From positions 43,392 to 107,391 of the forward strand of contig JAUVXE010000007.1 of assembly GCA_030603745.1 (NCBI GenBank): a stretch of DNA of 64,000 bases, in the 5' to 3' direction. The DNA comes from Coriobacteriia bacterium (GTDB lineage Bacteria > Actinomycetota > Coriobacteriia > Anaerosomatales > SLCP01). Numbering within the stretch: the stretch's first letter is position 1; every line of letters begins with the position of its first letter. The notes beneath the pieces were generated by a model that saw only the letters and a program-made list of their open reading frames with translations, searched no databases and was not told the DNA's origin. Made by a program: the position numbers and the translations under genes. This document shows, piece after piece, positions 1 through 64,000 of the stretch.

Positions 1-1022
1 CCCCGCTTCACCGCGGCGCCCGGCATCCCCCAGACCACCGAGGTCTCCTCGTTCTGCGCGATCGTCGCCCCGCCGGCGGCGCGCACGGCGTCGAGGCCGG
101 CGGCGCCGTCGGTGCCCATCCCGGTGAGCACCACGCCCACCGCCCGCTCGCCGAACACCTCGGCGACGCTCTCGAACAGGGGGTCGGCCGCGGGCCGCAC
201 TCCGTGGATCGCGGACGTTTCGCGATCGAGGCGCAGGACCGGGCGACCGGCCTCGAGGCGGACCCGGAGGTGCGCCCCGTACGGCGCGAGGTACGCTCGC
301 CCGGGCTCGAGCGCCGTCCCGTCGGCGGCGATCTCGACCGGGACCCTGCCCACCGCTGCCAGCCGCCGCGCCAACGAGGTCGCGAAGCCGTCGGGCAGGT
401 GCTGGACGACGAGGTAGGCGACCGACTGCGCGGGGTCGATCCCGGCGAACACGCGCTCGAGCGCGGGCGGACCACCGGTGCTCGACGCGATGGCGACGAC
501 CGCCGAGACCGCGCCGCGCGTGTCCGCCGGTGCGGGCGGTGCCGGCTCCGCGGGAGCCTCGGACGCCACGGAGGCGGCCTCGGCATCGGCAGGAGGCGCC
601 TCGGCGTCACGCACGGTGCGCGGCGTGGCCCGGTAGGCGGTCTTGATCGTCTTGAGCAGCTGATCGGAGAGCTCGCCGATCGAGGTGGCGAACCCGCTGC
701 GGGGCTTCGGGATGAAGTCGACCGCGCCGAGGGAGAGCGCCTGGTAGGTGGTCTCCGGGTCGTCGAGCGAGCTCAGCATGACCACCCGCGCCGATGAGTA
801 GCGCGGGAGCTGCTCGAGCGCCTCGAGGCCGGTGAGCTCGGGCATCTCGATATCGAGCGTGATCACGTCGGGGTCGAGCCGCTTCGCCTGTTCGATCGCC
901 TCGACGCCGTTCTTGGCCACCCCCACGATCTCGATGCGCGGGTCGAGCGCGAGCGCCCGCGAGAGGATCTGCCGGATCAGCGCGGAGTCATCGACGATGA
1001 GTACGTTGATGGTGGATCGCAT
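1..1022 (-). CDS. cheB: Chemotaxis protein-glutamate methylesterase CheB (REC + methylesterase); 3' end runs off the window
   Basis: Absent from the ORF track because there is no in-window stop. Hand translation from ATG at 1022..1020 gives [39 protein letters not shown] (REC domain). At the window edge it reads ...[45 protein letters not shown] (CheB catalytic domain). It starts 12 nt after the cheY stop. Confidence 0.9.
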   Translation of the reverse strand, partial: [340 protein letters not shown]

Positions 1023-1034
1023 CTCACCGCTCTG

Positions 1035-1403
1035 TCACGAGTGGGCCTGCAGGCACTTCTTCACCGTCTCGAGCACCTTGGTCGGCTGGAACGGCTTGAC
1101 GAGAAAGTCCATCGCGCCGGCCTCGAGGGCCTCGACGATCATCCTCTGCTGGCCCATCGCACTCACCATGAGGACACGCGCGGCGGGATCGGCCGAGCGG
1201 ATCGCCCGCAACGCCTCGATGCCGCCCATCTCGGGCATCGTGATGTCCATCGTGACCAGGTCGGGGGAGACCTCGGCGTACTTCTCGACCGCGTCCCGCC
1301 CGTTGACCGCCTCGTGGATCACGTAGCCCTCCTTCGCGAGGATGTCCCGGATCATCATCCGCATGAACGCCGCGTCATCCACCACGAGGATCGTCTTCGA
1401 CAT
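1035..1403 (-). CDS. cheY: Chemotaxis response regulator CheY
   Basis: 122-aa single REC domain (ILVVDDAAFMR, DITMPEMGG, MVSAMG, KPF), located inside the che operon. Confidence 0.9.
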   Translation of the reverse strand: MSKTILVVDDAAFMRMMIRDILAKEGYVIHEAVNGRDAVEKYAEVSPDLVTMDITMPEMGGIEALRAIRSADPAARVLMVSAMGQQRMIVEALEAGAMDFLVKPFQPTKVLETVKKCLQAHS

Positions 1404-1407
1404 CTGT

Positions 1408-1896
1408 TCAGTCCTCTCCGATGCCCACGTCGCCTCCGACGTGGGCGTACTCGCTGCCGGGAACGGCGGCGTCCAACTCCAGCAGGATCACCAGGCGCCC
1501 GTCGAGCTCGGCGACACCGGCGAGCATCGCCGCGCTCTCCTGGGTCACCGCCCCCTCGGGCGCCGGCTTGAGCGCGTCGTCGGGGATCGTGATCACCTCG
1601 CTCGCGGCGTCGACCGCGAGCCCGAGCATGCCCCCCGCTCCCTCGGCGACCACGATGCGCGCGGTCGGGCCGGGCACGAACGTCCCGAGCCGAAGCCGGT
1701 GCATGAGGTCGAGGACGGGCACGACCTTACCGCGCAGGTTCACGACGCCCTTGACCGCCTCGGGCGCGCGCGGCACGGGCGTGGGCTCCTCGTAGCGGAT
1801 GATGCTGCGCACCCGCTCGATCGACACCCCGTACTCCTCGTCGCCGAGCCGGAAGAGCACGAACGCCGATCCGCGCACGTCATTCGAGGCGCTCAT
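1408..1896 (-). CDS. cheW: Chemotaxis coupling protein CheW
   Basis: Uses the internal ATG at 1896 of track ORF 1408..2295. The 162-aa product carries a CheW-like signature: [21 protein letters not shown]...[17 protein letters not shown]. The upstream 133 codons of the ORF are Arg/Pro/Ser-rich GC artefact. It overlaps the mcp stop by 17 nt. Confidence 0.85.
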
Positions 1897-3223
1897 CGGC
1901 GGGCCCCCGGTCGATCCTGAAGGTGCGCACCGACTCCTCGAGCCGCTCGGCCATGTCCGAGAGCTCCTGAGCCGAGGCGGAGACCTCCTCCATGCACGCG
2001 GTCTGCTCCTCGGCGGCGGCGGCGGTCTCCTCGGCGGAGGCGGCGTTCTGCTCGACCACCGCCGCGATGTCGTGCATCGCCTTGTCGACCACGCTCGTCC
2101 GCTGCGCCTGGACGCCCATCGCGTGGGAGATCTGCTCGGCGAGGACCGCGGTGCGCGAGACGGCGTCGGTGATGCGCCGGAGCGACTCTCCCGTCCTGCC
2201 GACGACCTCGCTCCCCTGCTCGACCTCGCGGGTGCCGATCTCCATGTAGTGGACGGCCTTGGCCGTCTCCTCCTGGACCTCCTTGATGAGGTCACCGATC
2301 TGCTCGGCGGCCTTGCCCGAGCCTTCGGCGAGCTTGCGGACCTCCTCGGCGACCACAGAGAAGCCCCTGCCCGACTCGCCGGCGCGCGCGGCCTCGATCG
2401 CCGCGTTGAGCGAGAGCAGGTTCGTCTGGTCCGCGATGGTCGTGATGACGTCGACGATGGAGCCGATCTGGTCGCTGCGCTTGCCGAGGAGCTCGACCGA
2501 CTCCGCGAGCGTCTCGATGGCCTGCTGGACCTCGGCGATCTTCATGATCGCCTGCGTGGTGGTCTCCTCGCCCTGGGCCGCCATGCGCGCGGCCTCCTCG
2601 CTCGTGTCCGCAGCCTCCTTGGCCTGGCCGAGAACGTCGGTGGTGGTGGTGTGGATCGCGTCGATGGAGTTCGTGGTCTCCTCCACCTTGCGCGACTGCA
2701 GCTCGGCCCCGTGGGCGATCTGCTGGACCGAGGAGGAGATCTCCACGGTCGAGGAGGAGATCTCCTGCGACGAGGCCGAGAGCTGAGCGGCCGCCGCCGA
2801 GACGGACTCAGCCGAGCGGCGCACCCCCGAGGCGATCCCCGCGAGCGAGGACACGAGGGAGTTGCACTCCTCGGCGAGCAGGCCGATCTCGTCGGCGCGG
2901 ACGACCTCTGCCCTGACGGTGAGGTCGCCCTTGCCCGCCTGCACCATCGTGCCGCCGAGCCAGCGCAGCGGCCTGAGGATGCGCTGCTTGAACTGCCAGC
3001 GCCAGAGGAGCTGGCCGGGGATGGCCATGACGCCCATCGCGACCGCGCCGAAGAGGATGACCGGCACCATCTGAGCGACGCTCAGTTCGAGGAAGTAGAA
3101 CGCGAACACCGCGGTCGCGCCGAGGCCGAGTGCCACGGCGGGCGCGATGGTGACCCATGTCAGCACCGTGAACGTGAACGCCAGTCCACCCCGGATGCTG
3201 CTGCTGCGGTGCTCCTGCTCCAT
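1880..3223 (-). CDS. Methyl-accepting chemotaxis protein (two TM helices, HAMP, no obvious extracytoplasmic sensor domain)
   Basis: 447 aa. It contains the conserved MCP signalling hairpin [42 protein letters not shown]-like segment follows the two N-terminal hydrophobic helices. An AAGGAGG RBS precedes ATG 3223. Confidence 0.9.
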
Positions 3224-3279
3224 CGGATCCTCCTTGATCGACGCATGTCACCGGTCACACGCCGCCCCCGTGGAGCGGA

Positions 3280-4137
3280 TCACAGCCCTTTCGGCTTGCG
3301 ATAGATCCGCTCCCGCCCGCTCACCAGTTCGAACCGCTTGGCCATCGCGGGTGCGAGCTTCTCGCTTCGGCCGAGCACCAGATACCCCCCGCGCACGATC
3401 GCCGACCAGAACGCCTCCAGCGCCGCCTCCTGCTGCTCCCTGTTGAAGTAGATGAATACGTTGCGGCAGAACACCATGTCGACGACGGAGAGTGGCCGGT
3501 CCGAGAAGAGGTCGAGCTTCCTGAACTTCACGAGCCGTGTGATCTCCGGGCGTATACGGAACACATCGGCATCTACCTCAACGTATTTTAGCCGAAGGGC
3601 CTCGGGGATGCTGCCGAGGCGCTCGATCGGGTAGGTGGCCTCGCGCGCCTTGCGAAGCGCCCCTTCGTCGAGGTCGGTCGCGAGCACGCTCACCCGCATA
3701 TGCCGGGCGTCGTCACCGAGGGCCTCCAGGAGAGCCATCGCGATCGAGTATGGCTCCTCGCCGGTCGCGCACCCCGCGGACCACACGCGGATCATCCGCT
3801 GGCGGGCGGCCAGCCGGCTCGCGACGAGCTCGGGCAGCACCTGCGAACGGATCAGGTCGAAGACGGGCGCGTCGCGGAAGAACTCGGTGACATTGATGGT
3901 GAGCGTGTCGACGAGCTTGGCGTACTCCTCGGGGTGCGTCTCGATGTAGTCCGCGTACTGCCGGTACGAGTGCAGGCCGAGGGCGCGTAGCCGGGTGGCC
4001 ACCCTGCGCTCGACGTACTGCGGGCGGTATCGCGTCATGTCGACGACACCGTCCACGCAGATCCGCTGCAGCAGCCGGTCGAGACTGCCGCGGTAGACCC
4101 GCTCGACTTCCCCCCGCCCCACCACTGCGCCTCCCAC
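3280..4137 (-). CDS. cheR: Chemotaxis protein methyltransferase CheR
   Basis: CheR motifs are present: LTINVTEFFRD, RVWSAGCATGEEPYSIAM, VFCRNVFIYF. The track ORF extends to 4263 but would then overlap the divergent ldt gene. GTG at 4137, preceded by GGAG, is my preferred start and is uncertain. Confidence 0.8.
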   Translation of the reverse strand: MGGAVVGRGEVERVYRGSLDRLLQRICVDGVVDMTRYRPQYVERRVATRLRALGLHSYRQYADYIETHPEEYAKLVDTLTINVTEFFRDAPVFDLIRSQVLPELVASRLAARQRMIRVWSAGCATGEEPYSIAMALLEALGDDARHMRVSVLATDLDEGALRKAREATYPIERLGSIPEALRLKYVEVDADVFRIRPEITRLVKFRKLDLFSDRPLSVVDMVFCRNVFIYFNREQQEAALEAFWSAIVRGGYLVLGRSEKLAPAMAKRFELVSGRERIYRKPKGL

Positions 4138-4204
4138 CTCGGTGTACTCCGGGTTGCACCGCCATTGTAGAATACCGGGATGACGTCGGCCTGAGAGGTT
4201 TGGT

Positions 4205-5248
4205 GTGATGAGCGTCCGTTCCGCGTTCACGAAGGTGACCGTCTGCTTCCTGTCGCTCGTCATGATCGGGGCGTCGGGCGGGCTCGCGCTCGCGGCGGCC
4301 GCGGACTACGCGAGCCGTGACGAGGCGCCCGCGGGCGTGTCCGTCGCGGGGGTCGAGGTAGGCGGCCTCACGCGTTCCGAGGTCCGCCTCGCGATCGAGC
4401 GTGCCACCGTCGAGCCCCTCTCCCAGCCGCTCACCGTGACCGCCGACGGCGACCGGTACGAGATCGACCCTGCCGACTACGTCACCGTCGACATCGAGTC
4501 GGCACTGGCGCGCGTCTACGAGCCGCGCACCGGCTCCACCCTCGCAGCACGCGCGCTGCGCCTCGCCACGGGCGATGTCGTCGACCACGTGGTCGAGCCC
4601 GAGGTCACCGTCGACACCGCGGCGCTCGCCGAGGCGGTCGCCGGGTTCGCGAGCGACGTCGACTCGGAGCCGGTCGACGCGGCCGTCGGGGTCATCGACG
4701 GCGAGTTCCGGCTGACCGAGCCCGTCGAGGGTCGCCGTCTCGCCAGGGAGGCCGCGGTCTCCTCGCTCGAGGCGGCTTTGCTCGCCGGGGATCCCGCGGT
4801 CGACCTCGCCGTCGAGCCGGTCGAGCCTGCCGTGGCCGCCGAAGACCTCGGCGCCACGATCGTGGTCCGCCTCGCCTCGCGCACCCTCGAGCTCTACGAC
4901 GGGGCGACCATCGACCGAACCTACCGGGTGGCCGTCGGCAAGCCCGGCCACGGCACGCCGAGGGGGAGCTGGAAGATCGTCGCGAAGCGCTACCTCCCCA
5001 CCTGGGGCAACCCCGGGAGCGCCTGGGCCGTGAACATGCCGCGCAGCATCCCGCCCGGGCCGAACAACCCCCTCGGCACGCGTGCGATGAACCTGAACGT
5101 GTCGGGCATCCGGATCCACGGCACGTCGGACGTGGGCTCGATCGGGACCGCGGCGAGCCACGGGTGCGTGCGCATGGTCCGCCGTGACGTCGAGGAGCTC
5201 TACGACCTCGTCGAGGTGGGGACGCCGGTCTTCATCGTGACCCGCTAG
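4205..5248 (+). CDS. L,D-transpeptidase (YkuD domain) with N-terminal membrane anchor
   Basis: 347 aa with an N-terminal hydrophobic segment (VCFLSLVMIGASGGLALAAAA). The C-terminal YkuD catalytic motif is IRIHGTSDVGSIGTAASHGCVRM. Confidence 0.85.
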   Translation: MMSVRSAFTKVTVCFLSLVMIGASGGLALAAAADYASRDEAPAGVSVAGVEVGGLTRSEVRLAIERATVEPLSQPLTVTADGDRYEIDPADYVTVDIESALARVYEPRTGSTLAARALRLATGDVVDHVVEPEVTVDTAALAEAVAGFASDVDSEPVDAAVGVIDGEFRLTEPVEGRRLAREAAVSSLEAALLAGDPAVDLAVEPVEPAVAAEDLGATIVVRLASRTLELYDGATIDRTYRVAVGKPGHGTPRGSWKIVAKRYLPTWGNPGSAWAVNMPRSIPPGPNNPLGTRAMNLNVSGIRIHGTSDVGSIGTAASHGCVRMVRRDVEELYDLVEVGTPVFIVTR

Positions 5249-5264
5249 CCGGACGGTCGGCCGT

Positions 5265-8200
5265 CTACCGCTCGTAGGTCCGTGGCGCCGCGTGGCAGCC
5301 GGCGGCCGCACATGAACCGCCGGTGGCGGCGTGCGCGTACCCGAGCCCCCCGCGGATCAGGTGGTACTCCGTGGGGCTCCCGTGACTCACGTGGCACGCC
5401 TCGCACCCGATCCCGAGCCCCGACGCGCCCCCGCCGTGCAGCTCGTGCAGCTCACCGGCCACCTGGTCGCGGAACCCGCTTCCAGCCACGCCTTCACGGT
5501 AGACGTCGCGACGGTGGCAGTCGTAACAGAGCAGCGCGTCCTCGGCGGGGCGCGTCGCGAGGAAGCCCCCGCGCAGCAGCGGCGCGGCGGGGCTGACGTG
5601 CGGACCGGCGGCCTCGGTAGGCGCGGCGGCGTTGCCGTGGCAGTCGACGCAGTAGAGCACCGAGTCGACGCTCCAGCCCGCCTCGAAGGTGACCGGCGCG
5701 TTCTCGGCGGTCGCCGAGGGGCCGAACGTGGCATGGACGGAGAGGTTGCCCTCGTCGACCTCGGCGGCGATGTCGCGCGGCGAGCCGCCCCACCCTGCCG
5801 AGGCGTGGCACTTGAAGCAGAGCTGGTACTCGTGGTCGATGCCCTCCACGAGCTGGTCGGTCGCGCTGACGCCCCAGGTGCCGGCGATCAGGCCGTAGGC
5901 CGCCGGCGCGCTCGCGGCATCAGCGGTCATCGCGTGCACGTTGTGGCAGTCGACGCACTCGGCGTGGCGAGCGAACCCGGCCTCCTCGGCGGAGTCGTGG
6001 GCACCGGGGATCGCGCTCGCCGGGTGGCGGCTGCGGCCCACGGCCCCGAGGTCCGCCACCGCGAGCGCGGGCGTGCCGCCCGCCATCTCGGTCCCTCCCG
6101 CCCAGCGGGTATCCACGATCTCGAGCGCGGTCGACGAGCCGTCGATCGCGAGCACGTGCACCGCCGGGGTCACGGACTGCCCGGCGACCTCCGACAGCAC
6201 GCCGGCGCCCGCCGCGATCAGCTGGACGGTGCCGTCGCCGTTCACGTCGCCGACGGCGAGCGAGCTCGTCACCGCACGCGCGCCCGTGGGCACCGGGCTG
6301 CCGAACGCGACCCCGTCGGCCTCGAACACCACGACCCCGTTCTGGCCGGTCTCGCTGCGCATCGCCACGCCGATCCCGGTCGAACCGCCGGGCAGGAACG
6401 CGCCGACCGCGGTGTCCCATGCCGAGGAGCCTCCGGGCGTGAGCGTGGCATCGATGGACGCGAGCTCGCTGCCCGCGGCGCTGATGATCGAGACGGTCCC
6501 GGTGGTCTCGCCGGAGTTCGCGTAGACGATCTCGTTGGCCGCCGGGGTCGCGGACCAGACGTTGCCCACCGAGGGGCCCCTCGGGGCACGGCCGGTGGCG
6601 TACGGGCCCTCGACCACGAGCTGGCCGGGCGTGACGCCCGACTCGCGGATCACGCGCACCTCGCCGGGCTGGGTCTCGTCGGCGGTGAGCGAGGTGACCA
6701 CCAGCGAGCGACGCGCGCCGCCGAGGTCACCCGCGGCGAGGCCCGAGGCGTTGAGGCCGACACCCACCGGCCCCGCGACGCGGTCGAACTTCTCAAGGAT
6801 GTCGTCGAAACGGTAGATGGTCAGGTGGCTCGCGCCGCTCCCCTCGGTGCTGACGACCGCCACCTCGACGGTGCCGCCGGCCGCGAAGTCGCCGACCGCG
6901 AGGACCGAGGCCGCCGCGGTCTCCTCGATGCTGTGAGCCGTGGTCGCCAGGCCGGCGAGGTCGTCGAAGCGCGCGACCCGAAGCAGGGGTGCCGCGGGGT
7001 CGGCGACGACGAGTTCGAGGGTGCCGAGACCGTCGATGTCACCTGCCGCGAGCGCGCCGGAACGATAGCCGGAGAGGTAGCGCCGGGGCCCTTCGAGAGC
7101 CCGGGGGGCGGCGGTCCCGCGCTCCTGCGTGTAGACGTGCAGGGCGCTGTAGGCGAGCGGCAGGCGCTCGGGGTCCCAGGAGACGAGAAGCTCCGCGCCC
7201 TCCTCGCCGGGCTCGTAGGGGCGCACGCCGATGGAGGCCATGTCGACCACGCCGTCCGATGCGGCGAGCGCGGGGTTGTGGCAGCCGTAGCAGAGCTCAC
7301 GGCCCTCGACCTCGGCGAGCTTGGGCACCAGGCCGCCGTCACCGTCGTCGACACCCATGGGGTTGTGGCAGTTCTGGCACTCGCCGGCGGCCCGCGTGGT
7401 CTCCTCGGAACCGGTCCACTCGGCGCTGACCGCGACGCTCACGCCCGAGAGGCCGTGGATCGAGTCCTCGTACGGGCCGTCGCCCCCATAGGTGACGAGC
7501 GCCTCCTCGTGGCAGCCGTAGCACAGCGTGCGCGGCGAGGCCGGGTCGACGGTCCAGGTCGCGGGAGCCGATGGGGGCAGGAGCTCGGCGCGGATGAGCG
7601 GCGCGATGTCCGAACCGTGGGATGCGTGGCAGGCCGAGCAGGTGATCTCCGTGCCCGACGCCGGGCTGGCGATCCGGTCCGCGTGCGCGGTCTGCGCGTA
7701 CACGTCGAGCCCGCCGAAGCGGTTGTCCTCGGCGGTGCGCGATTCGAAGTGGCAGGTAGCGCAGTACTCCTCGCCCTGATAGAACGCGGTGCCGTCCGAG
7801 GTGAACGCGCGGAGCAGGCGTGCGAAGGGCTGCTCGGTCACGGGGTCCTTCTCGGCGCCGTGCGCGTCGTGGCAGGAGCTGCACTGCTTGGGCGAGGGCC
7901 CGTAGGCCGAGGGATCGGGCGCCATCGAATGGACCGAGGAGCGCAGCAGCTCGCCCTGGACGTCGAGCACCGAGCCGAGGCCGTCGACCCCGTGGCAGGT
8001 CAGGCAGAGCGCCTGGTCACCGGTGTCGGACGGCTGCGCGACGATCAGCGCCGAACCGGTGGTCTCCCACGAGCCGGCCATCGGGTACGACACCACGCCG
8101 GGGGCCGTGTGGGTGCGGTGACACATCGCGCAGGCGTCGGGCCCGTCCTCGGGGCTGACGTGGGGCGCGTCCGAGGCGAGCGAGGCGGCGGGGGCGACGA

Positions 8201-8306
8201 GCAGCATGGCGAAGACGGCAGCGCCGAGAGCGACGCGCCATCGCACACCCCGATACCCCGTGCCGGTTCGTCCCGCGAGCGGGGACGCGACTCGACCCAA
8301 CGTCAT
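5265..8306 (-). CDS. Secreted 14-heme c-type cytochrome with central FG-GAP/VCBS-like beta-propeller insert
   Basis: By my count, 13 CxxCH motifs plus a C-terminal CAAAGCH (CX4CH). Eight lie N-terminal and six C-terminal of a roughly 400-aa heme-free region. That region carries repeated GD(I/F/L/V)xxxG...(V/L)V motifs: AAGDIDGLGTLELVVAD, VGDFAAGGTVEVAVVS, AAGDLGGARRSLVVTS, VGDVNGDGTVQLIAAG. A signal peptide is present (AVFAMLLVAPAASLA). ATG 8306 has a GGAAG RBS; the track start is TTG 8312. Confidence 0.85.
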   Translation of the reverse strand: MTLGRVASPLAGRTGTGYRGVRWRVALGAAVFAMLLVAPAASLASDAPHVSPEDGPDACAMCHRTHTAPGVVSYPMAGSWETTGSALIVAQPSDTGDQALCLTCHGVDGLGSVLDVQGELLRSSVHSMAPDPSAYGPSPKQCSSCHDAHGAEKDPVTEQPFARLLRAFTSDGTAFYQGEEYCATCHFESRTAEDNRFGGLDVYAQTAHADRIASPASGTEITCSACHASHGSDIAPLIRAELLPPSAPATWTVDPASPRTLCYGCHEEALVTYGGDGPYEDSIHGLSGVSVAVSAEWTGSEETTRAAGECQNCHNPMGVDDGDGGLVPKLAEVEGRELCYGCHNPALAASDGVVDMASIGVRPYEPGEEGAELLVSWDPERLPLAYSALHVYTQERGTAAPRALEGPRRYLSGYRSGALAAGDIDGLGTLELVVADPAAPLLRVARFDDLAGLATTAHSIEETAAASVLAVGDFAAGGTVEVAVVSTEGSGASHLTIYRFDDILEKFDRVAGPVGVGLNASGLAAGDLGGARRSLVVTSLTADETQPGEVRVIRESGVTPGQLVVEGPYATGRAPRGPSVGNVWSATPAANEIVYANSGETTGTVSIISAAGSELASIDATLTPGGSSAWDTAVGAFLPGGSTGIGVAMRSETGQNGVVVFEADGVAFGSPVPTGARAVTSSLAVGDVNGDGTVQLIAAGAGVLSEVAGQSVTPAVHVLAIDGSSTALEIVDTRWAGGTEMAGGTPALAVADLGAVGRSRHPASAIPGAHDSAEEAGFARHAECVDCHNVHAMTADAASAPAAYGLIAGTWGVSATDQLVEGIDHEYQLCFKCHASAGWGGSPRDIAAEVDEGNLSVHATFGPSATAENAPVTFEAGWSVDSVLYCVDCHGNAAAPTEAAGPHVSPAAPLLRGGFLATRPAEDALLCYDCHRRDVYREGVAGSGFRDQVAGELHELHGGGASGLGIGCEACHVSHGSPTEYHLIRGGLGYAHAATGGSCAAAGCHAAPRTYER

Positions 8307-8386
8307 ACGCAACTTCCGTCCCGGAATCGTCGTTCGGCGCGGGATAGCCGGTCCCTCCGCCGAGGACCCTCACGACAGTATACCGT

Positions 8387-9967
8387 TCACGTTCCCCGAG
8401 GGACAGGCGAATCCTGCCCGTCCTCACCGTCCCTGCCGCCCCGCGGGGGCCGTCTGCGCCCCTCCGTCTCGCCGGGGAGGAGGAACTCCTCGGCGAAGGA
8501 ACGGGCGTCGTAGACGTCGAGCCCGCGTGCCCTGCCGATGACCTGCAGAGTGGGGTCGCCCGTGAGGAGCGAGCGCGTCCGGAGCGCGAGCGTGAGCGTC
8601 TCCGCCTGGTCGGGATCGAGGCCGTAGGTGCGCCCCACGATCGAGACGTCCGGACGCGAGATCTCACGCTCCTCGAGCGGCGGCAGGCCGGGGAACGCCT
8701 CCGGCACCACCGCGGAGGCCGGAGCCGCGACGAGCCGGACCCTTCCCCACCGGGCGCGACGCCCGGCGAGAAGGTCGCGCAGCGCGGGCAGGGCCGGTCC
8801 GCTCACCGCGACGGTCACCGCCCGCAGGTCGAACAGGAGCAGCAGGGGCGCGCCGAACAGCAGGAACGCCGAGAGCGCGGCGAGCAGGCCCGGTCCTCCC
8901 GGCCACAGGGTCAGCATGCCCGCACGTGCGGCCCCGTCCCACTCCCACGCTTGCACGCGCGCGTTGCCGGTGTCCGCGATCCACGCGACGCCCCCGGCGA
9001 CCGCGACGTCGTTCGGGAAGGCGAGCTGCCCGGCCGCGCCCCCCGGCTCGCCGAGGCGCGCGACCTCGCTCCCGCTCTCGGAGACGAGCACGACCTGGTG
9101 CGAGAAGGCATCGGCGAGCGCGAAGTAGACCGGGGCGCCGGGCTCGGCCATCACCACGTCGAAGCCGCGCACGAGCCGGCCGAGCGGCAGCGAGCGCACC
9201 TGCTCGCCCTCGCCGTCGAACTCCACGAGCCGGCGGTTGTTGCTGTCCGCGATCCACACGCGCCCGCCGAGCGCCTTGACCGCGTTGGGATAGTCGAACC
9301 CGTCACCGGCGTCGGGGGCGCCGGTCTCCTCGGCGGAGCGCGGCAGCACGCCGAGGACCTCGCCGTCGCGGGCCAGGTGCCAGACCCGGTGCGGGCCGGA
9401 GACGTCGGTGACGTAGAGCGTGCCGTCGTCGGCGACATCGACCGCGAGCGGCGCCCAGAGGGGGTCGGGCACCGGCGTGGTCTCGAGCGAGGGGGTGATC
9501 GTCTCGACGAACGAGCCGGTCGCCAGGTCGAACGCGAGCACCGCCGAGAGCGCGCGGTCGGTCACGTAGAGCTCGCCGACCCGCTCGTTGGCGGCGAGGT
9601 AGAGCGGCACCTCGAGCTCCGTCTCGCCGAGGGGCTCCTCGGCGGCGCCGTCGATCCGGAACACGGCGACCAGCCCCGCGAGGGAGTCGCCAACGTAGAC
9701 GCGGTCGTCGGCGACGGTCACGGAGAGCGGGCGCAGCAGTGCCGGGTCGCCCGTCCGCGGGAGAGAGAACGCGTAGGCGGGCGGCGTGGGCCGTCCGGCG
9801 GCGTCGGGGCGCGGCGTGATCGGTCCGCCGAGGGCGCGGAGCACATCGGGGACGAGCCCCGCCAGGCCGAGGAGTGCGAGCAGGACGACGGCGATATGGC
9901 GCGCCTGCCGTCTGCGCCGGTATGCGCGCACGGTTCGCGTGCTCGGACGATCGCTGCGCTTCGGCAC
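8387..9967 (-). CDS. Membrane-spanning NHL-repeat beta-propeller protein with conserved cytoplasmic C-terminal domain (paralog 1)
   Basis: 526 aa. The order is an N-terminal TM (IAVVLLALLGLAGLV), then NHL-like blades (VYVGDSLAGLVAVF, LYVTDRALSAVLAF, LYVTDVSGPHRVWHL, VWIADSNNRRLVEF, AWIADTGNARVQAW). A second TM follows (LLAALSAFLLFGAPLLLLF), then a roughly 150-aa C-terminal domain shared with the 18695..20239 protein. Confidence 0.8.
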   Translation of the reverse strand: MPKRSDRPSTRTVRAYRRRRQARHIAVVLLALLGLAGLVPDVLRALGGPITPRPDAAGRPTPPAYAFSLPRTGDPALLRPLSVTVADDRVYVGDSLAGLVAVFRIDGAAEEPLGETELEVPLYLAANERVGELYVTDRALSAVLAFDLATGSFVETITPSLETTPVPDPLWAPLAVDVADDGTLYVTDVSGPHRVWHLARDGEVLGVLPRSAEETGAPDAGDGFDYPNAVKALGGRVWIADSNNRRLVEFDGEGEQVRSLPLGRLVRGFDVVMAEPGAPVYFALADAFSHQVVLVSESGSEVARLGEPGGAAGQLAFPNDVAVAGGVAWIADTGNARVQAWEWDGAARAGMLTLWPGGPGLLAALSAFLLFGAPLLLLFDLRAVTVAVSGPALPALRDLLAGRRARWGRVRLVAAPASAVVPEAFPGLPPLEEREISRPDVSIVGRTYGLDPDQAETLTLALRTRSLLTGDPTLQVIGRARGLDVYDARSFAEEFLLPGETEGRRRPPRGGRDGEDGQDSPVPRGT

Positions 9968-9998
9968 TCGCTCCCCCTCAGGCGACTGCGCGGGAGGG

Positions 9999-10877
9999 CT
10001 ACTGTCCGGTCGACGCCCTCGCCACGGCGATCAGCGCGTCCCGGTGCTCAGCCGGGTTGCTCGACGAGGTCGAGACCTCGATCAACACCAGGATAGCGCC
10101 GTCGGGGACGGCGACCACCGCGAGACCGTCGCGCGTGCCGAAGTAGGCGTCCTTGGTGCCGACCTTCACGTTCTGTCCGTTGACCGAGTAGTAGGTCCGG
10201 ACCCGCTCGTCCACGCGGCGCTTCACCATCTCGGCGTCCTGGAACTGCTCGACCTCGACCGCGAGGCGTCCCATCTTCCCGCTCGACTCAGGGAGATAGT
10301 CCCTGAACAGGGCGAAGGGGTCGGAGTAGATGCGCTGGCCCACGAATCCGGGGAGGCGGTCGGGGATGTAGTTGACGAGGTTCGCGATGGGGCCCACCGG
10401 CAGTCCGGTATCGTCGCCCGGCGGGGTGGCGCCCGGCGTCTGACCGCCGGTCTGGCCGCCGCTACCGGGGGTCGATGCCGGCGGTGTGGTCGCGCCGGCC
10501 GTCGAGCCGGTCTTGGCGCGCACGTCGGCGAGCAGGGTGCCCGTGTCGCGGTAGGCGCCGTCGCTCGCGGCGATCTCGGCGAGCGCGCGCTCGGCGGCCT
10601 CGAGGTCGCCCTCGGCGATCGCGTCGAGCGCCTCGGCGTAGAGCGCGGCGAGTTTGGTGTGGAGATCGCACGTGATGACCTCGGTGGTCACGCCATGGTC
10701 GGCGACCTGGTCGACCGGGACCTCGATCTCCTCGGTGGTGTCGGAGACGATCTCGCCCTGGGTGCAGATCACGACCTCACCGGTCTGGACGGTGACCATC
10801 TGCTTCCGGCAACCGGGAACGACCGCCAGTCCGGCCACGAGCGCGAGAACGAGTACGAGCTTCCAGATGTGCCTCAT
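9999..10877 (-). CDS. Lipoprotein of unknown function
   Basis: Real gene inside the artefactual 9999..12005 ORF. ATG 10877 follows an AGGAGG RBS. A lipobox is present (LVLALVAGLAVVPGC), as is a Thr/Pro/Gly linker (GATTPPASTPGSGGQTGGQTPGATPPG). Its start overlaps the upstream stop by 4 nt (ATGA). Confidence 0.75.
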   Translation of the reverse strand: MRHIWKLVLVLALVAGLAVVPGCRKQMVTVQTGEVVICTQGEIVSDTTEEIEVPVDQVADHGVTTEVITCDLHTKLAALYAEALDAIAEGDLEAAERALAEIAASDGAYRDTGTLLADVRAKTGSTAGATTPPASTPGSGGQTGGQTPGATPPGDDTGLPVGPIANLVNYIPDRLPGFVGQRIYSDPFALFRDYLPESSGKMGRLAVEVEQFQDAEMVKRRVDERVRTYYSVNGQNVKVGTKDAYFGTRDGLAVVAVPDGAILVLIEVSTSSSNPAEHRDALIAVARASTGQ

Positions 10878-12424
10878 CGATCCTGACCTCCTGCGGTACC
10901 CGCTGATGCGTCGGTGCCCGCCGTGTGAGCGAGCATGCGGCGTGCCGAGATCCAGGCGAGCGCGCATGCCGCAAGTGCCAGGGCCGCAAGCTGCGCCGGT
11001 GCCGGAACCGGCGTGAACACTATCGTCGCATACTCGGACCCGTAGTCCTGCTGTACCTGGGGCGGAATCCACCTCATCCACACATGCAGGGGGGTGAACG
11101 CGAGTGACGCGTGGCCTCCCAGCGCCGTCAGGGCGCCGAGGAGACCCGCGAGCGCCTGAGTGCGGGTCGGCGACCCCACCGCGGCGGCGATCGCCACGCA
11201 CGCGACGCTGAACGCAAGCCAGCCTCCCACCGTCTGGACGCCGAGCATCCGGAAGTCTGCGGCGAAGTCCCCGCCCCCGTCGAGCGTCGCCCGCACCGCC
11301 ACTTCGACACCGGGGGACGCGAACGCGACCAGCGCCGAGGCCGCCGCGAGCGACGCGAGAACGAGCGAGAGATGCGGCAGCGGCGCGCGAGCCGGGCGGT
11401 CCGCGCTCCTCGCCGAGTGCCGCCCCGAGCCTCCCGGAACGACGAGCAGGACTACCGCGATCACGATCAGGACGCTCGCCCATCCGGCCGCATCGACCAG
11501 GATCGGCCGCGGGCCGAAGACGCCGGTCGCCTCCTCGACGAAGAGCAGGCTCGTGATCAGCGGCACGGCGAGCATCCAGGCGGCGCCCGCGCGCCGTGGG
11601 CCGGCGTGTATCGCGACGTAGAGCGAGAGCGCGAGCAGCAGCGCACGGCTCGCGGCCGCGGGCAGCACGGACGCGTCGATGAGCGACGCGGAGTCCCATC
11701 CGGCCGCGGGAAGCGCCCATGCGAGCGCGGAGACCAGCGTGCCGACGCCGGAGAGCGTATAGACGAGCGCCGGGCGGTGATCGCGGGCCACGTACACGGC
11801 GACCAGGACCGAGAGCGCCCAGGCGAGCCCCGCGACCACGAACGCGACCTCCTGGGAGGTGTGGGCGACGAAGAGGGAGAGCGAACTCGGCCGCTCCCAG
11901 TTGCCGAGGATCCCCGCGGTGCCCACGACGGCGAGCAGCGCCGCCGACAGGGGCCCGAAGCGACGCTGGCGAAGCGCGGCGCCGAGCACGAGCAGCGCGC
12001 CCCACACGCTCGTCGTCCAGAACGCGACGACGGTGCCGGGCGGCGAATCGGAGTACCTGCTCAGCGCGACGAGCGCCGGCGCGAGCGTCCCGCCGAGCGC
12101 CCCCGCACCGAGAAGCGCTATGGCCCGCGCCCGACCGAGTGACGCGAGCACGCCGCGCCCGGGGAGCCCGCCCATCAGGAAGAGGAGGACCGCCGTGAAC
12201 ACGGCGGTCGCGAGCACGAGCGCGGGGTCCTCGACGAACGGAGTGACGGCCGTCTCGAACACGAAGGTGGCCGCGGCGGCCAGCGCGAGAAGGACCCAGG
12301 CGACGGCGAGCACCACGGTCGAGGGTCGGGGGAGCCGGGTGCGTGCGGATGCGGCAGCAGGGTCAGCCACCGCGGACGTAGGGGAAGGGCCGGGCACTGC
12401 CCGGCCCTTCCCTCGAGTCCACAT
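10874..12424 (-). CDS. Polytopic membrane protein, DMT/EamA-like N-terminal half
   Basis: About 516 aa and almost entirely hydrophobic helices, at least 10 by eye. An EamA-like stretch reads LGGTLAPALVALSRYSDSPPGTVVAFWTTSVWGALLVLGAAL. I chose ATG 12424 because the track start 12469 would overlap the upstream cytochrome gene. The RBS is weak, so the start is uncertain. Confidence 0.65.
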   Translation of the reverse strand: MWTRGKGRAVPGPSPTSAVADPAAASARTRLPRPSTVVLAVAWVLLALAAAATFVFETAVTPFVEDPALVLATAVFTAVLLFLMGGLPGRGVLASLGRARAIALLGAGALGGTLAPALVALSRYSDSPPGTVVAFWTTSVWGALLVLGAALRQRRFGPLSAALLAVVGTAGILGNWERPSSLSLFVAHTSQEVAFVVAGLAWALSVLVAVYVARDHRPALVYTLSGVGTLVSALAWALPAAGWDSASLIDASVLPAAASRALLLALSLYVAIHAGPRRAGAAWMLAVPLITSLLFVEEATGVFGPRPILVDAAGWASVLIVIAVVLLVVPGGSGRHSARSADRPARAPLPHLSLVLASLAAASALVAFASPGVEVAVRATLDGGGDFAADFRMLGVQTVGGWLAFSVACVAIAAAVGSPTRTQALAGLLGALTALGGHASLAFTPLHVWMRWIPPQVQQDYGSEYATIVFTPVPAPAQLAALALAACALAWISARRMLAHTAGTDASAGTAGGQDR

Positions 12425-12453
12425 CGCGCGAACCCGATCTGGTGCTGTTGCGA

Positions 12454-13641
12454 TTACTTGTTGTGGCATTCCTGGCAGACACCACGGTTGTCGAGACGCA
12501 GCAGCGCGTTGCTCTGCGTGGGATCGACGCCACCGTTACCGGAGTCGGGCTCAGGATCGGTGCTGTTCCACACGTTGGCGTAGCCCTCCATCGTGACTGC
12601 GGAGCCGTGCGCAACGTGGCAGGTCAGGCAGTCGACCCAGGAATCCGAGCCGACCACGCCACCATCGGTCGCCAGCGGCACACCGGGGTTACCGATGAGC
12701 GGACGCGGCCCGAGGTAGTTGGACATGGGGACGTTCACCGGGTGACGGTGACGGGTCACCATGCCGAAGCCATCTGCGGCGTCGTAGGCGCCGGCGGGAT
12801 CGATGGTCCTGACCTTGTAGCCGTCAGCGTCGTACACGCCGACGTTGGTGGTGCCGGACTCGACCACGTACTGCGTGTGGCACGCCGCACACCAGTTGCT
12901 GATGCCCTTGTTGGCATCGCCGCCGGGCGCCTTGGCGTACTGCGGGGTGGTGTAGTTCGGCTCGTAGTCGTTCATCTGCGCCGCGCCGGGCTCGTGGAGG
13001 AGCCAGCCGCCGGCCGGATAGTTGGTCTCGTTCGAGATCACGTACGGGGTGGGAGTGAACTCACCCGGCACGAGCTCGTCGTAACCGCCGACCCGCACGC
13101 CGTTCACGACATCCTTGAGGATGCGGTAGTTGGAGCTACCGTGCACGTCGTGGCAGGAGGTGCAGCTCATCGGGATGGCGGGACCCGCACCCGTGCTGAA
13201 CGGGAAGGGACCGCCGTCGGGGCCACCGCCCCACGCCGGCCAGGAGCCTGCGACCGAGTGCTTGCTGTCGCCGACGCCGTGCTCGTTGTTCAGGTCGAAA
13301 AGACCCGAGTTCAACGGAGCACCGAGGTCGCCCCACTCGTCACTCTCGTAGACACCGTCGACCACGTTGGTGGCCGCACCGGCGGCAGCGGAGCCGTGGC
13401 AGGTCAGGCAGAACTCGTAGACCTCGTCGGCGGTGGAGATGAGCAGGGCGCTGCGCTGCTCGTTCGCGCTGTTCGTCCACGTGATGGGACTCGCAGCAGT
13501 GTGGGCCCGGTGGCAACCGGCGCATGCGTCGGTGTCCATCGAGTAGCCACCGTGGATCGCGAAGTTAGCGAGCGCGATGCCGGGGGTGAGCATGACCGCC
13601 GCCACAACGGCGATCGCGAATGCGATTGACAGCTTCCGCAT
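12454..13641 (-). CDS. OmcS-like secreted hexaheme c-type cytochrome
   Basis: Six CxxCH motifs: CAGCH, CLTCH, CTSCH, CAACH, CLTCH, CQECH. The signal peptide is AVVAAVMLTPGIALA. Motif order and flanks recall Geobacter OmcS. These are the mature N-terminus NFAIHGG..CAGCHRAH, CTSCHDVHGSSNYRIL, NWCAACHT...RHRHP, CLTCHVAHGS and the C-terminal CQECHNK. ATG 13641 follows a GAGAGAGGGG RBS; the track start GTG 13650 overlaps the fdnH-like stop. Confidence 0.8.
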   Translation of the reverse strand: MRKLSIAFAIAVVAAVMLTPGIALANFAIHGGYSMDTDACAGCHRAHTAASPITWTNSANEQRSALLISTADEVYEFCLTCHGSAAAGAATNVVDGVYESDEWGDLGAPLNSGLFDLNNEHGVGDSKHSVAGSWPAWGGGPDGGPFPFSTGAGPAIPMSCTSCHDVHGSSNYRILKDVVNGVRVGGYDELVPGEFTPTPYVISNETNYPAGGWLLHEPGAAQMNDYEPNYTTPQYAKAPGGDANKGISNWCAACHTQYVVESGTTNVGVYDADGYKVRTIDPAGAYDAADGFGMVTRHRHPVNVPMSNYLGPRPLIGNPGVPLATDGGVVGSDSWVDCLTCHVAHGSAVTMEGYANVWNSTDPEPDSGNGGVDPTQSNALLRLDNRGVCQECHNK

Positions 13642-13646
13642 ACCTA

Positions 13647-14507
13647 TCACCCCTCTCTCATTCCGGCCGACTCTTCCATGTTCCGCTGACGGCGGGCGAT
13701 CACCGCGAGCAGGCCACCGGCGAAGATCGTCGGCACGAGCGCTGCCTTGGCGAACGGGCTGTTCAGCAGGTTCGACACCATCGGCGTGATGTGATCCTCG
13801 ACGAACGGATCAGCCTTGGGCTGTACGAGCAGGGCGGTCTTGCTTGCCCAGACCATACTACCATCGCCGTGTGCCGACAGGTAGCCGTTGGCGGGGTTGC
13901 TCACCCACGCGACGACCGCGTCGCGCGTGTCCCACTTCATGGCCTTGGCCGGGCAGGTGTAGACGCAGCTCGGCTCGTGGTCCATCTCGGGGATCGCGGG
14001 GCTACCCGGCAGCCGCTGGCCGTTGGTGGGCAGCGGGTTGCCGTAGGCGACGCCGCGCTGCGTGGTGGCAGCGGCGATGTCGGCATCGGAACCGGCGCGG
14101 CCCCAGCACAGGGTGCACTTCCACGACTTCGAGGCGGCGAACAGGTCGCTACCTTCGCCGACCTTGGGATAGCCGGAGCGCTTGCAGTCCACCACGCACT
14201 GACGGTTGCACTGGCTCGGGTTGCACTTGTCGGGATCGATCGACACCGCGCCGTTGGCCTGCTTGGTCAGCGCCTTGAACGGGCACCGGCGGACGCAGGG
14301 CGGATCGGGACAGTGCCAGCAGCTGAAGCGGACGAACGGACCCATGTCCACGCGCTTCTGGGACTTGATCATGACTCGCGTCCCCGGATCGACCTTGTGG
14401 ACGCCGTCGCTGAGCGCCTTCATCTGCCAGGTACGCTTGCAGCTGATGACGCAACCGCTGCATCGGACACACCTGTCGACATCCTGGAATACTGCCATCC
14501 TAGTCAT
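13647..14507 (-). CDS. FdnH-like 4x[4Fe-4S] electron-transfer subunit with C-terminal membrane anchor
   Basis: 286 aa with ferredoxin-type Cys clusters (CVRCSGCVISC, CWHCPDPPCVRRCP, CNRQCVVDC, CTLCWGR, CVYTCP). A C-terminal TM helix is present (ALVPTIFAGGLLAVIA). An AAGGAGGTG RBS precedes the start, which lies 14 nt after the fdnG-like stop. Confidence 0.85.
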   Translation of the reverse strand: MTRMAVFQDVDRCVRCSGCVISCKRTWQMKALSDGVHKVDPGTRVMIKSQKRVDMGPFVRFSCWHCPDPPCVRRCPFKALTKQANGAVSIDPDKCNPSQCNRQCVVDCKRSGYPKVGEGSDLFAASKSWKCTLCWGRAGSDADIAAATTQRGVAYGNPLPTNGQRLPGSPAIPEMDHEPSCVYTCPAKAMKWDTRDAVVAWVSNPANGYLSAHGDGSMVWASKTALLVQPKADPFVEDHITPMVSNLLNSPFAKAALVPTIFAGGLLAVIARRQRNMEESAGMREG

Positions 14508-14521
14508 CGTTCACCACCTCC

Positions 14522-17500
14522 TTATGCCTTCTCGATCCTGCAGGTGCAGGCCTTGTACTCGGGGATTCGGGTGTTCGCATCGAACGCGTCGATGCACAGG
14601 TCGTTCGCCCGGCTACCGGTCGAGAGACCCTTGTCGCCCCAGTGCCACGGGATGGCGACCACGCCGCGACCGACCCGCTGGTTGCTGCTCGCACCCACGC
14701 CCACCCGGGCGATGAAGCCCTTCGCGAAGACCTCACCCTCGGTGCGGCCCTCCTGGTCGCTCGTGCTGTTGCTGCGAGCGGTGACGATGTTGACCATGTC
14801 GCCCGTCTTGATCTGGTACGTCGCCGCGTCTGCGGAGTTGATCTCGATCCACGGAGTGGGCTCGATCTCGACGTTCCATGGGTTGTTGCGGGTGATCGGT
14901 CCGCCCTGGAAGTGCTCGACGCACCGGATCGTGGTCAGCACGAGCGGGAACTGGGTCGGATCGGCGGTCGGTCCGGGGTAGCTCGCATCGGACGTCGCGA
15001 TCGTGGTGCCGCTGTAGCCGCCGTTGTCCGAGTTGCCGCTGTGGATGAGGTCCCACTTGGCGACGCCACGCGTGTTGCGGCCCCAGAGCGCCGCAAGATC
15101 CTCGCGCGGAGTCTCATAGGGCTCGGTGTGGCCAGGGAAGCGGCCGGAGTAGCTGAGCCCGGGTGAGACGTAGTGCGGGCTTGCGGGGTTCGAGGTCGCC
15201 GGCAGGACCACGTCGGGACGGTCGGCGAGACCGTGCACGAAGCGCCACCAGCGGGAGTAGTGGATCGTGGCCGGCTGGGCGGGCACGAAGAGGCGTGCCA
15301 CCGAGTCGGGGGTCATGTAGTAGTCGACCACGTCGCCCGGGATGTCCAGGTTGTTGTAGAGGACACGACGGTTGACGAGCCACGAGTAGCCCCACGCCGG
15401 GTAGGCGTACGTCTGGTTCGGGTCCGCGTTGTTGCGGCTCTTGGCCCGGTTGTCGACCGCCCAGTTGCCCTGACCGACATGCACGTTGGTGCTGCGGGTG
15501 GAGTCCCACGCGCCGGTGTAGAGCCACATGGTGCCGCCCGTGTAGACGGGGCGGGTGCACTGGATGTAGAGCGACTCGGCGACGAGCTCGGAACCGTAGA
15601 CGGTCGCGGACTCGGGTGCCGTCTTGTTGGCATACCACATCTCGGTGGTATCGGAACGGTCCTCGAAGGCCACGGCATCGGCCGGGCTCCAGCCGTGCTG
15701 GTCCTTGTAGAGCTTGTTGTAGACCGCGGTGTCGGCCGGGTTGTTGGAGACGCCCCAGTTGAGCGGAGCGCTGTTCCACACCGCACGGATGTGGCTGAAC
15801 GCGTCGGCCTTGTCGAACGCGTACGCGAGCCTCAGCAGAAGCTCGAGGTCGGCCTTCGAGTTGCCCACCGGGGCGATGGCCCGCTCGCGCCACTGGAGCA
15901 CGCGACCGGAGTTGGCGGTCGAGCCTGCTTCCTCGACGTGGGAACACGCCGGGAGGAGGTAGGTGACGCCGTCGCTCTTGCGCTTGGCCGCCGAGGTCTC
16001 GGTGTCGAACATGTCCACGACCACGAGGACGTCGAGCTCCTCGAGGCCGTCGCGGACGTACTTCTGGTTGGGCTCGGTGACCGCGGGGTTCTGTCCCCAC
16101 ACGACGCATCCCTTGATCTGGCCGGCGGCCATCTTGCGGAACATCGTGATGTGGTCGTCACCGTTGGTCTTGGGCCACAGGTTGTAGATCGCGTCGACCG
16201 CGGCGCGCTTGGCGGCCTTGGCTGCGGCGTCGTTGAACGGCATCGCGTCGATGACGTCGAAGTCGCCGAACCACTTGAGGGTCATGTTGTAGAACCCGCG
16301 ACCCTGCAGGCCGTGGGTGGCGTTGTCCAGCGCCCCGGCCTCGGTCCTGGTGCGATAGGCATCCTCGTACGAGTCGTTCATGACCTGACGGCCGTTGGCG
16401 CCCCGGACGGGGAGACCCCAGAGGCGGTCCATGTACTTGCCGAACGCGTTCGCGTCGTTCATCGCGGGGGTGGCGTGCCCGTAGGCCATGAGGCCGGGGT
16501 TGCCGGAGTAACCCGGGATGAGGTGCTGCAGCACACCCATGTCGGTCGAACCCTGCACGTTGTGGATGCCGCGCAGCGCGTTGATCGCGCCACCGGCGCG
16601 ACCGACGTTGCCGGTCAGCGCCATGAGCGTGGCGAACGCTTTGACGTTCTGCGAGCCGTGGGTGTGCTGGGTGAGGCCCATCGCGTAGAGCATCTGGGTC
16701 GCACGGTAGTTCGCCTTGTCACGCGGGTCCTGCTGGCGGTCGGACGCGCCGACGACCGGCTGACCGGTGAGGTACGAGCTCATCGCGCGGCTGTTGTCCA
16801 CGTACGCCTGGGCCACGAAGAGGAGCTCCTCCTCGGTGCAGCCGCAGATGTTCGCGACGACGCTCGGGGTGTAGGCCGCGACGTGCGCCTTCAGCGCGCT
16901 GTACGCGGTACCGGCGTCACGGCAGTCGCCCGCCTTGACCGGCAGGAACTCGACGGCGGTGGCGTCCGGGTCGCCCGGATCGGCCTTGTAGTCGAAGCGC
17001 TCGTAGTCGGTGCCGGCCGAGTTCACCACGAACCGGGCGTCGGTGTACTTCGAGCCGCCCGGCACGAACCTGAGCGTGCTCGGCGTGGTCTCGTCACCGA
17101 TGTTGAAGAACTGGTTGCGAGTCGTGTCGGTGTCGCTGCTCTGAGTCTCGTTGAGGAACTCGAAGAACAGGTCGCGGACCGGCTGCGGCACGCTGCCCGA
17201 GAGACCCTCCATGCGACGGATGACCTCGCGGACGAGGCCCATCACGAAGGCGATGTCGGTTCCCGGACGGATGCGGATGAAACGGCCGCCCTTCTGCTCG
17301 GCAAGGACCGCGGTGCGGGTCTTGCGAGGATCGATGACGATCATCTTGGCAGCGGGGCGCTCGTCATGCGCGCGGAGGATGTGGGCGATGCTCGCCGGAT
17401 GGTTCTCGACGGCGTTGGAGCCCATGAACACGAACAGCGTCGAGTTCGCCATGTCGGCCCAGTTGTTCGTCATGGCGCCTCGTCCGAATGCGGCGGCCAG

Positions 17501-18157
17501 ACCGGCCACCGTGGACGAGTGTCATATACGTGCCTGGTGCTCGATGTTGCTCGTGCCGAAGTTCGCGATCACCTTGCGGTAGAGGTTGTTCTGCTCGTTG
17601 TTGAGGTGCGACGAGCCGAAGAACGCAACCGACTTGGAGTTGTGGCCGTTGGCCGGGGTGACGTCACCGCGAGCGTCCTTCATCGCGAGGGCGATCTCGT
17701 CCATCGCGGTGGCCAGCGGGATCTTGTCCCAGTCGTCGTTGCCGGTGCGCTTGTACGCCACGCCGTCCGTGAAAGACGGGTCGTAGGCGAACTTCGGGTT
17801 GGCCGGGTGCGGACCCGGGTAGGCGCCGAGGCGCCGCGAGTTCGTCACCAGCTGGAACGTGCCTGCGCCCTTGGCGCACAGGCCGCCTGCGTTCCACGGA
17901 GCCATGTGGTCGCCGTAGACATCGAGCACGTTACCGTCGGCGTCGATGTCGACGAGCTGGCCACAGCTCGCGGAGCAGTACGGACAGGTGGTGTGGTAAG
18001 TGTGGTCCACTTCAGCTGCGTTAGCGCTCGAAGGCGCGGCGGCGAACTCGAGACCCGCTGCTCCTACCGCAGCGGTTGCCGCGCCTGCCTTCAAGAACTG
18101 ACGACGAGTCAGCTGCAGACCCTTACCTCCATCCTGGTCCTTATCAAGTTTACCCAT
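14522..18157 (-). CDS. Tat-exported selenocysteine-containing molybdo/tungstopterin oxidoreductase, FdnG-like formate dehydrogenase catalytic subunit (1211 codons, Sec at codon 212)
   Basis: Track ORFs 17522..18157 and 14522..17509 are in the same frame, joined through TGA at 17522..17524. Read-through gives [33 protein letters not shown], matching the FdnG/FdhF Sec active-site context. A twin-arginine signal (TRRQFLKAGAATAAV) and an N-terminal 4Fe-4S motif (CPYCSASCG...CAKG) are present. A SECIS hairpin lies directly downstream. Confidence 0.9.
17481..17517 (-). promoter_or_regulatory. Bacterial SECIS stem-loop for the fdnG-like TGA
   Basis: The mRNA reads UGA CAC UCG UCC ACG GUG GCC GGU CUG GCC GCC GCA UUC GGA CG. 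The lower stem is CGUCC/GGACG and the upper stem GGUGGCC/GGCCGCC, with apical loop GGUCU. Counting U of UGA as 1, U17 and G23-U24 fall in the same register I recall for the E. coli fdhF SECIS. Confidence 0.8.
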
Positions 18158-18285
18158 GCTTCTTCCCTCTCTTAGGTTCCGCGGTCCTCGAAGGATTTCG
18201 AGACCTCGCGAATACGGAGCGTGACCCGGGGCGGATCACCGAACACGTCGTGGCTTCGACCTCCCTTCCCGTGCAGACAGAGGGG

Positions 18286-18345
18286 GTGAGAAAAGGAAAA
18301 GACCGACGACAGACAGAGCGCGGACGCCCTGAAAGCGGTCGGTCT
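18286..18345 (-). terminator. Candidate riboswitch expression platform (terminator hairpin plus U-tract with competing alternative pairing)
   Basis: The mRNA reads GAGACAGAugaAGACCGAC...UCUGUCUgucGUCGGUCUUUUCCUUUUCU. AAGACCGAC/GUCGGUCUU pairing is followed by a U-rich tract. The interleaved GACAGA/UCUGUC pairing is mutually exclusive with it. Confidence 0.45.
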
Positions 18346-18420
18346 TCATCTGTCTCGCCTCCCTTACCCCGTACACCGATGGGACGGACCCCATTGCCGG
18401 GAGGTCCGCCACAGCACCAG

Positions 18421-18530
18421 TCTCCTTTCCAAGGTCCGGAAGGACGGGAGGCGCCAGGGTTTCCCCGGACACCCTATCGGCCGCGGCGCCATGGCTTTCG
18501 CGGTAGGCGTCCGGGGCTCGGAGACGATGT
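18421..18530 (-). promoter_or_regulatory. Moco/Tuco-type riboswitch aptamer candidate in the 5' leader of the fdnG-like operon
   Basis: The mRNA reads CUCCGAGCCCCGGACGCCUACC...CCGAUAGGGUGUCCGGGGAAACCCUGGCGCCUCCCGUCC...GGAAAGGAGA. It shares five ordered sequence blocks with the tupA leader at 36403..36510. Closing helix: UCUCC...GGAGA. Confidence 0.6.
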
Positions 18531-18576
18531 TCCATTTTCACGGTCCGCGGGACGTTGCCGGTCGATCCCGGGACCC

Positions 18577-18592
18577 TGTAACAATTGTTACA
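18577..18592. promoter_or_regulatory. Perfect 16-bp palindromic operator TGTAACAATTGTTACA (site A)
   Basis: The palindrome is perfect. It lies 15 nt downstream of the predicted -10 box, at roughly +9..+24. Related copies occur at 26076..26091 and 33648..33663. Confidence 0.6.
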
Positions 18593-18607
18593 ATACGCTC
18601 ACTCGCA

Positions 18608-18636
18608 AGATTATCCCGACCGCCCGACCCTGTCAA
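18608..18636 (-). promoter_or_regulatory. Sigma-70/SigA-type promoter for the fdnG-like/omcS-like operon
   Basis: The minus strand reads TTGACA-gggtcgggcggtcggga-TAATCT, a consensus -35, a 17-nt spacer and a good -10. It sits in the only low-GC intergenic stretch upstream of the riboswitch. Confidence 0.6.
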
Positions 18637-18694
18637 CACTCAGCGGACAGGCGGTCGAGACCTTGTCATCCTTCATTCCCCACACTCCGGCGGC

Positions 18695-20239
18695 CTACTC
18701 CCGGCCACCCTGCTCGGCGTCGCTCAGGTACTGCTCGATGAAGAGCCGCGCGTCATAGGCGTCCACGCCCAGCGCGCGCGCCGCGACGGCCAGCGCGGCG
18801 TCCTCGGTGCAGAGCCGCTTGGTGGTCCGGGCGAGCACGAGCATCAGTGCCTCGTCCCGGGTCACCCCGACCCGCTTCATCAGGTCGCGCACGTCGGACT
18901 CGGAGTGCTTGACCAGCGTGATCATCTCGTCGAGACGCACCCCGTCGAGCTCACGGCCGGCGTAGGTCGCGGCATGCTCCTCGGGAGCGATCCAGCGCCA
19001 GCGCTTGCGCGACGCGGCCTCGGCGAGCAGTCCGGCCTCCGCCATCGCCACCAGGAAGTCCTCGGTCACCGCGAACTTCCGGCGGCGCAGGAGGAGCAGG
19101 AGGGGCAGCAGAAGGAGCGGGCTCAGGCAGAGCGCCCACTGGGAGGGCGTCTCGGGCAGCGCGTCGGGCACGAGCGGCACCGGCTCGGGCCAGCCCCACA
19201 CCTGCACCTGATGGTTGAGGCGGTCGGTCACGAAGATCCGCGTGCGGCGGTCGATCGCGAGGTCGTTCGCGTAGCGGAACTGCCCGGGGCCGATCCCGCT
19301 CTGGCCGAACCCGGTGATCCGCTCACCGCCTGACTGGTAGATGTCGACCTGGTGCGCGAGCGCGTCGGCGATGTAGATGCGGTCCTCGGCGTCGATGTCC
19401 ATGCCGCGCGGGATACCGGAGGTCCGCATGATGCGGTCGAACTGCCCGTTCAGGTCGAAGACCTGGACGCGGCGGTTGTTGCTGTCGGATACGTAGATCT
19501 CGTCACCCATGACGAGCACGTCGTTGGGGAAGTAGAAGCGCCCGGGGAGTTGCGAGATCTCGTCGGCCTGTGCGAACGCGCCGAACCGCCGGAGCTCCTG
19601 ACCGTTCTCGTCGAAGACGATGACCTGGTGGAGCTCCACGCGACCGACATCGGTGACGTAGAGGTTGTCGTTCTCATCGAACCCGAGGCCGAGAGGGCCC
19701 CACAGGCGCGCCTCCTCAGGATCGGCGGGGACGACCTTGCGCAAGAAATCGCCATCGAGCGTGAACACGTAGATCGCGCGGTGGCGGCGGTCGGTGACGA
19801 AGAGCTCGTCTTTGCTGTTGATCGCGAGGAAGACCGGGGTGCCGAGCTCCGTGTTCTCGCCGTCGGCGATCTCGTTGAAGGTGAACAGGTAGTCGCCGTC
19901 CACCGTGTAGACACGCACGACGCGCGACGCGGAGTCGGTGACGTAGACCCGGTCGTCACGGCTGACCTCGACGCCGATCGGCGCGGTGAGCGCGTTCTCT
20001 CCGGCGGGACCCGAGATCGAGTAGAGATAGCGCGGCGGATCGACCTGCTCGTCGAAGGTCCGCCCGAGGCCGGGGATCGGCAGGGTGCGGTTCACCGAGA
20101 AGTAGTAGATGGAGTAGAGCACGAGCGCGAGGAGCGCCAGCAGAAGCGCGAGGGCGACCCACTTCTTCCACGCGGCACGGCCGGCGTCCGCGCGGCCGAA
20201 CGAGGCCCGTTCCGGTTGCGTCTGATGATCCATCGACAC
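18695..20239 (-). CDS. Membrane-spanning NHL-repeat beta-propeller protein with conserved cytoplasmic C-terminal domain (paralog 2)
   Basis: 514 aa with an N-terminal TM (WVALALLLALLALVLYSIYYF). NHL blades follow: VYVTDSASRVVRVY, LFVTDRRHRAIYVF, LYVTDVGRVELHQVIVF, IYVSDSNNRRVQVF, IYIADALAHQVDIY, IFVTDRLNHQVQVW. A second TM (LCLSPLLLLPLLLLL) precedes a C-terminal domain ending ...LCTEDAALAVAARALGVDAYDARLFIEQYL. Confidence 0.85.
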   Translation of the reverse strand: MSMDHQTQPERASFGRADAGRAAWKKWVALALLLALLALVLYSIYYFSVNRTLPIPGLGRTFDEQVDPPRYLYSISGPAGENALTAPIGVEVSRDDRVYVTDSASRVVRVYTVDGDYLFTFNEIADGENTELGTPVFLAINSKDELFVTDRRHRAIYVFTLDGDFLRKVVPADPEEARLWGPLGLGFDENDNLYVTDVGRVELHQVIVFDENGQELRRFGAFAQADEISQLPGRFYFPNDVLVMGDEIYVSDSNNRRVQVFDLNGQFDRIMRTSGIPRGMDIDAEDRIYIADALAHQVDIYQSGGERITGFGQSGIGPGQFRYANDLAIDRRTRIFVTDRLNHQVQVWGWPEPVPLVPDALPETPSQWALCLSPLLLLPLLLLLRRRKFAVTEDFLVAMAEAGLLAEAASRKRWRWIAPEEHAATYAGRELDGVRLDEMITLVKHSESDVRDLMKRVGVTRDEALMLVLARTTKRLCTEDAALAVAARALGVDAYDARLFIEQYLSDAEQGGRE

Positions 20240-20245
20240 TCCTCG

Positions 20246-21256
20246 TCAGTCTCTCAGGCGTTCGACGGCCGCCGAGGCGGTCTCGTCGTTCGGGTCGATC
20301 TCGAGCACCTTGCGCCACGTCACGAGCGCGGACTCCGGGTTCCCGAGCTCCTCGTGCAGCTCGGCGGCGATGCGACCCGCCTCCGCGAGGCCCCGGTCGA
20401 GGGCGAACGCGATGCGAGCCTCGGCAAGGGCGCCTTCCGGGTCGGCGGGGCGCAGCGAGCGGGCGCGCTCCAGGCGCTCGGTCGCGCTTCCCTCGGCGGC
20501 GATCTTCGCGAGCTCGTCGCGGGGCTCGTCGCGGCCGGGTGGCGCGTGGTCCGCCGAGGTGCGGAAGTGCTCGGCGGCGCCGGCGATGTCGCCCTCCTCG
20601 AGCAAGAGCAGGCCGAAGTCGTAGTTCGCCTCGGGCATGATCGGGTCGAACATGATGGCGTTCTGCAGGTAGAGGCGCTGATTGGAGTCCGAGCCGAGGC
20701 GCCCGTAGGCGACCGAGAGCGCGTAGTGCGTGTCCGAGGCGCTCCGGCGGATCCGCAGCGCCTCGCGCAGATAGGCGACGGCGTCCTCGTAGCGGCCGAG
20801 CTCGATGTAGGTCACGCCGAGCTGGTAGTAGGCGACCTCGAGGCGGGTGTCGAGCATCGCGTACTCGCTGCCCCCGAGCTGGTCGATGACGGTGAGCCAG
20901 TACTCCTCGGCGGTCTCCCACTCGCCCTGGTACATCGCGACCAGCGCGAGGCCGGAGAGCGCGCTCGGATGGTCGGGGTGGATCTCGAGCGCGGCGTTGA
21001 ACTGCTCGACCGCCTCGCGCAGCCGGCCGGACGCCGCGAGGGCCTCGGCGAGCAGGAGACGGAGCTCCGCGTCGTCAGGGTTCTCGCGGACGGCCTCGAT
21101 GAGGTTGTCGACCGCACGCGACGCCGGCTGCGCACGGCGTTCCTGCAGCTGGTAGGCGGTCACCGTGTAGGCGAGGTAGATGAGTGCGACGAGCAGCAGG
21201 GCGACGACGGACTTGAGCGCCACGTCGAGCCAGCGTATGTCGGATCCGAATCTCAC
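20246..21256 (-). CDS. Membrane-anchored TPR-repeat protein
   Basis: 336 aa with an N-terminal TM (VVALLLVALIYLAYTV). It contains multiple TPR-like A/L/Y-rich 34-mers, for example AEALAASGRLREAVEQFNAALEIHPDHP and YQLGVTYIELGRYEDAVAYLREAL. Confidence 0.8.
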   Translation of the reverse strand: MRFGSDIRWLDVALKSVVALLLVALIYLAYTVTAYQLQERRAQPASRAVDNLIEAVRENPDDAELRLLLAEALAASGRLREAVEQFNAALEIHPDHPSALSGLALVAMYQGEWETAEEYWLTVIDQLGGSEYAMLDTRLEVAYYQLGVTYIELGRYEDAVAYLREALRIRRSASDTHYALSVAYGRLGSDSNQRLYLQNAIMFDPIMPEANYDFGLLLLEEGDIAGAAEHFRTSADHAPPGRDEPRDELAKIAAEGSATERLERARSLRPADPEGALAEARIAFALDRGLAEAGRIAAELHEELGNPESALVTWRKVLEIDPNDETASAAVERLRD

Positions 21257-21306
21257 GCGCGCCTCGTTTCTGTGCGGTCGAGGTGGTACGGGGGGTCAGA
21301 GCGCGG

Positions 21307-22902
21307 CTAGAACCGCATGTCGGTATGGCAGCGGCGACACAGCTGTGAACCGGGCCAGGGCGCGATCTGGATGTTGCGGAGATCGAGCGCGCCGTGGCAG
21401 TCATAACAGATACGCAAGTCGTGTGCCTGAGTCTCGAACTGGTGCACACCTACATCACGAACACGCGCGATCGTGAAGCCGACGTGGCAGTCGTCACAGA
21501 TGTAGGGACGGCCCACGCGCTCTTCGACCTCGAAGTGCACGGCGTGGGTGACGAGCGCCATGTTCTGGATGTCGGTAGGCGGTTCGGTGCGCATCTCCTC
21601 GTGGCAGTCGACGCAGTTGGGCTGGAGGAGCTCGGTGCTCCGCAGGCCCTGGTGGTGGCACTCCTGGCACGACGCGCGGTCGGTGTGGCAGACCTTGCAG
21701 TCGTCGCTCGGGTAGCCGTTGGCCGCGTGCCGCGCGAGCCAGTCGGTCGGGTGCGGCATGGGCGTCTGATGGCACCGCTCGCACGACGCCGAGGTATGGC
21801 AGATCGAGCACGCCCCTTCCCCGCCGAGGAACCCGGCCCCGTGCTCCTGCATCCACTCGGGCGTCAAGTGGTCGTCGGGGACGATCTGCTCGCTCGTGGA
21901 GCCGTCGGCCAGCACCCGCTCTCCCCGGTGACACTCCGAGCACAGCGACGACGCGTGGCACATGGTGCACTCGATGATCTTCTCGTTGGCCGGCTCCGCG
22001 TGCTCCCGGGCGATGAACGCGGGCGTGTGGTCGGCCGGCATGAGCTCGAAGTCGGCGGTGTGGCAGGCGAGACACTCCTCGGTGGCCACCTCGCCCTGGG
22101 CGGCGTGCTGGAGGCTGTGGCAGCGGTAGCACGAGAGCATGTCGGGGATGACGGTCCCGTCGGGGCTGTGGGGGAACGACTCGTGGCACGCCTGGCACCG
22201 GTAGTCGCGCGCGATGTGGACGCCGTGCGTGAAGATGAGGCCGGGCTGCTCGCCCGCGTCGATGTCCGGGTGGCAGAAGACGCACTGTCCCATCGTCGCC
22301 TCGCCCGTGGGGTCGACGGTGACCGACGGCCGCGGCTCGGGCACGGGGATCGTGCGCAGGTAGACCGGGGGCACGGGCGCGGTGTCGAGCCCGAGCTCGC
22401 GGTGGCAGGAGTCGCAGTCGAGGCGCGCGTCGTGGCAGAGCATGCACTCGTTCGTGCCGCCCCGCTCCACAGCGAGCGCGTGGGGCTCCTCGGCCCAGGT
22501 CTCGACGTGGGTCGCGGGCCTGAGCTCGAAGGCGGGCGTGTGGCAGTCCTCGCACGTGCCGGTCGCCAAGATGCCCTGGGGGCCGTGCACGAGGCCGTGA
22601 CAGGCGAAGCAGGTCTGCATCGGCGGGCTGTAGGTGTTGCCCGCCTCGTGGGCCGGGCGCACGTGGCACGACGTGCACGCGACCGTGAGGTGCGCCCCGT
22701 GGCTGAAGATGAGCCCGGGGGAGCGGGACTCGGCGATACGCGCGTGGCAGGCGGCGCAGTTCGACGCCCTGACCTCGGCGGTCAGGTCGATCTCACCCGT
22801 GGTCTCGCGGCCGATGCCGGAGAGCGGGCCCGCAAAGGCGAAGGCGGTCGCCAGGAGGACGACCGCCGCGCCTGCTATGAGAGCCTTGCGCGTGCGCTGC
22901 AT
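21307..22902 (-). CDS. Membrane-anchored 20-heme c-type cytochrome built from repeated multi-heme modules
   Basis: 531 aa with 20 CxxCH motifs by my count. Four are closely paired doublets (CMLCHDARLDCDSCH, CTMCHASSLCSECH, CSICHTSASCERCH, CKVCHTDRASCQECH). An N-terminal anchor or signal is present (ALIAGAAVVLLATAFAFA). Confidence 0.9.
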   Translation of the reverse strand: MQRTRKALIAGAAVVLLATAFAFAGPLSGIGRETTGEIDLTAEVRASNCAACHARIAESRSPGLIFSHGAHLTVACTSCHVRPAHEAGNTYSPPMQTCFACHGLVHGPQGILATGTCEDCHTPAFELRPATHVETWAEEPHALAVERGGTNECMLCHDARLDCDSCHRELGLDTAPVPPVYLRTIPVPEPRPSVTVDPTGEATMGQCVFCHPDIDAGEQPGLIFTHGVHIARDYRCQACHESFPHSPDGTVIPDMLSCYRCHSLQHAAQGEVATEECLACHTADFELMPADHTPAFIAREHAEPANEKIIECTMCHASSLCSECHRGERVLADGSTSEQIVPDDHLTPEWMQEHGAGFLGGEGACSICHTSASCERCHQTPMPHPTDWLARHAANGYPSDDCKVCHTDRASCQECHHQGLRSTELLQPNCVDCHEEMRTEPPTDIQNMALVTHAVHFEVEERVGRPYICDDCHVGFTIARVRDVGVHQFETQAHDLRICYDCHGALDLRNIQIAPWPGSQLCRRCHTDMRF

Positions 22903-22911
22903 GCCGTGAGC

Positions 22912-24165
22912 TTACCCCCGGCCTCTCAGTGCGCGCCACCAGCGGATCACCGGGTTGGCGCTCTGCACCTCGTACCGTCCGTGGATCAGCGAGGCGCTCT
23001 GCTCGATGAACGACTCGCCCGAGCCCCAGTGGCAGCCCTCGGTGCCGCAGGTGTCCACCGCGTTGACGGGGTAGACCATCGAATCGGGGTCGGCCACCGC
23101 CCTCACGTCGTGCGAACCGTGGCAGTCCCAGCACGACGGCGCGTCGGCGGCGCCGCGCTTGTAGGCCCGGCCGTGGTAGTAGTCGTCGTAGTTCTCCCAC
23201 TCGGCCGCGTGGCACACGCCGCACATCTGCTCGGAGGCGAAGTGGAGTTGCCGACGGGCCGCCTCGGTGTCGAGCCTCGCGATGGAGTGGCCGCCGTGGC
23301 ACGAACCGCAGGTGGCCGAGGAGTAGTCCCCCTCGGCGATGAGCTCGGCGTGGATCGAGCCGGCGTACTCCTCGGCGGAGGTCGAGTGCTCGTGGCAGGC
23401 GGCGCAGGCCAGTCCGGCGTTCACGCGCCAGACCGGCGTGGCGTCGGGGCGGTCGTGGTAGTTGAAGTCCACGTGGCACTCGACGCAGGTGTTGTCGCGG
23501 TGCGCGGTGCGGTCGAGCCCGGTCACGTGGAGCGAGCGGGTCGCCCCGCCGTCGGACTTGGCGAGGTTCGGGTCGCCGTGACAGGCGAGGCAGCCGTTCT
23601 CCACGTCGTAGGTGAACTCCTCGGCGGTGCGCCACTCGACGCCGACCGCCCGGTGGCACTCGTCGCAGTCGGTGCGCGTGTGGCACATCATGCAGCGGGT
23701 GCGCAGCTCGGTCAGCGAGGGCTCGACGTGCGGCGTCTCGGCCCAGTCGGGCGTGTGGCTCTCCGGCCGCATGCGTCCGGTATAGGCGCCGTGGCACTTC
23801 TCGCACTCGCCGGTCGCGATGGTGCCCATTGGCCCGTGGCGCAGGTCGTGACAGTTCCAGCAGTCCTTCATGGTGGGCTTCACCGTGCCGGCCGGGCTGT
23901 GCGGGAAGACCGTGTGGCAGCTGCTGCACGCGTAGAGCATGTGCGACGCGTGACGGAAGATGACCCGCGGGTCCTTTCCGTCCGCGATGGTGCCGTGACA
24001 GACCTTGCAGGTGCTGCCGTAGACCGGCGCACCCGTGTCGACCTCGACCGTGCCCCCCTGGGCGAACGCGGGTGCGGCGAACGCGAGCATCACGATGCAC
24101 GCGAGCGCTGCCGCCACGATCGCCGAGACGTGGATGCCGGTCCGCGCCTCGATCCTTAGGATCAT
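22912..24165 (-). CDS. Secreted 13-heme c-type cytochrome
   Basis: 417 aa with 12 CxxCH motifs plus CGTEGCH (CX4CH). The signal peptide is AAALACIVMLAFAAPAFA. The first six hemes form the same module as in the 20-heme protein. The C-terminal part is homologous to the 7-heme protein (YDDYYHGRAYKRGAADAPSCWDCHGSHD). Confidence 0.9.
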   Translation of the reverse strand: MILRIEARTGIHVSAIVAAALACIVMLAFAAPAFAQGGTVEVDTGAPVYGSTCKVCHGTIADGKDPRVIFRHASHMLYACSSCHTVFPHSPAGTVKPTMKDCWNCHDLRHGPMGTIATGECEKCHGAYTGRMRPESHTPDWAETPHVEPSLTELRTRCMMCHTRTDCDECHRAVGVEWRTAEEFTYDVENGCLACHGDPNLAKSDGGATRSLHVTGLDRTAHRDNTCVECHVDFNYHDRPDATPVWRVNAGLACAACHEHSTSAEEYAGSIHAELIAEGDYSSATCGSCHGGHSIARLDTEAARRQLHFASEQMCGVCHAAEWENYDDYYHGRAYKRGAADAPSCWDCHGSHDVRAVADPDSMVYPVNAVDTCGTEGCHWGSGESFIEQSASLIHGRYEVQSANPVIRWWRALRGRG

Positions 24166-24213
24166 CGTCCCCTACCCTTCCTGTCAGCTGAACGGGCGTC
24201 CCCTCGCCCGGAC

Positions 24214-25098
24214 CTACCTTCCGAAGATCCCGGCGATCGCCGAACGCACCCGCTGGAACAGGGAGTAGAGCGGGTTCGCCTCGAGCACGTCGCGCTGCCC
24301 GTGGATCAGCTCCGCGTAGGCGACGTAGTCCACGTTGGGATCGGTGTGGCACCCGGGAGCGGTGCACGTCTCGGTGAGCCTCGTCTCATGGACCATCGAG
24401 TCACGGTCCGAGGACGGGCGGATGTCGTGCCAGCCGTGGCAGTCCCAGCACGCCGGGGCGTCTTCGGCGCCCCGCTTGTAGGCGCGGCCATGGTAGTAGT
24501 CGTTGTAGCTCTCCCAGTAGTCCTCGTGGCAGCGGCCGCAGACCTCCCAGCCGTTCGCGTGAAGCGCGGCGCGGCCCTCATCGTCGATCTCGACGATGTC
24601 GTGCGCGCCGTGACAGCTGCTGCAGATCGGCTTCTCCGCCGCGTCCGGACCCGGCACGCCGTTGCCGTTCCCGTTGACCTCGATGCGGTGGACCCCCTGT
24701 CCGACCTCGAAGTTCTGGTCCTGGTGACAGTTCTTGCAGGCCGACCCGGCCTCGCGGCGCCAGTCCTGGGACGCCGTGGTGTGCGGCGCGGTGAAGGCGA
24801 AGTCGATGTGGCACCCGGCGCACTGCACGGCGGCGTGCGGACCGGCCTCGAGCTCGGCCGCGTCGACGTAGTAGCTCACGAGACGGTCCTCCCGCAGGCG
24901 GATGAGGTTCTCATCGCCGTGGCAGACGAGACAGCCGGCCTTGGCCGCCGTGGGCAGCGTGAAGTCGACGTCGTAGCCGTCGAACTCGATGGTGTGGGTC
25001 CCGACCGTGCTCTCTTGCGCGTATGCCAGTGCGGGAAGCGCGATCAGGACGGCGAGGACCGTCAGCGTGATCGTCAGTGTCCGGTGCGCTGGTGTCAT
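24214..25098 (-). CDS. Secreted 7-heme c-type cytochrome, partner of the b-type cytochrome
   Basis: Uses the internal ATG 25098 of track ORF 24214..25338. The signal peptide is LTVLAVLIALPALAYA. There are 6 CxxCH motifs plus CTAPGCH. Its start overlaps the cyt b stop by 4 nt (ATGA). Confidence 0.85.
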   Translation of the reverse strand: MTPAHRTLTITLTVLAVLIALPALAYAQESTVGTHTIEFDGYDVDFTLPTAAKAGCLVCHGDENLIRLREDRLVSYYVDAAELEAGPHAAVQCAGCHIDFAFTAPHTTASQDWRREAGSACKNCHQDQNFEVGQGVHRIEVNGNGNGVPGPDAAEKPICSSCHGAHDIVEIDDEGRAALHANGWEVCGRCHEDYWESYNDYYHGRAYKRGAEDAPACWDCHGWHDIRPSSDRDSMVHETRLTETCTAPGCHTDPNVDYVAYAELIHGQRDVLEANPLYSLFQRVRSAIAGIFGR

Positions 25099-25940
25099 TC
25101 TGCCTCTCCGGTCGAGGGGCTCAGTGCCGGGCTCCCGTGGGCCTCTCCGTGTCCGTGGGAGTCGTGGTGGTCGGCCCCGCCCAGTCCGAAGAAGCTCTGG
25201 AAGGCGGGGAAGTCCTCCGTCATCGACAGGTAGGCGTGCACCGTGGTGAGGATGATGAACAGCCAGTTGATGATGTAGTGGGCGGTACGCGCGTACCATC
25301 CGGCGAGGTCGGTCGAGCCCACGAGCGCTCCGAGCCACCAGCTCAGCAGGACCTCGCGCGGGCTGTAGCCGAAGATCATCGGCGTGGCCACGAGCGCGAA
25401 GCCCGTGTAGGCCTGCAGGATCATCAGCGGCACGAAGAGTGTGTAGGTGCCCTTCTGCATCACGTTGTACTTCCCGAGGTGTGGCTTGGAGGACTTCACG
25501 AAGATGTAGTACAGCACTACTTTCGGCGCGGTCACTATGTCTTCCTTCGTGATCGCGAACTCTTTGTAGTCACGCTGCCGCGAGAAGAAGGCGTACCACA
25601 AGCGCCACACGAGGTTGATCGTGACGATGATCATGAAGACGTAGTGCACGTAGCGCATCGGGGTACGGCCACCGTCGAAGAACGGGAACCGGATGTACAT
25701 CCCCGAGATGCCGAGCGCGAACATCGAGAAGACGTGCTGGAAGTGGAGGAACTTCGGGAGGAACGGGACGGGCGGTCCCTCGTGGTGGGGCCACTGCTTA
25801 CCGATGAAACGCTTCTTGACGCGTCCGGTGAGCACGTTGCCGATGAAGTGGCCGGACAGGCCGAGCACCACGACCACGTACAGGCTCGTGAAGACGACGT
25901 CCAGCCATACGTTGAACCCGGTCAGACTGATCTCCGACAC
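25095..25940 (-). CDS. FdnI/HydC-family membrane b-type cytochrome (putative menaquinol-interacting subunit)
   Basis: 281 aa and polytopic. It carries the family-typical GKYNVMQKGTYTLFVPLMILQAYTG (compare E. coli FdnI GKYNAGQK). Conserved His residues sit in TM helices (HFQHVF, YVHYVF, TAHYIINW, TTVHAYL). GTG start follows a GGGAGTAGGGG RBS. Confidence 0.8.
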   Translation of the reverse strand: MSEISLTGFNVWLDVVFTSLYVVVVLGLSGHFIGNVLTGRVKKRFIGKQWPHHEGPPVPFLPKFLHFQHVFSMFALGISGMYIRFPFFDGGRTPMRYVHYVFMIIVTINLVWRLWYAFFSRQRDYKEFAITKEDIVTAPKVVLYYIFVKSSKPHLGKYNVMQKGTYTLFVPLMILQAYTGFALVATPMIFGYSPREVLLSWWLGALVGSTDLAGWYARTAHYIINWLFIILTTVHAYLSMTEDFPAFQSFFGLGGADHHDSHGHGEAHGSPALSPSTGEAE

Positions 25941-26075
25941 CCCCTACTCCCTGTCACGCGCATCGCACGCTGCGACGACGCGAAACCTCGAGAACCCGTC
26001 CCGCCCTGTCGCGTCGATCCGCTCGCGCGGCAGAACCGCCGCGCTATGCCGGACGCGAGCGGTCGTGGGTGAGTT

Positions 26076-26091
26076 CGTAACAGCAGTTACA
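26076..26091. promoter_or_regulatory. Palindromic operator CGTAACAGCAGTTACA (site C)
   Basis: GTAAC-N4-GTTAC core identical to sites A and B. It lies about 135 nt upstream of the cyt b start, in the 200-bp intergenic gap. Confidence 0.45.
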
Positions 26092-26142
26092 TTTGACCAT
26101 AGCCCCCCGTGAGAGGCAAGCGGGAACCGCCCTCGGCGGCCG

Positions 26143-26391
26143 TCAGACGTCCTCGAACGAAGCGGACGCCGTGGGCTCGAGATCCGCCCTGCCGAGGAGC
26201 TCCAGCGCCCGGTCCACCTCGGCGGGCTCAAGGCGCAACGCGATCCCGCAGAGCCCCGTCCCGAGGGTCTTGGGGGCCGGCACGGGGACGACGTCGATCC
26301 CGAGGTCTTTCAGGAGCTGTTCCGCCGAGAGCGCCCGGTGGGTCGACCCGAACCCGAGCACGGTGAACAGGCGCGGCTCGCGCACGGTCAC
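26143..26391 (-). CDS. DUF3343-like small protein (putative S/Se carrier)
   Basis: GTG 26391 overlaps the desulfurase stop (GTGA). The 82-aa product begins VTVREPRLFTVLGFGSTHRALSAEQLLKDLGIDVVPVPAPKTLGTGLCGIALRL, the typical DUF3343 pattern as I recall it. Confidence 0.65.
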   Translation of the reverse strand: MTVREPRLFTVLGFGSTHRALSAEQLLKDLGIDVVPVPAPKTLGTGLCGIALRLEPAEVDRALELLGRADLEPTASASFEDV

Positions 26392-27557
26392 GATGCCAGC
26401 TCCCGGAGTGCCGAAAGCACGGTGTCGACCTGCTCTGCGGTGTTGCCCCACCCCACGCCGAAACGCACCGCGCCGCACTCAAGCGTTCCCACGGTCTCGT
26501 GCGCCCAGGGGGTGCAGTGCAGCCCGGCCCGTGCCGCGATGCCGTATGCGCGGTCGAGCTCGTAGGCGATCCTGTCGGAGTCGAGGGTGTCGTGCACGAC
26601 GGTGACGATCGGCACCCTCGGCACGCCCGGAGGCGGGCCGAGCACTCGGAAGCCCTCGATCGCGAGCACCCCCTCGTGCAGGCGACGGACGAGCTCGGCC
26701 TCGGCGGCACGGAGCGTGGCGCCCTCGGCCTTAAGGAGGGCCGCGGCGGCGCCGAGTCCGACGATCCCGGGCGTGTTGGCGGTACCGGCCTCGTAGCGGT
26801 CGGGACGCTCGGCAGGCATCTCGAGCGAGTCGGAGGCTCCTCCGCCGGTGCCGCCCTCGATCTGCACCTCGAGCTCGAGGCCCGGGACGAGGTAGAGCAG
26901 CCCGATCCCCTGCGGGCCGAGCATGCCCTTATGGCCCGAGGTCGCGTAGGCGTCGGGGGCGAGCGAGGCGAGGTCGACGTCGAGGTGCCCGGCGCCCTGG
27001 GCGCCGTCCACGAGCATGAGCGCGCCGTGCTCGTGCGCGATGTCGGCCAGGTCGCCGATGAGCTGGACCGTGCCGGTCAGGTTCGAGGCGTGCTGGCAGA
27101 CGACCGCGCGGGTGGGCGCGGCGCCGACCTCGCGCTCGACGTCGGCCGGGTCGACGAGCCCGGTGGGATCCGCCTTCACCACCACGACCTCCACGCCGGC
27201 GCGGGCGAGGTGCGCGAGGGGACGTGCGACGGCGTTGTGCTCCATGGAGCCGACCACCACCCGGTCGCCCGGTCGCAACGAGCCCTTGAGCATGAGGTTG
27301 CACGCGGCCGTGCAGCCGGACTGGAAGAGCAGGTCGCGGGTGTCTGGCACGCCGAGGAGCGTCGCACAGGCGCGACGGGCCTCGAGGATCGCGCGCGACG
27401 AGGCGAGCGCCAGCGCGTAGGCCCCGCGCCCCGGGTTGCCGCCGAGTTCGGTGAGCGCGCGCACCACCGCGTCGACGACGGGCCCCGGCTTGGGCCACGA
27501 GCTCGCGCCATGGTCGAAGTAGGCCACCGGCGGGCGGGTCTCCTCGGCGGGCGACAC
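26388..27557 (-). CDS. Class-V aminotransferase-fold cysteine desulfurase / selenocysteine lyase family protein
   Basis: GTG 27557 lies 2 nt after the mogA stop. The PLP-lysine motif is ATSGHKGMLGPQGIGLLY. The N-terminus YFDHGASSWPKPGPVVDAV is typical for the family. The upstream part of the track ORF is artefact. Confidence 0.8.
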   Translation of the reverse strand: MSPAEETRPPVAYFDHGASSWPKPGPVVDAVVRALTELGGNPGRGAYALALASSRAILEARRACATLLGVPDTRDLLFQSGCTAACNLMLKGSLRPGDRVVVGSMEHNAVARPLAHLARAGVEVVVVKADPTGLVDPADVEREVGAAPTRAVVCQHASNLTGTVQLIGDLADIAHEHGALMLVDGAQGAGHLDVDLASLAPDAYATSGHKGMLGPQGIGLLYLVPGLELEVQIEGGTGGGASDSLEMPAERPDRYEAGTANTPGIVGLGAAAALLKAEGATLRAAEAELVRRLHEGVLAIEGFRVLGPPPGVPRVPIVTVVHDTLDSDRIAYELDRAYGIAARAGLHCTPWAHETVGTLECGAVRFGVGWGNTAEQVDTVLSALRELAS

Positions 27558-27559
27558 CG

Positions 27560-28045
27560 CTAGTGGCCCCCGCCCGCGATCATCTCGACGGCGTGCGTGA
27601 GCTGGTCGGCGATGAAGGAGAACGACTCGCGGGCGGCCTTCTCGCTGCCGGGAAGGTTGACGATGAGCGTGGTGCCGCGCAGGCCGGCGGTCCCGCGGGA
27701 GAGCATGGCGCGCGGGGTGACCTTGAGGCTCTCGGCCCGGATGTGCTCGGCGATGCCGGGAGCGCGCCGGTCCGAGACCCGGTCGGTGACCTCGGGCGTG
27801 ATGTCGCGCCGGCTGAAACCGGTGCCACCGCAGGTCAGAACCACGTCGGCCTCGTCGAGGTCGGCCATCTGGATGAGCGAGTCGGCGATGCACTCGTCCT
27901 CGTCAGGGCAGACGTGGTAGGCGATGACGAGCCACCCGCGCTCCTCCACGAGCTCGATGAGCGCCTGGCCGGCGGTGTCCTCGGCGCCACCCGCGGCGCG
28001 GGTGTCCGAGCAGGTCAGGATCCCGACCCTCAAGTCGCGTCCCAC
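27560..28045 (-). CDS. MogA/MoaB-family molybdopterin adenylyltransferase-like protein
   Basis: 161 aa with VGILTCSDTRA...VVLTCGGTGFSRRDITPE...LPGSEKAA, the MogA/MoaB signature. Confidence 0.85.
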   Translation of the reverse strand: MGRDLRVGILTCSDTRAAGGAEDTAGQALIELVEERGWLVIAYHVCPDEDECIADSLIQMADLDEADVVLTCGGTGFSRRDITPEVTDRVSDRRAPGIAEHIRAESLKVTPRAMLSRGTAGLRGTTLIVNLPGSEKAARESFSFIADQLTHAVEMIAGGGH

Positions 28046-28046
28046 G

Positions 28047-28550
28047 TCACTCCTTCCGGTCGCACGTCCCGTCGCCGAGGGCGAGGACCGTGATGGCGTC
28101 GCCGGCGCGGACGTCTCCGGGCTCGCGCACGACCGCGAAGATGCCCTCGCGGGGCATGACGCAGTCGCCGGCCTGGTAGTAGATGGCGCACTTAGTATGG
28201 CAGACCTTCCCGATCTGGCTCACCTCGAGCACCGCCTCCTCGCCGACGCGGAACGTGGTGCCGATCGGCATCGCGAGGAGGTCGATCCCCTCGGTGGTGA
28301 TGTTCTCGGCGAAGTCGCCTGCGGCGACGTCGAGTCCCTTGGCGACCATCGAGTCGATCGACTCTTGCGCGAGCAGGCTCACCTGCCGGTGCCAGTCGCC
28401 GGCGTGCGCGTCACCCGCGAAGCCGCGGTCGAACACGAGGGTGCCCTCCTCACCGCGGGTCTTGCGCACCGTCTTCTTCTCGGAAAGGTTCACCGACACG
28501 ACCTTCCCGGGACCGGGGAGCGCAGGGGTGGCGGTCTCGTTCTCGTTCAT
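28047..28550 (-). CDS. MOSC-domain protein
   Basis: 167 aa with [10 protein letters not shown]...[14 protein letters not shown]...[18 protein letters not shown], a MOSC beta-barrel-like pattern. Located within the Moco operon. Confidence 0.7.
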
Positions 28551-29107
28551 CGTTCCTCCTCGCGGGTCCAGCGGCCGGATGCGCCGCCCTCCTTCTCGAG
28601 CAGCATGACCTCGCCGAGGACCATGCCCCGGTCGACGGCCTTACACATGTCGTAGAGCGTCAGCCCGGCCACCGCGGCGGCCGTGAGCGCCTCCATCTCG
28701 ACGCCGGTCGGCCCGGTGGTCTCGCAGACCGCGACGATCCGGACCGCGGCGAGGCCGTCGCCGGTCGGATCGGGCTCCTCGGCGGTGAGGTCGACCGAAG
28801 CGTGCGTGAGCGCGATCGGGTGACACATCGGGACGAGGTCCGCGGTGCGCTTCGAGGCCATGATGCCGGCGATGCGCGCGGTGGCGAATACGTCTCCTTT
28901 GGGCGCGCGGCCCTCGACGATCATCGCGAGCGTCTCGGGACGCATCGTGATGCGAGCGGAGGCCACGGCGCGCCGGTGCGTGTCGGGCTTGGCGCCCACG
29001 TCGACCATGCGGGCCTCGCCACGCTCGTCGAGGTGCGTGAGCCGCCCGTGGGGGCCGGCGGCACCGGCCGCGGCGGGCGGCACGGCGGGAGGTTCGGTGG
29101 CGCTCAT
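28547..29107 (-). CDS. moaC: Cyclic pyranopterin monophosphate synthase MoaC
   Basis: Uses the internal ATG 29107 of track ORF 28547..29377. Motifs: [16 protein letters not shown]...[28 protein letters not shown]...[23 protein letters not shown]. Confidence 0.9.
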
Positions 29108-29114
29108 CGGGCGG

Positions 29115-30137
29115 TCACCCTCCGATCTGGGACATGCCGCGCGCGGTGCCGACCCGGGAGCTGTGGCTCTCGGGCTTGGTCGCGAGCGCGGTGCGGATGA
29201 GGTCACGGACATCGGCGTCGGTGCCGCCTCGCAGCACCGAGCGCACGTCGATCTCCTCGTCGGAGAAGAGGCAGGCGCGCAGCCGGCCGTCGGCGGTGAG
29301 GCGCAGGCGGTTGCACTCGCCGCAGAAGTGGTGCGAGAGCGGCGTGATGACGCCCACGGTCCCCGGGGCGCCCGCATAGCGGTAGTAGCGCGCCGGCCCC
29401 CAACCGCCCGGGGCGTCGCCGCGCCGGACGGGCTCGAGCGCGCCGAGGCCGGCCGCGGTCCCCTCGGCGGTGAGGCGCTCGAGGATCTCCTCGGCGGAGA
29501 CGTGGTCGGCGCGCGTCCAGCCCTCTCCGGCCGGCTCGCACTCCCCGCCCTCGGACGCGCCGCCCACCGGCATGTACTCGATGAAGCGCACGTGCACCGG
29601 GCGGTCGAGCGTGAGCCGCGCGAAGGCGAGCAGGTCCTGGTCGAGGCCGCGGACCACGACCGCGTTCACCTTGACGGGGCCCATGCCTGCCGCGAACGCG
29701 GCGTCGAGGCCCGCCAGCGCGTCGGCGAGCTTGCCGCCGCGCGTGACGCGCTCGAAGACCGCGGGGTCGAGCGAGTCGAGCGAGATGTTGACGCGCGTGA
29801 GGCCCGCCTCGACGAGCGGGGCGGCGTAGCGCGCGAGCAGCGTGCCGTTGGTGGTCAGCGCGATCGCCTCGAGCCCGGTGAGCGCGCGGAGCCGCCGGAC
29901 GTGGCCGACGACCCCCTTGCGCACGAGCGGCTCGCCGCCGGTCAGGCGGATCTTGGAGATGCCCTCCCCGACCGCGATCGCCGCGAACCGCTCGATCTCC
30001 TCGAGCGAGAGGATCTCGTCGTGGTCCTTCCACGCGACGCCCGCCGCGGGCATGCAGTAGACGCACCGCAGGTTGCACCGGTCGGTGAGCGAGATGCGCA
30101 GGTAGTCGATGCGCCTGCCGAACGCGTCGATCGCCAC
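29115..30137 (-). CDS. moaA: GTP 3',8-cyclase MoaA (radical SAM)
   Basis: 340 aa. Contains the radical-SAM [10 protein letters not shown] motif and the C-terminal [19 protein letters not shown] second-cluster motif. Confidence 0.95.
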
Positions 30138-30706
30138 TACGCCCCGCCCCCCGTCGCCGTCGGGCCCGTGCCGGTCCGCCGCGACCGCGCCTCGGCCCCG
30201 CCGAGGAACCGCTCCTCGATGAGGTCCGCGACGCCCGCCGCGTCGTCGAGCGCGAAGACCGGCGCCGGAGAGCCCGCGAGCGCCTCGACGTCGGTGACGA
30301 GGGCGAAGAGCTCCTCGGCGGCGCAGATCGGTTCGGCCGAGCGCGCCGCGCGCACCACCTCGACGAGCACCGGGGCGGTGGCGCGGAACCCCTCGGTCAG
30401 CAGGAGGTCGAGTCCTTCGGCGGCGGCGAGCGACGCGAGGTCGGCCAGCGAGCGCTCGCCGTCCACCCGCCGGATCACGCCGAGGCGGTTCGGGGCGCTC
30501 ACCATCGTCATGACCGCCCCGGCCCGCTCGTGGCGCCAGGTGTCCTTGCCGGGCACGTCGATGTCGGTCTCGTGCGCGTGATGCTTCGCGGTGCCGACCC
30601 GCCAGCCGCGGGAGGCGAGCTCGGCGATCACGCCCTCGAGCAGGGTCGTGCGGCCCGACTTACTCTTGCCCACCACGCTGACCACCGGAAGCGCCAGCCC
30701 GCTCAT
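30137..30706 (-). CDS. mobB: Molybdopterin-guanine dinucleotide biosynthesis adapter MobB
   Basis: Uses the internal ATG 30706 of track ORF 30137..30787. Contains a P-loop (VVGKSKSGRTTLL) and AKHHAHETDIDVPGKDTWRH. Confidence 0.8.
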   Translation of the reverse strand: MSGLALPVVSVVGKSKSGRTTLLEGVIAELASRGWRVGTAKHHAHETDIDVPGKDTWRHERAGAVMTMVSAPNRLGVIRRVDGERSLADLASLAAAEGLDLLLTEGFRATAPVLVEVVRAARSAEPICAAEELFALVTDVEALAGSPAPVFALDDAAGVADLIEERFLGGAEARSRRTGTGPTATGGGA

Positions 30707-30707
30707 C

Positions 30708-30923
30708 TCAGAAACAGCCGAGGTCACAGTTGTGGACCTTGATCCCGATCGAGTCGGCCGCCGCGCCCGCCACCTTGTAGGGGACACCGCTGTCCTCGGC
30801 GAGCTTCCTCAGCACCGGACAGGTGATGCGGCCTTCGCGGGCCTTCTCCCGCACCGCCTCTGTCAGCTCGGGCGTGACCTGCTCGGCCCACCTGGGGTCG
30901 ATCTGCTTGGGTGAACCGCTCAC
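30708..30923 (-). CDS. Small conserved-looking protein of unknown function in Moco operon (71 aa, C-terminal CDLGCF)
   Basis: The ORF fits exactly between moeA (4-nt overlap) and mobB (1-nt gap). Codon usage matches its neighbours. I do not recognise the family. Confidence 0.5.
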   Translation of the reverse strand: MSGSPKQIDPRWAEQVTPELTEAVREKAREGRITCPVLRKLAEDSGVPYKVAGAAADSIGIKVHNCDLGCF

Positions 30924-32167
30924 GGCGATCCCTCCTCCATGTCGAGTCGGACGACCTCGGCCGGGGTGCCGGCCGCGAAGAACCCTTCACCTTGCGGGAG
31001 CACGAGCAGGCAGTTGCCCTTGTGGGCGGCGGTCAGCAGCGCCGAGGACTGCGAGCCGGAGAGCGCGACCACGAGCCCGCCGTCCTCCCCGCGCTCGAGC
31101 CGGGCGCGCAGGTAGTAGCGGCGGTCCTGTTTCTTCTTGACGTCGTGCGCGAGCGTGGCGACCGAGCGCGGGCGGTCGAGCGCGGTGTGCCCCTGCATGT
31201 AGCGCAGTGCGGGACGCACGAACACCTCGAAGCCCACGTAGGTCGAGGTCGGGTTGCCCGGAAGGCCGAAGAAGGGCACCCCGTCGATGGAGCCGAGCGT
31301 CTGCGGGTTGCCCGGCCGCATCGCGACCTTGCAGAACTCCATCTCGCCGAGCTCCTCGAGCACGGGCTTGACGAAGTCGAAGTCGCCCACGCTCACCCCG
31401 CCGCTCGTCACGATGAAGTCGGCCTCGGCGGCGGCGCGGGCGAACGCCTCCCGGGTCGCGTCGGGGTCGTCGCGCACGATCGGGAAGCGCAGCGGCTCGC
31501 CGCCCGCGGCGAGGACCTGGGCGGCGATCGAATAGGAGTTCGAGTTGCGGATCTTGCCCGGGCCGGGCTGCTCGGCGACCTCGACGAGCTCGTCGCCGGT
31601 CGAGAGCACCGCCACACGGGGGCGGCGGTGGACCTCGACCGTCGCATGCCCCGCCGAGGCGGCCAGTCCCACCGCGGCCGGGCCGACGACCTCGCCCGCG
31701 AGCAGCACCGCGTCTCCCGCGGCGACCTCCTCGCCCCTCAGGCGGACGTTCTCGCCGGGCGCGACGGTGCGGCTCACGTGGACCGTGCCGCCCGTGGAGC
31801 CCGCGGCCTCGCCGGGGGTCGTGTACTCGACCATCACCACCGAGTCCGCCCCGGGAGGCATGGGCGCGCCCGTCATGATCCGCGCAGCCTGTCCGGGACC
31901 GACCTCGAGGTCGGAGTGGTCGCCGGCGGCGATGTGGGAGACGACGTCGAGCGTGACCGGCACGCCGTCGACTGCCGTGGCGAGATCGGCGGCGCGCACC
32001 GCGTAGCCGTCCATCGCCGAGTTGTCGAACGGCGCGATGTCGATGTCGGAGCGCACGTCGGCGGCGAGCACCCTGCCGAGGGCCTCCAGGATCGGCACGC
32101 GCTCGGTCGCGAGGACTCGGCAGCGCGCGAGCACGAGGTCGCGGGCCTGCTCCACGGTGAGCGTCAT
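30920..32167 (-). CDS. moeA: Molybdopterin molybdenum/tungsten transferase MoeA
   Basis: Uses the internal ATG 32167 of track ORF 30920..32503, with an ATGA overlap on the upstream stop. Motifs: IAPFDNSAMDGYAVRAADL, VLSTGDELV, IVTSGGVSVGDFDFV, LPGNPTS. Confidence 0.9.
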   Translation of the reverse strand: MTLTVEQARDLVLARCRVLATERVPILEALGRVLAADVRSDIDIAPFDNSAMDGYAVRAADLATAVDGVPVTLDVVSHIAAGDHSDLEVGPGQAARIMTGAPMPPGADSVVMVEYTTPGEAAGSTGGTVHVSRTVAPGENVRLRGEEVAAGDAVLLAGEVVGPAAVGLAASAGHATVEVHRRPRVAVLSTGDELVEVAEQPGPGKIRNSNSYSIAAQVLAAGGEPLRFPIVRDDPDATREAFARAAAEADFIVTSGGVSVGDFDFVKPVLEELGEMEFCKVAMRPGNPQTLGSIDGVPFFGLPGNPTSTYVGFEVFVRPALRYMQGHTALDRPRSVATLAHDVKKKQDRRYYLRARLERGEDGGLVVALSGSQSSALLTAAHKGNCLLVLPQGEGFFAAGTPAEVVRLDMEEGSP

Positions 32168-33588
32168 CGGGCATCCTCCTCGGCGGGGTTCGTGACGATG
32201 CGTTCGGGGTGCGTGTAGACGGTGATCTTGCCGCCGCGCGCATACCCTGCGAGCGTGATGCCGAGTTCGGCGGCGATCTCGGCGGCCAGGTCGGTGACCG
32301 CGGTGCGGGAGACGACCACCGGCACCCCGGCCTTGGCGGCCTTGACGGCCATCTCGTAGGAGATGCGGCCGGTGGAGAGCAGCACCGCGTCGCGCGCGGG
32401 GACGCGATCGAGCCACGCCCGGCCGAGGAGCTTGTCGAGCGCGTTGTGGCGCCCCACGTCCTCCCGCACGAGCAGCAGCTCGCCGCCGCGCGCCAGCCCG
32501 CACGCGTGCATGCCGCCGGTGTCCCGGTACGACGTGGCCGCGCGCGCCATCTGCCCCATGAGGTCGTAGAGGTCCTGGCTGTCGACCCGCAGCCCGCTCT
32601 CGACGCGGGCGAGCCCGCGGGCGTGCCCGACCGAGGAGAACGTCACGCCCTTGCCGCAGCCGCTCGTGACGTAGCGGGTCTTGTAGACCATGTCGTCGGG
32701 GACCGCCTCGGCGGTGTTCGCGTAGACGAGGCCGCGCTTGTGGTCGACGTCGATGGAGGCGAGCGCGTCGCGGTCGGCCATCAGCCCCTCGGCGACGAAG
32801 AAGCCCGCCGCCATCTCCTCGAGGTCGTCGGGCGTGGCCTGCACCGTCGCGACCTCGACGTCGTTCATGTAGAGCGTGATCGGGCGCTCGGAGGGCATGC
32901 CGCGGGGGCGGCGCGTTCCGACCTCGATCACCGAGACGACGACCCGCTCGGCGTCGCGCGCGTCACGCCGCTTCGGCGCCTGCTCGCGGGCGTCGGCGAG
33001 CTCCTCGGGCGTGTTCACGTTCAGGAAGCTCTTGAGCCCGGGGTCGACGCCACGCAGCGAGTCGACCGGGACCTCGACGACCGTGACCTCGCGAAAGACC
33101 GCGACGAGGCGGCGTCGGCCGCTCGCGAGCACCGTGCGGGCCACCGGCAGACACGCGCGGGAGTAGAGGGCGAGCAGCGGTTCGGGACCCTTGTCGGTCA
33201 CCGGTACGACCACGTCGGCGCCGTCGCGGGCCTCCCACAGCGCACGGACGACCGCGGCCGAGACGTGCGGCATGTCGGCGGCCACGGCGAGCACCCACTC
33301 GTCGGGTGCCTCGGCGAGCGCGGTGACGAGCCCGCCGAGGGGGCCCTGATAGGGTATCTCGTCGGTGAGGACCCGCACGTCGGACGGCAGGCCCGCGTCG
33401 GCGAGCGCCTCGGGACGGTTCGTGACGACGATCGTGTGGGCGCAGACCTCGCCGACCGCGGCGGCGACACGGGCTACGAGCGCCTCGCCATCCACGGGCA
33501 GGAGCGTCTTGTCCACACCCATCCGCATGGAGCGGCCACCGGCCAGCACCGCGGCGGTACAGGGAAGGATGGCGGGTTCGGGGGTCAC
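32164..33588 (-). CDS. MobA-FdhD fusion (Moco guanylyltransferase fused to formate dehydrogenase sulfurtransferase/accessory protein)
   Basis: The N-terminal half is MobA-like: AAVLAGGRSMRMGVDKTLLPV...AADMPHV...FLNVNTPEEL. The C-terminal half is FdhD-like: YVTSGCGKGVTF...GGMHACGL...EDVGRHNALDKLLG...VVSRTAVTDLA. GTG 33588 follows a GAGAGGA RBS. Confidence 0.85.
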   Translation of the reverse strand: MTPEPAILPCTAAVLAGGRSMRMGVDKTLLPVDGEALVARVAAAVGEVCAHTIVVTNRPEALADAGLPSDVRVLTDEIPYQGPLGGLVTALAEAPDEWVLAVAADMPHVSAAVVRALWEARDGADVVVPVTDKGPEPLLALYSRACLPVARTVLASGRRRLVAVFREVTVVEVPVDSLRGVDPGLKSFLNVNTPEELADAREQAPKRRDARDAERVVVSVIEVGTRRPRGMPSERPITLYMNDVEVATVQATPDDLEEMAAGFFVAEGLMADRDALASIDVDHKRGLVYANTAEAVPDDMVYKTRYVTSGCGKGVTFSSVGHARGLARVESGLRVDSQDLYDLMGQMARAATSYRDTGGMHACGLARGGELLLVREDVGRHNALDKLLGRAWLDRVPARDAVLLSTGRISYEMAVKAAKAGVPVVVSRTAVTDLAAEIAAELGITLAGYARGGKITVYTHPERIVTNPAEEDAR

Positions 33589-33647
33589 GGATCCAGTCGT
33601 CCTCTCGTCGCCGGCGCGCCGGCCGTCCCGGGCGGAGCGCACCACAT

Positions 33648-33663
33648 TGTAACCATTGTTACA
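33648..33663. promoter_or_regulatory. Palindromic operator TGTAACCATTGTTACA (site B)
   Basis: Differs from site A at 1 position. It lies 60 nt upstream of the mobA-fdhD GTG. Its promoter-distal-to-proximal half overlaps a TACAAT -10-like hexamer on the minus strand. Confidence 0.55.
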
Positions 33664-33682
33664 TTCCCGTTGCCACCGGCCA

Positions 33683-34795
33683 TCATCGGTCTCCTCGCAC
33701 CCTGACCCGCACCGCCGAGGCCTTGAACACGACCTGCACGAACGAGCCCGCCTCGAGTCCCAGCTCGCGCACCGAGGCGCGCGAGACACGCGAGGCGAAC
33801 GGACTGCCCGCGACGTCGATCGTCATGTGGTGCATGGCCCCCCACGACTGCACCTCGGTGACCGTGCCTGCGAAGCGGTTGCGCGCGGTCGACTGCGGGA
33901 TCTCCGCGTCGCCCTCGAACAGGAGCACGTCCTCCGGACGCACGCCGAGGAGCACCGGGGTCCCGACCGCCTCCGAGCCGGCCGCGAAGACGACCGCCCC
34001 GCCGATGTCGACCCCCACGAGCCCCTCGGCCGAGGAGACGACCTCGCCCTCGAGCGGCTCCCCCGCGCCGAGGAAGGTCGCGGTCCAGGCGTCGGGCGGC
34101 AGCCCGGTGATCTCGTCGACCGGGCCGCTCGCGACCGCGACACCGTCGCGCAGGATCATCATGGTGTCGGCGACCGCCATCGCCTCGTTCTGGTCGTGCG
34201 TGACGTAGAGCGTGGTCATCGACTCCTCGCGGATGATCCGCGCGAAGTCCTGGGCGAGCCGGCCTTTGATGAGCGGGTCGAGCGAGGAGAGCGGCTCGTC
34301 GAGGAGGAGCACCCGCGGTCGCAGCACGAGCGCGCGAGCGAGCGCGACCCGTTGCGCCTCGCCGCCGGAGAGCGTGAGCGCCGAGCGGTCCTCCCATCCC
34401 GCGAGCCCCACCCGCTCGAGCGCCTCGGCGACCGCGCTCCGCCGTGCCCCGGAGAGCATGCGGCGGAGCCTCAGGCCGTAGGAGACGTTGTCGGCGACGG
34501 TGCCCTTGAACAGGTACGGACTCTGGAACGCGGCCGCCATCTGAAGGCGGGCCGCCTTGTCGCGATGCGTGACCTCGCGCCCGTCGAGCAGGACGGTGCC
34601 CTCGTCGGCCGGCTCGAGCAGGCCGAGGATCGCGAGCAGCGTCGACTTGCCGGCACCGGAGGGGCCGAGCAGCGCGAGCGTCTCGCCCGGCTCGATGCGC
34701 ACCTCGGCCACGTCGACGACGGTACGCTTGCCGTAGGTCTTGCGGATCCCCGTCGCCTGCAGCGAGATGCCGGCGGGTGTGGTTCGCGTGGTCAT
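33683..34795 (-). CDS. tupC: Tungstate/molybdate ABC transporter ATP-binding protein with C-terminal TOBE-like domain
   Basis: 370 aa with Walker A (GPSGAGKST), signature motif (LSGGEAQRVALARAL) and Walker B (LLLDEP). An OB/TOBE-like tail ends VRVRVRG. Confidence 0.8.
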   Translation of the reverse strand: MTTRTTPAGISLQATGIRKTYGKRTVVDVAEVRIEPGETLALLGPSGAGKSTLLAILGLLEPADEGTVLLDGREVTHRDKAARLQMAAAFQSPYLFKGTVADNVSYGLRLRRMLSGARRSAVAEALERVGLAGWEDRSALTLSGGEAQRVALARALVLRPRVLLLDEPLSSLDPLIKGRLAQDFARIIREESMTTLYVTHDQNEAMAVADTMMILRDGVAVASGPVDEITGLPPDAWTATFLGAGEPLEGEVVSSAEGLVGVDIGGAVVFAAGSEAVGTPVLLGVRPEDVLLFEGDAEIPQSTARNRFAGTVTEVQSWGAMHHMTIDVAGSPFASRVSRASVRELGLEAGSFVQVVFKASAVRVRVRGDR

Positions 34796-34796
34796 C

Positions 34797-35504
34797 TCAG
34801 CTCCTCTCGAACCGCTCGTTCGAGTGCTGGTACCACGTGAGGAACCCGTTCATCGCGAACGTGATGGTCATGAGGATCAGTCCGAGCGCGAGCGCGAGGC
34901 CGAAGTCGCCCTTGCGCGACTCCTGCACGATCGCCGTGGTGAGCACGCGGGTCTGCCCCTCGATGTTGCCGCCGACCATCATGACGGCACCGACACCGCG
35001 CACCACGGCGCCGAACCCGCTCGCGACAGCCGCGAGCACGCCCAGGCGCGCCTCCCTCAGCGCGAGGAGGGCCTCTTGGACCCTCGATGCGCCGAGGGAG
35101 CGCGCCTGCAGCCGAAGCTTGTACGGCACCGACGCCACGGCTGCGGCGGTCAGGCCGGCGATGATGGGCGCGGAGATCAGGGTCTGCGCGATCGACATCG
35201 CGTCCTTCGTGTAGAGCAGGCCGAGGAAGCCGAGCGGACCCTGGCGAGAGAGGAACATCATCACGACGAGGCCGATGACCACCGGGGGCACGGCCATCGC
35301 GGTGTTCATGAGCGCGACGAGGAGCCTGCGTCCCCGGAACCGGGTCGCCCCCATGACGAAACCCATGGGAGCGCCGAGCACGACTCCGGCCGCCGTGGAG
35401 ACGATGGCGACCTCGAACGTCACCGCGATGACGTTCCAGAGCTCCGTCGAGCCCTGGAAGAGCAACGTGACCGCTGTGACGACTGCTTCGGCGAACACCT
35501 GCAT
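34797..35504 (-). CDS. tupB: Tungstate ABC transporter permease TupB-like
   Basis: 235 aa and polytopic. It has the TupB-like GAVMMVGGNIEGQTRVLTTAIVQESRKGDFGLALALGLILM. Confidence 0.75.
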   Translation of the reverse strand: MQVFAEAVVTAVTLLFQGSTELWNVIAVTFEVAIVSTAAGVVLGAPMGFVMGATRFRGRRLLVALMNTAMAVPPVVIGLVVMMFLSRQGPLGFLGLLYTKDAMSIAQTLISAPIIAGLTAAAVASVPYKLRLQARSLGASRVQEALLALREARLGVLAAVASGFGAVVRGVGAVMMVGGNIEGQTRVLTTAIVQESRKGDFGLALALGLILMTITFAMNGFLTWYQHSNERFERS

Positions 35505-35513
35505 GGCGTGGGC

Positions 35514-36395
35514 CTACTCCGCGTCGGGGATGAAGAGGGGCTCGCCGTACGTGTCGACCCCGAAGCTTTCGATGATCGCCTGGCCGGCGGGCGAGACGAT
35601 CCAGTCGGCGAAGGCCTGCGCGCCCTCGAGGTTGCCCGCGTCGGTCACGACGATCACGCCGTACGGGTTGAAGAGCGCCTCATCGCCCTCGACCGCGACC
35701 GTGAGGTCGAGGCGGTCCCGCATCGCCAGGTACGTGCCGCGGTCCGCCAGCGTGTACGCCCCGATCTCGGACGCCATGGTGAGCGCCTCGCCCATGCCCT
35801 GCCCGATCGAGAGGTACCACTCCCCGGCAGGCTCGATGCCCGCGAGCGACCAGAGCGAGCGCTCCGTGGTGTGGGTGCCGGAATCGTCGCCACGCGAGAC
35901 GAACACGTGCGCACCGCCGGCGATCGCGGTCAGGGCCGCCGCCGCGTCACTCGTGCCGGCGATGCCGGCGGGGTCCGCCTCGGGGCCGACGATCACGAAG
36001 TCGTTGTACATGACGTCGCGGCGCTCGACGCCATAGCCCTCGGCGACGAACTCCTCCTCCTGCGACCTGGCGTGCACGAGCAGGACGTCGGCATCACCTG
36101 CTCGGCCGATCTCGAGCGCCTGGCCGGTCCCGACCGCGACCACGCTCAGGCGGTACCGCGGATAGGCGTCCTCGAAGGCCGGGACCAGCTCGGTGAACAG
36201 GCCCGAGTCCTCGGTCGAGGTGGTCGAGGCGATGATCACGTTCGTGACCTCGACCTCTTCGACGGGTTCGGGTGCGGACGGCTCCTCGGCGACCTCTTCG
36301 GCGCCGCACGCGGCGAGACCGGATACGAGTACGAGCGAGAGGAGCAGTGCGAGTGCCTGCCGCTTGAGCGCGGGCGAAGGACGAAGCTCGAGCAT
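35514..36395 (-). CDS. tupA: Tungstate-binding lipoprotein TupA-like
   Basis: ATG 36395 follows an AAAGGAGA RBS. A lipobox is present (LVLVSGLAACG). TupA-type motifs: ASTTSTEDSGL, VGTGQALEIGRAGDADVLLVHA, SRGDDSGTHTTE, FNPYGV. Confidence 0.8.
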   Translation of the reverse strand: MLELRPSPALKRQALALLLSLVLVSGLAACGAEEVAEEPSAPEPVEEVEVTNVIIASTTSTEDSGLFTELVPAFEDAYPRYRLSVVAVGTGQALEIGRAGDADVLLVHARSQEEEFVAEGYGVERRDVMYNDFVIVGPEADPAGIAGTSDAAAALTAIAGGAHVFVSRGDDSGTHTTERSLWSLAGIEPAGEWYLSIGQGMGEALTMASEIGAYTLADRGTYLAMRDRLDLTVAVEGDEALFNPYGVIVVTDAGNLEGAQAFADWIVSPAGQAIIESFGVDTYGEPLFIPDAE

Positions 36396-36402
36396 GTATG
36401 GG

Positions 36403-36510
36403 TCTCCTTTCCACCGGGAGGCGAGGAGGTTTCCCTTCCCCACCCTATCGGTCCGGGACCCGTGGCCCGCTCGGCTGGGCTGTAGGGCATCCGGACTCGG
36501 AGATATGTGG
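36403..36510 (-). promoter_or_regulatory. Moco/Tuco-type riboswitch aptamer candidate in the tupA leader (RBS-sequestering)
   Basis: The mRNA reads CUCCGAGUCCGGAUGCCCUAC...CCGAUAGGGUGGGGAAGGGAAACCUCCUCGCCUCCCGGUGGAAAGGAGA-cccauac-AUG. The 3' strand of the closing helix (GGAGA) is the tupA Shine-Dalgarno. The ordered blocks match those at 18421..18530. Confidence 0.6.
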
Positions 36511-36532
36511 CCGCTGAAGCGACCGCACGAAG

Positions 36533-36562
36533 ACGATACCGCATCCGTCCGCGACGCGACAA
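36533..36562 (-). promoter_or_regulatory. Possible promoter for the tupABC leader
   Basis: The minus strand reads TTGTCG-18 nt-TATCGT, about 25 nt upstream of the aptamer. The match to consensus is only moderate. Confidence 0.3.
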
Positions 36563-36596
36563 CTCTCCCGACCGGAGGAGCGCGTTCGCGGGTACC

Positions 36597-37490
36597 CTAC
36601 CGCTCCACCGCGGAACGCAGGTGGCCGAGGAACGCCTCGGCGGCGCGGGTGAGCGTCGTGCGCGGGGTGACGATGTAGAGCGGGCGCGAGACGGGAAAGC
36701 CCTTGGCCCTGACGGTGGCCACGGTGCCGAGCTCGAGCGCCTTCTCGGCGACCCATGAGCTCACCATGCCGAGCCCGAGTCCTCCCTCGACCGCGCTCAC
36801 GATCGCCTCGCCGGTGCCGAGCTCGGTGACCACGTGGAGCTCGGCCACGTCCACACCCGCCGAGCGGAGGGCCCCCTCGGCGATCTGGCGCGTGCCCGAG
36901 CCCTCCTCGCGCATGACGAACGGCTCGGCGGTCACCTCCGCGATATCGACCCGCTCCGCAGTGGCGAACCGGTGGTCGGGCGGGCAGATGAGCACGATGT
37001 CGTCGGTGCCCATGGGTTCGAAGTCGGCACGCGCTCCCTTGACGACCGCGCCGGTCACGCCGAGGTCGGCCTCGCCCGCCACTACAGCGTCGACGACCTG
37101 CGCGGTGTCGGCGACCGCGATCGAGACCGCCACCTCGGGGTTGGCGCGCAGGAAGCGCCCGAGCAGGCGCGGCAGCACGTACTGTCCCGGGGTGGTGCTC
37201 GCGGCCAGGGTCAGCCGCCCGGTGACCTGCTCGCTCATGCGCGCGAGGTCCTCACGCGCCTGCTCGAGTTCGCCGAGGACCGCCCGCGCATGCGGCAACA
37301 GGGCGGTGCCCGATTCGGTGAGTTCGATCTTGCGGTATCCGCGGTCGAGCAGCGTCACGCCGAGGTCGGACTCGAGGGCCTGGACCTGCATCGTGACCGC
37401 GGGCTGCGAGATGCCCATCTGCCGGGCGGCCGCGGAGAACGAGCCGTGGTCGACCACCATCACGAACGCTCTGATCTGTGCGAGGTTCAC
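36597..37490 (-). CDS. LysR-family transcriptional regulator
   Basis: GTG 37490 starts VNLAQIRAFVMVVDHGSFSAAARQMGISQPAVTMQVQALESDLGVTLLDR, a LysR wHTH. The remainder resembles a LysR substrate-binding domain. The track ORF start 37613 is an artefactual extension. Confidence 0.85.
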   Translation of the reverse strand: MNLAQIRAFVMVVDHGSFSAAARQMGISQPAVTMQVQALESDLGVTLLDRGYRKIELTESGTALLPHARAVLGELEQAREDLARMSEQVTGRLTLAASTTPGQYVLPRLLGRFLRANPEVAVSIAVADTAQVVDAVVAGEADLGVTGAVVKGARADFEPMGTDDIVLICPPDHRFATAERVDIAEVTAEPFVMREEGSGTRQIAEGALRSAGVDVAELHVVTELGTGEAIVSAVEGGLGLGMVSSWVAEKALELGTVATVRAKGFPVSRPLYIVTPRTTLTRAAEAFLGHLRSAVER

Positions 37491-37603
37491 CGCACGCCTC
37501 CCGTCGGTCCGGCGCCCGCGCGCCCGGTCGAGATGTAATGCTACCTGAACCGGTTCGCCCGTGGGACGTTTAGCGGGCCGATGGTGGTGGTACCATCCCC
37601 GGC

Positions 37604-38059
37604 ATGGATGCATGTGAGAACCATTCTCATTTCGGCGAGGGCCGCGTCACCGCGCGCAGGCGCGCGATCGCACGCGCCGCCGACGCGATGCCCGGGGCGT
37701 TCACGGTGGACGAGCTCTCCTCGGCGGTGCGCGAGAGCGCGCCCGGCACCGGCACCGCGACCGTCTACCGGGCCGTCGCCGCGATGGAGGCCGCGGGCAC
37801 GCTCGAGCGCGTGGGCGCGCGTGACGGGAGCGCGCTCTACGTCCGCTGCCACGCCGACGCCCACCACCACCACCTCGTGTGCACGGGGTGCGGCAGCGTC
37901 GCGCACGCAGAGTGTCCCCTCGGCGAGGAGTCGGTGCGCGCGCTGGCGGGAACCGGATTCACGGTGACCGGCCACGAGATCACGCTCTACGGGCTCTGCC
38001 CCGCATGCGCGACCGAACACCGGACGAACCCCCCGACCCTGGCCACCCGGAAGGACTGA
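37604..38059 (+). CDS. Fur-family metalloregulator
   Basis: 151 aa with a wHTH (TVDELSSAVRESAPGTGTATVYRAVAAMEAAGTLERV). Metal sites: HHHHLVCTGCG and CPAC. It lies directly upstream of cbiMQO. Confidence 0.85.
   Translation: MDACENHSHFGEGRVTARRRAIARAADAMPGAFTVDELSSAVRESAPGTGTATVYRAVAAMEAAGTLERVGARDGSALYVRCHADAHHHHLVCTGCGSVAHAECPLGEESVRALAGTGFTVTGHEITLYGLCPACATEHRTNPPTLATRKD
37615..37629. promoter_or_regulatory. Fur-box-like 7-1-7 palindrome TGAGAACCATTCTCA
   Basis: TGAGAAC-C-ATTCTCA has 6 of 7 complementary arms and resembles the TGATAATnATTATCA architecture. It overlaps codons 4-9 of the fur-family gene. Confidence 0.45.
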
Positions 38060-38067
38060 TCGCTGAC

Positions 38068-38883
38068 ATGTCACACATCCACATCCCCGACGGAGTACTC
38101 CCCTTCTGGCTCTGGGCGGCCGGATGGGCGATCGCGCTCGTGATGGTCGGTGTCGCCGGGCGCGTCGCCGGGCGCTCTGAGGCGCGGCGCAAGGTGCCGC
38201 TCGTGGGGGTCGTGGCGGCGCTCATGATCGTGAGCATGTCCTCGGAGATCGTCCCGATCGCCTACCACGTGAACCTCTCGGTGATCGGTGGCATCCTGCT
38301 CGGGCCCGCGCTCGCGGTGATCGCCGCGTTCATCGTCGAGGCCGTGCTCGCGATGCTCGGGCACGGCGGGGTCACGGTGCTCGGCCTGAACACCATGGTC
38401 ATCGGCGCCGAGATGGTGCTCGGCTGGGCGCTCTTCCACGCGATCCTCAAGGTGATCAAGCCCACCCGCGCCGGGATCGGGGCCGGGATCGCGACGTTCC
38501 TGACGCTCGCGGTCACCACCACGCTCGTGGTGGGCATCGTCTGGATCGGCGGCGGCGGCGAGGCGGCGGAGCGCGAGACCGGCGCGCTCGACCCGTCCAC
38601 GCTGCGCTTCGAGAACCCGTTCGAGGAGGGGCTCTTCGAGTTCGGGCTCTTCGGCGACGGACACGGGGACGAGGACGAGGACGCCGAGGGAGAGCGCTAC
38701 CTGTCCGTGGGCCGCTTCGCCCTCGTGGTCTACACCCTCGGCCCGGTCGGCTGGCTCCTTGAGGCGCTCGTGACCGCCGGTATCATCGGGTACGTCGCGC
38801 GTGTCCGGCCGAGGATGGTCTTCGAGGGCGCGCTCGCCGAGGAGATGGCCCGCATCCCGGGCGACGAGACCGGAGGCCACTGA
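38068..38883 (+). CDS. cbiM: ECF-type Ni/Co transporter substrate-capture component CbiM/NikM-like (extended C-terminus, possible M-N fusion)
   Basis: Uses the internal ATG 38068 of track ORF 37879..38883. The N-terminus is MSHIHIPDGVLPFWLW. The protein is polytopic. An acidic loop (GDGHGDEDEDAEGE) is followed by an extra C-terminal TM. Confidence 0.75.
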   Translation: MSHIHIPDGVLPFWLWAAGWAIALVMVGVAGRVAGRSEARRKVPLVGVVAALMIVSMSSEIVPIAYHVNLSVIGGILLGPALAVIAAFIVEAVLAMLGHGGVTVLGLNTMVIGAEMVLGWALFHAILKVIKPTRAGIGAGIATFLTLAVTTTLVVGIVWIGGGGEAAERETGALDPSTLRFENPFEEGLFEFGLFGDGHGDEDEDAEGERYLSVGRFALVVYTLGPVGWLLEALVTAGIIGYVARVRPRMVFEGALAEEMARIPGDETGGH

Positions 38884-38884
38884 C

Positions 38885-39697
38885 GTGCACATCGGCCGCA
38901 TCGACGAGTCGGCGACGCTCGGGGACTCCTGGCTGCACCAGGTCTCCCCGATCAGCAAACTGCTCGCGTTCGCCCTCGTGCTGGCCGCGGTCGTGCTCTC
39001 GTGGAACGTGCTCGTGATCGCGTCGATCACCCTCGTGCTCACGGCCGTCGCCGTCTCGGCGCGCCTCAAGGGTCGCCTGGCGTTCTCGCTTTCAGCCTAC
39101 CCGGCGCTCTTCGCGCTCATCTTCGCGTTCAGCGCCGCCACGAGCGTGCTCGGTGGCGCGGTGATCGTGCTCAAAGCGGTGACCGCCGCCCTCGGCGCGG
39201 TGATCGTCATCCTCACGACGCCCTACCCGTACGTCTTCGCCCCACTCCAGCGGGTCGTCCCCGGCATCGTCGGTGACGCGCTGCTCATGACCTACCGCTC
39301 GCTCTTCCTGCTGATCGAGAAGTTCGGGAACCTGCTGACCGCGGCCCGCCTCCGCGCCGGACTGCACGCCGGGCACCCCGTCCGCTCCGCCCGCGCGACG
39401 ACCCGAGCCCTCGGCGGGCTGCTCCTCTACTCGTTCGACCTCTCGCAGCGCTCCTACGACATCATGCGGATGCGCGGCTACGAGGGCCGCCTCCGGGTCA
39501 CGTTGCCGAGGAGCGCGGCCCCGCTCATCGACGCCGCGCTCGTGGGAGGGGCCCTCCTGCTCGCCGCGACCTCGCTGCTCTGGCGGGTGGGCTGGCGCGA
39601 CCTGAACCCCTACAGCTGGATCGTGCTCGCGGTGGCGGCCCTCGGTCTTGCGGCCGCCGCGGCCTCCACGTGGCCCGCGAGAGGACGGACGTCATGA
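38885..39697 (+). CDS. cbiQ: ECF transporter transmembrane component CbiQ-like
   Basis: GTG 38885 lies 1 nt after the cbiM stop. The protein is polytopic, with the CbiQ-like motif RLRAGLHAGHPVRSARATTRALGGLLLYSFDLSQRSYDIMRMRGY. Confidence 0.75.
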   Translation: MHIGRIDESATLGDSWLHQVSPISKLLAFALVLAAVVLSWNVLVIASITLVLTAVAVSARLKGRLAFSLSAYPALFALIFAFSAATSVLGGAVIVLKAVTAALGAVIVILTTPYPYVFAPLQRVVPGIVGDALLMTYRSLFLLIEKFGNLLTAARLRAGLHAGHPVRSARATTRALGGLLLYSFDLSQRSYDIMRMRGYEGRLRVTLPRSAAPLIDAALVGGALLLAATSLLWRVGWRDLNPYSWIVLAVAALGLAAAAASTWPARGRTS

Positions 39698-40593
39698 GCA
39701 CGGACCCGATGGACGCGCCGACGGACGCGCCGGCACCGGTCGCCGAGACGGTGGTACACGTCAGCTGCCTGCGCCACTCCTACGAGGACGGCACCACGGT
39801 GCACCTGTGCGGGCTCGACTTCGTGGTCCGCCGCGGGCAGCGGGTCGCGGTGCTCGGCCCGAACGGCTCCGGCAAGACCACGCTCATCTACCACCTCCTC
39901 GGCCTGCTCCGCAGCCGGGAGGGCGAGGTCCGGGTGCTCGGTGTCGACCCGGCGCGCGCGTGGCCGGAGATCCGCGCCCGCATCGGCGTGGTGCTGCAGA
40001 ACGTCGACGAACAGCTCCTCGCGCCCACCGTCGCCGACGACGTCGCGTTCTCGCCCCGCCAGTACGGGATGCCGGAGTCCGAGGTGCTCGCGAGGGTCGA
40101 TGCGGCGCTGGACCTCCTCGGCATCGCCCACCTGAAGGAGCGCGTGCCGCACAACCTCTCCGGCGGCGAGAAGCGCAAGGTCGCACTCGCCGGCGCGCTC
40201 GTGATGGAGCCGGAGCTGCTCGTGCTCGACGAGCCCTTCGAGGGGCTCGACCCCGCCTCTCGCGACGGGCTCGCCGCGCTCCTCGAGCGCCTCGCGACCG
40301 AGCGCGGCACCACGGTCGTGATGTCGACCCACGACATCGACTCGGTGCCGGAGCTCGCCGACTACGCGTACGTGCTCGCGCCCGGCGGCGCGATCGTGCT
40401 CTCCGGCACGCCCGCCGAGGTGTTCGAGAAGGCCGACACGCTCGCCGAGGGCAACATCAAGCCGCCGATCCTCGCCGAGCTGTTCACCGCGCTCGGTCGC
40501 GCCGACGCGGGCGCCCCTCGGCCCGCGCTCTCGATCGACCGCGCCGTGGAGGCGCTGCTCGCCTGGAAACGGCGGTCCACGGGCACCGGCTGA
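39694..40593 (+). CDS. cbiO: ECF transporter ATPase CbiO/EcfA-like
   Basis: ATG 39694 overlaps the cbiQ stop (ATGA). Motifs: Walker A GPNGSGKTT, signature LSGGEKRKVALAGAL, Walker B LLVLDEP. Confidence 0.85.
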   Translation: MSTDPMDAPTDAPAPVAETVVHVSCLRHSYEDGTTVHLCGLDFVVRRGQRVAVLGPNGSGKTTLIYHLLGLLRSREGEVRVLGVDPARAWPEIRARIGVVLQNVDEQLLAPTVADDVAFSPRQYGMPESEVLARVDAALDLLGIAHLKERVPHNLSGGEKRKVALAGALVMEPELLVLDEPFEGLDPASRDGLAALLERLATERGTTVVMSTHDIDSVPELADYAYVLAPGGAIVLSGTPAEVFEKADTLAEGNIKPPILAELFTALGRADAGAPRPALSIDRAVEALLAWKRRSTGTG

Positions 40594-40612
40594 CCGTCAT
40601 CGCCGCACGAAA

Positions 40613-40642
40613 GAGCCCCGGCGGGATCTCCCACCGGGGCTC
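40613..40642. terminator. Bidirectional terminator hairpin between convergent cbiO and adhesin genes
   Basis: A GAGCCCCGG...CCGGGGCUC 9-bp GC stem. It is followed by CUCUCGUCUCU on the plus strand and UUUCGUG on the minus strand. Confidence 0.55.
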
Positions 40643-40687
40643 CTCTCGTCTCTGCCCGCAGAGCGGTGCGGTAGCCGGAATGCGGGC

Positions 40688-43600
40688 CTAGCCGACAGTG
40701 CGTGCGCGACGCCGCAGGGCGAGCCCTGCGATGGTCGCCGCGGCAGCCAGAGCGATGAGGCCGAGCAGGTTCCCTCCGGTGAAGGGCAGGAACGGCTCGT
40801 CGACATCGACGGTCACGCGCCACGTCGCACGGTCGTTATCGGGATTGTCATCGTCCGGGTGGGTCACGACGACCACGTTGTCGAGGATCGTCGTTCCTTC
40901 GGGCATGTCGTCCGCGACCTTGAGCTTGTAGGTGATGACGTGGTCCGTGCCGAAGACGAGCGGCCCGGGGAAGTTCCACGTGATCCGTCCGCCTGCGACG
41001 GTGCCACCGGCCGCATCCACGACGGTCAGGTACCGCTCGTCGAAGTCGTCGACGACCGTGTAGTCGTAGGCGGGGTCTCCGCCGACGTTCCTGACGGTCA
41101 CGGTGTAGGTGATGGTATCGCCGGGATCGGCGGTCGTGCGGTCACCGGACTTCTGCACCGCGAGGTCGGGCGGGAAGCCGAGGAACTCCTCGATGTCGAC
41201 GAACGCCTCGTCGGTATCGGAGACCTCATGGCCCCACTCGTCGGCCCCCGACGCCACCACGACGTTGAGGGTGGGCTCGAACAGCGCGGTCGTGGCCGTG
41301 AAGGTCTGCGACTCGCCCACGTCGAGCATCGCGATGGTCGCGATCACGCCGAGGTGGTCGTCTGAGACCAACACGTCATAGAGGGGCACGTCGCCCGTGT
41401 TCTCGACGACGAACGTGTAGGTCACGTCCTCGCCCTCGAACACGAAGTCGGCGCTGGCGGACTTGGTCACGGAGATGGCCGGGTTCACGACCCTCACGAA
41501 CGCATCGTCGGATGCGGTGAGCGTCTCCTCCCAGCTGATCTCACGAGACTCGTCGATCCAGCCGTAGTACGCCTCGACGGTGCCCACGTTGGGGGTGTCC
41601 ACGTCGATGGTCGTCGTCGCGGTCACGGTCCACTCGCCAAGCGGCGCCAGGAAGTCGCGCGTCCCGAGCGGGCCGAGCTTGTCGTCGACGAGCGACAGGT
41701 CGTAGAGCTCCGTGTCGCCGTCGTTGGTGATGACGAACGTATAGGTCACCATCTCGCCGGGCAGGACCACCTCGGGGTCGACCGTCTTGACGATCGAGAG
41801 CGCCGGGTTCAGGACCACGACCGTCTCATCGTCGCTGTCGTCGACCGGGTTGCCGATCGGGTCGTACCCGACCACGTCGGCGATGTTGGTGGTGGTCTCG
41901 TCGAGCATGGTGGTGTGGTCGAGCAGCTCCCATGCGCCCGGAGCGAGCTCGTCGATCGTGCCGATGAGACCGAGCTTGTCGTCCTCCACGCTGATCGCCG
42001 TCAGCGTCTCCTCGCCCGAGTTGGTGACCAGGTAGTAGTAGGTGACCTCCATGTCGGCGGTGACGCCGGTGAGATCGGCCTGCTTCACGACGCTGATCGC
42101 GGGCTTGAGGATGTCGACGAGATGCGTGTCGAAGGCCGTGACGGTCCCCTGCAGGATGTGCGTCCCGATGACGTCCGCGCGGTTAGGCAGCGGGTCCTCG
42201 TCATCGGCCATCACGGTGTAGGGGACGTCGAAGCTGTAGGTCGCTCCGGCGGCCAGGCTCGGGAGCGTCAGGTCGACGTCCAGGAGCGGGTCGGTGATCT
42301 TGACGTTGGTGAGCGTGTGGTCGCCGGTGTTCTCGACGGTGATCGTATAGGTGATCTCCTCGCCCACGTAGGCGTAGGCGGGACCGGTCTTGTCGATCGA
42401 GATGCCCGGATCGTAGACCGAGACCATCGCGGAGTCGGTGTCGTCGACCTTGGTCTGCAGCACGTCGTAGCCTTCGACGACGGCCGTGTTGGTCATCGTG
42501 GCGGCGGGGAAGTACGCAGGCGCGGTCAGCGTGACGACCTCACCGGGGGTGAGCATGCCGATCATCGAATCGAACTCGATGTCCGGGTCGTCGAGGAAGA
42601 CGCCGGTGAGCGTCTCCTCACCGGAGTTGGTGACCACGAAGGTGTAGACCACCGAGTCACCGAGGAGGATCGAGCCGGGGCTCACCGACTTCGCCAGGCT
42701 GATCGCGGGCTTGAGGATGTCGACGAGGTGCGAGTCGTCATCGGTCAGTGTCCCGTCGAGCAGGTCGGTCGCCATCACGTAAGCTGTGTTGGGCAGCGGA
42801 TCGGGATCGTCCGCCTGCACGGTGTAGGGCACGTCGATGACGTAGGGGACGTTCGGGGCCAGGGTCGGCAGCGTGACGTCCACGCCGAGCTTGGGGTCGG
42901 TGATCTTGACGCTGTAGAGCGTGTAGTTGCCCGTGTTCTCGACGGTGATCGTGTAGGTGATCTCCTCGCCCACGTAGGCGTAGGCGGGACCGGTCTTGTC
43001 GATCGAGATGTTCGAGTCGACGTAGAAGTTGCCGAAGTCGAGCCCGGTGATCGCGCTGCCATGCGCCACCACGATCGGGTTCGTCGGCGCGAGCGTCTGG
43101 TACCAGTCGTCCTGGAGGACCTCCGAGATCTGGTAGGAGCCCGGAAGCACGTTGACGAACGAGAAGCTCCCATCGGCGGCCGTGGTGGTCTGGGCGTAGA
43201 GCGTGCCGCCCTTGTGGAGGCGGATCGTCCAGCCGCCGAGACCCGGCTCGCCGGCGTCCTTGACGCCGTCGGCGTCGAGGTCGTGGAACTTCATGCCCGA
43301 GAGCGCCGAGGAGTAGGTGAACCTGTTGGTCAGGTTCGACTCGAGCGTCTCTGAGAGCATCTCGCTCCTGAGCAAGATGTCCTCTCCGCCGAAGCTCGCG
43401 TACCAGTCCGCCCGGGTGATCGTGGACCCGAAGGGCAGGTCGACCGATCCGGAGTAGGTGTTGTTCGGCCCGGCCGTCAGCGCGACATCGGGCTGTACGA
43501 CGCCTGCCACCCAGAAGCGGGCGAAGAACGTCGCGCCCTGCGGCGCGCCGGCGAACGTGAGCTCGAACGTCTTGGTGACGTCGGGACGGTAGTTGCCGAT

Positions 43601-44809
43601 GTAGCGAGTCAGGTTCTCGCCCGAGCCGAGCGTGAGGGCCATCGGAAGCACCGTGGCGGTCTCCCACCCCGGCTTGAGGGTCTCTGTCACCTCGAACGAG
43701 CCGGGAGGCAACGGCGAGAACACCACCTTGCCGTCCATGTCGGTCGTGCCGTGGATGTCCCACGAGTAGACGTCGTCCCCGCCGGTCGAGGTGAGACGGA
43801 AGTCCCACCCGGGCAGGAACTCGTTCTCCCCCGTGTCACGGACGCCGTTGCGGTTGGTGTCGTAGTACTTGTAGACCGTGACCGATCCGCTCGGCGCCTC
43901 GACGGCGGGAAGCGGGACGGTCTTGCGGCCGAGTCCCTCGATCTGCATGTTGCCCGGCGAGCCGGTGTAGGGTCCCCAGCCGTCTCGAGGCGGGTCCTGC
44001 TGGTTCCAGTAGATGGTGAGCGCCAGATGCGCGCGGAAGTAGATCACCGCGTACTGCCCTGCCGGGATGACGACCTGACCGCCGGCGATCGTGGTCAGGA
44101 GACCGGACGCGTCGACGCCGTACGCGCCGCCGACCGGCACGTCGTGCTGCGAGAGCGCGAGCGGTGACCAGCCAGGCTGCGGCACACGAGGGTCGCCCGT
44201 GGCGGGCTTGGTGCTCGTCAGGTAGTAGAGATAGTCCGTCGTCCGGTCGAAGTAGATGCCCTGGCCGGACTTGTAGTGGAACGCGTCCACGGAAAGCTCG
44301 GGGACAGTCACCTGTACGGCCTGTCCCTTGGTGTTGTCGATGATCAGACGGAACGGGACCCACTCGCCCTCCTGGTACGCCTGGAGGTTGCCTGTGGTCC
44401 AGCCCATGCTCTTGCGGACGCCCTCAAGGCTCACGTCGCCGCTCCCGATGTCGGAGAGGGTGACCTCTTCGGCGAGGGAGGCGAACGGTGCGGGGGCCGA
44501 GCGGGGCGCGGGAGCGGGCTCATCGGCCGGATCGGCCTCTGTCACCGCAGGCGGGTCTTCAGGGTCAGGAGCGGGCGCCGGGTCACCTTCAGACGGAGGC
44601 CCCTCATCCGCCGAGGGCGGTGCGGGCTCTACCGGTACTTCGAGGGGTGTCGCTTCGACCAGCCCCTCTGTCGCGCTCTCCTCGGCAAACGAAACGGGCA
44701 CCGATGTGCCGATGCCCGTGAACATCACGACAACCACGATGGTGAGGTATGTCGTGAACAGCCGGGAGAGCCATGACCGACGCTTCATGCTGCGTGCCAT
44801 CGCTCTCAT
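40688..44809 (-). CDS. LPXTG-anchored cell-surface protein with SdrD-B/Cna-B-like and multiple DUF11 (conserved repeat) domains
   Basis: The C-terminal sorting signal is LPFTGG + [18 protein letters not shown] + RRRARTVG. About eight DUF11-like units are present (e.g. [39 protein letters not shown]). SdrD-B-like units include [24 protein letters not shown] and [23 protein letters not shown]. I chose ATG 44809 (GGAAGGGG RBS) because the track start 44869 lies inside an upstream terminator U-tract. Confidence 0.85.
   Translation of the reverse strand: [1373 protein letters not shown]
42092..43010 (-). repeat. In-frame 606-bp tandem duplication inside the adhesin gene
   Basis: Anchor strings recur exactly 606 nt apart. 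gctgatcgcgggcttgaggatgtcgacgag occurs at 42092 and 42698. A 78-nt block at 42327..42404 matches 42933..43010 with a single mismatch. Confidence 0.8.
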
Positions 44810-44869
44810 CCCCTTCCGCTCCGTGGACACTCCACCTCCCCGCCTGCGGCGGAGTCGGTCGGGGTGCAT

Positions 44870-44909
44870 AGAAAAGACCGGCTCCGTCTGAAAACGAACG
44901 GGCCGGTCT
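44870..44909 (-). terminator. Strong intrinsic terminator upstream of the adhesin start
   Basis: The minus-strand RNA reads GAGACCGGCCCGUucguuuucagACGGAGCCGGUCUUUUCU. That is about 12 bp of GC-rich stem with one bulge, a 10-nt loop and a U-tract. Confidence 0.7.
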
Positions 44910-45095
44910 CACCACTGGCTCCCCGTCGCGTCGTTCGGTGACCGCACTGTGCTGCGACGGATCCATGCCTCCCGCGTCCAGCCTGCACGACTCGCAGGCC
45001 CGCGTCTGGGGATTGTGAAAGAGCGCCTCTCCAGCTACCTATGGGAGACTTTACCCGCTGGTCACGACGGCAGATGGGTGAAGGGCATCATCCAT

Positions 45096-45115
45096 TGGTA
45101 TGAGTGTGGTATGAG
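45096..45115. repeat. Direct repeat TGGTATGAG-tg-TGGTATGAG with 11-bp periodicity
   Basis: Two exact 9-mers whose starts are 11 nt apart, i.e. one helical turn. They lie in the 300-bp non-coding gap between the flavodiiron gene and the adhesin gene. Confidence 0.5.
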
Positions 45116-45166
45116 CCGCTGATGGCCGGCGGGCGCCGGGGCGCACCGGGGCGAGGCAGGGGCCGG

Positions 45167-46366
45167 TCAGGCCCCGGGAAGCTCCCTGACCGCGCGGGCG
45201 TACCGCGCGCCCCACTCCCGCGCCTCCGCGACCTCCTCGGGGCCGGGACGGTACTTCTGCGTGTACGGGTCGAAGGGCAGTTCGAAGCCGATCTCGCCGA
45301 GGCGCTCGGAGATCTGCTTGCACGCGCCGCTCGACCAGCCGTACGAGCCGAAGGCGCCGCCGATCTTGCCCGAGGGCTTGAGTCCCGACAGGTACTGCAG
45401 ATAGCCGGCGACACGGTAGAGCATGCCATGGTGCAGCGTCGGCGAACCCAGCAGGAGCGCGCGGGCGTCGAGGAGGTGCCGGGTCACCCCGGCGACGGGG
45501 CTGACCGCGAGGTCGAACAGCTCGACCTCGACCCCCTCGGCGGCGACGCCGTCGGCGACCGCCCGGGCGAGCGTGTCGGTGGAGCCCCACATCGTGGAGA
45601 ACGCGACCACGATCTTCTCGCGCGTCTCCCCCGCGGTCAGGCGGGCGTACGCGTCGAGCACCGAACCGAGGGCGTCTCCCCGCCAGATCACGCCATGGCT
45701 CGGGGCGATCGTCTCGATCTCCCAGCCGGTGGCCACGACCTTCTCGACGGCCTTGGCGACCTGCCGGCCGAGCGGCATGAGGATGTTGGCGTAGTAGATG
45801 GTGAGCTCCTCGATCGCGAGGTCGAGACCGACCTCGTCGGCGAACCGCTCGGAGGAGGCCATGTGCTGCCCGAACGCGTCGTTGGGCATGAGGACGCGCT
45901 CCTCGGCGCAGTAGGTGAACATCGAGTCCGGCCAGTGCACCATCGGCATGGGCAGGAAGCGCAAGGTGCAGCCGCCGAGGTCGATCACGTCGTCGGCCCC
46001 GACGGCCTCGACCTCGAGTCCACCGTGATACTCGGCCACGCCGGCCACGCCTGAGCGCGACGCGACGACCCGCGCGTTCGGCATCGCCTCCATGATCTGG
46101 CGAAGACCGCTGTTGTGATCGGGCTCGACGTGGTTCACGACGATGAGGTCGACCTCGGCAGGGTCGACGATCGAACCGACACGGGCGAGGAGCTCGTCTG
46201 CGAAGGGCGTCTTCACCGTGTCGACGAGGGCGGTCTTCTCCGCGCCGCGCACAAGGTAGGCGTTGTAGGTCGTGCCGCGGGGGGTCTCGTACCCATGGAA
46301 ATCGCGCAGGTTCCAGTCGATCGCTCCGACCCAGTGGATCCGCTCGGACACCTGGACTGACCGCAT
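45167..46366 (-). CDS. Flavodiiron protein (FprA-type O2/NO reductase: metallo-beta-lactamase-like + flavodoxin-like domains)
   Basis: 399 aa with the diiron motif VVNHVEPDHNSGL and the typical N-terminus IHWVGAIDWNLRDFHGYETPRGTTYNAYLV. The C-terminal flavodoxin-like part reads KIVVAFSTMWGSTDTLA. Confidence 0.9.
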   Translation of the reverse strand: MRSVQVSERIHWVGAIDWNLRDFHGYETPRGTTYNAYLVRGAEKTALVDTVKTPFADELLARVGSIVDPAEVDLIVVNHVEPDHNSGLRQIMEAMPNARVVASRSGVAGVAEYHGGLEVEAVGADDVIDLGGCTLRFLPMPMVHWPDSMFTYCAEERVLMPNDAFGQHMASSERFADEVGLDLAIEELTIYYANILMPLGRQVAKAVEKVVATGWEIETIAPSHGVIWRGDALGSVLDAYARLTAGETREKIVVAFSTMWGSTDTLARAVADGVAAEGVEVELFDLAVSPVAGVTRHLLDARALLLGSPTLHHGMLYRVAGYLQYLSGLKPSGKIGGAFGSYGWSSGACKQISERLGEIGFELPFDPYTQKYRPGPEEVAEAREWGARYARAVRELPGA

Positions 46367-46444
46367 GAGGGCTCCTCTCGCTTCACTGCGGGACGCACGT
46401 AGTCGTATCTACCCGTTGCGCCCGGCGAGGCCGGGGCGAAGAGG

Positions 46445-47452
46445 TCAGGAACTCCGCTTGACGAAGAACTCCGCCATCGAGAGCAGCAGTTTGCGGGCCT
46501 TACTCGGCGGCAGAGCGGCCTCGAGTGTCGCCTGGGCGTCGGTGATGAGCGTGGTGGCGTAGGTGTTGGCGTACTCGACCGAGCCCGCCTCGGCCATGAT
46601 CGCGGCGGCCTCGTCGAGGAGCTCGGGGTCGGTGGCCCGCGCGGAGAGGATCTCGAGCAGCCGCTCGCGGCGCTCGGAGTTCGCCAGCGCGTGGATCGCC
46701 ACGAGCGTGCGCTTGCCCTCGGTGATGTCGGAGCGGAAGTCCTTCTTGGTCGCCTCGCGCGTGCCGGCGATGTTGAGGACGTCGTCTTGGATCTGGAACG
46801 CGAGACCGGCCGCCATGCCGAAGGAGCGCAGCGCCTCGATCTGCTCCTCGGTGCCGCCGCCGATGATCGCGCCCACCGCGAGCGGGATGCCGCCCGAGTA
46901 GAACGCCGTCTTGTGCGTCGCCATGAGCAGGTAGTCGTCGACGGTGAGGTCGAACCGGTGATCACGAGCCCATCCGATGTCGAGCGCCTGACCCTCGATG
47001 GTGCGGGTCGTCATATCGACGAGCTCGGCGAGGACGCGGAGCTTGGTCGCGTCGTCGAGGCCGGTGTCGTGGACGACCGTCCCGCAGACGAGCGAGAGCG
47101 CCAGGTCGCCGGCGTTGATCGCCACGCCCTCGCCCTCGCGGACGTGCATGCACGGCTCGTCGCGGCGCGTGAGCGAGGAGTCCTCGATGTCGTCGTGGAT
47201 GAGCGCGGCGGTGTGGAAGTGCTCGATGGCGGCCGCCGAGGCCCGGGCATGCTCGGGGTCGCCGCCCACCGCCTCGCAGGCGAGGAGGCAGATGAGCGGG
47301 CGGTGGCGCTTGCCCGCGTTGGCGCTGAACGAGGCGACGGGGTCGTAGAGGTAGCGACGCATGTCGGGGTGCGCGCCGTTGTCGAAGAAGGTGGCGAGAT
47401 AGGTGTCGAACTTCTTCGCGTTGCGCTTCAGGTAGAGCTCGAAACCGGTCAT
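46445..47452 (-). CDS. Polyprenyl diphosphate synthase (trans-isoprenyl, GGPP/longer-chain type)
   Basis: 335 aa. First Asp-rich motif is LIHDDIEDSSLTRR; second is FQIQDDVLN. Confidence 0.9.
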   Translation of the reverse strand: MTGFELYLKRNAKKFDTYLATFFDNGAHPDMRRYLYDPVASFSANAGKRHRPLICLLACEAVGGDPEHARASAAAIEHFHTAALIHDDIEDSSLTRRDEPCMHVREGEGVAINAGDLALSLVCGTVVHDTGLDDATKLRVLAELVDMTTRTIEGQALDIGWARDHRFDLTVDDYLLMATHKTAFYSGGIPLAVGAIIGGGTEEQIEALRSFGMAAGLAFQIQDDVLNIAGTREATKKDFRSDITEGKRTLVAIHALANSERRERLLEILSARATDPELLDEAAAIMAEAGSVEYANTYATTLITDAQATLEAALPPSKARKLLLSMAEFFVKRSS

Positions 47453-47600
47453 GCGTCTCCTCGGCGCCGGACGGCCTGGACTCGCCCGCCCCGAGGCTCC
47501 GGGGGTGGCTCACAGGCCGGGCGCACGTCGCCCATTCTACGGGTGGGGCACCACGGCGGGCAAGCCGGCCGGCCGCCGTGGCGCGCGCGAGCTCGCGGGC

Positions 47601-47969
47601 TCACGCCAGGAGGGTCCACCCCCACCAGGTGCCGCCGCCGTAGACCACGACGAACGCGACGTGCTTGACGATGAGCGCCTGCCGCTTGGCGGAGAGATCC
47701 GCCTGCGCGGTCTCCGCCCGCCAGTACGCCAGGCGGACGACCCCGGTCACGGTCACCACGGCAAGGGCGGCGACGAGGAGCCAGAACACGAGCATCGCGG
47801 TCTCTCCGAGCACCTCGGCCGCCTCCGGGGGCACGCCGGGCGTCCGGCGGGACAGGACCCAGATGACGAGCAGGGCCGCCGCCCACGTGCCGGTCGCCAT
47901 GTCGTGCAGGAAGTTGTTGCTGATGCGCGCGTAGGCGCCGACGGTGGGGCCCGATGTGGTCTCACCCAT
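47601..47969 (-). CDS. Small membrane protein of unknown function
   Basis: About 122 aa from ATG 47969, an 8-nt overlap with the fetB-like stop (ATGGGTGA). Three or four hydrophobic helices (WAAALLVIWVL, MLVFWLLVAALAVVTVTGVV, VAFVVVYGGGTWWGW). I do not recognise the family. Confidence 0.5.
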   Translation of the reverse strand: MGETTSGPTVGAYARISNNFLHDMATGTWAAALLVIWVLSRRTPGVPPEAAEVLGETAMLVFWLLVAALAVVTVTGVVRLAYWRAETAQADLSAKRQALIVKHVAFVVVYGGGTWWGWTLLA

Positions 47970-48771
47970 GGGATCGATACCCTTTCTCCAGGTAGATGCC
48001 CTCGGCATCGAAGCGGCGGCGGAACGAGAGGAGCACGGCGAGCACCGACCCTATGGCGGTGGCGGCCGAGACCATGAGCATGACCACGATCTGGTAGTAG
48101 GCCGCCTCGAGCGGGTCCGCGCCCGCGAGCACCTGTCCGGTCATCATGCCCGGGATGAAGACGACGCCGGCCGCGGCCATCGCGTTGATCGTGGGGATGA
48201 GGCCGGCGCGCACCGCGACACGCACCGAGTCGGCCGCCGCCTCCCACGGGGTCGCGCCGAGGGCTGTGAGCGCGAGCACCTCGCCCGCGCGCGCGTCGAG
48301 GTCGGCGAAGGTCCGCTCGAGCGCGAGCGCGATGCCGTTCATCGAGTTGCCGAGGACCATCCCGGCGATCGGGATGACGTAGCGCGCCTCGTACCAGGGC
48401 TCGACACGGATCACGAGGCCGGTCACCGCGAACGTGACCGTGAACCCGGTCAGCAGCATCGTCACGAGGCCCGGGCCGAAGATGCCCGGCGGCGCGTCGG
48501 GGGCGCGCGCGATGATCGTCTGGGCGGCGGCCGCCATCATGAGCACGAGGATCGCGATCACGAGCCAGGCACTGTCGACCCCGAACACCCATCGCAGCAC
48601 CAGGCCGAGCGCGATCAGCTGCAGATAGGTGCGCACCGTGGCCACGGCCAGGTCGCGCTCGAGGCCGAGGGCGAGCCGCAGCGACAGCACGCCCACGACC
48701 ACGATGAAGCCGGTCGACAGGAGCAGCTGCCACGCGCCGATCTCCACCACGCCGCCCGCGAGCTCGTTCAT
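47962..48771 (-). CDS. fetB: YbbM/FetB-family (UPF0014) ABC exporter permease
   Basis: Uses the internal ATG 48771 of track ORF 47962..49215, with an ATGA overlap on the ATPase stop. Motifs: RTYLQLIALGLVL...IPIAGMVLGNSMNG...GATPWEA...IPTINAMAAAGVVFIPGMMTGQVLAG. Confidence 0.75.
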   Translation of the reverse strand: MNELAGGVVEIGAWQLLLSTGFIVVVGVLSLRLALGLERDLAVATVRTYLQLIALGLVLRWVFGVDSAWLVIAILVLMMAAAAQTIIARAPDAPPGIFGPGLVTMLLTGFTVTFAVTGLVIRVEPWYEARYVIPIAGMVLGNSMNGIALALERTFADLDARAGEVLALTALGATPWEAAADSVRVAVRAGLIPTINAMAAAGVVFIPGMMTGQVLAGADPLEAAYYQIVVMLMVSAATAIGSVLAVLLSFRRRFDAEGIYLEKGYRSHG

Positions 48772-49439
48772 CCGCTCACCTCGGCCAACGTGCCGCCTGC
48801 AAGACGCAGCCGGCGGCCGGCGCGCCCGTCTGAGCCGCGGTGGCGGACCCTGAGCACGGCGGCGCCGCGCGCGGCGGCCTCGGCGGTCGCGGTCGCGACG
48901 AGCGTCGCGCTCTCCTCGTCGAGCGCGGCGTCGGGCTCGTCGAGCAGGAGCACCTCCGGCGCGGTGAGCATCACGCGGAGCAGCGCGACCCGGGCCGCCT
49001 GCCCCACGGAGAGCCGCGCGGCGTCGCGGTCGAGGCCGATGTCGGCGGCGAGGCCCACGGAGTCCAGCGCCGAGAGCAGCGCCCGGTCGTCGGGAGCCGA
49101 TGCGGAGCCCTCGGCGGCGTGGACCTTGAGGCGCCAGGGCAGCAGGAGGTTCTCGCGCACGGTCCCCGGACGGATCGCGGGCGTCTGCGGGAGGAGGGCC
49201 ACGCGCGCCCGCCACGCCTGCGCCGGGATCGCCGAGGAGTCCTCGCCCGCCAGCACGAGGCGGCCCGTGGCAGCGGGCAGCAGCCGCGCGAGCGCCCGCA
49301 GCAGCGTGGTCTTGCCCGAGCCGCTCGGCCCGGTGACGTCGGCGACCTCACCGGCGGCGAGCTCGATCCCGACCCCGTCGAGCAACAGCACCCCCTCGGC
49401 GGAGCGGAACGTGATCCCCTGGGCTGAGAGCAGCGTCAC
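48768..49439 (-). CDS. fetA: YbbL/FetA-like ABC transporter ATP-binding protein
   Basis: Uses GTG 49439 within track ORF 48768..49823. Motifs: Walker A GPSGSGKTT, signature LSVGQAARVALLRVM, Walker B LLLDEP. Confidence 0.75.
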   Translation of the reverse strand: MTLLSAQGITFRSAEGVLLLDGVGIELAAGEVADVTGPSGSGKTTLLRALARLLPAATGRLVLAGEDSSAIPAQAWRARVALLPQTPAIRPGTVRENLLLPWRLKVHAAEGSASAPDDRALLSALDSVGLAADIGLDRDAARLSVGQAARVALLRVMLTAPEVLLLDEPDAALDEESATLVATATAEAAARGAAVLRVRHRGSDGRAGRRLRLAGGTLAEVSG

Positions 49440-49444
49440 GCGGT

Positions 49445-49954
49445 CTACCAGCCCTCGTGGTGGACGAGGTCGGCGTCGTAGCGCTCCGAAGGGCCTTTCT
49501 CCTCGGCGGGATGACCGATCGAGAGCACCGCCATCGGCTCGACGCCCTCGGGTATGCCGAGGAGCTCCTTGAGCGGCGCGACCCGCTCCATCTTGGGGTA
49601 GTAGCCGAGCCAGACCGCGCCGAGGCCGAGCGCGTGGGCGGCGAGCAGCGCGTTCTCGACGGCGGCGGCGCAGTCCTGCTGCCACATCACCTCGTGGCGC
49701 AGGTCGGCGGTGTCGCCGCAGACCACGATGCCGAGGGCCGCCTCGGCGAGCATGCCCGCGAACGGGCTCGTGCCGGCGACCGCCGCGAGGCGCTCCGGGT
49801 CGCGGACGACGATGAAGCGCCACGGCTGCTGGTTGCCCGCCGAGGGGGCGGCCATCGCCGCGCGCAGGATCGTCTCGAGGGCCTCCTCGGCGACCGGCTC
49901 GCCCGTGTACCGCCGGATGCTGCGCCTCGAGAGCAGTGCCGTGATCGCGTCCAT
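49445..49954 (-). CDS. Nitroreductase-family flavoprotein
   Basis: 169 aa with RRSIRRYTGEPV...APSAGNQQPWRFIVV...LAAHALGLGAVWLG. Confidence 0.85.
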   Translation of the reverse strand: MDAITALLSRRSIRRYTGEPVAEEALETILRAAMAAPSAGNQQPWRFIVVRDPERLAAVAGTSPFAGMLAEAALGIVVCGDTADLRHEVMWQQDCAAAVENALLAAHALGLGAVWLGYYPKMERVAPLKELLGIPEGVEPMAVLSIGHPAEEKGPSERYDADLVHHEGW

Positions 49955-49960
49955 CGACCG

Positions 49961-50932
49961 CTACGCCTCCTTCGCCGCGTCTCGAGCACGGACCCGCCGC
50001 GCGTCACGCGCGATGACCGGGCTCGTGCCGAAGAGCAGGTCGTTCTCGAACGAGATCCGCTCGAGGGTGGTCAGGTCACGCACGATGCGATCGAGGTTCG
50101 CCGTGACCTCGGGCGAGTCGACGCGCAGGTCGTGCAGGTCGGTCCCGTCGAGCTTACCCTTCTTGCGGGCGTTCGCGTAGGTCTTCCACATCGCCTGACG
50201 GATCCGCGCGCGGTTCGACGGCGCGCGCAACCCGTCCATGATGCGGCCCTTGAGCTCCTGCAGCGTCTCGGCCGAGGGGTTCTTGGGCAGGGCGGCCAGC
50301 TCGCGGCCGATCTCGTCGGCGAAGGGGCGGGAGGTCTCCTGCAGCACGAACTTGACCACGTGCCAGGCGTCGTAGAGGTCGCGCGAGCGCGCGATCCCGC
50401 GGTCGTCGAGCCACAGCCACGCGTGCAGGCGGCGGCGCCAGTCCCACCACATGAGCGGGTTGGAGAGCGCCGTGTCAGGGATGAGGAACCAGCCGGTCTC
50501 GAGCAGCATCGCGCCGAAGACCCCCGAACCCTCCCGCTGCTCGGTGCGCTTCTTGCCGACCCGCGCCCGGTAGACGCCGCACGACGGGGATGACTCCTTG
50601 ACGATCATCGCCCGCACGCCGGCCCGCTCGAGCGCGTCGAGGCACGCGCGGCTGCCGGCTACGAGCGCGTCGGTGACGTCGCGCCCCCGCCGGTCGCGCA
50701 CGGCCGCGCGGCCCGCGAGCACCTCCTGGCCGGTCCCGGTCAGGTGGATGGGCATCCTCGGCACGCCGAAGCCCGCCATGCACTCCGGGCAGACCGGCGT
50801 GAAGGCGAAGTCGGTCCGCTCCCTGCCGAGGAGCGCGAGCGCGTCGAACGCCTTGCCGTTGTAGCGAACCGGGCAGCGGAACACGCACGCGCTGATGCCG
50901 AGGGGGACGGCCCGGGTGATCAGTTCGGCCAC
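49961..50932 (-). CDS. DUF523 + DUF1722 (YbgA-like) protein
   Basis: Start GTG 50932 is uncertain. The DUF523-like part reads GISACVFRCPVRYNG...CPECMAGFGVPR...KESSPSCG. The YbgA-like C-terminal half follows. The gene is divergent from a photolyase gene, as ybgA-phr is arranged in E. coli. Confidence 0.7.
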   Translation of the reverse strand: MAELITRAVPLGISACVFRCPVRYNGKAFDALALLGRERTDFAFTPVCPECMAGFGVPRMPIHLTGTGQEVLAGRAAVRDRRGRDVTDALVAGSRACLDALERAGVRAMIVKESSPSCGVYRARVGKKRTEQREGSGVFGAMLLETGWFLIPDTALSNPLMWWDWRRRLHAWLWLDDRGIARSRDLYDAWHVVKFVLQETSRPFADEIGRELAALPKNPSAETLQELKGRIMDGLRAPSNRARIRQAMWKTYANARKKGKLDGTDLHDLRVDSPEVTANLDRIVRDLTTLERISFENDLLFGTSPVIARDARRVRARDAAKEA

Positions 50933-51053
50933 GGCTCCTCCGCTCGCGTCGGGTCGGCCCTGCGGTCTCGCACGGCCCCGCCGATGCAGAGTGTACCCGT
51001 CCGTCGCGTGGCGCCCGCACGCCGAGGGGTACCTATGCGTGAGGAGGACTCTC

Positions 51054-52481
51054 GTGACGCCTGCGACGATCGTCTGGTTCCGGCGCGACCTGCGGTGCGC
51101 CGACAACGAAGCGCTCACGGCCGCGGCGGCCGCGGGCGGCGCGGTGGTCCCGGCGTTCGTGCACGCGTCGGGCGCCCCGGCGCGCGGCCATGGCGAGCGG
51201 GCGTGGCTCGATCACTCGCTCGCCTCGCTCGACGCGGGCCTGCGCGCGTGCGGCTCGCGCCTCGTGCTGCGCGAAGGAACGAACGCGGGCGACGAGCTCG
51301 CGCGCCTCGCCCGCGAGTGCGGGGCCTCGGCGGTCCACTGCACCCGCGACTGGTCGCCTGCGGGCCTCGCGACCGAGCGCGCGGCCGGCGAGCGGCTCGC
51401 CGAGACCGGGGTGCGGCTGGAGGTCTTCGAGGGCTCGCTGCTCGTGACCCCGGACTCGCTCTCGCCCGCATCGGGCAGTGGCGTGAGCGGCTACCGGGTC
51501 TTCTCGCCGTACTTCGCCGCGTGGGAGCGCGCATGGGCGCCGCACGCTCCCCTGCCGGCCCCCGTACGCCTCCGGGCGCCCGCGCGCTGGCCGTCCTCGG
51601 CGCCGCTTTCCGGACGGCGCTCGGGAGCGGACGGCGCCCCCGACCCCACGACGTGGTGGCGGCCCGGCGAGCCCGGCGCGGGGGAGCGGCTCGCGGCCTT
51701 CACCGACGGTCTCCTCGGCGGGTACGCGGAGGCGCGCGACGTGCCGGGGGTGGACGGGACCTCGCGGCTCTCGCCGCACCTCGCGTTCGGGGAGCTCTCG
51801 CCGCGCCAGGTCGTAGCAGCGGTGAGGGCCGCGGACGGCGGTGACGGCGCACAGGCCCGCGCGTTCGTACGCCAGCTCGCGTGGCGGGAGTTCGCGGCAC
51901 ACGTGGTCTGGCATCATCCGCGCTCCGGCGTCGAGCCGCTGCGGCCCGCGTTCGCCCGGATGCCGTGGCGAGACGATCCGGACGCGCTCGAGGCCTGGCG
52001 GCAGGGACGCACCGGACATCCGCTCGTCGACGCGGGGATGCGCCAGCTCGCGTCCACCGGCTGGATGCACAACCGCGTGAGGATGGTCGCAGCGTCGTTC
52101 CTCGCGAAGGACCTGCTCATCGACTGGACGCACGGCCTCGCGCACTTCGCCGACCTGCTCACCGACCACCACGAGGCCGCGAACGCGTTCAACTGGCAGT
52201 GGGTCGCGGGGTCCGGAGCCGACGCCGCACCGTACTTCCGCGTGTTCAACCCCGCGCTTCAGGCCACGCGCCACGACCCGGACGGCACCTACATCCGCGC
52301 CTGGGTCCCCGAACTCGCCGAGGCGCCCGCGCGCTGGATCGCCCGGCCGTGGGAGCTGCCCGCCGAGGAGGCACGGCGCGCGGGTGTCGCGATCGGTTCG
52401 ACCTATCCCGCGCCGATAGTCGACCACGTCGAGGCACGCCGGCGGGCGCTCGCGGCGTACGCGTCGATCCGCGGCGGGTGA
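51054..52481 (+). CDS. phr: Deoxyribodipyrimidine photolyase (class I CPD type)
   Basis: GTG 51054 follows a GAGGAGG RBS. Motifs: IVWFRRDLRCADNEAL, SRLSPHLAFGELSPRQ, the FAD-binding region GWMHNRVRMVAASFLAKDLLIDW, and NWQWVAGSGADAAPYFRVFNP. Confidence 0.9.
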   Translation: MTPATIVWFRRDLRCADNEALTAAAAAGGAVVPAFVHASGAPARGHGERAWLDHSLASLDAGLRACGSRLVLREGTNAGDELARLARECGASAVHCTRDWSPAGLATERAAGERLAETGVRLEVFEGSLLVTPDSLSPASGSGVSGYRVFSPYFAAWERAWAPHAPLPAPVRLRAPARWPSSAPLSGRRSGADGAPDPTTWWRPGEPGAGERLAAFTDGLLGGYAEARDVPGVDGTSRLSPHLAFGELSPRQVVAAVRAADGGDGAQARAFVRQLAWREFAAHVVWHHPRSGVEPLRPAFARMPWRDDPDALEAWRQGRTGHPLVDAGMRQLASTGWMHNRVRMVAASFLAKDLLIDWTHGLAHFADLLTDHHEAANAFNWQWVAGSGADAAPYFRVFNPALQATRHDPDGTYIRAWVPELAEAPARWIARPWELPAEEARRAGVAIGSTYPAPIVDHVEARRRALAAYASIRGG

Positions 52482-52602
52482 CCGGGGCCGGCCGCGACCG
52501 CGCGGTCGGCCGCGACCCTGAGGGCGGACCGCTGACACGAGGCCGGGGACCGGGACGACGACGGGCGGCCCCGTGTCGGGACCGCCCGTCGGCACGTTCG
52601 CA

Positions 52603-52699
52603 TGGCGGAGGCGCGTGCGAATCGAACACACCCGGGACGCTCTTCACGCCCCACTACGGTTTTGAAGACCGCGGAGCCCACCAGGACCCATCCGCCTCC
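52603..52699 (-). tRNA. selC: tRNA-Sec (anticodon UCA), selC
   Basis: 97 nt: GGAGGCGGAUGGGUCCUGGUGGGCUCCGCGGUCUUCAAAACCGUAGUGGGGCGUGAAGAGCGUCCCGGGUGUGUUCGAUUCGCACGCGCCUCCGCCA. The anticodon loop is CU-UCA-AA. It has a 6-bp D-stem (GGGUCC/GGGCUC), a long variable arm, a T-loop UUCGAUU and an encoded CCA. It lies 76 nt downstream of selB. Confidence 0.9.
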
Positions 52700-52774
52700 G
52701 CAGCGGATTGTCCTGGTGGCGCCGCCGAGTGTCAATCAGGGCGCACGCCCCGCGGCGTGGTCGCGCTCTCGGGC

Positions 52775-54682
52775 TCAGCCCTTCCGCAGGACCCGGAGAT
52801 CCCCCTCGCGGCGGGTGAGCCCGGTCGCGTCGAAGTGCTCAAGGAGCGGGATGGCGTACTTGCGGCTCACGCCGAGGACGTCACGCAGCTCGGCGGCGGT
52901 CGCGCCCTCCCGCTCACGCAGGAACGCCGTCATCCGCTCGCCGGCGGCGGTGACGGAGGCCGCGTCGAAGTGCAGGTCGGGACCGAGCCGGACCACCGCG
53001 CCCTCGGCGACCAGACGCGTGAGCACCTTGCGCGCGACACCGGCGTCGACGCCTGCCTCCTCGGCCCATCCGGCCACGGTCTTGGGGGCGAGCGCGTCGC
53101 GCGCGACGAGCGGCGCGAGCGCGTCGTAGGCGGCCTGCTCCTCGGCGAGCGCCGAGACCGCGGCCGCGGGGTGGCGGACCTGGCCGCGCTCGGCCACGGC
53201 CGTACCGCGCGCGGCGGCGACCTCGAGGAGCGCGTCGAAGGTCTTGGGCGCGAGCCGGCGGTCGACCCGGTCGCGCAGCGCGAGCGTCGCGATGCCGGTG
53301 GCCTTCGGCTCCGCCTCGTGGAACGCGAGCAGCTCGCGCTCGATGGCGGCGGCCAGCCCGTCGAGCGCCTCGGCGGTCACGAAGAGCGTCTCGCCGCCGG
53401 CCTTCACCCGCTCGAGGCCGGACGCCCTGTTGAGCTCGTCGGCGACCTGGGCTCGCACGACGCCGAGGGCCGCCGCGACCTCGGCCGACGACATCGGGAT
53501 CCCGCGGGCGGCGAGCAGGCCCACGCTCGCCCCCGACAGGTCGCCCGCGAGCAGCGCCTCGAGGAGTTCGCGCTCGTGGGGCTTGGGCCTCGAGCGGCGC
53601 GGCGGCATCACGTCGAGCACCGTGCCGCCGCCGATGGTGTAGACCGGCGAGTACGACCGCACGATGAAGCGGTCGCCGTAACGGGGAGCGAGCGGCTCCT
53701 CCAGCCGGACCTGCGCGAGCGAGGAGCCGCCCGGCGCGAGCTCGTCGCCGTCCATGAGCAGCACGCGCCCGAGCACCTCCCGCGTCCCGTGGTGCACGTG
53801 CACGCGGGTGCCGGAGGTGAACGACTCGGTGGCCCCGGGCTCGCCGAGGAAGGTGAAGCGCGCGTCGAACCGGTCGGTGACCGAGAGCGTCCCGGGCGCG
53901 GCGATGACGTCCCCGCGCGCGATCTCGTCGCGGTCGAGCCCGGCTATGTTGAGCGCCACGCGCTGGCCGGCGCTCGCCTTCGCGACGGCCTCCGAGTGCA
54001 CCTGCACGCCGCGGACGCGGCCCTCGCGTCCGGCGGGCAGGACCTCGACCGGGTCGTCCTTGGCGGCCTGGCCGGACCACAGCGTGCCGGTGACGACCGT
54101 GCCCGCGCCCGCGATCGTGAACACGCGGTCGACCGGCAGGCGCATCGGGAGGTTCGCCTGGCGCGCGGGCGCCTCGCCCGCGATCGCGTCGAGCGCGGCG
54201 AGCAGGTCGGGGATGCCCGCGCCGGTCGCGGCGGAGACCGGCACGACCGCGGCGCCCTCGATCGACGTGCCCTCGAGCAGCGTTCCGACCTCCTCGGTCA
54301 CGAGTTCGATCCAGTCCGGCTCGGCGAGGTCGGCCTTGGTGAGCGCCACCACCCCCCGGTCCACGCCGAGGAGATCGAGGATCGCGAGGTGCTCGCGGGT
54401 CTGCGGCATGACGCCGTCGTCCGCGGCGATCACGAGCAGCACCACGTCGACGCCGGTCGCGCCGGCGACCATGTGGCGCACGAACCGCTCGTGGCCGGGC
54501 ACGTCGACGACCCCCATCGTCCGCCCGCTCGGCAGCTCGAGGCGCGCGAACCCGAGCTCGATGGTGATGCCGCGCTCTTTCTCCTCGGCGAGACGATCGG
54601 GGTCGGTGCCGGTGAGCGCCTTGATGAGCGTGGACTTGCCGTGGTCGATATGGCCCGCGGTGCCGAGGACGAGCGAGGGCAT
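52775..54682 (-). CDS. selB: Selenocysteine-specific translation elongation factor SelB
   Basis: 635 aa with GTPase motifs ([26 protein letters not shown]). A long C-terminal winged-helix extension, typical of bacterial SelB, follows. Confidence 0.95.
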
Positions 54683-54688
54683 GCGCGC

Positions 54689-56110
54689 CTACGCCCCCTC
54701 GCCGAGGACGGCCGCGATGCGGGCGGCGACCTCGGGCTCCTCGGCGGGGCCGAGGGTACGTGGGTCGAGGAGGAGGCGGTCGTCCTTGATGCGGGCGACG
54801 ACGGACGGCTCGCCGAGACGCAGCCGCCGCTCGAGCTCGACCACGCTCACCGAGCGCGGCAGCACGCGTACGACGGTGGTCGGGATGTCGGCCATCGGCA
54901 GCGCGCCGCCGCCGGCGCGGGAGACGTCCGGTGCGGTGTCGACGTCGGCCGCCGCTGTCGCGATCGCATCGGCGCCGCCGCACGCGTCCGCGATGCGCGC
55001 CGCGAACGCCGAGGCGCGCGCGGCGACCTCATCGGCGGGCATGGTGAGCATGCGGAGGGTGGGGATCTCGGCGATGGCGACCGACTCGTCGGCGTAGGCC
55101 CGCAGCGTGACCTCGAGGGCGGCGAGCGTCAGCTTGTCGAGGCGCAGCGCGCGCGCCATCGGATGCTGCTTGAGGGCGCGGATCACGTGGTCGCGACCCA
55201 CGAGGATGCCCGCCTGCGGTCCCCCGAGCAGCTTGTCGCCCGAGCACGACACCAGGTCGGCGCCCGCGGCGATCGACTCGCCCACGGTGGGCTCGTAGGG
55301 CAGCCCGTAGCGGCGCAGGTCGACGAGCACGCCCGAACCCTGGTCCTCGAAGACGGTCACGCCGTGGCGCGCCCCGAGCTCCACGAGCTCGGCGACGCCG
55401 ACCTCCTGCGTGAAGCCGACCACGCGGAAGTTGCTCGAGTGCACCTTGAGGATCATGCCGGTCTCGGGCGTGATGGCGTTCTCGTAGTCGCGCAGGTGCG
55501 TCTTGTTGGTGGCGCCGACCTCGACCATCGTCGCACCCGACTCGCGCATGATGTCCGGGATGCGGAACGACCCGCCGATCTCGACGAGCTGCCCGCGGCT
55601 GACGATCGCCTCCCTGCCGCGGGCGAGCGCGGCGAGCGCCATCATGACCGCGGCGGCGTTGTTGTTGACGGCCATCGCCGCCTCGGCGCCGGTGAGGCGA
55701 CAGAGCAGCTCCTCGCAGTGGACGTGGCGGCTCCCCCGCTCGCCGCTCTCGACGTCGAACTCGAGGGTCGAGTAGGAGCGGGCGACCTCGGCGACCGCCT
55801 CGGCGGCGCGCTCGGAGAGGACCGAACGGCCGAGGTTCGTGTGCACCACGATGCCGGTCGCGTTGATCACCCGGCGCAGGCTGCGGCGGGACTTGAGCGC
55901 GAGCCGCGCGGCGACCTCGCCGAGGAACGCCTCGGCATCGAAGCGGGAGGACTCATCGGCGACGAGACGCGACCGCGTGTGGTCGAGGACCTCGCGGACC
56001 GCCTCGAGCACGAGCGCGCGGGGGTGCTCGCCGAGCATGCCGGCGGCCTCCGCGTCGCGGAGCGCGTCGTCGACCTTGGGGAGCTGCCGGAGTCTCGCCT
56101 GGGTGTCCAT
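54689..56110 (-). CDS. selA: L-seryl-tRNA(Sec) selenium transferase SelA
   Basis: 473 aa with [18 protein letters not shown]...[11 protein letters not shown]...[17 protein letters not shown]...[12 protein letters not shown] (PLP lysine). Confidence 0.95.
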
Positions 56111-56222
56111 GCGCGTGATTCTACCTGTTACGGGCGGTGACCGCGACGGCCGACCGCCCGGGCGCCCGGCGGGGGCGTCGGGCGGGGCGGCGTCGGGCGG
56201 GCCTTCGTCAAGCGGGCCTTCG

Positions 56223-56561
56223 TCAGGCGATCGTCACCACGTCATCCGCGCCGAGGAGCGCGTCGACCGCGTCGGCCATCGCGCCGACCTCGCCCACCGC
56301 GAGCGCGTCGGTCAGGCCGAGGTAGTCAAGACAGGTGCCGCACGCCTTGACCGCCACACCCCCCTGGACCGCCAGCCGCAGGTCGTCGAGCACCTCGGAG
56401 CCCTCGCACGCCAGGCGCACGCCCTCGTTCATCAGCATGATCGCCCGGGGTGGCTCACCCGCGCGCGCGACGGAGTAGACGAAGTTGCGCATGAGGACCC
56501 GCCCGAGCTCGGCGTCCGAGCTCCCGATGCGGTCGGTGAGGATGAGCACGCGCTTGGCCAT
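56223..56561 (-). CDS. DsrE/YedF-C-terminal-like sulfur/selenium-transfer protein
   Basis: 112 aa: MAKRVLILTDRIGSSDAELGRVLMRNF...IMLMNEGVRLA...VKACGTCLDYLGL. This looks like a DsrE-fold selenium-metabolism YedF-type domain. It sits between selD and selA. Confidence 0.65.
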   Translation of the reverse strand: MAKRVLILTDRIGSSDAELGRVLMRNFVYSVARAGEPPRAIMLMNEGVRLACEGSEVLDDLRLAVQGGVAVKACGTCLDYLGLTDALAVGEVGAMADAVDALLGADDVVTIA

Positions 56562-56690
56562 GGCGTCCTCCTGCCGTCGTGCGAGCGCACGGCCTTCGCC
56601 CGGGCAGCCCCGGTGAGATAAGTGCGAGTCGCGTTGCCGATTCAGCGGAGATTATACCGGAGCGCCGCCGCGGCGACACCCGCGCCCGAC

Positions 56691-57722
56691 TCAGCGAACG
56701 AACACCGCTCCCGGCTCCCCCGCGAGCATCCGCCCGATCACGGCAGCCGGCTCGCCGCGCCGCTCGAGGGCGCCGACGAGGTCACCGGCACGCTCCGGCG
56801 GCAGCGCCATGAGCAGACCGCCGCTCGTCTGGGGGTCGCAGAGGACCTCTTTCCACTCGGTCTGGAGCCCGTCCCACTCGGCGAACGGGTCGAGGTGGGT
56901 GATGACGTCGATCGTCCTGCCGGGCCGGACGCCCCGCCGCGCGTAGTCGAGCGCGCCCTCCCAGACCGGCACGGCCGCGGTCTCGATCTCGACGGCGAGC
57001 CCGCTGCCGAGCGCCATCTCCCGCGCGTGGCCGAGGAGACCGAAGCCGGTGACGTCGGTGGCCGCGTTCACGCCGACCTCCACCATCGCCTCGGCGGCCG
57101 CCGCGTTCAGATGCGCCATCGAAGCGATGACCTCGCGAAGCGTCTCGGCGGTCTCGAGGCCGGCCTTGAGCGCGGTGTTCATGATGCCCACGCCGATGCG
57201 CTTGGTGAGCACGAGCGCGTCGCCCTCCCGCGCGCCGACGTTGCGCACGACCGCGTCGGGGGCCGCCTCCCCCATGACCGAGAGGCCGAACTTGGGCTCC
57301 TTGTCGTCGATCGTGTGCCCGCCGACGACGAGCACGCCCGCCTCGGCACACGCGTCGGAGCCGCCCTGCAGCACGCGCGCGACGATCGCCGGGTCCATCG
57401 AACAGGGGAACGCGAGCAGGTTCATCGCGGTCAGCGGCCGACCGCCCATCGCGTAGATGTCGGAGAGCGCGTTGGCCGCGGTGATCCTCCCGAAGTCGTA
57501 CGGGTCGTCGACCATGGGCGTGAAGAAGTCGACCGTGAGCAGCACGGCACGGTCACCGAGCAGGTAGACCGCCGCGTCGTCGCTCGTCTCGAAGCCGACC
57601 ATGAGCCGTTCCGACGCTCCGGGAGCGATCGCGGAGAGCACGTTCGCGAGGTCCTCCGGACCCCACTTCGCCGCTCAACCGGCCTTGCTCGAGAGTTCTG
57701 TGAGCCGAACGGGTCCCGTCAC
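56691..57722 (-). CDS. selD: Selenide, water dikinase SelD; itself a selenoprotein (in-frame TGA at 57675..57677)
   Basis: Track ORF 56691..57641 lacks the N-terminus. Extending the frame upstream through the TGA gives V-TGPVRLTELSSKAG-U-AAKWGPEDLANVLSAI, the SelD glycine-rich active-site loop with Sec in place of Cys. GTG 57722 lies 3 nt after the upstream gene stop. The rest of the protein is SelD-like (DDAAVY, FFTPMVDDPYDFGRITAANALSDIYAMGG, VGGHTIDD). Confidence 0.9.
57648..57664 (-). promoter_or_regulatory. Candidate SECIS hairpin for the selD TGA
   Basis: The mRNA reads UGA GCG GCG AAG UGG GGU CCG GAG GAC CUC. GGGGUCC/GGACCUC forms a 7-bp stem starting 11 nt after the UGA. The triloop is very small, so the exact fold is uncertain. 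Confidence 0.45.
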
Positions 57723-57725
57723 CGC

Positions 57726-59093
57726 CTACAACTCCTTCAGGTGCTCGTAGAGCGAATCGTCGGGGAAGGGCTCGGTGGGCAGGGCGAACAGGAAGCCCTG
57801 GCCGTAGCGGACGCCGAGCTCGCGAACGGTCGCGAGCTCCTCGGCGGTCTCGATGCCCTCGGCGATGAGCTTGACGCCCACGCTCTCGGCGAACTGGACG
57901 AGACTGTGGATGAGCGAACAGCGCACCTCGTCGGCGTCGCAGTTGCGCACGAGCGAGATGTCGACCTTGAGCCACTCGGGATGCACCTCGGCGAGGCACT
58001 GCAGCGAACCGTAGCCGGCACCGGCGTCGTCCACCGCGATGGAGAAGCCGAGCGCCCGCAGGTACTCGAGCGTGGCCCGAAACGTCGTGAAGTCCGAGAT
58101 CGCGGTCCGCTCGGTGAGCTCGAGCACGATGCGGTCGGGCGTGACGCTGGAGTTGGCGAGCAGGGTACCGGTCATCGCCTCGCGCAGTTCGGGGTCGGCG
58201 ACCGCGTCGGGTTCGATGTTGATGAAGATCGTGCGCCCCTCGGGCAGCGTGTCGGCGGCCTGGACCGCCTTCTTGCGGCAGAGCCGCTCGAGCCGCATGA
58301 CGAGGTCGGCGTCGTAGGCGACCTTGAACAGCTTGTCGGGGCGCTCGAACTCGCTCTTCTCCGGCCCGCGCGAGAGTGCCTCGTAGCCCACGACGCTCAT
58401 GTCGCCCAGGTCGAACACCGGATGCACGAGCGTGCGGACCTCCTCGGCGTCGATGATATCGCGCAGGCGCCGCTTGCGCGTCTCCGCGTCTACCGCCTCG
58501 CGCGTGGCCGAGTCGTGCAGCGCCGCGTCGAGCCCCGCATGCACGAGACGCTCGAGGCGCGCGTTGGGGTCGTGCGTGATCGTGGCCGCGCCCACGTAGC
58601 AGCCGAACTTGCGGAAGACCTCGGGCTCGACCTGCTCGCCGAGGAACGCGCGGATGCTCTCCTCGACCCGCTGCACCACGAGCTGGCGCGAGTCGGCGTC
58701 CATGCGCAGCGACGCGCGGGGCGGCGAGAGGACGACCACGAACGAGTTACCGGAGATCATGATCTCGGCGATGATGTCGGCGTCGCGCAGCACCGTGCCG
58801 GTGATCGACTCGAGCGCCCGGGCGACGTGGCGCATGACGTCGTCGAAGACCTTCCACCCGTAGATCTCCTCGATCTTGGAGTAGCGGACCACGTTCACGC
58901 AGAGCAGCGTGACCTCGTTGCGCTCCTCGAGCAGCACCTGGATGCGGGGGAAGAGCAGCGGGGTGGTAGGCAGGCCGGTGACCGGGTCGAAGAGCAGGCG
59001 CCGGACCTCGGGGTGGGACTCGATCACATCGGCGAACTCGAGCCACGACTCCAACAGGAAGTTGTGGCCGTCTCCATGGTGCGAGGATTGCAC
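57726..59093 (-). CDS. Degenerate-GGDEF + EAL domain protein (putative c-di-GMP phosphodiesterase)
   Basis: 455 aa. The GGDEF-like domain has ISGNSFVVVL in place of the GG(D/E)EF site. The EAL domain motifs are VGYEALSRGP, INIEP, ELTER, IAVDDAGAGYGSLQ and KVDISLV, with a C-terminal stretch QGFLFALP. Confidence 0.85.
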   Translation of the reverse strand: MQSSHHGDGHNFLLESWLEFADVIESHPEVRRLLFDPVTGLPTTPLLFPRIQVLLEERNEVTLLCVNVVRYSKIEEIYGWKVFDDVMRHVARALESITGTVLRDADIIAEIMISGNSFVVVLSPPRASLRMDADSRQLVVQRVEESIRAFLGEQVEPEVFRKFGCYVGAATITHDPNARLERLVHAGLDAALHDSATREAVDAETRKRRLRDIIDAEEVRTLVHPVFDLGDMSVVGYEALSRGPEKSEFERPDKLFKVAYDADLVMRLERLCRKKAVQAADTLPEGRTIFINIEPDAVADPELREAMTGTLLANSSVTPDRIVLELTERTAISDFTTFRATLEYLRALGFSIAVDDAGAGYGSLQCLAEVHPEWLKVDISLVRNCDADEVRCSLIHSLVQFAESVGVKLIAEGIETAEELATVRELGVRYGQGFLFALPTEPFPDDSLYEHLKEL

Positions 59094-59152
59094 GTGCCCT
59101 CCGATCCCGCGCGGTCGTCGCGCACAGTCTACACCGACTCGGGCAACGAACC

Positions 59153-61327
59153 CTATCCGTACGAGAGCCGCAGCGCGAGAGCGCCGTTCGCCGCGAGCGG
59201 CACGGCGAGGTCCGTCGAACCGACCACGACCGGCTGTCCGCCCCGGACGTCGGCGACCGCGGTCACCGCACGGTCGAACACGAGCCCGACATCGACCGTG
59301 GCAGGCTCGTGGTTCAGCAGCACGAGGATGTCCTCGCCCTCGCCCGCGAACAGGCCGAGTTCGACGCCGGGCGCGTCACAGGCAACGGGCGCCCCGCACC
59401 CGGCCGCGCTCGCGACCGCCGCGTAGACGGTCCGCAGAAGCGCCGTGACCGCCCCGGGCGGCGCCCACGGGTCGCCCTGCGCGAGGGCGCGCTCGAGCGG
59501 CGCGGCACAGAGCACCGCCCGTCCCTGTCCGGCCTGGTTGAGCGTGAGGAGCGGGCTGCCGGTCGCGTCCGTCGCGACCACCGTGGCGCCCGCCTGACCG
59601 AGCAGCGCGAACGACGGCACGTCGAGCCGGGCGTCGAACGAGGTCAGGTGCCCGAGGACGTCGGGCTGCGCGATGCGGCAGGAGAGCGTCGCGCGCGCAC
59701 CGCCGTCGCCGAGGAACTCCACGCCGAAGAGCTCCCGCACGATGTCGGGAGCGTCGCCGCCCCCGTAGGAGAGCAGGAGCGAGCCGCCGCCCTGGACCCA
59801 CGCGGAGAGGCGCTCCCAGGTGGAGTCCTCGAGCGAGAACGCCGAGGGGACCACGATCACCGAGTAGGGGTCCAACGAGTCCCCCTCGTGTACGACGGTC
59901 ACCGGGACGTGCGCCTCCTTGGCCGCGATGTAGGCCTGGAGACACGCACGGGGGTCGTAGAGGGAGGCGAGGTTCGGCAAGGGCTCGAAGCGCTCGGCGG
60001 GGAGGAGCACCGCGGTGCGCTCCTGCACGAGCGTGTACCGGCGCAGGTCGATGCGCGCCGCCACCCGCGCGAAGGAGGCGACCTCCGACATCACGGGCTT
60101 GGGTTCGTCGTCGATGTCGCGCACGCCCACGAGCACCTCGAACGGGTCGCGGAAGTACGGCTCGCGCCGCTCGGTGTCCAGATCGCGCCACCGGCGCAGG
60201 AGCACGCCGGCCGCGCGGTTCATGAGGCCGGAGTAGAGCGCCGTCCTGACGGCCGCGCTCTCCTCGGCGTGAGAGTGGTCGAGCGAGTGCACGCCCACGT
60301 CGTCGAGGAGGACCGGGACCCCGCCCGACGCGCTGCGCAGCAGGAACGAGTCGAGGTAGGTCGAGGGGCCGGAGGTGAGCGGGCCCTCGGCGGCGTAGGC
60401 CCGGTAGGGCGCGGTCACGTGGCTGACGGCGATCTCGGAGGGCCCGAGCGCGGCGCGGGCGTCGACGCCTGTGTGGCGGAAGAGCGTCTCGGGGTCGACC
60501 GAGAGCAGCACGGGGCGGTCCGGGTCGACCTCGCGGACCGCGTCGCGCATCGTCTCCGCCCACGCCGCCAGGTCGTCGGCCGAGGTGAAGCCGGTGCAGA
60601 ACGCCTCGTTGGCGAGGTCCCAGCCGAAGATCGCCGGCTCGGCGCGGTAGCGGTTGACGACGCGCTGGATGAGCGCGGTCTGGCGCTGGAGCAGGTACGG
60701 GTCGGTGTGCGGGTCGCGCTTGCGGCCCCACGGCACGTCGAGCATCTCGGCGAGGCGGTCGTCGGCGAAGAAGCAGACGATGAGCTGCAGCTTGTGGCGG
60801 CGCGCGGCCTCCACGAGCTCCTGCAGGCGGTCCTCGGCGGCGTCAGCGTACTGCCCCACCTGCGGCTCGAGGCTCTTCCAGGAGAGGAACACGCGCACGA
60901 GCGTCAGGCGCGCCTCGGCGAAGGCGGCGAAGTCGGCCTCGGGGTCCGCCGCGTACCAGTCGTCCCATCCGCTCGTCTCCGCGTCGAGCGGGTAGTGGTT
61001 CACGCCGAGGGGGAAGAGCGCGTTGCGGCGCGGAGCGCGGCCGGGCGCCGGTGCGGGCTCGGCGGCGGGCGTGGGCTCCTCGGCGGGCAGCGCGTCGGCG
61101 GGTGCGGGGGTGCCGGGCGCGTCGGCGCCGTGGTCGGCGAGCGGCTCGAGGTCGGCGGCGATACCCTCCGACTGGGCGGCGGGTCCTCCGGGCACGGGCG
61201 TGTCGGGAGCGGCGGCGCCGTCCGGACGGTCGTCCGCCGAGGCGGCCTCGGTCGCGGGTGCGGCCTCGGCGGGCGTGCGCGGCGCGGCGCTGCGACGGTC
61301 GCGCGGTCCCTTCCTGCGGGTGGGCAC
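59153..61327 (-). CDS. Glycoside-hydrolase-like TIM-barrel protein (GH5/GH42-like) with disordered Ala/Pro-rich N-terminus
   Basis: 724 aa. After about 100 low-complexity residues it reads GVNHYPLD...VRVFLSWKSLEP...IFGWDLANEA, an N-E acid/base-like motif. The later VTVVHEGDSLDPYSVIVVPSAF...GGGSLLLSYGG resembles the GH42 trimerisation domain. The family call is tentative. Confidence 0.55.
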   Translation of the reverse strand: MPTRRKGPRDRRSAAPRTPAEAAPATEAASADDRPDGAAAPDTPVPGGPAAQSEGIAADLEPLADHGADAPGTPAPADALPAEEPTPAAEPAPAPGRAPRRNALFPLGVNHYPLDAETSGWDDWYAADPEADFAAFAEARLTLVRVFLSWKSLEPQVGQYADAAEDRLQELVEAARRHKLQLIVCFFADDRLAEMLDVPWGRKRDPHTDPYLLQRQTALIQRVVNRYRAEPAIFGWDLANEAFCTGFTSADDLAAWAETMRDAVREVDPDRPVLLSVDPETLFRHTGVDARAALGPSEIAVSHVTAPYRAYAAEGPLTSGPSTYLDSFLLRSASGGVPVLLDDVGVHSLDHSHAEESAAVRTALYSGLMNRAAGVLLRRWRDLDTERREPYFRDPFEVLVGVRDIDDEPKPVMSEVASFARVAARIDLRRYTLVQERTAVLLPAERFEPLPNLASLYDPRACLQAYIAAKEAHVPVTVVHEGDSLDPYSVIVVPSAFSLEDSTWERLSAWVQGGGSLLLSYGGGDAPDIVRELFGVEFLGDGGARATLSCRIAQPDVLGHLTSFDARLDVPSFALLGQAGATVVATDATGSPLLTLNQAGQGRAVLCAAPLERALAQGDPWAPPGAVTALLRTVYAAVASAAGCGAPVACDAPGVELGLFAGEGEDILVLLNHEPATVDVGLVFDRAVTAVADVRGGQPVVVGSTDLAVPLAANGALALRLSYG

Positions 61328-61330
61328 GGC

Positions 61331-62494
61331 TTACGACCTCCCCTCGGCGTACTCGTCGTAGAGGGCCCAGAACAGCCCCTGTCGTCTCGTGTCGTGATAG
61401 GCGGCGCGGCGGATCTCCCAGTCGGCCTCGGCGTGACGGCCCTCGGTGAAGAGCACCGCGGCGAGCCCGAAGCGCGCTCGCACGCACGCCGGGTCGAGCG
61501 CGACGGCGGTCAGGTACGATTCGCGAGCGGCGCTGAACCGCTGCAGCGCGAGGAGCGACTCGGCGAGCAGGACGTGCGGCATGGGCTCGTCGGGGACCGC
61601 CTTGGCGAGCGCGGAGAAGACCCGGGCGGCGTGCCGCGCGAGCCCCTGGCGCCGGGCGAACGCCACGCCGAGGCAGTAGACCGCCGTGGGCGTGCGGGTC
61701 GAGATCGTGAGCGCGCGCAGGGCGCACGCCATCGCCTCGTTCGCCGCCTCCTGCTTCAGATACAGGTAGGACGCCAGGCCGAGCGCCTCGGCGTCGTCGG
61801 CGTCCTCGTCGAGGATGAGCCGGATGAGCTCGGCGGCGGCGAAGTAGTCCTCCTCGAAGGCGAGGCCGTAGGCCGCGGCGATGCGGCTCTTGCGGTCGGG
61901 CGGGACGTCCGCGGGGTCGGGCGCCTCCTCACCGTCGTCGTAGACGCCGGCGAGCGAGAAGAAGAGATCGTCCTGGCTCGGGTCGAGCTCGCCGGCTTTG
62001 CGAAAGCCGGGAAGCGCCGTCGCCATACCCTCGCGTTTGAGGGCCGCCACGGCGAGGTTGTACATCGCGCGCGCCTCGCTCGGGTCGAGTTCGAGCGCGC
62101 GTCGCCACGCGTCGATGGCCTCCTCCTCGAAGGCCGCGGCCGCGAACGCCTCCCCGAGCTGCACGTGGGCCGTGACGAGATCGGGCACCACCTCGGCGAG
62201 CTCGTGCCACACGAGGATCGAGCGGTCCCACATCCCCCCGCGCCGGTCGTAGGCCAGTCCGAGCGCGAGATAGGCGGGCGCGCACTCCGGGTCGAGCTCG
62301 ATGGCCCGGCTCGCGGCCGAGATCGCCTCGTCGTAGAAGTCGCCCGAGAGCATGAGCTCGGCGAGCAGGCAGTGGACGAACGGGTCGGACTCGTCGATGC
62401 GCAGCGCCTGGTAGCAGGCGTTGACGGCGGGCGCGACGTGCCCCTGGCGCGCGAGCCCCTCGGCGAGCCTGACCTGCTGGGATCGCCCGGTCAC
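61331..62494 (-). CDS. TPR-repeat protein
   Basis: GTG 62494 overlaps the upstream stop (GTGA). It carries many TPR units (AYLALGLAYDRRGGMWDRSILVWHELAEVVPD, MYNLAVAALKREGMATALPGFRKAGELDPS). The upstream part of track ORF 61331..62995 is Arg-rich artefact. Confidence 0.75.
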   Translation of the reverse strand: MTGRSQQVRLAEGLARQGHVAPAVNACYQALRIDESDPFVHCLLAELMLSGDFYDEAISAASRAIELDPECAPAYLALGLAYDRRGGMWDRSILVWHELAEVVPDLVTAHVQLGEAFAAAAFEEEAIDAWRRALELDPSEARAMYNLAVAALKREGMATALPGFRKAGELDPSQDDLFFSLAGVYDDGEEAPDPADVPPDRKSRIAAAYGLAFEEDYFAAAELIRLILDEDADDAEALGLASYLYLKQEAANEAMACALRALTISTRTPTAVYCLGVAFARRQGLARHAARVFSALAKAVPDEPMPHVLLAESLLALQRFSAARESYLTAVALDPACVRARFGLAAVLFTEGRHAEADWEIRRAAYHDTRRQGLFWALYDEYAEGRS

Positions 62495-63153
62495 GGCCGC
62501 TCTCCCGCGCCGAGGCGGTCCCGTGCGATCCGCGCGACGAGCTTGAGCGCGCTCTCCGCGCCGCGCGCGACGCCGTTCGCGCCGACCTCGCGGGCGAGCG
62601 CCGGGTCGGCCGCGAACGGGCCGCCGGAGACGAGCAGCAGCATGTCGTCGCGCCCGGCGGCGGCGAACATCTCGCGCACCCGGGCCACCGCGCGGGCGGT
62701 CGCCATCATCTGTGCCGAGACGAGCACGATGCGCGCGCCGGTCTCCTCGGCGCGCTCGAGGAACTCCGACGGCCGCACGTCGGCGCCCAGGTCGATCACC
62801 CGATGGCCGGCGTCTTTGAGCGCCGCCGCGATGATGTCCTTGTCGATCGTGTGGTGATCGCGGTGCATCGAGCCGACAAGCACCGTGATCCCGGTGTCTT
62901 GAGCGGTGGCCGGCGGCGTGGCGAACGAGGTGATCTGCTCGGCGACCACCGAAGCCTGCGTGAAGGTGTACTCGTCGATCGCGCCGCTCGCCCACGCCCC
63001 GCCGAGGAGGGCCATCGCCGGCGCGAAAAGGGTGTCGAAGAGCGCGCCCTGGTCCATGCCTCCGTCGCGCGCCTGTTCGATGACCGAGATCGCGGTCGCG
63101 GGGTCCTGGCTCACGAACGCCTGGTAGAGGCGTGCCGCGTCATCATCGGCCAT
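62491..63153 (-). CDS. Cobalamin (B12)-binding-domain protein
   Basis: 220 aa: an N-terminal helical bundle followed by a Rossmann-like B12-binding domain. A variant DxHxxG region is present (SMHRDHHTIDKD), with VLVSAQMM and LLVSGGP downstream. Confidence 0.65.
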   Translation of the reverse strand: MADDDAARLYQAFVSQDPATAISVIEQARDGGMDQGALFDTLFAPAMALLGGAWASGAIDEYTFTQASVVAEQITSFATPPATAQDTGITVLVGSMHRDHHTIDKDIIAAALKDAGHRVIDLGADVRPSEFLERAEETGARIVLVSAQMMATARAVARVREMFAAAGRDDMLLLVSGGPFAADPALAREVGANGVARGAESALKLVARIARDRLGAGERP

Positions 63154-63299
63154 CCGTCACGCCCCCTTTCCCGTCGCGCCGGGCTCAGCCGGCCCACGCT
63201 CGCTCGCTCGGTCGCACACGCTTCTGTGTGGTGCAAGTATCGCAGAGCCCGAGCGGGCCGGGCAAAGCGCGCCGGCGCCGCTTCGGGAGATGCGGTCGC

Positions 63300-63386
63300 T
63301 GGTAGCGGTGGTGGGATTCGAACCCACACGGCCGTGAGGCCAGAGGCTTTTAAGGCCCCCTCCTGTACCAGTTCGGATACACCGCC
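63300..63386 (-). tRNA. tRNA-Leu (anticodon UAA)
   Basis: 87 nt: GGCGGUG-UA-UCC-GAACUGGUACA-GGA-G-GGGGC-CUUAAAA-GCCUC-UGGCCUCACGGCCGU-GUGGG-UUCGAAU-CCCAC-CACCGCU-ACCA. It is a type-II tRNA with a long variable arm and an encoded CCA. Confidence 0.85.
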
Positions 63387-63389
63387 CCA

Positions 63390-64000
63390 TCACATGAGCC
63401 CCGGTCCGCGCTCGAGGCCGGACACCAGCTCGATGGCGATCCCGTACAGTATGTCGTGCTCGCTCACGACCGTCGAATCAAGACCGGCCAGATCCAGCAG
63501 CTCGCCGAGGATGAGCGCGCCGGCGACGATCACCGGGGCACGGCCCGGGTGCAGCCCCGGGACCTCGAGCCGCTCGCTCAGCGGCATCGCGGCGAGGCGG
63601 TCGGCGATCGCGCCGACCCGGTCGCGGGCGAGCACCGCCCCGTGCACGCGCGCGGGGTCGTAGACGGTGAGCCCGAGATCGATCGCCACGAGCGTGGTGG
63701 CCGTCCCGGCGAGCGCGATGGAGGAGCGCGGCGGCGCCGGAAGCGCCTCGAACGCGGGCCCGAGGAGGTCGCGGACGTAGGCGCGCGCGGCGGAGAACTC
63801 CGCCGGGGCGGGAGGGTCGGAGGGCAGGCAGACCTCGGTCACCCGACGCGAGCCGACGTCGACCGAGCGGGCGAACGCGACGCGCGGCTCGGCGCCCGCA
63901 CTGCCGAGGACGATCTCGGTCGAGCCGCCGCCGATGTCGTTCACGAGCACGTCCTCGGCGTCGACCCCCCACGTCGCGCCCGCGAAGGCGAGCCGGGCCT
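63390..64000 (-). CDS. Ppx/GppA-family phosphatase (5' end beyond window)
   Basis: The frame is open to the window end. Sequence: ...VLVNDIGGGSTEIVLG...ALAGTATTLVAI...LHPGRAPVIVAGALILGELL, i.e. ASKHA-fold Ppx/GppA motifs. Confidence 0.8.
   Translation of the reverse strand, partial: ARLAFAGATWGVDAEDVLVNDIGGGSTEIVLGSAGAEPRVAFARSVDVGSRRVTEVCLPSDPPAPAEFSAARAYVRDLLGPAFEALPAPPRSSIALAGTATTLVAIDLGLTVYDPARVHGAVLARDRVGAIADRLAAMPLSERLEVPGLHPGRAPVIVAGALILGELLDLAGLDSTVVSEHDILYGIAIELVSGLERGPGLM

Follow-up and report, generated by a model that had tools for sequence, protein, structure and literature searches.

The 64-kb window analysed here (the whole stretch of DNA examined) encodes ten consecutive genes on the minus strand, identified from the list of open reading frames (ORFs) and from start-codon analysis. 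They are preceded by a riboswitch and a putative tungstate transporter, and a selenocysteine-containing formate dehydrogenase (Sec-FDH) lies downstream. The features are as follows.

36597..37646, minus strand: LysR-family regulator (Pfam HTH_1 and LysR_substrate; maximal ORF, start not fixed)
36388..36514, minus strand: Moco/Tuco riboswitch aptamer without the P3 stem (RF01055, 56.3 bits against a cut-off of 36), overlapping the ribosome-binding site and start of tupA
35514..36395, minus strand: TupA-like tungstate-binding protein (PBP_like_2, 155 bits; NF041772, TupA)
34797..35504, minus strand: ABC permease, TupB-like (BPD_transp_1)
33683..34795, minus strand: ABC ATPase with a TOBE domain, TupC/WtpC-like (ABC_tran and TOBE; best NCBIfam model WtpC, 238 bits, under its cut-off)
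33649..33662, no strand assigned: operator-like palindrome GTAACCATTGTTAC, between tupC and the fusion gene
26143-33588, minus strand: ten-gene block, comprising the next ten genes
32164..33588, minus strand: mobA-fdhD fusion, 474 aa (Pfam, NCBIfam, alignment and structure model)
32980-33561, minus strand: MobA domain of the fusion, residues ~10-203
32911-32979, minus strand: linker of the fusion, predicted disordered, residues 204-226
32188-32898, minus strand: FdhD domain of the fusion, residues ~231-467, with loop Cys311
30920..32167, minus strand: moeA, metal insertase, 415 aa (Pfam MoeA_N, MoCF_biosynth and MoeA_C)
30708..30923, minus strand: orf71, small Cys-rich protein (C35, C66, C70; C-terminal NCDLGCF)
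30137..30706, minus strand: mobB, 189 aa (PF03205, 124.7 bits; TIGR00176, 112.9 bits, above the cut-off of 76.2)
29115..30137, minus strand: moaA, radical-SAM protein (Pfam Radical_SAM and Mob_synth_C), with a C-terminal GG in the translation
28547..29107, minus strand: moaC, 186 aa (PF01967, 179.6 bits)
28047..28550, minus strand: small MOSC-domain protein, 167 aa (PF03473, 49.5 bits)
27560..28045, minus strand: moaB/mogA-type molybdopterin (MPT) adenylyltransferase, 161 aa (PF00994, MoCF_biosynth, 110.1 bits; NCBIfam)
26388..27557, minus strand: csd, class-V PLP desulfurase/selenocysteine-lyase-like protein, 389 aa (PF00266, Aminotran_5, 254.6 bits)
26143..26391, minus strand: DUF3343/Se_S_carrier protein, 82 aa (PF11823, 51.2 bits against 25; single conserved Cys48)
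26077..26090, no strand assigned: palindrome GTAACAGCAGTTAC, upstream of cytochrome b/multihaem genes
18578-18591, minus strand: third palindrome copy, followed by the second riboswitch, in front of the Sec-FDH gene
18406-18535, minus strand: second P3-less Moco/Tuco riboswitch (RF01055), in front of the Sec-FDH gene
14522..18157, minus strand: Tat-exported Sec-FDH alpha subunit, the putative client enzyme (in-frame UGA followed by a hairpin)

The ten genes are a genuine, tightly packed cofactor operon and are probably co-transcribed. ATGA overlaps join the fusion gene to moeA (32167-32164) and moaC to the MOSC gene (28550-28547); GTGA overlaps join moeA to orf71 (30923-30920) and csd to the DUF3343 gene (26391-26388). 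mobB and moaA overlap by one nucleotide (TAGTG, 30139-30137), and the remaining junctions are gaps of 1-7 nt. The ORF list and Pfam matches bore out the initial annotation of this block, its domains and its overlaps. The unit is larger than had been claimed: the riboswitch and tupABC, which were missed, as was the second riboswitch, lie directly upstream and are part of the same conserved gene string.

Synteny analysis of related loci found the canonical gene order in 48 of the 55 loci of sufficient length and the desulfurase downstream in the operon in all of these but one (54/55), with tupABC directly upstream in 47 of 59. The LysR regulator gene, upstream of the operon and in the same orientation, is kept there in most related loci. 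Two loci, L072 and L078, are rearranged, yet their desulfurase gene still lies among cofactor genes, directly after moaB; in L072 a DUF3343 gene was detected after it. The gene string is lineage-wide in Anaerosomatales/OPB41, subsurface actinobacteria of the class Coriobacteriia. Its component parts are known; the arrangement is new.

Both halves of the fusion protein were recognised by sequence and by fold. The Pfam gathering cut-offs were exceeded widely (PF12804, 134.3 bits against 27; PF02634, 256.6 against 27.2). The FdhD half also passed TIGR00129 (188.7 against 140.9) and fell short of the stricter model NF001943 (189.8 against 269). The MobA half scored below the TIGR02665 equivalog cut-off (111.2 against 151.85), with MobA models outscoring MocA (54 bits) and PucB (26 bits) in NCBIfam. 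It aligns over its full length with residues 7-193 of E. coli MobA, including the motifs LAGGRSMRMGVDK, GPLGG and NVNTPE, and carries the signatures LAGGxxxRMG, GPLxG, D-x-P and NVNTPEE. In the FdhD half, C311 (TSGC311GKG) and the motif REDVGRHNA.DK are invariant in an alignment of 29 fusions. The loop cysteine takes the position of the sulfur-accepting Cys121 of E. coli. The second cysteine of the CxxC motif is absent; this residue is known to vary, and the loop is disordered in crystal structures (PMC10609526).

In the structure model, a disordered linker of ~23 residues (pLDDT < 50) connects two folded domains, and the pTM is 0.54; the Cys loop of the FdhD domain (308-317) is also predicted to be disordered. 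The modelled FdhD half resembles 2pw9 (Foldseek E 7e-20, TM 0.82) and 4pde (TM 0.78), and the modelled MobA half resembles 1e5k (TM 0.84).

The fusion, which had been annotated as a single polypeptide, is encoded in no fewer than 79 species-level genomes. Both domains are present in 120/120 best matches to the window protein and in 120/120 best matches to the divergent fusion of locus L071. Each of these best 240 matches, nearly all from Coriobacteriia/Anaerosomatales metagenome-assembled genomes, carries both Pfam domains on one ORF of 440-530 aa, and they come from independent assemblies. In the alignment the linker differs in length and sequence without loss of the reading frame. That two separate genes were joined by a sequencing or assembly frameshift can be set aside with near certainty, given the same ORF in the best 240 matches and 79 genomes and a frame kept across the variable linker. 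In well-studied model organisms, mobA and fdhD are separate genes; nothing else pointing towards a frameshift was found.

A divergent subclade (P0391, P0392, P0393, P0398 and P0413) has lost the MobA motifs, and its nucleotide-binding motif is degenerate; selection on the fusion may therefore maintain tethering rather than catalysis. The guanylyltransferase and sulfur-transfer activities of the two halves are putative assignments from homology.

We found no curated MobA/FdhD fusion model among the NCBIfam matches to the window proteins, and a literature search found no paper describing such a fusion. Joining consecutive pathway proteins is common in the Moco pathway, as in the NCBIfam models for the bifunctional fusions MobA/MobB (PRK14489), MobB/MoeA (PRK14491), MoaC/MobA (PRK14500) and MoaC/MOSC (PRK14499). 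In contrast to these, the present protein joins a biosynthetic enzyme to an enzyme-specific delivery chaperone instead of a second biosynthetic enzyme. That chaperone corresponds to E. coli FdhD and R. capsulatus FdsC, IscS-fed, FDH-specific bis-MGD chaperones and sulfurtransferases. The C-terminal half shares with them the PF02634 and TIGR00129 matches, the 4PDE/2PW9 fold, the loop cysteine and the nucleotide-binding motif, and the fusion locus likewise holds an FDH. It differs in the covalent join to MobA, in a single loop cysteine (TSGCGKG) instead of CxxC and, probably, in relying on a desulfurase-like gene of the same operon instead of housekeeping IscS. The tungsten-FDH network of Methylorubrum extorquens (MoeA1-MobB-MobA-FdhD) uses the same late-acting set, with moeA and mobB close together, and FdhD interacts with MobA, MobB and MoeA1 there in bacterial two-hybrid assays (PMC13197769). 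In that aerobic host the proteins are separate and the FDH is cytoplasmic, whereas in the Anaerosomatales operon FdhD and MobA are hard-wired, a Cys-rich gene lies between moeA and mobB, and the FDH is a Tat-exported selenoprotein.

Among the other genes of the block, moeA scored 387-419 bits against the NCBIfam MoeA/Glp models, under their equivalog cut-offs, and the MOSC protein corresponds to the MOSC part of NF011069, a model for the MoaC/MOSC fusion. The 71-aa product of orf71 had no Pfam match. It is a member of a family that carries no annotation; these proteins end in an invariant C-x-L-G-C/A-F motif and stand alone, in tandem or, in other lineages, fused to MobB-like P-loop domains. 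Like the initial annotation, we did not find moaD, moaE or moeB: a domain search across all plausible ORFs in the 64-kb window gave no MoaD, MoaE or ThiF/MoeB domain. None of the related loci yielded MPT synthase genes within 10 kb of its fusion gene either, so that the pathway as encoded here is incomplete.

Two lines of evidence suggest which metal the cofactor carries. The sole NCBIfam match of the binding protein is NF041772, at 184.4 bits against a cut-off of 400; because it misses this cut-off, the protein is called TupA-like. Both riboswitch copies score 56.3 bits against 36, and the P3 columns are deleted in their RF01055 alignment. Moco RNAs without P3 correlate with tungsten-cofactor (Tuco) metabolism (PMC2408646). 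Because the binding protein is TupA-like and both riboswitches are P3-less, tungsten is the probable metal (possibly molybdenum), an assignment resting on correlation. Above the RF01055 gathering threshold, lacking P3 and located ahead of a tupA-like gene in one case and of a cofactor-using enzyme in the other, the riboswitches together with TupABC show no difference of note from Tuco-type systems and are ordinary members of a class whose ligand was itself assigned by correlation.

With 0.2 copies expected, the window holds three exact copies of the 14-nt palindrome, which lie in the promoter regions of the cytochrome genes, the FDH gene and the ten-gene block. The copy between tupC and the fusion gene has equivalents at the same position in loci L001 and L079; its location suggests that tupABC and the ten genes may form separate transcripts. 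The copy at 26077..26090 marks the end of the cofactor operon, and is kept 116-200 nt upstream of the cytochrome b gene in about 20 related loci.

The second riboswitch and the Sec-FDH lie 8 kb downstream of the ten-gene block. The in-frame TGA at 17522-17524 (EHQARI-U-HSSTVAGL) is at the catalytic position and is followed by a hairpin; the same TGA is present in the FDH genes of L058, L024 and L071. tRNA-Sec, selA, selB and a selD-like gene also lie within the window, which agrees with the earlier annotation of the neighbouring FDH as a selenoprotein.

With slightly more confidence than doubt, we propose that the gene string supplies a tungsten (possibly molybdenum) bis-MGD cofactor to the periplasmic Sec-FDH, using a tethered MobA-FdhD. 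The tungsten-type riboswitch would gate tungstate uptake by TupABC. MoaA and MoaC would make cPMP, which an MPT synthase, presumably encoded elsewhere in the genome, would convert; MoaB/MogA would then adenylate MPT and MoeA would insert the metal. The MobA domain, with MobB and the Cys-rich partner Orf71, would add GMP to give bis-MGD, which would then be received by the FdhD domain, attached to the same polypeptide by the disordered linker; there the loop residue C311 would deliver the terminal sulfido ligand before insertion of the cofactor into the FDH. The cofactor operon, the fusion and the Sec-FDH neighbour, on which an earlier proposal of channelled maturation was based, all stand. The low pLDDT of the linker and the pTM describe a flexible tether and give no indication of channelling through a rigid assembly.

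The desulfurase (Cys348) and the DUF3343 protein (Cys48) would together serve this pathway as its own chalcogen-mobilising module. Their most likely task, at somewhat less than even odds, is to produce the persulfide that FdhD uses and bring it there, perhaps with sulfur for MoaD as well. Sulfur transfer from IscS to FdhD and from NifS4 to XdhC provides precedents (PMC10609526); the desulfurase-DUF3343-FdhD chain, like the entire sulfur route, is hypothetical. In csd, the PLP lysine (SGHK210) and the catalytic cysteine (GLHC348) are kept in orthologues, and the CG.A.R motif around Cys48 of the DUF3343 protein is at least 90% conserved in 44 orthologues.

The affinities of the two proteins bear on whether the module handles sulfur or selenium. 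The top two NCBIfam models for csd, TIGR01977 (346.4 bits, cut-off 377) and the selenocysteine lyase SclA (NF040779; 287.3 bits, cut-off 525), outrank SufS, NifS and IscS. This places csd nearest the TIGR01977/SclA clade, while both missed cut-offs mean that it is no SclA orthologue by NCBI criteria. TIGR01977 was predicted to be a selenocysteine lyase from its linkage to selD (PMC2276186), and characterised SclA (EF2568 of E. faecalis) cleaves selenocysteine, with cysteine as a competitive inhibitor. No residue setting selenium or sulfur specificity has been described for the csd clade; the equivalent of SclA H100 is Asn107. By comparative genomics, the pairing of DUF3343 with a selenocysteine-lyase-family protein is a candidate selenium-trafficking module in Coriobacteriia (PMC5322559). 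In Slackia heliotrinireducens, of the same class, the same two families are adjacent (with YedF) in clusters that adjoin selD, selA, selB and yedE/yedF (PMC5322559).

Because of this clade affinity and of the pairing in selenium clusters, selenium mobilisation is a serious rival to persulfide relay into FdhD: csd would be a selenocysteine lyase whose selenium is carried by DUF3343 to SelD, and FdhD would draw its sulfur from a housekeeping desulfurase. Co-expression would follow from the need of the FDH for both selenocysteine and tungsten-bis-MGD. Like the three loci sharing its TGA, the window encodes a client FDH that is a selenoprotein; its sel gene cluster includes no lyase; and in L062 the operon ends directly against selA and a DsrE-like gene. 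The position of the pair tells against this: unlike in Slackia, it closes a cofactor operon, 26 kb from selD, selA and selB, and it sits among cofactor genes directly after moaB in 54/55 loci and in the rearranged operons. Moreover, DUF3343 has no subfamily specific to selenium, and the family also occurs in organisms without selD (PMC5322559). Supplying selenium to the Sec-FDH is as natural a reading of the pair as supplying sulfur, although we regard it as less likely than not.

Another acceptor is also conceivable, since csd and DUF3343 go with moaB rather than with the fusion gene, whichever of the two gene orders is considered. MPT synthesis requires a persulfide source, and the pair could feed MoaD thiocarboxylation (the IscS-TusA role in E. 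coli) instead of FdhD, although this supposed acceptor is not co-encoded, no MoaD, MoaE or MoeB having been found in the operon or nearby. The pair could instead act with the MOSC protein, encoded two genes upstream of csd, as a split Moco sulfurase resembling the NifS-like plus MOSC architecture of eukaryotic ABA3/MOCOS. However, the operons of L027, L042 and L062 keep csd without MOSC, the linkage of MOSC is to moaC and not to csd, and Moco sulfurases act on xanthine-oxidase-family enzymes, none of which was seen here. Either role in place of FdhD sulfuration appears improbable.

Persulfide supply to FdhD remains our preferred role for the pair, and it can be extended to a proposal in which the operon finishes the FDH cofactor by itself, which we consider unlikely as a whole. 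The dedicated PLP enzyme would load persulfide (or perselenide) onto Cys48 of DUF3343, which would pass the chalcogen to Cys311; tungsten-bis-MGD would be guanylylated, sulfurated and delivered without release from MobA-tethered FdhD; and the orf71-like Cys-rich family would be the missing functional partner explaining the role of MobB. A further extension, in which the hosts have no MoaD or MoaE at all and the csd/DUF3343 module also supplies the dithiolene sulfurs, is far less likely still and would surprise us.

The minus strand of the window (G+C about 72%) is filled between positions 26143 and 33588 by ten consecutive open reading frames (ORFs). Inspection of start codons and ribosome-binding sites reproduced these ORFs and their tight packing, as described in the initial annotation. 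Apart from gaps of 1–7 nt, the same inspection located the following junction overlaps:

32167–32164 (−), ATGA overlap
30923–30920 (−), GTGA overlap
30137 (−), one-base TAG/GTG overlap
28550–28547 (−), ATGA overlap
26391–26388 (−), GTGA overlap

Pfam searches returned these domains, which match the functions assigned initially:

First product (474 aa): NTP_transf_3 and FdhD-NarQ
moeA product: MoeA_N, MoCF_biosynth and MoeA_C
mobB product: MobB
moaA product: Radical_SAM and Mob_synth_C
moaC product: MoaC
MOSC gene product: MOSC
moaB/mogA product: MoCF_biosynth
csd (class-V desulfurase-like) product: Aminotran_5
DUF3343 product: PF11823 (DUF3343, now named Se_S_carrier)

All of these domains belong to known families, and the pathway follows standard logic. 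What is new is the MobA-FdhD architecture, the placement of an SclA-like/DUF3343 pair in a cofactor operon, and the association of orf71, a 71-aa Cys-rich protein, with MobB. No consensus sigma-70 promoters or intrinsic terminators were detected in 24000–38000, a scan that is uninformative for an actinobacterium of 72% G+C.

The domain search confirmed that the first product combines MobA and FdhD in a single polypeptide. Its FdhD half exceeded the profile thresholds of both PF02634 (256.6 bits; cut-off 27.2) and TIGR00129 (188.7; cut-off 140.9) and aligned with the FdhD structures 2PW9 and 4PDE. The N-terminal half aligned with E. coli MobA over residues 7–193 of 194, including LAGGxxxRMG, GPLxG, D-x-P and NVNTPEE. 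Assignment of this half to MocA (cytidylyl) or another NTP transferase was rejected, as MobA models scored far higher and the best fold matches were MobA structures. In a search of 5.8 billion proteins, both Pfam domains were present in all 120 best matches to the fusion (442–513 aa, 66–100% identity), whose named sources were Coriobacteriia, Anaerosomatales or Actinomycetota metagenome-assembled genomes. When the most divergent fusion at hand (locus L071, 47% identical) was used as the query, the 120 best matches were again all fusions. When one genome per species was scanned, 79 fusion loci emerged; almost all belong to this lineage, which corresponds to the OPB41/Anaerosomatales order (first isolates described in PMC9686372). 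This recurrence in both sets of 120 and in the 79 loci, together with an alignment of 29 fusions, rules out a frameshift or assembly artefact. We found neither a curated MobA/FdhD fusion model among the NCBIfam matches nor, in a literature search, a paper describing such a fusion.

An AlphaFold model built on the 29 fusions contains two confident domains, with TM scores of 0.84 to MobA and 0.78–0.82 to FdhD. The pLDDT fell below 50 at residues 204–226 (the linker) and 308–317 (the FdhD cysteine loop), and the pTM was 0.54. According to this prediction, the domains are joined by a flexible tether and not by a rigid channel. The initial annotation had proposed that the operon channels the last cofactor maturation steps to the neighbouring selenocysteine-containing formate dehydrogenase (Sec-FDH); with a disordered linker and this pTM, the model does not bear out channelling through a rigid assembly. 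Invariant columns of the 29-fusion alignment lie mostly in the FdhD half (C311 in TSGCGKG, C363, and REDVGRHNA.DK). In a divergent subclade (P0391, P0392, P0393, P0398 and P0413), the GTP-binding LAGGxxxRMG motif and NVNTPE of the MobA domain are degenerate and the FdhD half is intact; here the MobA domain may be kept only as a docking module. After the divergent fusion at L071:4973–6604 come mobB, moaB and a Sec-FDH-like gene. In the tungsten-FDH pathway of Methylorubrum, an FdhD-MobA interaction was seen by two-hybrid assay (PMC13197769), whereas here it is hard-wired by fusion. The fusion provides natural "Rosetta-stone" evidence for direct passage of bis-MGD from MobA to an FDH-specific chaperone, previously supported by interaction assays only. 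None of these findings overturns what is currently understood about the pathway.

The unit is larger than initially described, with an ABC transporter (tupABC) and an RF01055 riboswitch directly upstream of the ten genes and a second riboswitch copy further along:

36388–36514 (−), RF01055 riboswitch overlapping the tupA start (56.3 bits vs 36)
18406–18535 (−), second RF01055 copy, in front of the FDH gene

The cmscan alignment showed that the P3 stem is deleted from the first riboswitch, and it is also absent from the second. P3-less representatives track tungsten-cofactor metabolism (Regulski et al., PMC2408646). The sole NCBIfam match of the transporter's binding protein was TupA, at 184 bits and under the cut-off. 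This tungsten signature suggests that the "molybdenum" FDH of cultured Anaerosomatales (PMC9686372) may be a tungsten enzyme, an assignment that matters for how CO2 is reduced and iron respired in the deep subsurface. Upstream of the tupA riboswitch is a LysR-type gene, from which a CbiM/CbiQ/ABC-ATPase (ECF-type metal) transporter at 37825–40593 (+) is divergently transcribed.

Gene order in the relatives was counted by tblastn of the window proteins against the 79 loci, taking as denominators the loci with enough flanking DNA. The tupABC genes lie directly upstream in 47 of 59 loci, and the canonical order from fusion to desulfurase is kept in 48 of 55. The desulfurase is within the operon in 54/55 loci; DUF3343, a short and divergent protein, was detected in 41/55. 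Two loci, L072 and L078, are rearranged to LysR-moaB-csd-moaA-moaC. In L072 only, DUF3343 was detected after csd, and MOSC-fusion-moeA-orf71-mobB follows. Even in these rearranged loci the desulfurase, in L072 with DUF3343, still immediately follows moaB within the group of cofactor genes.

The presence of a neighbouring Sec-FDH was confirmed. A Tat-signal molybdopterin oxidoreductase is encoded 8 kb downstream, with an in-frame TGA at 17522–17524 (EHQARI-U-HSSTVAGL) that is followed by a stable hairpin (−28.2 kcal/mol, z = −2.5), and tRNA-Sec, selB, selA, a DsrE-like ORF and a selD-like gene are found at 52.6–57.7 kb. The FDHs of the related loci L058, L024 and L071 carry the same TGA. Cys-FDH relatives, sought in order to separate the roles of sulfur and selenium, were absent among the three FDHs examined, all of which have TGA. 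The DsrE/TusD-like ORF (56223–56651; weak Pfam match, E 5e-4) lies between the selD-like gene and selA, is also found beside selA in locus L062, and may act in the Sec pathway as a sulfur/selenium relay. The FDH alpha subunit (14522–18157) is unusually long, at about 1,211 aa, and its Pfam Molybdopterin match spans residues 16–566 of the post-Sec part, stretched in a way that suggests large insertions. Its gene is surrounded by numerous genes for multihaem cytochromes c, by genes for NHL-repeat and TPR proteins, and by one for cytochrome b (5265–13650 and 18695–25940), in a layout similar to the Parvivirga cytochrome/molybdopterin cluster proposed for Fe(III) reduction (PMC9686372). A 553-aa ORF at 10874–12535 had no Pfam match.

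Reading of two intergenic regions revealed a palindrome, GTAAC-N4-GTTAC, of which the window holds exactly 3 copies against 0.2 expected; none of 100 shuffles reached three:

33649–33662, between tupC and the fusion gene
26077–26090, between DUF3343 and the cytochrome b/multihaem genes
18578–18591, just upstream of the FDH riboswitch

About 20 related genomes keep the palindrome 116–200 nt upstream of cytb, and it also occurs upstream of FDH in L058 and L024. A regulator probably uses it as its operator, and the three window sites point to one probable regulon of the ten-gene block, the cytochromes and FDH. Its position after DUF3343 indicates that DUF3343 is the last gene of the cofactor operon.

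The desulfurase/DUF3343 pair may handle sulfur or selenium. In the desulfurase, both the PLP lysine (K210) and the catalytic cysteine (C348) are retained, as is the single cysteine, C48, of DUF3343. That the pair is the persulfide donor for FdhD, as first proposed, is the likeliest, though tentative, of the readings. In favour of sulfur, the cofactor operon is the constant setting of the pair, the loop cysteine of FdhD is conserved, and desulfurases, dedicated or housekeeping, are known to feed sulfuration of the molybdenum cofactor (IscS-FdhD, NifS4-XdhC; PMC10609526). The best curated matches of the desulfurase were TIGR01977 (346 bits; cut-off 377) and the selenocysteine lyase SclA (287; cut-off 525), with SufS, NifS and IscS behind. 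On the selenium side, linkage with selD led to the prediction of TIGR01977 as a Sec lyase (PMC2276186), and SclA cleaves selenocysteine, with cysteine as an inhibitor. In Slackia a Sec-lyase-family/DUF3343 pair adjoins sel genes, and DUF3343 was proposed as a selenium or sulfur chaperone (Lin et al., PMC5322559); DUF3343 has no selenium-specific subfamily and is present in organisms without selD (PMC5322559). We regard selenium mobilisation as a somewhat less likely function of the pair than the persulfide role. The remaining probability falls to another sulfur role (MoaD thiocarboxylation or a MOSC partnership) or a dual role. Our literature search found no paper linking DUF3343 to the molybdenum cofactor or FDH, and no link for an SclA-like/DUF3343 pair placed in a cofactor operon. 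The operon is a compact and conserved system in which to study FdhD sulfur supply outside the IscS paradigm, the roles of DUF3343 and TIGR01977-type lyases (sulfur or selenium), sulfur/selenium delivery to FDH cofactors, and MobB function.

The absence of moaD, moaE and moeB from the locus was upheld, as Pfam scans found no MoaD, MoaE or MoeB/ThiF domain in any plausible window ORF. A tblastn search with E. coli MoaD, MoaE and MoeB queries was likewise negative in the window and the 79 loci (1.3 Mb), a weak negative for the short MoaD. The molybdopterin synthase genes most likely lie elsewhere in the genome.

The orf71 product has 429 homologues of 70–73 aa without annotation, with 70–100% identity among the 120 best listed. 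C35, C66 and C70 are invariant, and the C-terminal residues of orf71 are NCDLGCF. It had no Pfam or NCBIfam match and is modelled as a small helical domain (pLDDT 79) for which the fold search gave no significant PDB match (best E 0.64). Identity with MoaD, TusA or Mop/TOBE was rejected for lack of a profile or PDB fold match, a predicted helical instead of a beta-grasp fold, and no C-terminal GG. Among 1.84 billion representatives, a profile search recovered 513 relatives, the best 150 of which (P0241–P0390) comprise 55 single-domain proteins, 77 tandem duplications and 18 longer proteins. In 138 of 149 of the best relatives, the orf71-like domain is at the extreme C-terminus and ends in C-[QED]-L-G-[CA]-F. 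In P0325, one of the longer proteins, it precedes a strong MobB domain, in the order of the two window genes, and in P0329, P0331, P0354, P0358, P0379 and P0317 it follows a weak MobB-like P-loop domain. Fusion on either side of such domains identifies orf71 as a MobB-associated module without a Pfam or NCBIfam model, and makes this link a concrete new candidate for explaining what MobB does, which has long been unclear. Identity of orf71 with the "FeS domain" of PRK14494 MobB fusions was not supported, since the orf71-like part of the MobB-fused relatives did not match those models.

Elsewhere in the window, a c-di-GMP-II riboswitch (RF03169, 60.5 bits) at 44894–44981 lies directly upstream of the gene for a 1,406-aa surface protein (40688–44908) with repeated DUF7507, DUF11, CARDB and SdrD_B domains.

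Follow-up and report, generated by a model that had tools for sequence, protein, structure and literature searches.

What does the untranslated leader of a tungstate-transporter gene, tupA, do, and if it folds into a cofactor-sensing RNA, which cofactor would it answer to and which step of expression would it control? The leader lies on the minus strand of the stretch of DNA analyzed here (64,000 nucleotides in full, hereafter the window). A first-pass annotation of this DNA had described a compact riboswitch-like element in the leader, shared with the leader of a formate dehydrogenase (FDH) operon and overlapping the ribosome-binding site (RBS) of tupA. We examined the family, structure, conservation and gene context of this element, and compared it with the known members of its family.

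Identification and structure of the aptamer

When the entire window was searched with the Rfam 15 models, the tupA leader matched the molybdenum/tungsten cofactor riboswitch (Moco RNA motif, RF01055) over the full model, positions 1-135, scoring 56.3 bits (E 8.3e-11; gathering score 36). The 15 positions of the P3 hairpin were deleted in this copy and in the copy of the FDH leader, which reached the same score, and in both copies five nucleotides, CGAUA, join P2 to P4. This places the element among the P3-less ("Tuco-type") members of RF01055, and it heads an operon for tungstate uptake and cofactor synthesis. Its parts are as follows.

36388..36514, minus strand: full RF01055 match (56.3 bits, P3 positions deleted)
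36403..36503, minus strand: aptamer core of 101 nt, both P1 strands included (structure from the Rfam alignment)
36499..36503, minus strand: P1 5' strand UCUCC (Rfam alignment; P1 is paired in 100% of cells in 21 related aptamers)
36451..36496, minus strand: P2, consisting of GUCCGG/CCGGAC, CCC/GGG and GCCC/GGGC (distal part variable; all 13 pairs change on both sides in relatives)
36446..36450, minus strand: J2/4 junction CGAUA, where the Moco class has P3 (P3 deleted; J2/4 is 4-5 nt long in 29/29 aptamers)
36419..36445, minus strand: P4, GGGUGGGG-A-AGG / CCU-CCUCGCCU (8/11 pairs covary)
36430-36433, minus strand: GAAA tetraloop capping P4 (RF01055 alignment)
36411..36418, minus strand: P5 mini-hairpin CC-CGGU-GG with two pairs (RF01055 alignment)
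36403..36407, minus strand: P1 3' strand GGAGA, doubling as the Shine-Dalgarno (SD) sequence of tupA (7 nt to the ATG)

Read 5' to 3' on the minus strand, the leader is ...AUAUCUCCGAGUCCGGAUGCCCUACAGCCCAGCCGAGCGGGCCACGGGUCCCGGACCGAUAGGGUGGGGAAGGGAAACCUCCUCGCCUCCCGGUGGAAAGGAGACCCAUACAUG. The junction nucleotides CUCCGAG, AGGG, CCUCCC and GGAAAGGAG are conserved within the P1/P2/P4/P5 multistem junction, and the helices around them are backed by covariation. At the tetraloop-receptor position, the internal loop of P2 reads CCUACA...CACGG, versus CCUAAG...UAUGG in the model consensus. The helix registers were taken from the Rfam alignment and then from a covariance model (R1) built from the tupA copy, which was rebuilt as R2 from 21 hits; a MAFFT alignment of the two window copies put the helices out of register and was discarded.

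The two copies in the window were also compared directly. A composite pattern of their shared blocks, CTCCGAG-N-CCGATAGGGTG-N-GGAAAGGAGA, matched the window at exactly two places, 36403-36502 and 18421-18523, and matched none of 100 dinucleotide-preserving shuffles. The stretch between the GCC(C)UAC and CCGAUAGGGUG blocks is unlike in the two copies and corresponds to the distal part of P2. Between the tupA copy and the FDH-leader copy, a U-A pair of P2 is replaced by C-G with both sides changed, and in P4 G-U/G-C is replaced by U-G/C-G and A-U by G-C.

These results agree in large part with the first-pass annotation, which had named RF01055 as the family to be searched, proposed aligning the copies for compensatory changes and expected a variable stem between its second and third blocks. 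Both leaders carry all of its blocks on the minus strand, in the order given, but it spoke of five blocks and listed six. Its length of about 108 nt must be replaced by 101 nt (36503-36403), counted from P1 strand to P1 strand. The range that it assigned to the element, 36403-36562, held the aptamer together with about 59 nt upstream of it, reaching to a weak promoter-like TTGTCG. At the other side it ended with the final base of the SD, so that the start codon and the spacer before it were not covered; the strand is minus.

Conservation and covariation among TupA loci

The TupA proteins closest to that of the window are 60-80% identical to it and come from uncultured Coriobacteriia and Actinobacteria. 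A set of 80 TupA loci from species-representative genomes was scanned in full with Rfam, and RF01055 was found in 23 of them as 27 aptamers, four of the loci having tandem pairs. All 27 aptamers are P3-less, with a P2-P4 junction of 4-5 nt in each, and a covariance model built without P3 recovered exactly the same 27. Because the Rfam model includes P3, its uniform absence is not an artefact of the custom model. The survey drew on a separate and far larger collection of genomes and repeats in it the correlation between P3-less aptamers and tungsten genes reported in 2008, but goes no further than that.

The tandem pairs of P3-less aptamers stand upstream of the TupA relatives in loci L006, L014, L056 and L078, whose records are titled Clostridiaceae, Desulforudis and Deltaproteobacteria; in L006, a tandem glycine riboswitch lies further upstream of the aptamer pair.

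In an alignment of 21 aptamers, standard pairs occupied 95.2% of the cells, compared with 72.7% in shuffles, and 25 of the 31 pairs changed on both sides. The covariation score was 0.571, whereas it was at most 0.124 when the partners were slid by 1-3 columns, and none of 500 shuffles reached the observed values. This alignment was fitted to the model and accordingly favors the structure somewhat, but the margin is large even so.

These data also bear on a different view of the shared blocks, namely that they are a repeat or a protein-binding site and not a structured RNA sensor, as the presence of two copies with long identical blocks in one 64-kb window might indicate. Both copies, however, lie well above the gathering score of RF01055 and in the sense-strand 5' leaders of functionally linked operons. 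Moreover, in 21 sequences drawn from several phyla the junctions are constant and the helices covary, and the variable parts are exactly the stems. We consider that the covariance-model scores and the covariation effectively refute the repeat or protein-site view, which keeps hardly any probability.

Gene context of the tupA leader

The aptamer is followed on the same strand by the transporter genes and a cofactor cluster, and is preceded by a regulatory gene.

36597..37490, minus strand: selenium-metabolism-associated LysR-family regulator, directly upstream of the tupA riboswitch (NF040786, 279 bits, cut-off 250)
35514..36395, minus strand: tupA, a TupA-family tungstate-binding lipoprotein of 293 aa (ATG at 36395)
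34797..35504, minus strand: tupB, permease (start reported as overlapping the tupA end)
33683..34795, minus strand: tupC, ATPase with a TOBE domain (start reported as overlapping the tupB stop)
26388..33588, minus strand: remainder of the same-strand cofactor cluster, presumably co-transcribed with tupA, judging from strand and spacing
32164-33588, minus strand: mobA-fdhD fusion, in the same-strand cluster after tupC
30920-32167, minus strand: moeA, cofactor cluster
Between moeA and moaA, minus strand: a 71-aa ORF and then mobB, cofactor cluster
29115-30137, minus strand: moaA, cofactor cluster
After moaA, minus strand: moaC, a MOSC-domain gene, a MoCF_biosynth-domain gene and a class-V aminotransferase (cysteine desulfurase-like), cofactor cluster

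Part of the gene calls came from a 13.7-kb Logan contig that carries P0001, a database protein identical to the TupA of the window.

The first gene was assigned to TupA from several lines of evidence. The signal sequence of its product ends in ...LVSGLAAC, and Pfam reports PBP_like_2. The only NCBIfam match of the 293-aa protein was TupA (NF041772, 184.4 bits, below the equivalog cut-off of 400), so that it is a member of the TupA family but not a certified equivalog; no match to ModA or WtpA in NCBIfam was found at E<=0.001. Its best relatives in the PDB are the tungstate-binding proteins 3LR1 (E 2.8e-70) and 5MY5 (9e-57). The oxyanion-site motifs are present as ASTTSTEDSGL and FVSRGDDSGT, in which the first T of TTTS is S; the TTTS motif and the arginine R118 in VSRGDxSGT were defined on TupA of Desulfovibrio alaskensis (PMC5517513). 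The transporter had been called TupA-type and not ModA-type in the first-pass annotation, and the family match, the structural relatives and the motifs all bear this out.

From the order of the genes, the aptamer heads a roughly 10-kb cluster for tungstate uptake and the complete pyranopterin pathway, and this cluster would be read as a single transcript. For annotation, the element has modest value: it ties the tupABC-mobA/fdhD-moeA-mobB-moaA-moaC cluster and the neighboring selenocysteine FDH together as a single unit under cofactor control, and it makes the use of tungsten a reasonable prediction for this uncultured Coriobacteriia-like organism.

Divergent from the LysR-tupA unit are a Fur-family regulator (37604-38059, plus strand; gene calls on L081) and a CbiM/CbiQ/ABC-ATPase transporter of the cobalt/nickel ECF type (37879-39697, plus strand). 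With these genes beside the tupA unit, several metal-uptake systems are clustered here. Elsewhere in the window, a c-di-GMP-II-GAG riboswitch (RF03169, 60.5 bits versus 40) occupies 44894-44981 on the minus strand, 25 nt upstream of an ORF (40688-44869, minus strand) for a 1393-aa surface/adhesin-like protein with DUF7507, DUF11, SdrD_B, CARDB and SpaA domains.

Position of the Shine-Dalgarno sequence and control of tupA

The only SD-like sequence of tupA is GGAGA (36407-36403), separated from the ATG (36395-36393) by a 7-nt spacer, CCCAUAC, and it forms the 3' strand of P1. The same arrangement was seen in six related leaders (L001, L003, L004, L005, L008 and L012), where an in-frame ATG or GTG lies 5-7 nt past the GGAG(A) of P1. 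These leaders belong to high-G+C relatives titled Actinobacteria or Coriobacteriaceae, and each of the starts opens a signal peptide. In the low-G+C relatives (records titled Clostridiaceae, Tissierella, Eubacteriales or Eubacteriaceae), hairpins with U tracts come after the aptamer instead, and the start codon is far downstream. The CUCC/GGAG of P1 is kept throughout the family, and the feature specific to the clade is the start codon right behind P1.

We also considered how the leader would fold. In the partition function of the 166-nt leader, the pairs of P1 had probabilities of 0.58-0.69 without any ligand term, and nearest-neighbor folding left the SD about 88% paired even without ligand. 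A dominant anti-sequestor helix was sought in the leader ensemble and none was found; the main alternative partner of the SD was the 3' strand of P2, with a probability of about 0.11. The aptamer fold lay only 0.6 kcal/mol above the minimum free energy (MFE) in the 166-nt context, and in a 115-nt segment the aptamer structure had -45.2 kcal/mol versus an MFE of -48.5. Plain MFE folding of the leader does not give the aptamer back, which is uninformative because the RNA is 66% G+C.

Based on these features, we consider it probable that the element is a P3-less RF01055 OFF switch, in which the cofactor, probably in its tungsten form, locks P1, hides the SD and stops the translation of tupA. When the metal-loaded pyranopterin cofactor is plentiful, it would bind the four-helix aptamer (P1, P2, P4 and P5), the ligand being most likely the tungsten form, and the bound cofactor would lock the 5-bp P1, UCUCC/GGAGA. 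Since the 3' strand of P1 is the only SD of tupA and lies 7 nt from the ATG, locking of P1 would block 30S binding and turn the translation of tupA off. In this case, tupB and tupC would go off with tupA, because their starts overlap the preceding stops (translational coupling), and genes further downstream might be lowered through polarity. When the cofactor is scarce, P1 would open and the transporter would be made, which amounts to feedback repression. The degree of P1 and SD pairing predicted in the ligand-free leader, the weak match to a promoter consensus and the TupA score below the equivalog cut-off count against this reading. Translational control of tupA, which the first-pass annotation had predicted, is a reasonable inference because the SD is visible inside P1 and this recurs in six related leaders; E. 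coli moaA has the same arrangement.

Alternatively, the aptamer might act mainly on transcription, through Rho-dependent or intrinsic termination in or after the leader, with SD occlusion as a secondary effect. Untranslated operon leaders are common Rho targets, every gene of an operon as long as this one (about 10 kb) could be silenced efficiently through polarity, and terminator platforms occur in relatives from other phyla. However, no terminator-like hairpin lies in the 7-nt interval between the aptamer and the tupA ATG, and the tight spacing from SD to start is kept in six relatives. We regard a mainly transcriptional action as very improbable, and translational repression as the preferred reading.

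Consensus promoter and terminator scans returned nothing in the tupA or the FDH leader; they miss the two candidates that we discuss here, since in one the hexamers match too few positions and in the other, the FDH-leader hairpin, the loop exceeds 8 nt. The first was read by eye.

36533..36562, minus strand: putative weak promoter-like site TTGTCG-18-TATCGT (below the threshold of the consensus scan)

This site sits between the LysR gene and the aptamer, and read-through from the upstream LysR gene into the tupA leader is possible. The stop codon of the LysR gene is spanned by a 10-bp inverted repeat, CGGUGGAGCG...CGCUCCUCCG (36573-36610, minus strand), which lacks a U tract and might terminate LysR transcription before the promoter-like site of tupA.

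Tungsten or molybdenum cofactor as the ligand

Among the 176 Moco motifs described by Regulski et al. (2008, PMC2408646), 58 are P3-less, and this class tracks tupA, tupB and wtpA almost perfectly. From this genomic correlation, the authors proposed that the P3-less class senses the tungsten cofactor, Tuco (PMC2408646), as the first-pass annotation had correctly stated. The element in the window shows the same association, as it lies directly upstream of tupABC. The correlation between P3-less aptamers and tungsten genes is still the sole basis for calling the class a tungsten-cofactor sensor. Regulski et al. stated that the instability of the cofactor precluded a direct test of binding, and this extends to the type member of RF01055 (PMC2408646).

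On the transporter side, characterized TupA binds tungstate with picomolar and molybdate with nanomolar affinity (6 nM), a preference for tungstate of about 1000-fold (PMC5517513). Because the affinity for molybdate is nanomolar, molybdenum may play a role. The same riboswitch, with the same sequestering of the SD, could then have the molybdenum cofactor or either metal form as its effector, and the transporter and the FDH could serve molybdenum too or instead. This would be in line with the molybdate affinity of TupA and with a tungsten selectivity of the P3-less class that was deduced from genomic correlation (PMC2408646); in addition, mobA, moeA, moaA and moaC serve both cofactors, and the metal used by the FDH is not readable from its sequence. 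The uniform lack of P3 in the 27 aptamers adjacent to TupA, in agreement with the published segregation, and the roughly 1000-fold preference of TupA nevertheless argue for tungsten. So do 1H0H and 6SDR, the solved structures most closely related to the FDH alpha subunit, which are tungsten enzymes. Accordingly, we judge a molybdenum effector unlikely, though deserving of some weight, and prefer the tungsten cofactor as the ligand.

Comparison with known systems

On the one hand, the window element resembles the Moco riboswitch of E. coli moaA, in which the RBS is part of P1 and the synthesis of Moco represses expression (Regulski et al. 2008, PMC2408646). Both belong to RF01055, share the P1/P2/P4/P5 core with GAAA on P4 and have the RBS in the 3' strand of P1. 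E. coli moaA is a translational OFF switch answering to cofactor synthesis, and the window element would follow the same logic. On the other hand, the E. coli element has P3, which is needed for its function, controls moaABCDE and is assigned to Moco, whereas the element described here is without P3 and heads a tupABC transporter operon.

A further parallel is found in Eubacterium limosum, for which a 2024 study described five P3-less "Tuco riboswitches" with translational and transcriptional platforms (PMC11725836), located ahead of tupABC, wor1, fetABC and focA (PMC11725836). In both organisms, a P3-less RF01055 aptamer lies directly upstream of tupABC, the genome has several copies, and the proposed platforms are mixed. 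The tupABC leader of E. limosum, however, is described with a separate RBS-sequestor hairpin and an anti-sequestor, whereas in the window the P1 of the aptamer itself is the sequestor; in E. limosum, direct sequestering by the aptamer is described for fetABC2 alone. The host of the window also differs in being high-G+C and uncultured, with its closest TupA relatives annotated as Coriobacteriia, and its operon adds the cofactor pathway.

In tandem or triple arrangements of Moco motifs, such as the triple of Syntrophomonas wolfei (PMC2408646), P3-less aptamers likewise precede operons for MPT synthesis and for molybdate/tungstate transport. Unlike these, the window has a single aptamer per leader, with its copies in two separate operons 18 kb apart.

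The family, the P3-less class, its link with tupA, the platform with the RBS in P1 and the occurrence of several copies with differing platforms in one genome are all already published. No new mechanism or family is involved here; the element is an ordinary member of RF01055, of little surprise to specialists.

The sister aptamer and the formate dehydrogenase operon

The second aptamer of the window belongs to the operon of a selenoprotein.

18406..18535, minus strand: sister aptamer in the leader of the selenocysteine FDH operon (RF01055, 56.3 bits, P3 deleted)
17522-17524, 17440-17527, 52607-52699 and 52775-56110, all minus strand: selenocysteine system (UGA, SECIS-like hairpin, tRNA-Sec, selB and selA), complete

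The sister aptamer measures 104 nt from P1 strand to P1 strand and lies about 250 nt upstream of the gene for an FDH alpha subunit with a TAT signal, the FDH being encoded at 14522-18157. About 70 nt downstream of the aptamer begins a hairpin (18289-18356; -33.5 kcal/mol, z -5.1), followed by a U-rich tail, UUUUCCUUUUCU. The first-pass annotation took this copy to be transcriptional; the strong hairpin and its tail make that view plausible, but the distance from the aptamer leaves it less secure.

The leader of the FDH operon (18157-18420, minus strand) is unusually long, with about 250 nt after the aptamer, and contains a possible 39-aa ORF (MKTDRFQGVRALSVVGLFLFSPPLSAREGRSKPRRVR; ATG at 18349) with GGGAGG ahead of it. 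Ahead of the aptamer, TTGACA-17-TAATCT (about 18606-18636, minus strand) makes a good promoter-like site, and between this site and the aptamer lies a perfect 16-bp palindrome, TGTAACAATTGTTACA (18577-18592). The palindrome is a candidate operator, which would add protein control to the FDH riboswitch.

The gene for the alpha subunit has an in-frame UGA at 17524-17522 (...HQARI-U-HSSTVAGLAAAFGRGAMTNNW), and a stable SECIS-like hairpin (-41.2 kcal/mol, z -3.6) comes right after it. Because selA, selB and tRNA-Sec are all in the window as well, we conclude that the FDH is a selenoprotein. Among solved structures, the best relatives of the alpha subunit are 1H0H (235 bits) and 6SDR (227 bits), both tungsten enzymes, with E. 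coli FdnG behind (199 bits); this ranking points to a tungsten enzyme, in a suggestive but not decisive way. Of the "W/Se enzyme" proposed in the first-pass annotation, the selenium part is thus supported, and the tungsten part is still a matter of prediction.

We also considered that the two P3-less aptamers might together make up a small tungsten-cofactor regulon whose logic is opposite or graded. The switch at the uptake and cofactor operon would then be a translational OFF switch, and the other copy would serve the selenocysteine-containing and probably tungsten-dependent FDH from its position about 250 nt upstream. If the FDH copy were an activating (ON) Tuco switch, this would be a new behavior for the RF01055 family, and if the regulon existed, the aptamer pair would provide a clean natural system for the discrimination of tungsten and molybdenum by the P3-less class. 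We regard such a regulon as improbable.

On their flanks, the FDH and cofactor clusters have multihaem c-type cytochromes (12454-13650 and 24214-25940, both minus strand). One with a paired-CXXCH domain comes directly after the Fe-S subunit of the FDH, and a cytochrome c7-like protein adjoins a cytochrome b561-like protein. The presence of these cytochromes suggests that electrons from formate oxidation enter a transfer chain in the periplasm or outside the cell.

Follow-up and report, generated by a model that had tools for sequence, protein, structure and literature searches.

The selD gene of this locus carries an in-frame TGA at codon 16 which, with a probability of roughly 0.9 as judged from the sequence, is decoded as selenocysteine (Sec), the machinery for Sec insertion being encoded right beside it. 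The locus lies in a window of 64 kb (the whole stretch of DNA analyzed, 64,000 nucleotides), and is a complete, ordinary bacterial Sec-insertion gene cluster, the host being a high-GC uncultured Coriobacteriia-like actinobacterium. The features of the cluster are the following:

57732..57738, minus strand: Shine-Dalgarno sequence GAAGGAG of selD, read from the sequence
56691..57722, minus strand: selD, selenophosphate synthetase, 343 codons including the putative Sec codon 16, GTG start (translation)
57675..57677, minus strand: in-frame TGA, selD codon 16, very probably read as Sec (alignment, 47 loci)
57646..57666, minus strand: candidate SECIS hairpin GUGGGGUCC-GGA-GGACCUCGC, 9 bp (fold, conservation)
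56651..56656, minus strand: TATAAT, candidate -10 box in the 129-nt selD-yedF spacer (sequence)
56223..56561, minus strand: YedF-like gene, short, 112 aa (TIGR03527)
56118..56123, minus strand: -10 box TAGAAT of selA, 7 nt before the selA ATG
54689..56110, minus strand: selA, selenocysteine synthase, 473 aa (TIGR00474, Pfam)
52775..54682, minus strand: selB, Sec-specific elongation factor, 635 aa (TIGR00475, Pfam)
52707..52735, minus strand: tRNA-Sec promoter-like element TTGACA-17 nt-GACAAT, its end 8 nt short of the tRNA 5' end
52603..52699, minus strand: tRNA-Sec (selC), anticodon UCA, encoded CCA end (ARAGORN, Rfam)

The order selD, YedF-like gene, selA, selB, tRNA-Sec on one strand, read by the original prediction from the letters only, is borne out by family matches, and the gene assignments all exceed curated family cutoffs (NCBIfam, Rfam). 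SelD scores 374.3 bits with TIGR00476 (cutoff 125) and 335.1 bits with NF002098 (cutoff 299), carries the AIRS (PF00586) and AIRS_C (PF02769) Pfam domains, and aligns with E. coli SelD 3U0O across residues 4-340. SelA reaches 593.4 bits with TIGR00474 (NCBIfam cutoff 267.9), both PF03841 and the N-terminal Se-cys_synth_N domain PF12390 being present. SelB (TIGR00475, 376.9 bits vs. an NCBIfam cutoff of 242.25) is an EF-Tu-like GTPase with C-terminal winged-helix domains; Pfam matches are GTP_EFTU, Beta-barrel_SelB, SelB-wing_2 and SelB-wing_3 (ids PF00009, PF25461, PF09106 and PF09107). Elsewhere UGA is a normal stop, selB and selD each terminating with TGA.

The tRNA gene is 75 nt away from selB (76 nt had been predicted, a trivial discrepancy). 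Its predicted identity (97 nt, UCA) was checked with ARAGORN, which calls it SeC with anticodon tca, and with Rfam, where it matches RF01852 over the full length (72.1 bits, gathering score 47), the D stem of 6 bp and the long variable arm included; no other identity emerged. Bacterial tRNA-Sec molecules have a 13-bp acceptor plus T helix (8/5). Seven Watson-Crick pairs can be drawn in the acceptor and five in the T stem, the 8th acceptor position being a purine-purine mismatch here and in all four relatives. Near-identical tRNA-Sec sequences were found in loci L009, L010, L027 and L031.

In the list of open reading frames selD starts at GTG 57641, and the truncation pointed out by the original prediction is confirmed. 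Reading upstream in frame, from GTG 57722, gives V-TGPVRLTELSSKAG-*-AAKWGPEDLANVL, with the TGA at 57677..57675 and AAGGAG 9 nt upstream of the GTG. Extension through the TGA restores the glycine-rich loop, as had been proposed, and aligns the TGA with the catalytic Cys seen in SelD structures that have been solved. In E. coli SelD (3U0O), Cys17 is matched by codon 16 and Lys20 by K19, these two being the catalytic residues of this loop; the TGA also aligns with the Cys in 'SSGCAAKVGPGDL' of PDB chain 2YYE/2ZOD, Aquifex aeolicus SelD. Conservation of the upstream extension in orthologs, suggested as a check, holds throughout. TGA resides at the same codon, and the N-terminal motif is conserved alongside, in 47/47 orthologous loci of uncultured Coriobacteriia-like genomes (61-82% identity; independent assemblies, phylogenetically non-independent). 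These sequences have diverged, since the Ala codons flanking the TGA use all four synonymous forms across loci. TGC and TGT are one mutation away, yet neither is found in any of the 47 relatives, which speaks for selection of Sec itself at this position. TGT or TGC occupy the corresponding site in 32 Bacillales homologues, and TGA in one Planococcus homologue. The reading frame and its high GC3 are unbroken on either side of the TGA.

A candidate SECIS begins 8-10 nt after the TGA, its loop 20 nt past the U of the UGA. The hairpin GGGGUCC-GGA-GGACCUC put forward earlier was recovered (57664..57648), is extendable to 9 bp (57666..57646), and starts 10 nt, not 11 nt, after the TGA, a difference of no consequence. 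With a dG of -13.3 kcal/mol it belongs to the top 0.53% when compared with 21-nt windows throughout the sel genes; the 71-nt region has no unusual stability for its GC content (z = -1.47). The GGUC/GACC core is invariant in 44 aligned sequences, whose consensus fold retains just 4 base pairs, all invariant and free of compensatory changes, so that covariation speaks neither for nor against an RNA structure. The Gly codon of the hairpin is GGT in 47/47 loci, GGT making up 15.6% of the Gly codons in the rest of these genes, and the Pro codon CCG in 47/47, vs. 54% elsewhere; the GAC codon is kept in 46/47. The corresponding codons are free to vary in Cys-type selD homologues; synonymous freezing is specific to Sec-type selD, and counts as good, if indirect, evidence of a SECIS element. 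Because the hairpin overlaps the strongly conserved residues WGP.DL, its conservation is partly at the protein level, only third-position freezing being RNA-specific. Most likely, on sequence grounds, the hairpin within the W-G-P-x-D-L codons serves as the selD SECIS; the invariant GGUCCG…GACC core and the frozen codons make a clean natural case of constraint acting on the RNA within coding sequence.

The same data bear on how the UGA is read. Decoding by something other than Sec, either a near-cognate Trp or Cys tRNA or a Cys-tRNA-Sec formed without selenium, would make SelD a Cys-type or inactive protein. This is improbable: the complete Sec machinery adjoins selD, the hairpin sits at canonical distance with a loop starting with G and frozen synonymous sites, and the missing Cys codons in the 47 relatives point the same way. 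Instances of such UGA codons being decoded as something other than Sec are known from other systems, and decoding of this kind would let the SelD feedback loop bootstrap; a minor fraction of such products is compatible with the sequence.

Still less credible is a true stop at the TGA, with selD starting at GTG 57641 or ATG 57602, and the 15 upstream codons being either untranslated or a short uORF. An open reading frame from GTG 57641 exists, automated gene calls yield a 303-aa product from ATG, and the best 120 public protein entries of this SelD clade are all N-terminally truncated (302-318 aa), without the catalytic loop. Such uniform truncation is, however, what a standard gene caller does at any Sec codon, genes with a Sec TGA, selD among them, being routinely truncated. 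A SelD started downstream would be devoid of the glycine-rich loop bearing the catalytic Cys/Sec and Lys. All 47 loci (47/47) show protein-level conservation of the TGA and the 15 codons ahead of it, and a good Shine-Dalgarno sequence precedes GTG 57722. Conclusions on selenium use or SelD function drawn from the truncated public entries would be misleading, and the practical value of the full-length reading is in annotation.

A sequencing or assembly error, or a pseudogene mark, is least likely of all: the source of the window is a metagenome-type assembly, and one NCBI contig of 107,985 bp as well as a Logan assembly carry the exact proteins, but the identical TGA recurs in 47 independent assemblies, frame and high GC3 continue undisturbed to either side of it, and the downstream genes are intact too.

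Under decoding as Sec, and by analogy with the E. coli pathway, tRNA-Sec would be loaded with serine, SelA would turn Ser-tRNA-Sec into Sec-tRNA-Sec using selenophosphate from SelD, and SelB-GTP would deliver Sec-tRNA-Sec to ribosomes paused at a UGA preceding a SECIS hairpin. The selD mRNA would be one of those recoded, its UGA codon 16 lying in the glycine-rich loop at the catalytic Cys/Sec position; Sec is predicted to be inserted at this UGA, and SelB to bind the candidate hairpin. When selenium is missing, translation of SelD would halt after 15 residues. SelD synthesis would depend on its own product, hence a positive feedback loop. The logic of the autocatalytic dependency noted in the original prediction is real, and a long-known property of Sec-type SelD; from a 64-kb window it cannot be taken for absolute, a second, Cys-type selD being possible elsewhere in the genome.

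The cluster is probably not one operon, since selA and tRNA-Sec have conserved promoters of their own. The tRNA-Sec element is the sole sigma-70-like match in 52300..58000 (0.1 expected), TTGACA and GA(C/G)AAT being kept in 4/4 related loci having tRNA-Sec after selB, and tRNA-Sec is probably expressed from it. In 36/37 loci a TANNNT box precedes the selA ATG, with 6-8 nt from its end to the ATG, a Shine-Dalgarno-like core being found there in 1/37 only, and none at selA in this locus. In controls, box and core were found, respectively, in 0/30 and 20/30 loci before selB, and in 0/37 and 34/37 before yedF. The position of the box, 7 nt before the ATG and with no Shine-Dalgarno sequence, suggests that the selA-selB mRNA is leaderless, with a candidate start from TAGAAT. 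The conserved leaderless selA promoter would be a small, testable addition on actinobacterial sel gene expression. The TATAAT at 56656..56651 is where the original prediction had it, and is the only one in the 64-kb window (0.26 expected); its conservation is limited to about 7/37 relatives (L003, L005, L025, L037, L041, L046 and L049, mostly as GCGCTATAATC), the box being missing in loci with a short spacer, and no acceptable -35 was found for it. Upstream of selD, a gene encoding an EAL domain (Pfam) terminates at 57726..57728, with 3 nt between its stop and the selD GTG, the selD Shine-Dalgarno sequence (57732..57738) falling within the 3' end of the EAL gene; EAL and selD genes are adjacent in about 30/47 related loci. 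The most likely transcription units are an EAL-coupled selD, yedF, a leaderless selA-selB, and selC from its own promoter.

The gene 129 nt downstream of selD, preceded by a GGAGGA Shine-Dalgarno sequence, lies between selD and selA in most of the 47 related loci. Its product bears a CGTC (CGxC) motif and matches TIGR03527 marginally (113.2 bits, cutoff 110) at profile positions 87-194 of 194; Pfam DsrE scores 21.6 bits, under the 22.7 cutoff. Positions 1-86 of the profile, the SirA/TusA-like half with CPxP, are unmatched, and the rest of the 64-kb window codes for no small CPxP protein. The best-listed 120 homologues are nearly all 112 aa long (range 110-124), several being named 'selenium metabolism protein YedF'. 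The short protein is probably an accessory for selenium or sulfur handling.

A further candidate selenoprotein gene is found in the same window:

14522..18157, minus strand: formate dehydrogenase (FDH)-like molybdopterin oxidoreductase alpha subunit, 1211 codons (translation)
17522..17524, minus strand: in-frame TGA of this gene, motif EHQARI-U-HSSTV (translation)
17479..17519, minus strand: SECIS-like hairpin after this TGA, 8-bp upper stem, loop GGUCU (fold)

Of the Sec-FDH said to lie 35 kb away, the gene, the in-frame TGA and the distance (35.1 kb from tRNA-Sec) stand, the FDH identity remaining below NCBIfam cutoffs. FDH models are nonetheless the best matches: TIGR01553 FDH-N alpha (419.6 bits, cutoff 814.2), the actinobacterial FDH NF041513 (385.8 bits, cutoff 1400), and TIGR01591 (309.8 bits, cutoff 666). 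The protein has a Tat signal with RRQFLK and the typical Sec-His motif, QAR(I/V)-U-H, GC3 is 0.87-0.92 on each side of the TGA, and the segment 17460..17527 folds at -28.2 kcal/mol (z = -2.84). A Moco riboswitch (Rfam) lies upstream, and a Fer4_11 subunit gene (13647..14507) downstream. No bacterial selenoproteins are more common than Sec-type SelD and Sec-FdhA.

A cluster with a Sec-type SelD is a known arrangement, textbook biology. That the locus represents an unusual wiring of it (fixed Sec-SelD, invariant minimal SECIS, EAL coupling, leaderless selA-selB behind a strictly kept TAGAAT box, half-YedF) is a tentative and rather doubtful reading, according to which a stand-alone DsrE-domain half-YedF may take the place of two-domain YedF as selenium-handling partner, and selD may be translationally coupled to a gene for a c-di-GMP phosphodiesterase (EAL). 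If true as regulation, for example as c-di-GMP or leaderless-specific control of Sec synthesis, this would make the locus a variant of a known system with new regulation.

Native A. aeolicus and Haemophilus influenzae SelD carry Sec. Like Sec-type SelD (SPS2 type), the present protein has UGA where others have UGA or Cys in the glycine-rich loop, G-[U/C]-AAK-x-GP-x-DL matching the 2YYE chain, together with AIRS and AIRS_C domains and the same self-dependence logic. In prokaryotes about 19% of SelD genes code for Sec, in every case at this position (PMC4561486); Actinobacteria that have SelD as a selenoprotein include Rubrobacter (PMC1794560). Sec-type examples include A. aeolicus (2ZOD/2YYE) and H. 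influenzae SelD, those of Symbiobacterium and Rubrobacter being listed as selenoproteins. What sets the present SelD apart is its uncultured Coriobacteriia-like clade, all 47 sampled genomes of which keep Sec, and whose public protein sets have SelD in truncated form only.

In YedF the domain at the C terminus, which is DsrE-like, has a CGxC motif, and according to Lin et al. both domains together are the family signature (PMC5322559). The present protein resembles YedF (TIGR03527) in its DsrE-like half with CGxC and in adjoining selD (PMC5322559), and differs because made without the N-terminal SirA/TusA-like CPxP domain; proteins of the 112-aa form make up a large family of their own.

The bSECISearch model sets distance and loop rules for bacterial SECIS elements. 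The selD hairpin is, like the E. coli fdhF and fdnG SECIS, a stem-loop in coding sequence just 3' of the UGA, with a loop from nucleotide 20 after the U and G first. Unlike in those elements, the loop is very small (GGA; CGGGU in relatives), no bulged U is demonstrable, and all relatives share no more than a core of 4 bp.

The system as a whole has the same four components as in E. coli, with the same domain make-up, SelB winged-helix SECIS-binding domains included. SelD is Cys-type in E. coli and Sec-type here, 'CGCKI' in the former corresponding to 'UAAKW', with no second Cys, in the latter. The E. coli sel genes are dispersed (selAB operon, selC, selD); here they are clustered, together with an additional YedF-like gene, and selA is apparently leaderless.

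The selenocysteine (Sec) genes of the window lie on one strand in the order selD, YedF-like gene, selA, selB and tRNA-Sec, as the original prediction had it, and each of the four genes upstream of the tRNA scores above its NCBIfam curated cutoff.

52603..52699, minus strand: tRNA-Sec (tRNA-SeC of ARAGORN, 97 nt, anticodon TCA)
52775..54682, minus strand: selB (TIGR00475, 376.9 bits; SelB winged-helix domains)
54689..56110, minus strand: selA (TIGR00474, 593.4 bits)
56223..56561, minus strand: YedF-like gene, 112 aa
56691..57722, minus strand: full-length selD (TIGR00476, 374.3 bits), with an in-frame TGA at codon 16

The identity of the tRNA, predicted as a 97-nt molecule with a UCA anticodon, is borne out by ARAGORN and by an end-to-end match to the tRNA-Sec model of Rfam (72.1 bits vs. 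a gathering score of 47). The gap separating it from selB measures 75 nt, not 76 nt as had been claimed. Among the related loci from other genomes, tRNA-Sec resides beside selB in L009, L010, L027 (Coriobacteriaceae bacterium EMTCatB1) and L031 only, with a partial match in L004, and the selB-tRNA-Sec linkage is thus not clade-wide. Acceptor position 8 is a purine-purine mismatch (G.G, A.G, A.A or G.A) in all five sequences, i.e. the window and the four loci, so that the canonical 8/5 helix is made up here by seven Watson-Crick pairs plus a mismatch.

In the mechanical ORF list selD starts at GTG 57641. In-frame translation upstream of this codon gives V-TGPVRLTELSSKAG-*-AAKWGPEDLANVL, the stop being a TGA at 57677..57675, and the frame continues through it to a GTG at 57722, with a GAAGGAG Shine-Dalgarno (SD) sequence 9 nt before. 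The claim that ORF calling misses the true selD start is correct, and holds in general. In an alignment with E. coli SelD (3U0O), Cys17 falls opposite the TGA codon and Lys20 opposite the lysine three residues on, and the SelD chain 2YYE/2ZOD, 'SSGCAAKVGPGDL', is near-identical to the local motif G-x-AAK-x-GP-x-DL. That translation truly starts at 57641 is very unlikely, as the product would be devoid of the catalytic loop.

Relatives were scanned with one genome per species, which gave 80 loci, 47 of them from uncultured Coriobacteriia or Actinomycetota bins (61-82% identity). TGA occurs at exactly this selD codon in 47/47 of the latter, in the conserved setting 'RLT..S.K.G-*-AAK[WY]GP', and conservation of the N-terminal extension in orthologs, motif and TGA included, is therefore without exception in this set. 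The same position is occupied by TGT or TGC in 32 Bacillales homologues, and by TGA in one (Planococcus). The two Ala codons right after the TGA occur in all four synonymous forms among the 47 loci; the sequences are hence well diverged, and the TGA is held by selection. It is very unlikely that the TGA is a sequencing error or the mark of a pseudogene. An alternative genetic code, in which UGA is sense genome-wide, is rejected, TGA being the stop codon of both selB and selD.

The source contig's own selD gene call is a 303-aa product. This 303-aa ATG form is present in the public protein collection, from which the 316-aa GTG form, when looked up, was absent. The best 120 SelD relatives in the collection (entries P0121 and P0125-P0243) are 302-318 aa long, and cover only 85-92% of full-length SelD. 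Entries cut at the Sec codon are a clade-wide annotation artefact, and annotation correction is the main value of the finding.

The originally quoted hairpin following the TGA lies at 57664..57648 and extends to nine pairs (57666..57646); it starts 10 nt, rather than 11 nt, after the TGA. The structure, GUGGGGUCC-GGA-GGACCUCGC, folds with -13.3 kcal/mol, and only 0.53% of 21-nt windows across these sel genes are as stable. The first base of its loop is a G, 20 nt past the U of UGA; both this loop distance and a G at the first loop position are required by bacterial SECIS models. The fold of the 71 nt after the TGA (z = -1.47) is not significant in 72% GC DNA. From 44 sequences RNAalifold retained no more than four base pairs, the invariant core GGUC/GACC, and none of them showed a compensatory change; covariation being unusable, the freezing of synonymous sites was taken as evidence instead.

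Codons of the hairpin in Sec-type selD genes, elsewhere in the same genes, and in 32 Cys-type genes
Gly: GGT in 47/47 Sec-type; GGT 15.6% elsewhere; all four codons in Cys-type
Pro: CCG in 47/47 Sec-type; CCG 54% elsewhere; all four codons in Cys-type
Asp: GAC in 46/47 Sec-type; GAC 77% elsewhere; GAC 15 and GAT 17 in Cys-type

The frozen synonymous sites point, at the level of sequence comparison, to an RNA-level constraint tied to UGA, as a SECIS predicts, and we infer that the candidate hairpin would be bound by SelB. The lone Sec-type SelD among the Cys-type Bacillales homologues is found at L079 7034 (Planococcus chinensis), where the same GGUCC-UGA-GGACC hairpin resides in G-P-E-D-L codons, and selA, selB and tRNA-Sec are near selD on the opposite strand.

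The sel cluster is probably not one operon. A gap of 3 nt separates the selD start from the end of an EAL-domain gene, inside which the selD SD is located, and the two genes are adjacent in about 30 of the 47 relatives. The EAL-domain gene (57726..59093, minus strand) also has a weak GGDEF match. The TATAAT hexamer predicted before yedF was found at 56656..56651 (minus strand), and is the sole TATAAT in 64 kb. Mostly as GCGCTATAATC, it is kept in seven relatives with long spacers, and missing in relatives with selD-yedF spacers of 18-60 nt. A TAGAAT (56123..56118, minus strand) lies 7 nt before the ATG of selA, a gene lacking an SD. Corresponding positions were compared in the related loci L001-L046.

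Elements upstream of sel gene starts
selA: TANNNT ending 6-8 nt upstream, 36/37; SD-like core, 1/37
selB: TANNNT ending 6-8 nt upstream, 0/30; SD-like core, 20/30
yedF: TANNNT ending 6-8 nt upstream, 0/37; SD-like core, 34/37

A -10 box 6-8 nt before the ATG, together with the missing SD, points to a putative leaderless selA-selB mRNA. Leaderless mRNAs are common in Actinobacteria. In 11 relatives, yedF and selA are separated by inserts of 0.5-2.3 kb whose ORFs look unrelated and are mostly oppositely oriented, and nothing in them points to a selenium gene that recurs; the insertion of unrelated DNA at this place fits a leaderless selA mRNA. The fold of the yedF-selA spacer (z = -0.70) is not significant in 72% GC DNA, and a search of 52300..58000 gave no intrinsic terminator. 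A promoter-like element, TTGACA-17-GACAAT (52707..52735, minus strand), ends 8 nt before the tRNA-Sec 5' end, and is kept in the four relatives with tRNA-Sec after selB.

The YedF-like protein matches TIGR03527 (113.2 bits, cutoff 110) at profile positions 87-194 only. The matched part is the DsrE-like half with the CGxC motif (CGTC), the SirA/TusA-like half and its CPxP being absent. The YedF signature consists of both domains together (Lin et al., PMC5322559); a separate small SirA/TusA-like (CPxP) protein was sought across the window, and none was found. Nearly all of the best 120 listed homologues are 112 aa long, and several carry the JGI or NCBI label 'selenium metabolism protein YedF'. 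The gene lies between selD and selA in most related loci, and the 112-aa form is a large family in itself.

The gene predicted as 'Sec-FDH' (14522..18157, minus strand) has 1211 codons and encodes a molybdopterin enzyme with a Tat signal. It has an in-frame TGA (17522..17524) in the motif EHQARI-U-HSSTV. Top family matches are formate dehydrogenases, but all score below curated cutoffs, which makes 'FDH-like' the safe label. A good hairpin with loop GGUCU (z = -2.84) is found 3' of the TGA, and the genes downstream include those for Fe-S and multihaem cytochrome proteins. FDH models match the long alpha subunit in four separate stretches, and it may represent a divergent subfamily with insertions. 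Multihaem cytochrome c genes (12454..13650 and 21307..22902, both minus strand; Paired_CXXCH, Cytochrome_C7 and MtrC/MtrF-like domains) flank the operon, a hint that formate oxidation is linked to electron transfer outside the cytoplasm in this actinobacterium. Two Moco (molybdenum/tungsten cofactor) riboswitches with identical scores (56.3 bits) are located upstream of the FDH-like operon (18406..18535, minus strand) and of an ABC transporter (36388..36514, minus strand). The transporter (33683..36443; PBP_like_2 binding protein, permease, ATPase with TOBE domain) probably has molybdate or tungstate as substrate. The gene for a 1393-aa repeat-rich surface protein (40688..44869, minus strand; DUF7507, DUF11, SdrD_B and CARDB domains) is immediately preceded by a c-di-GMP-II-GAG riboswitch (44894..44981, minus strand, 60.5 bits), suggesting an adhesin under c-di-GMP control.

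To find further selenoprotein genes, the window was scanned for in-frame TGA codons across which GC3 is continuous, and no internal Sec codon besides that of the FDH-like gene was detected. A Sec codon some 30 codons or less from a gene end is invisible to the scan, and selD is not listed for this reason. The TGAs at 1035..1037 and 20246..20248 were rejected as stops between adjacent same-frame genes, the remaining candidates as residing in non-coding frames.

The observation of a recoded selD in a complete Sec locus is confirmed, and its interpretation supported. The idea of a self-dependent, autoregulated Sec synthesis via a Sec-containing SelD dates back to the 1990s. The self-dependence seen in these 64 kb may be less than strict, as the rest of the genome may hold a Cys-type paralogue. 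Sec is encoded by 19% of prokaryotic SelD genes, always at this position (Mariotti et al., PMC4561486), and Rubrobacter is one of the Actinobacteria for which SelD is listed as a selenoprotein (PMC1794560). Every Sec-using organism is reported to have one or both of the two commonest selenoproteins (PMC1794560); the window shows exactly these two, along with the standard Sec machinery. What is clade-specific is modest: Sec-SelD is kept without exception, a half-YedF is used, and selA appears to be expressed without a leader.
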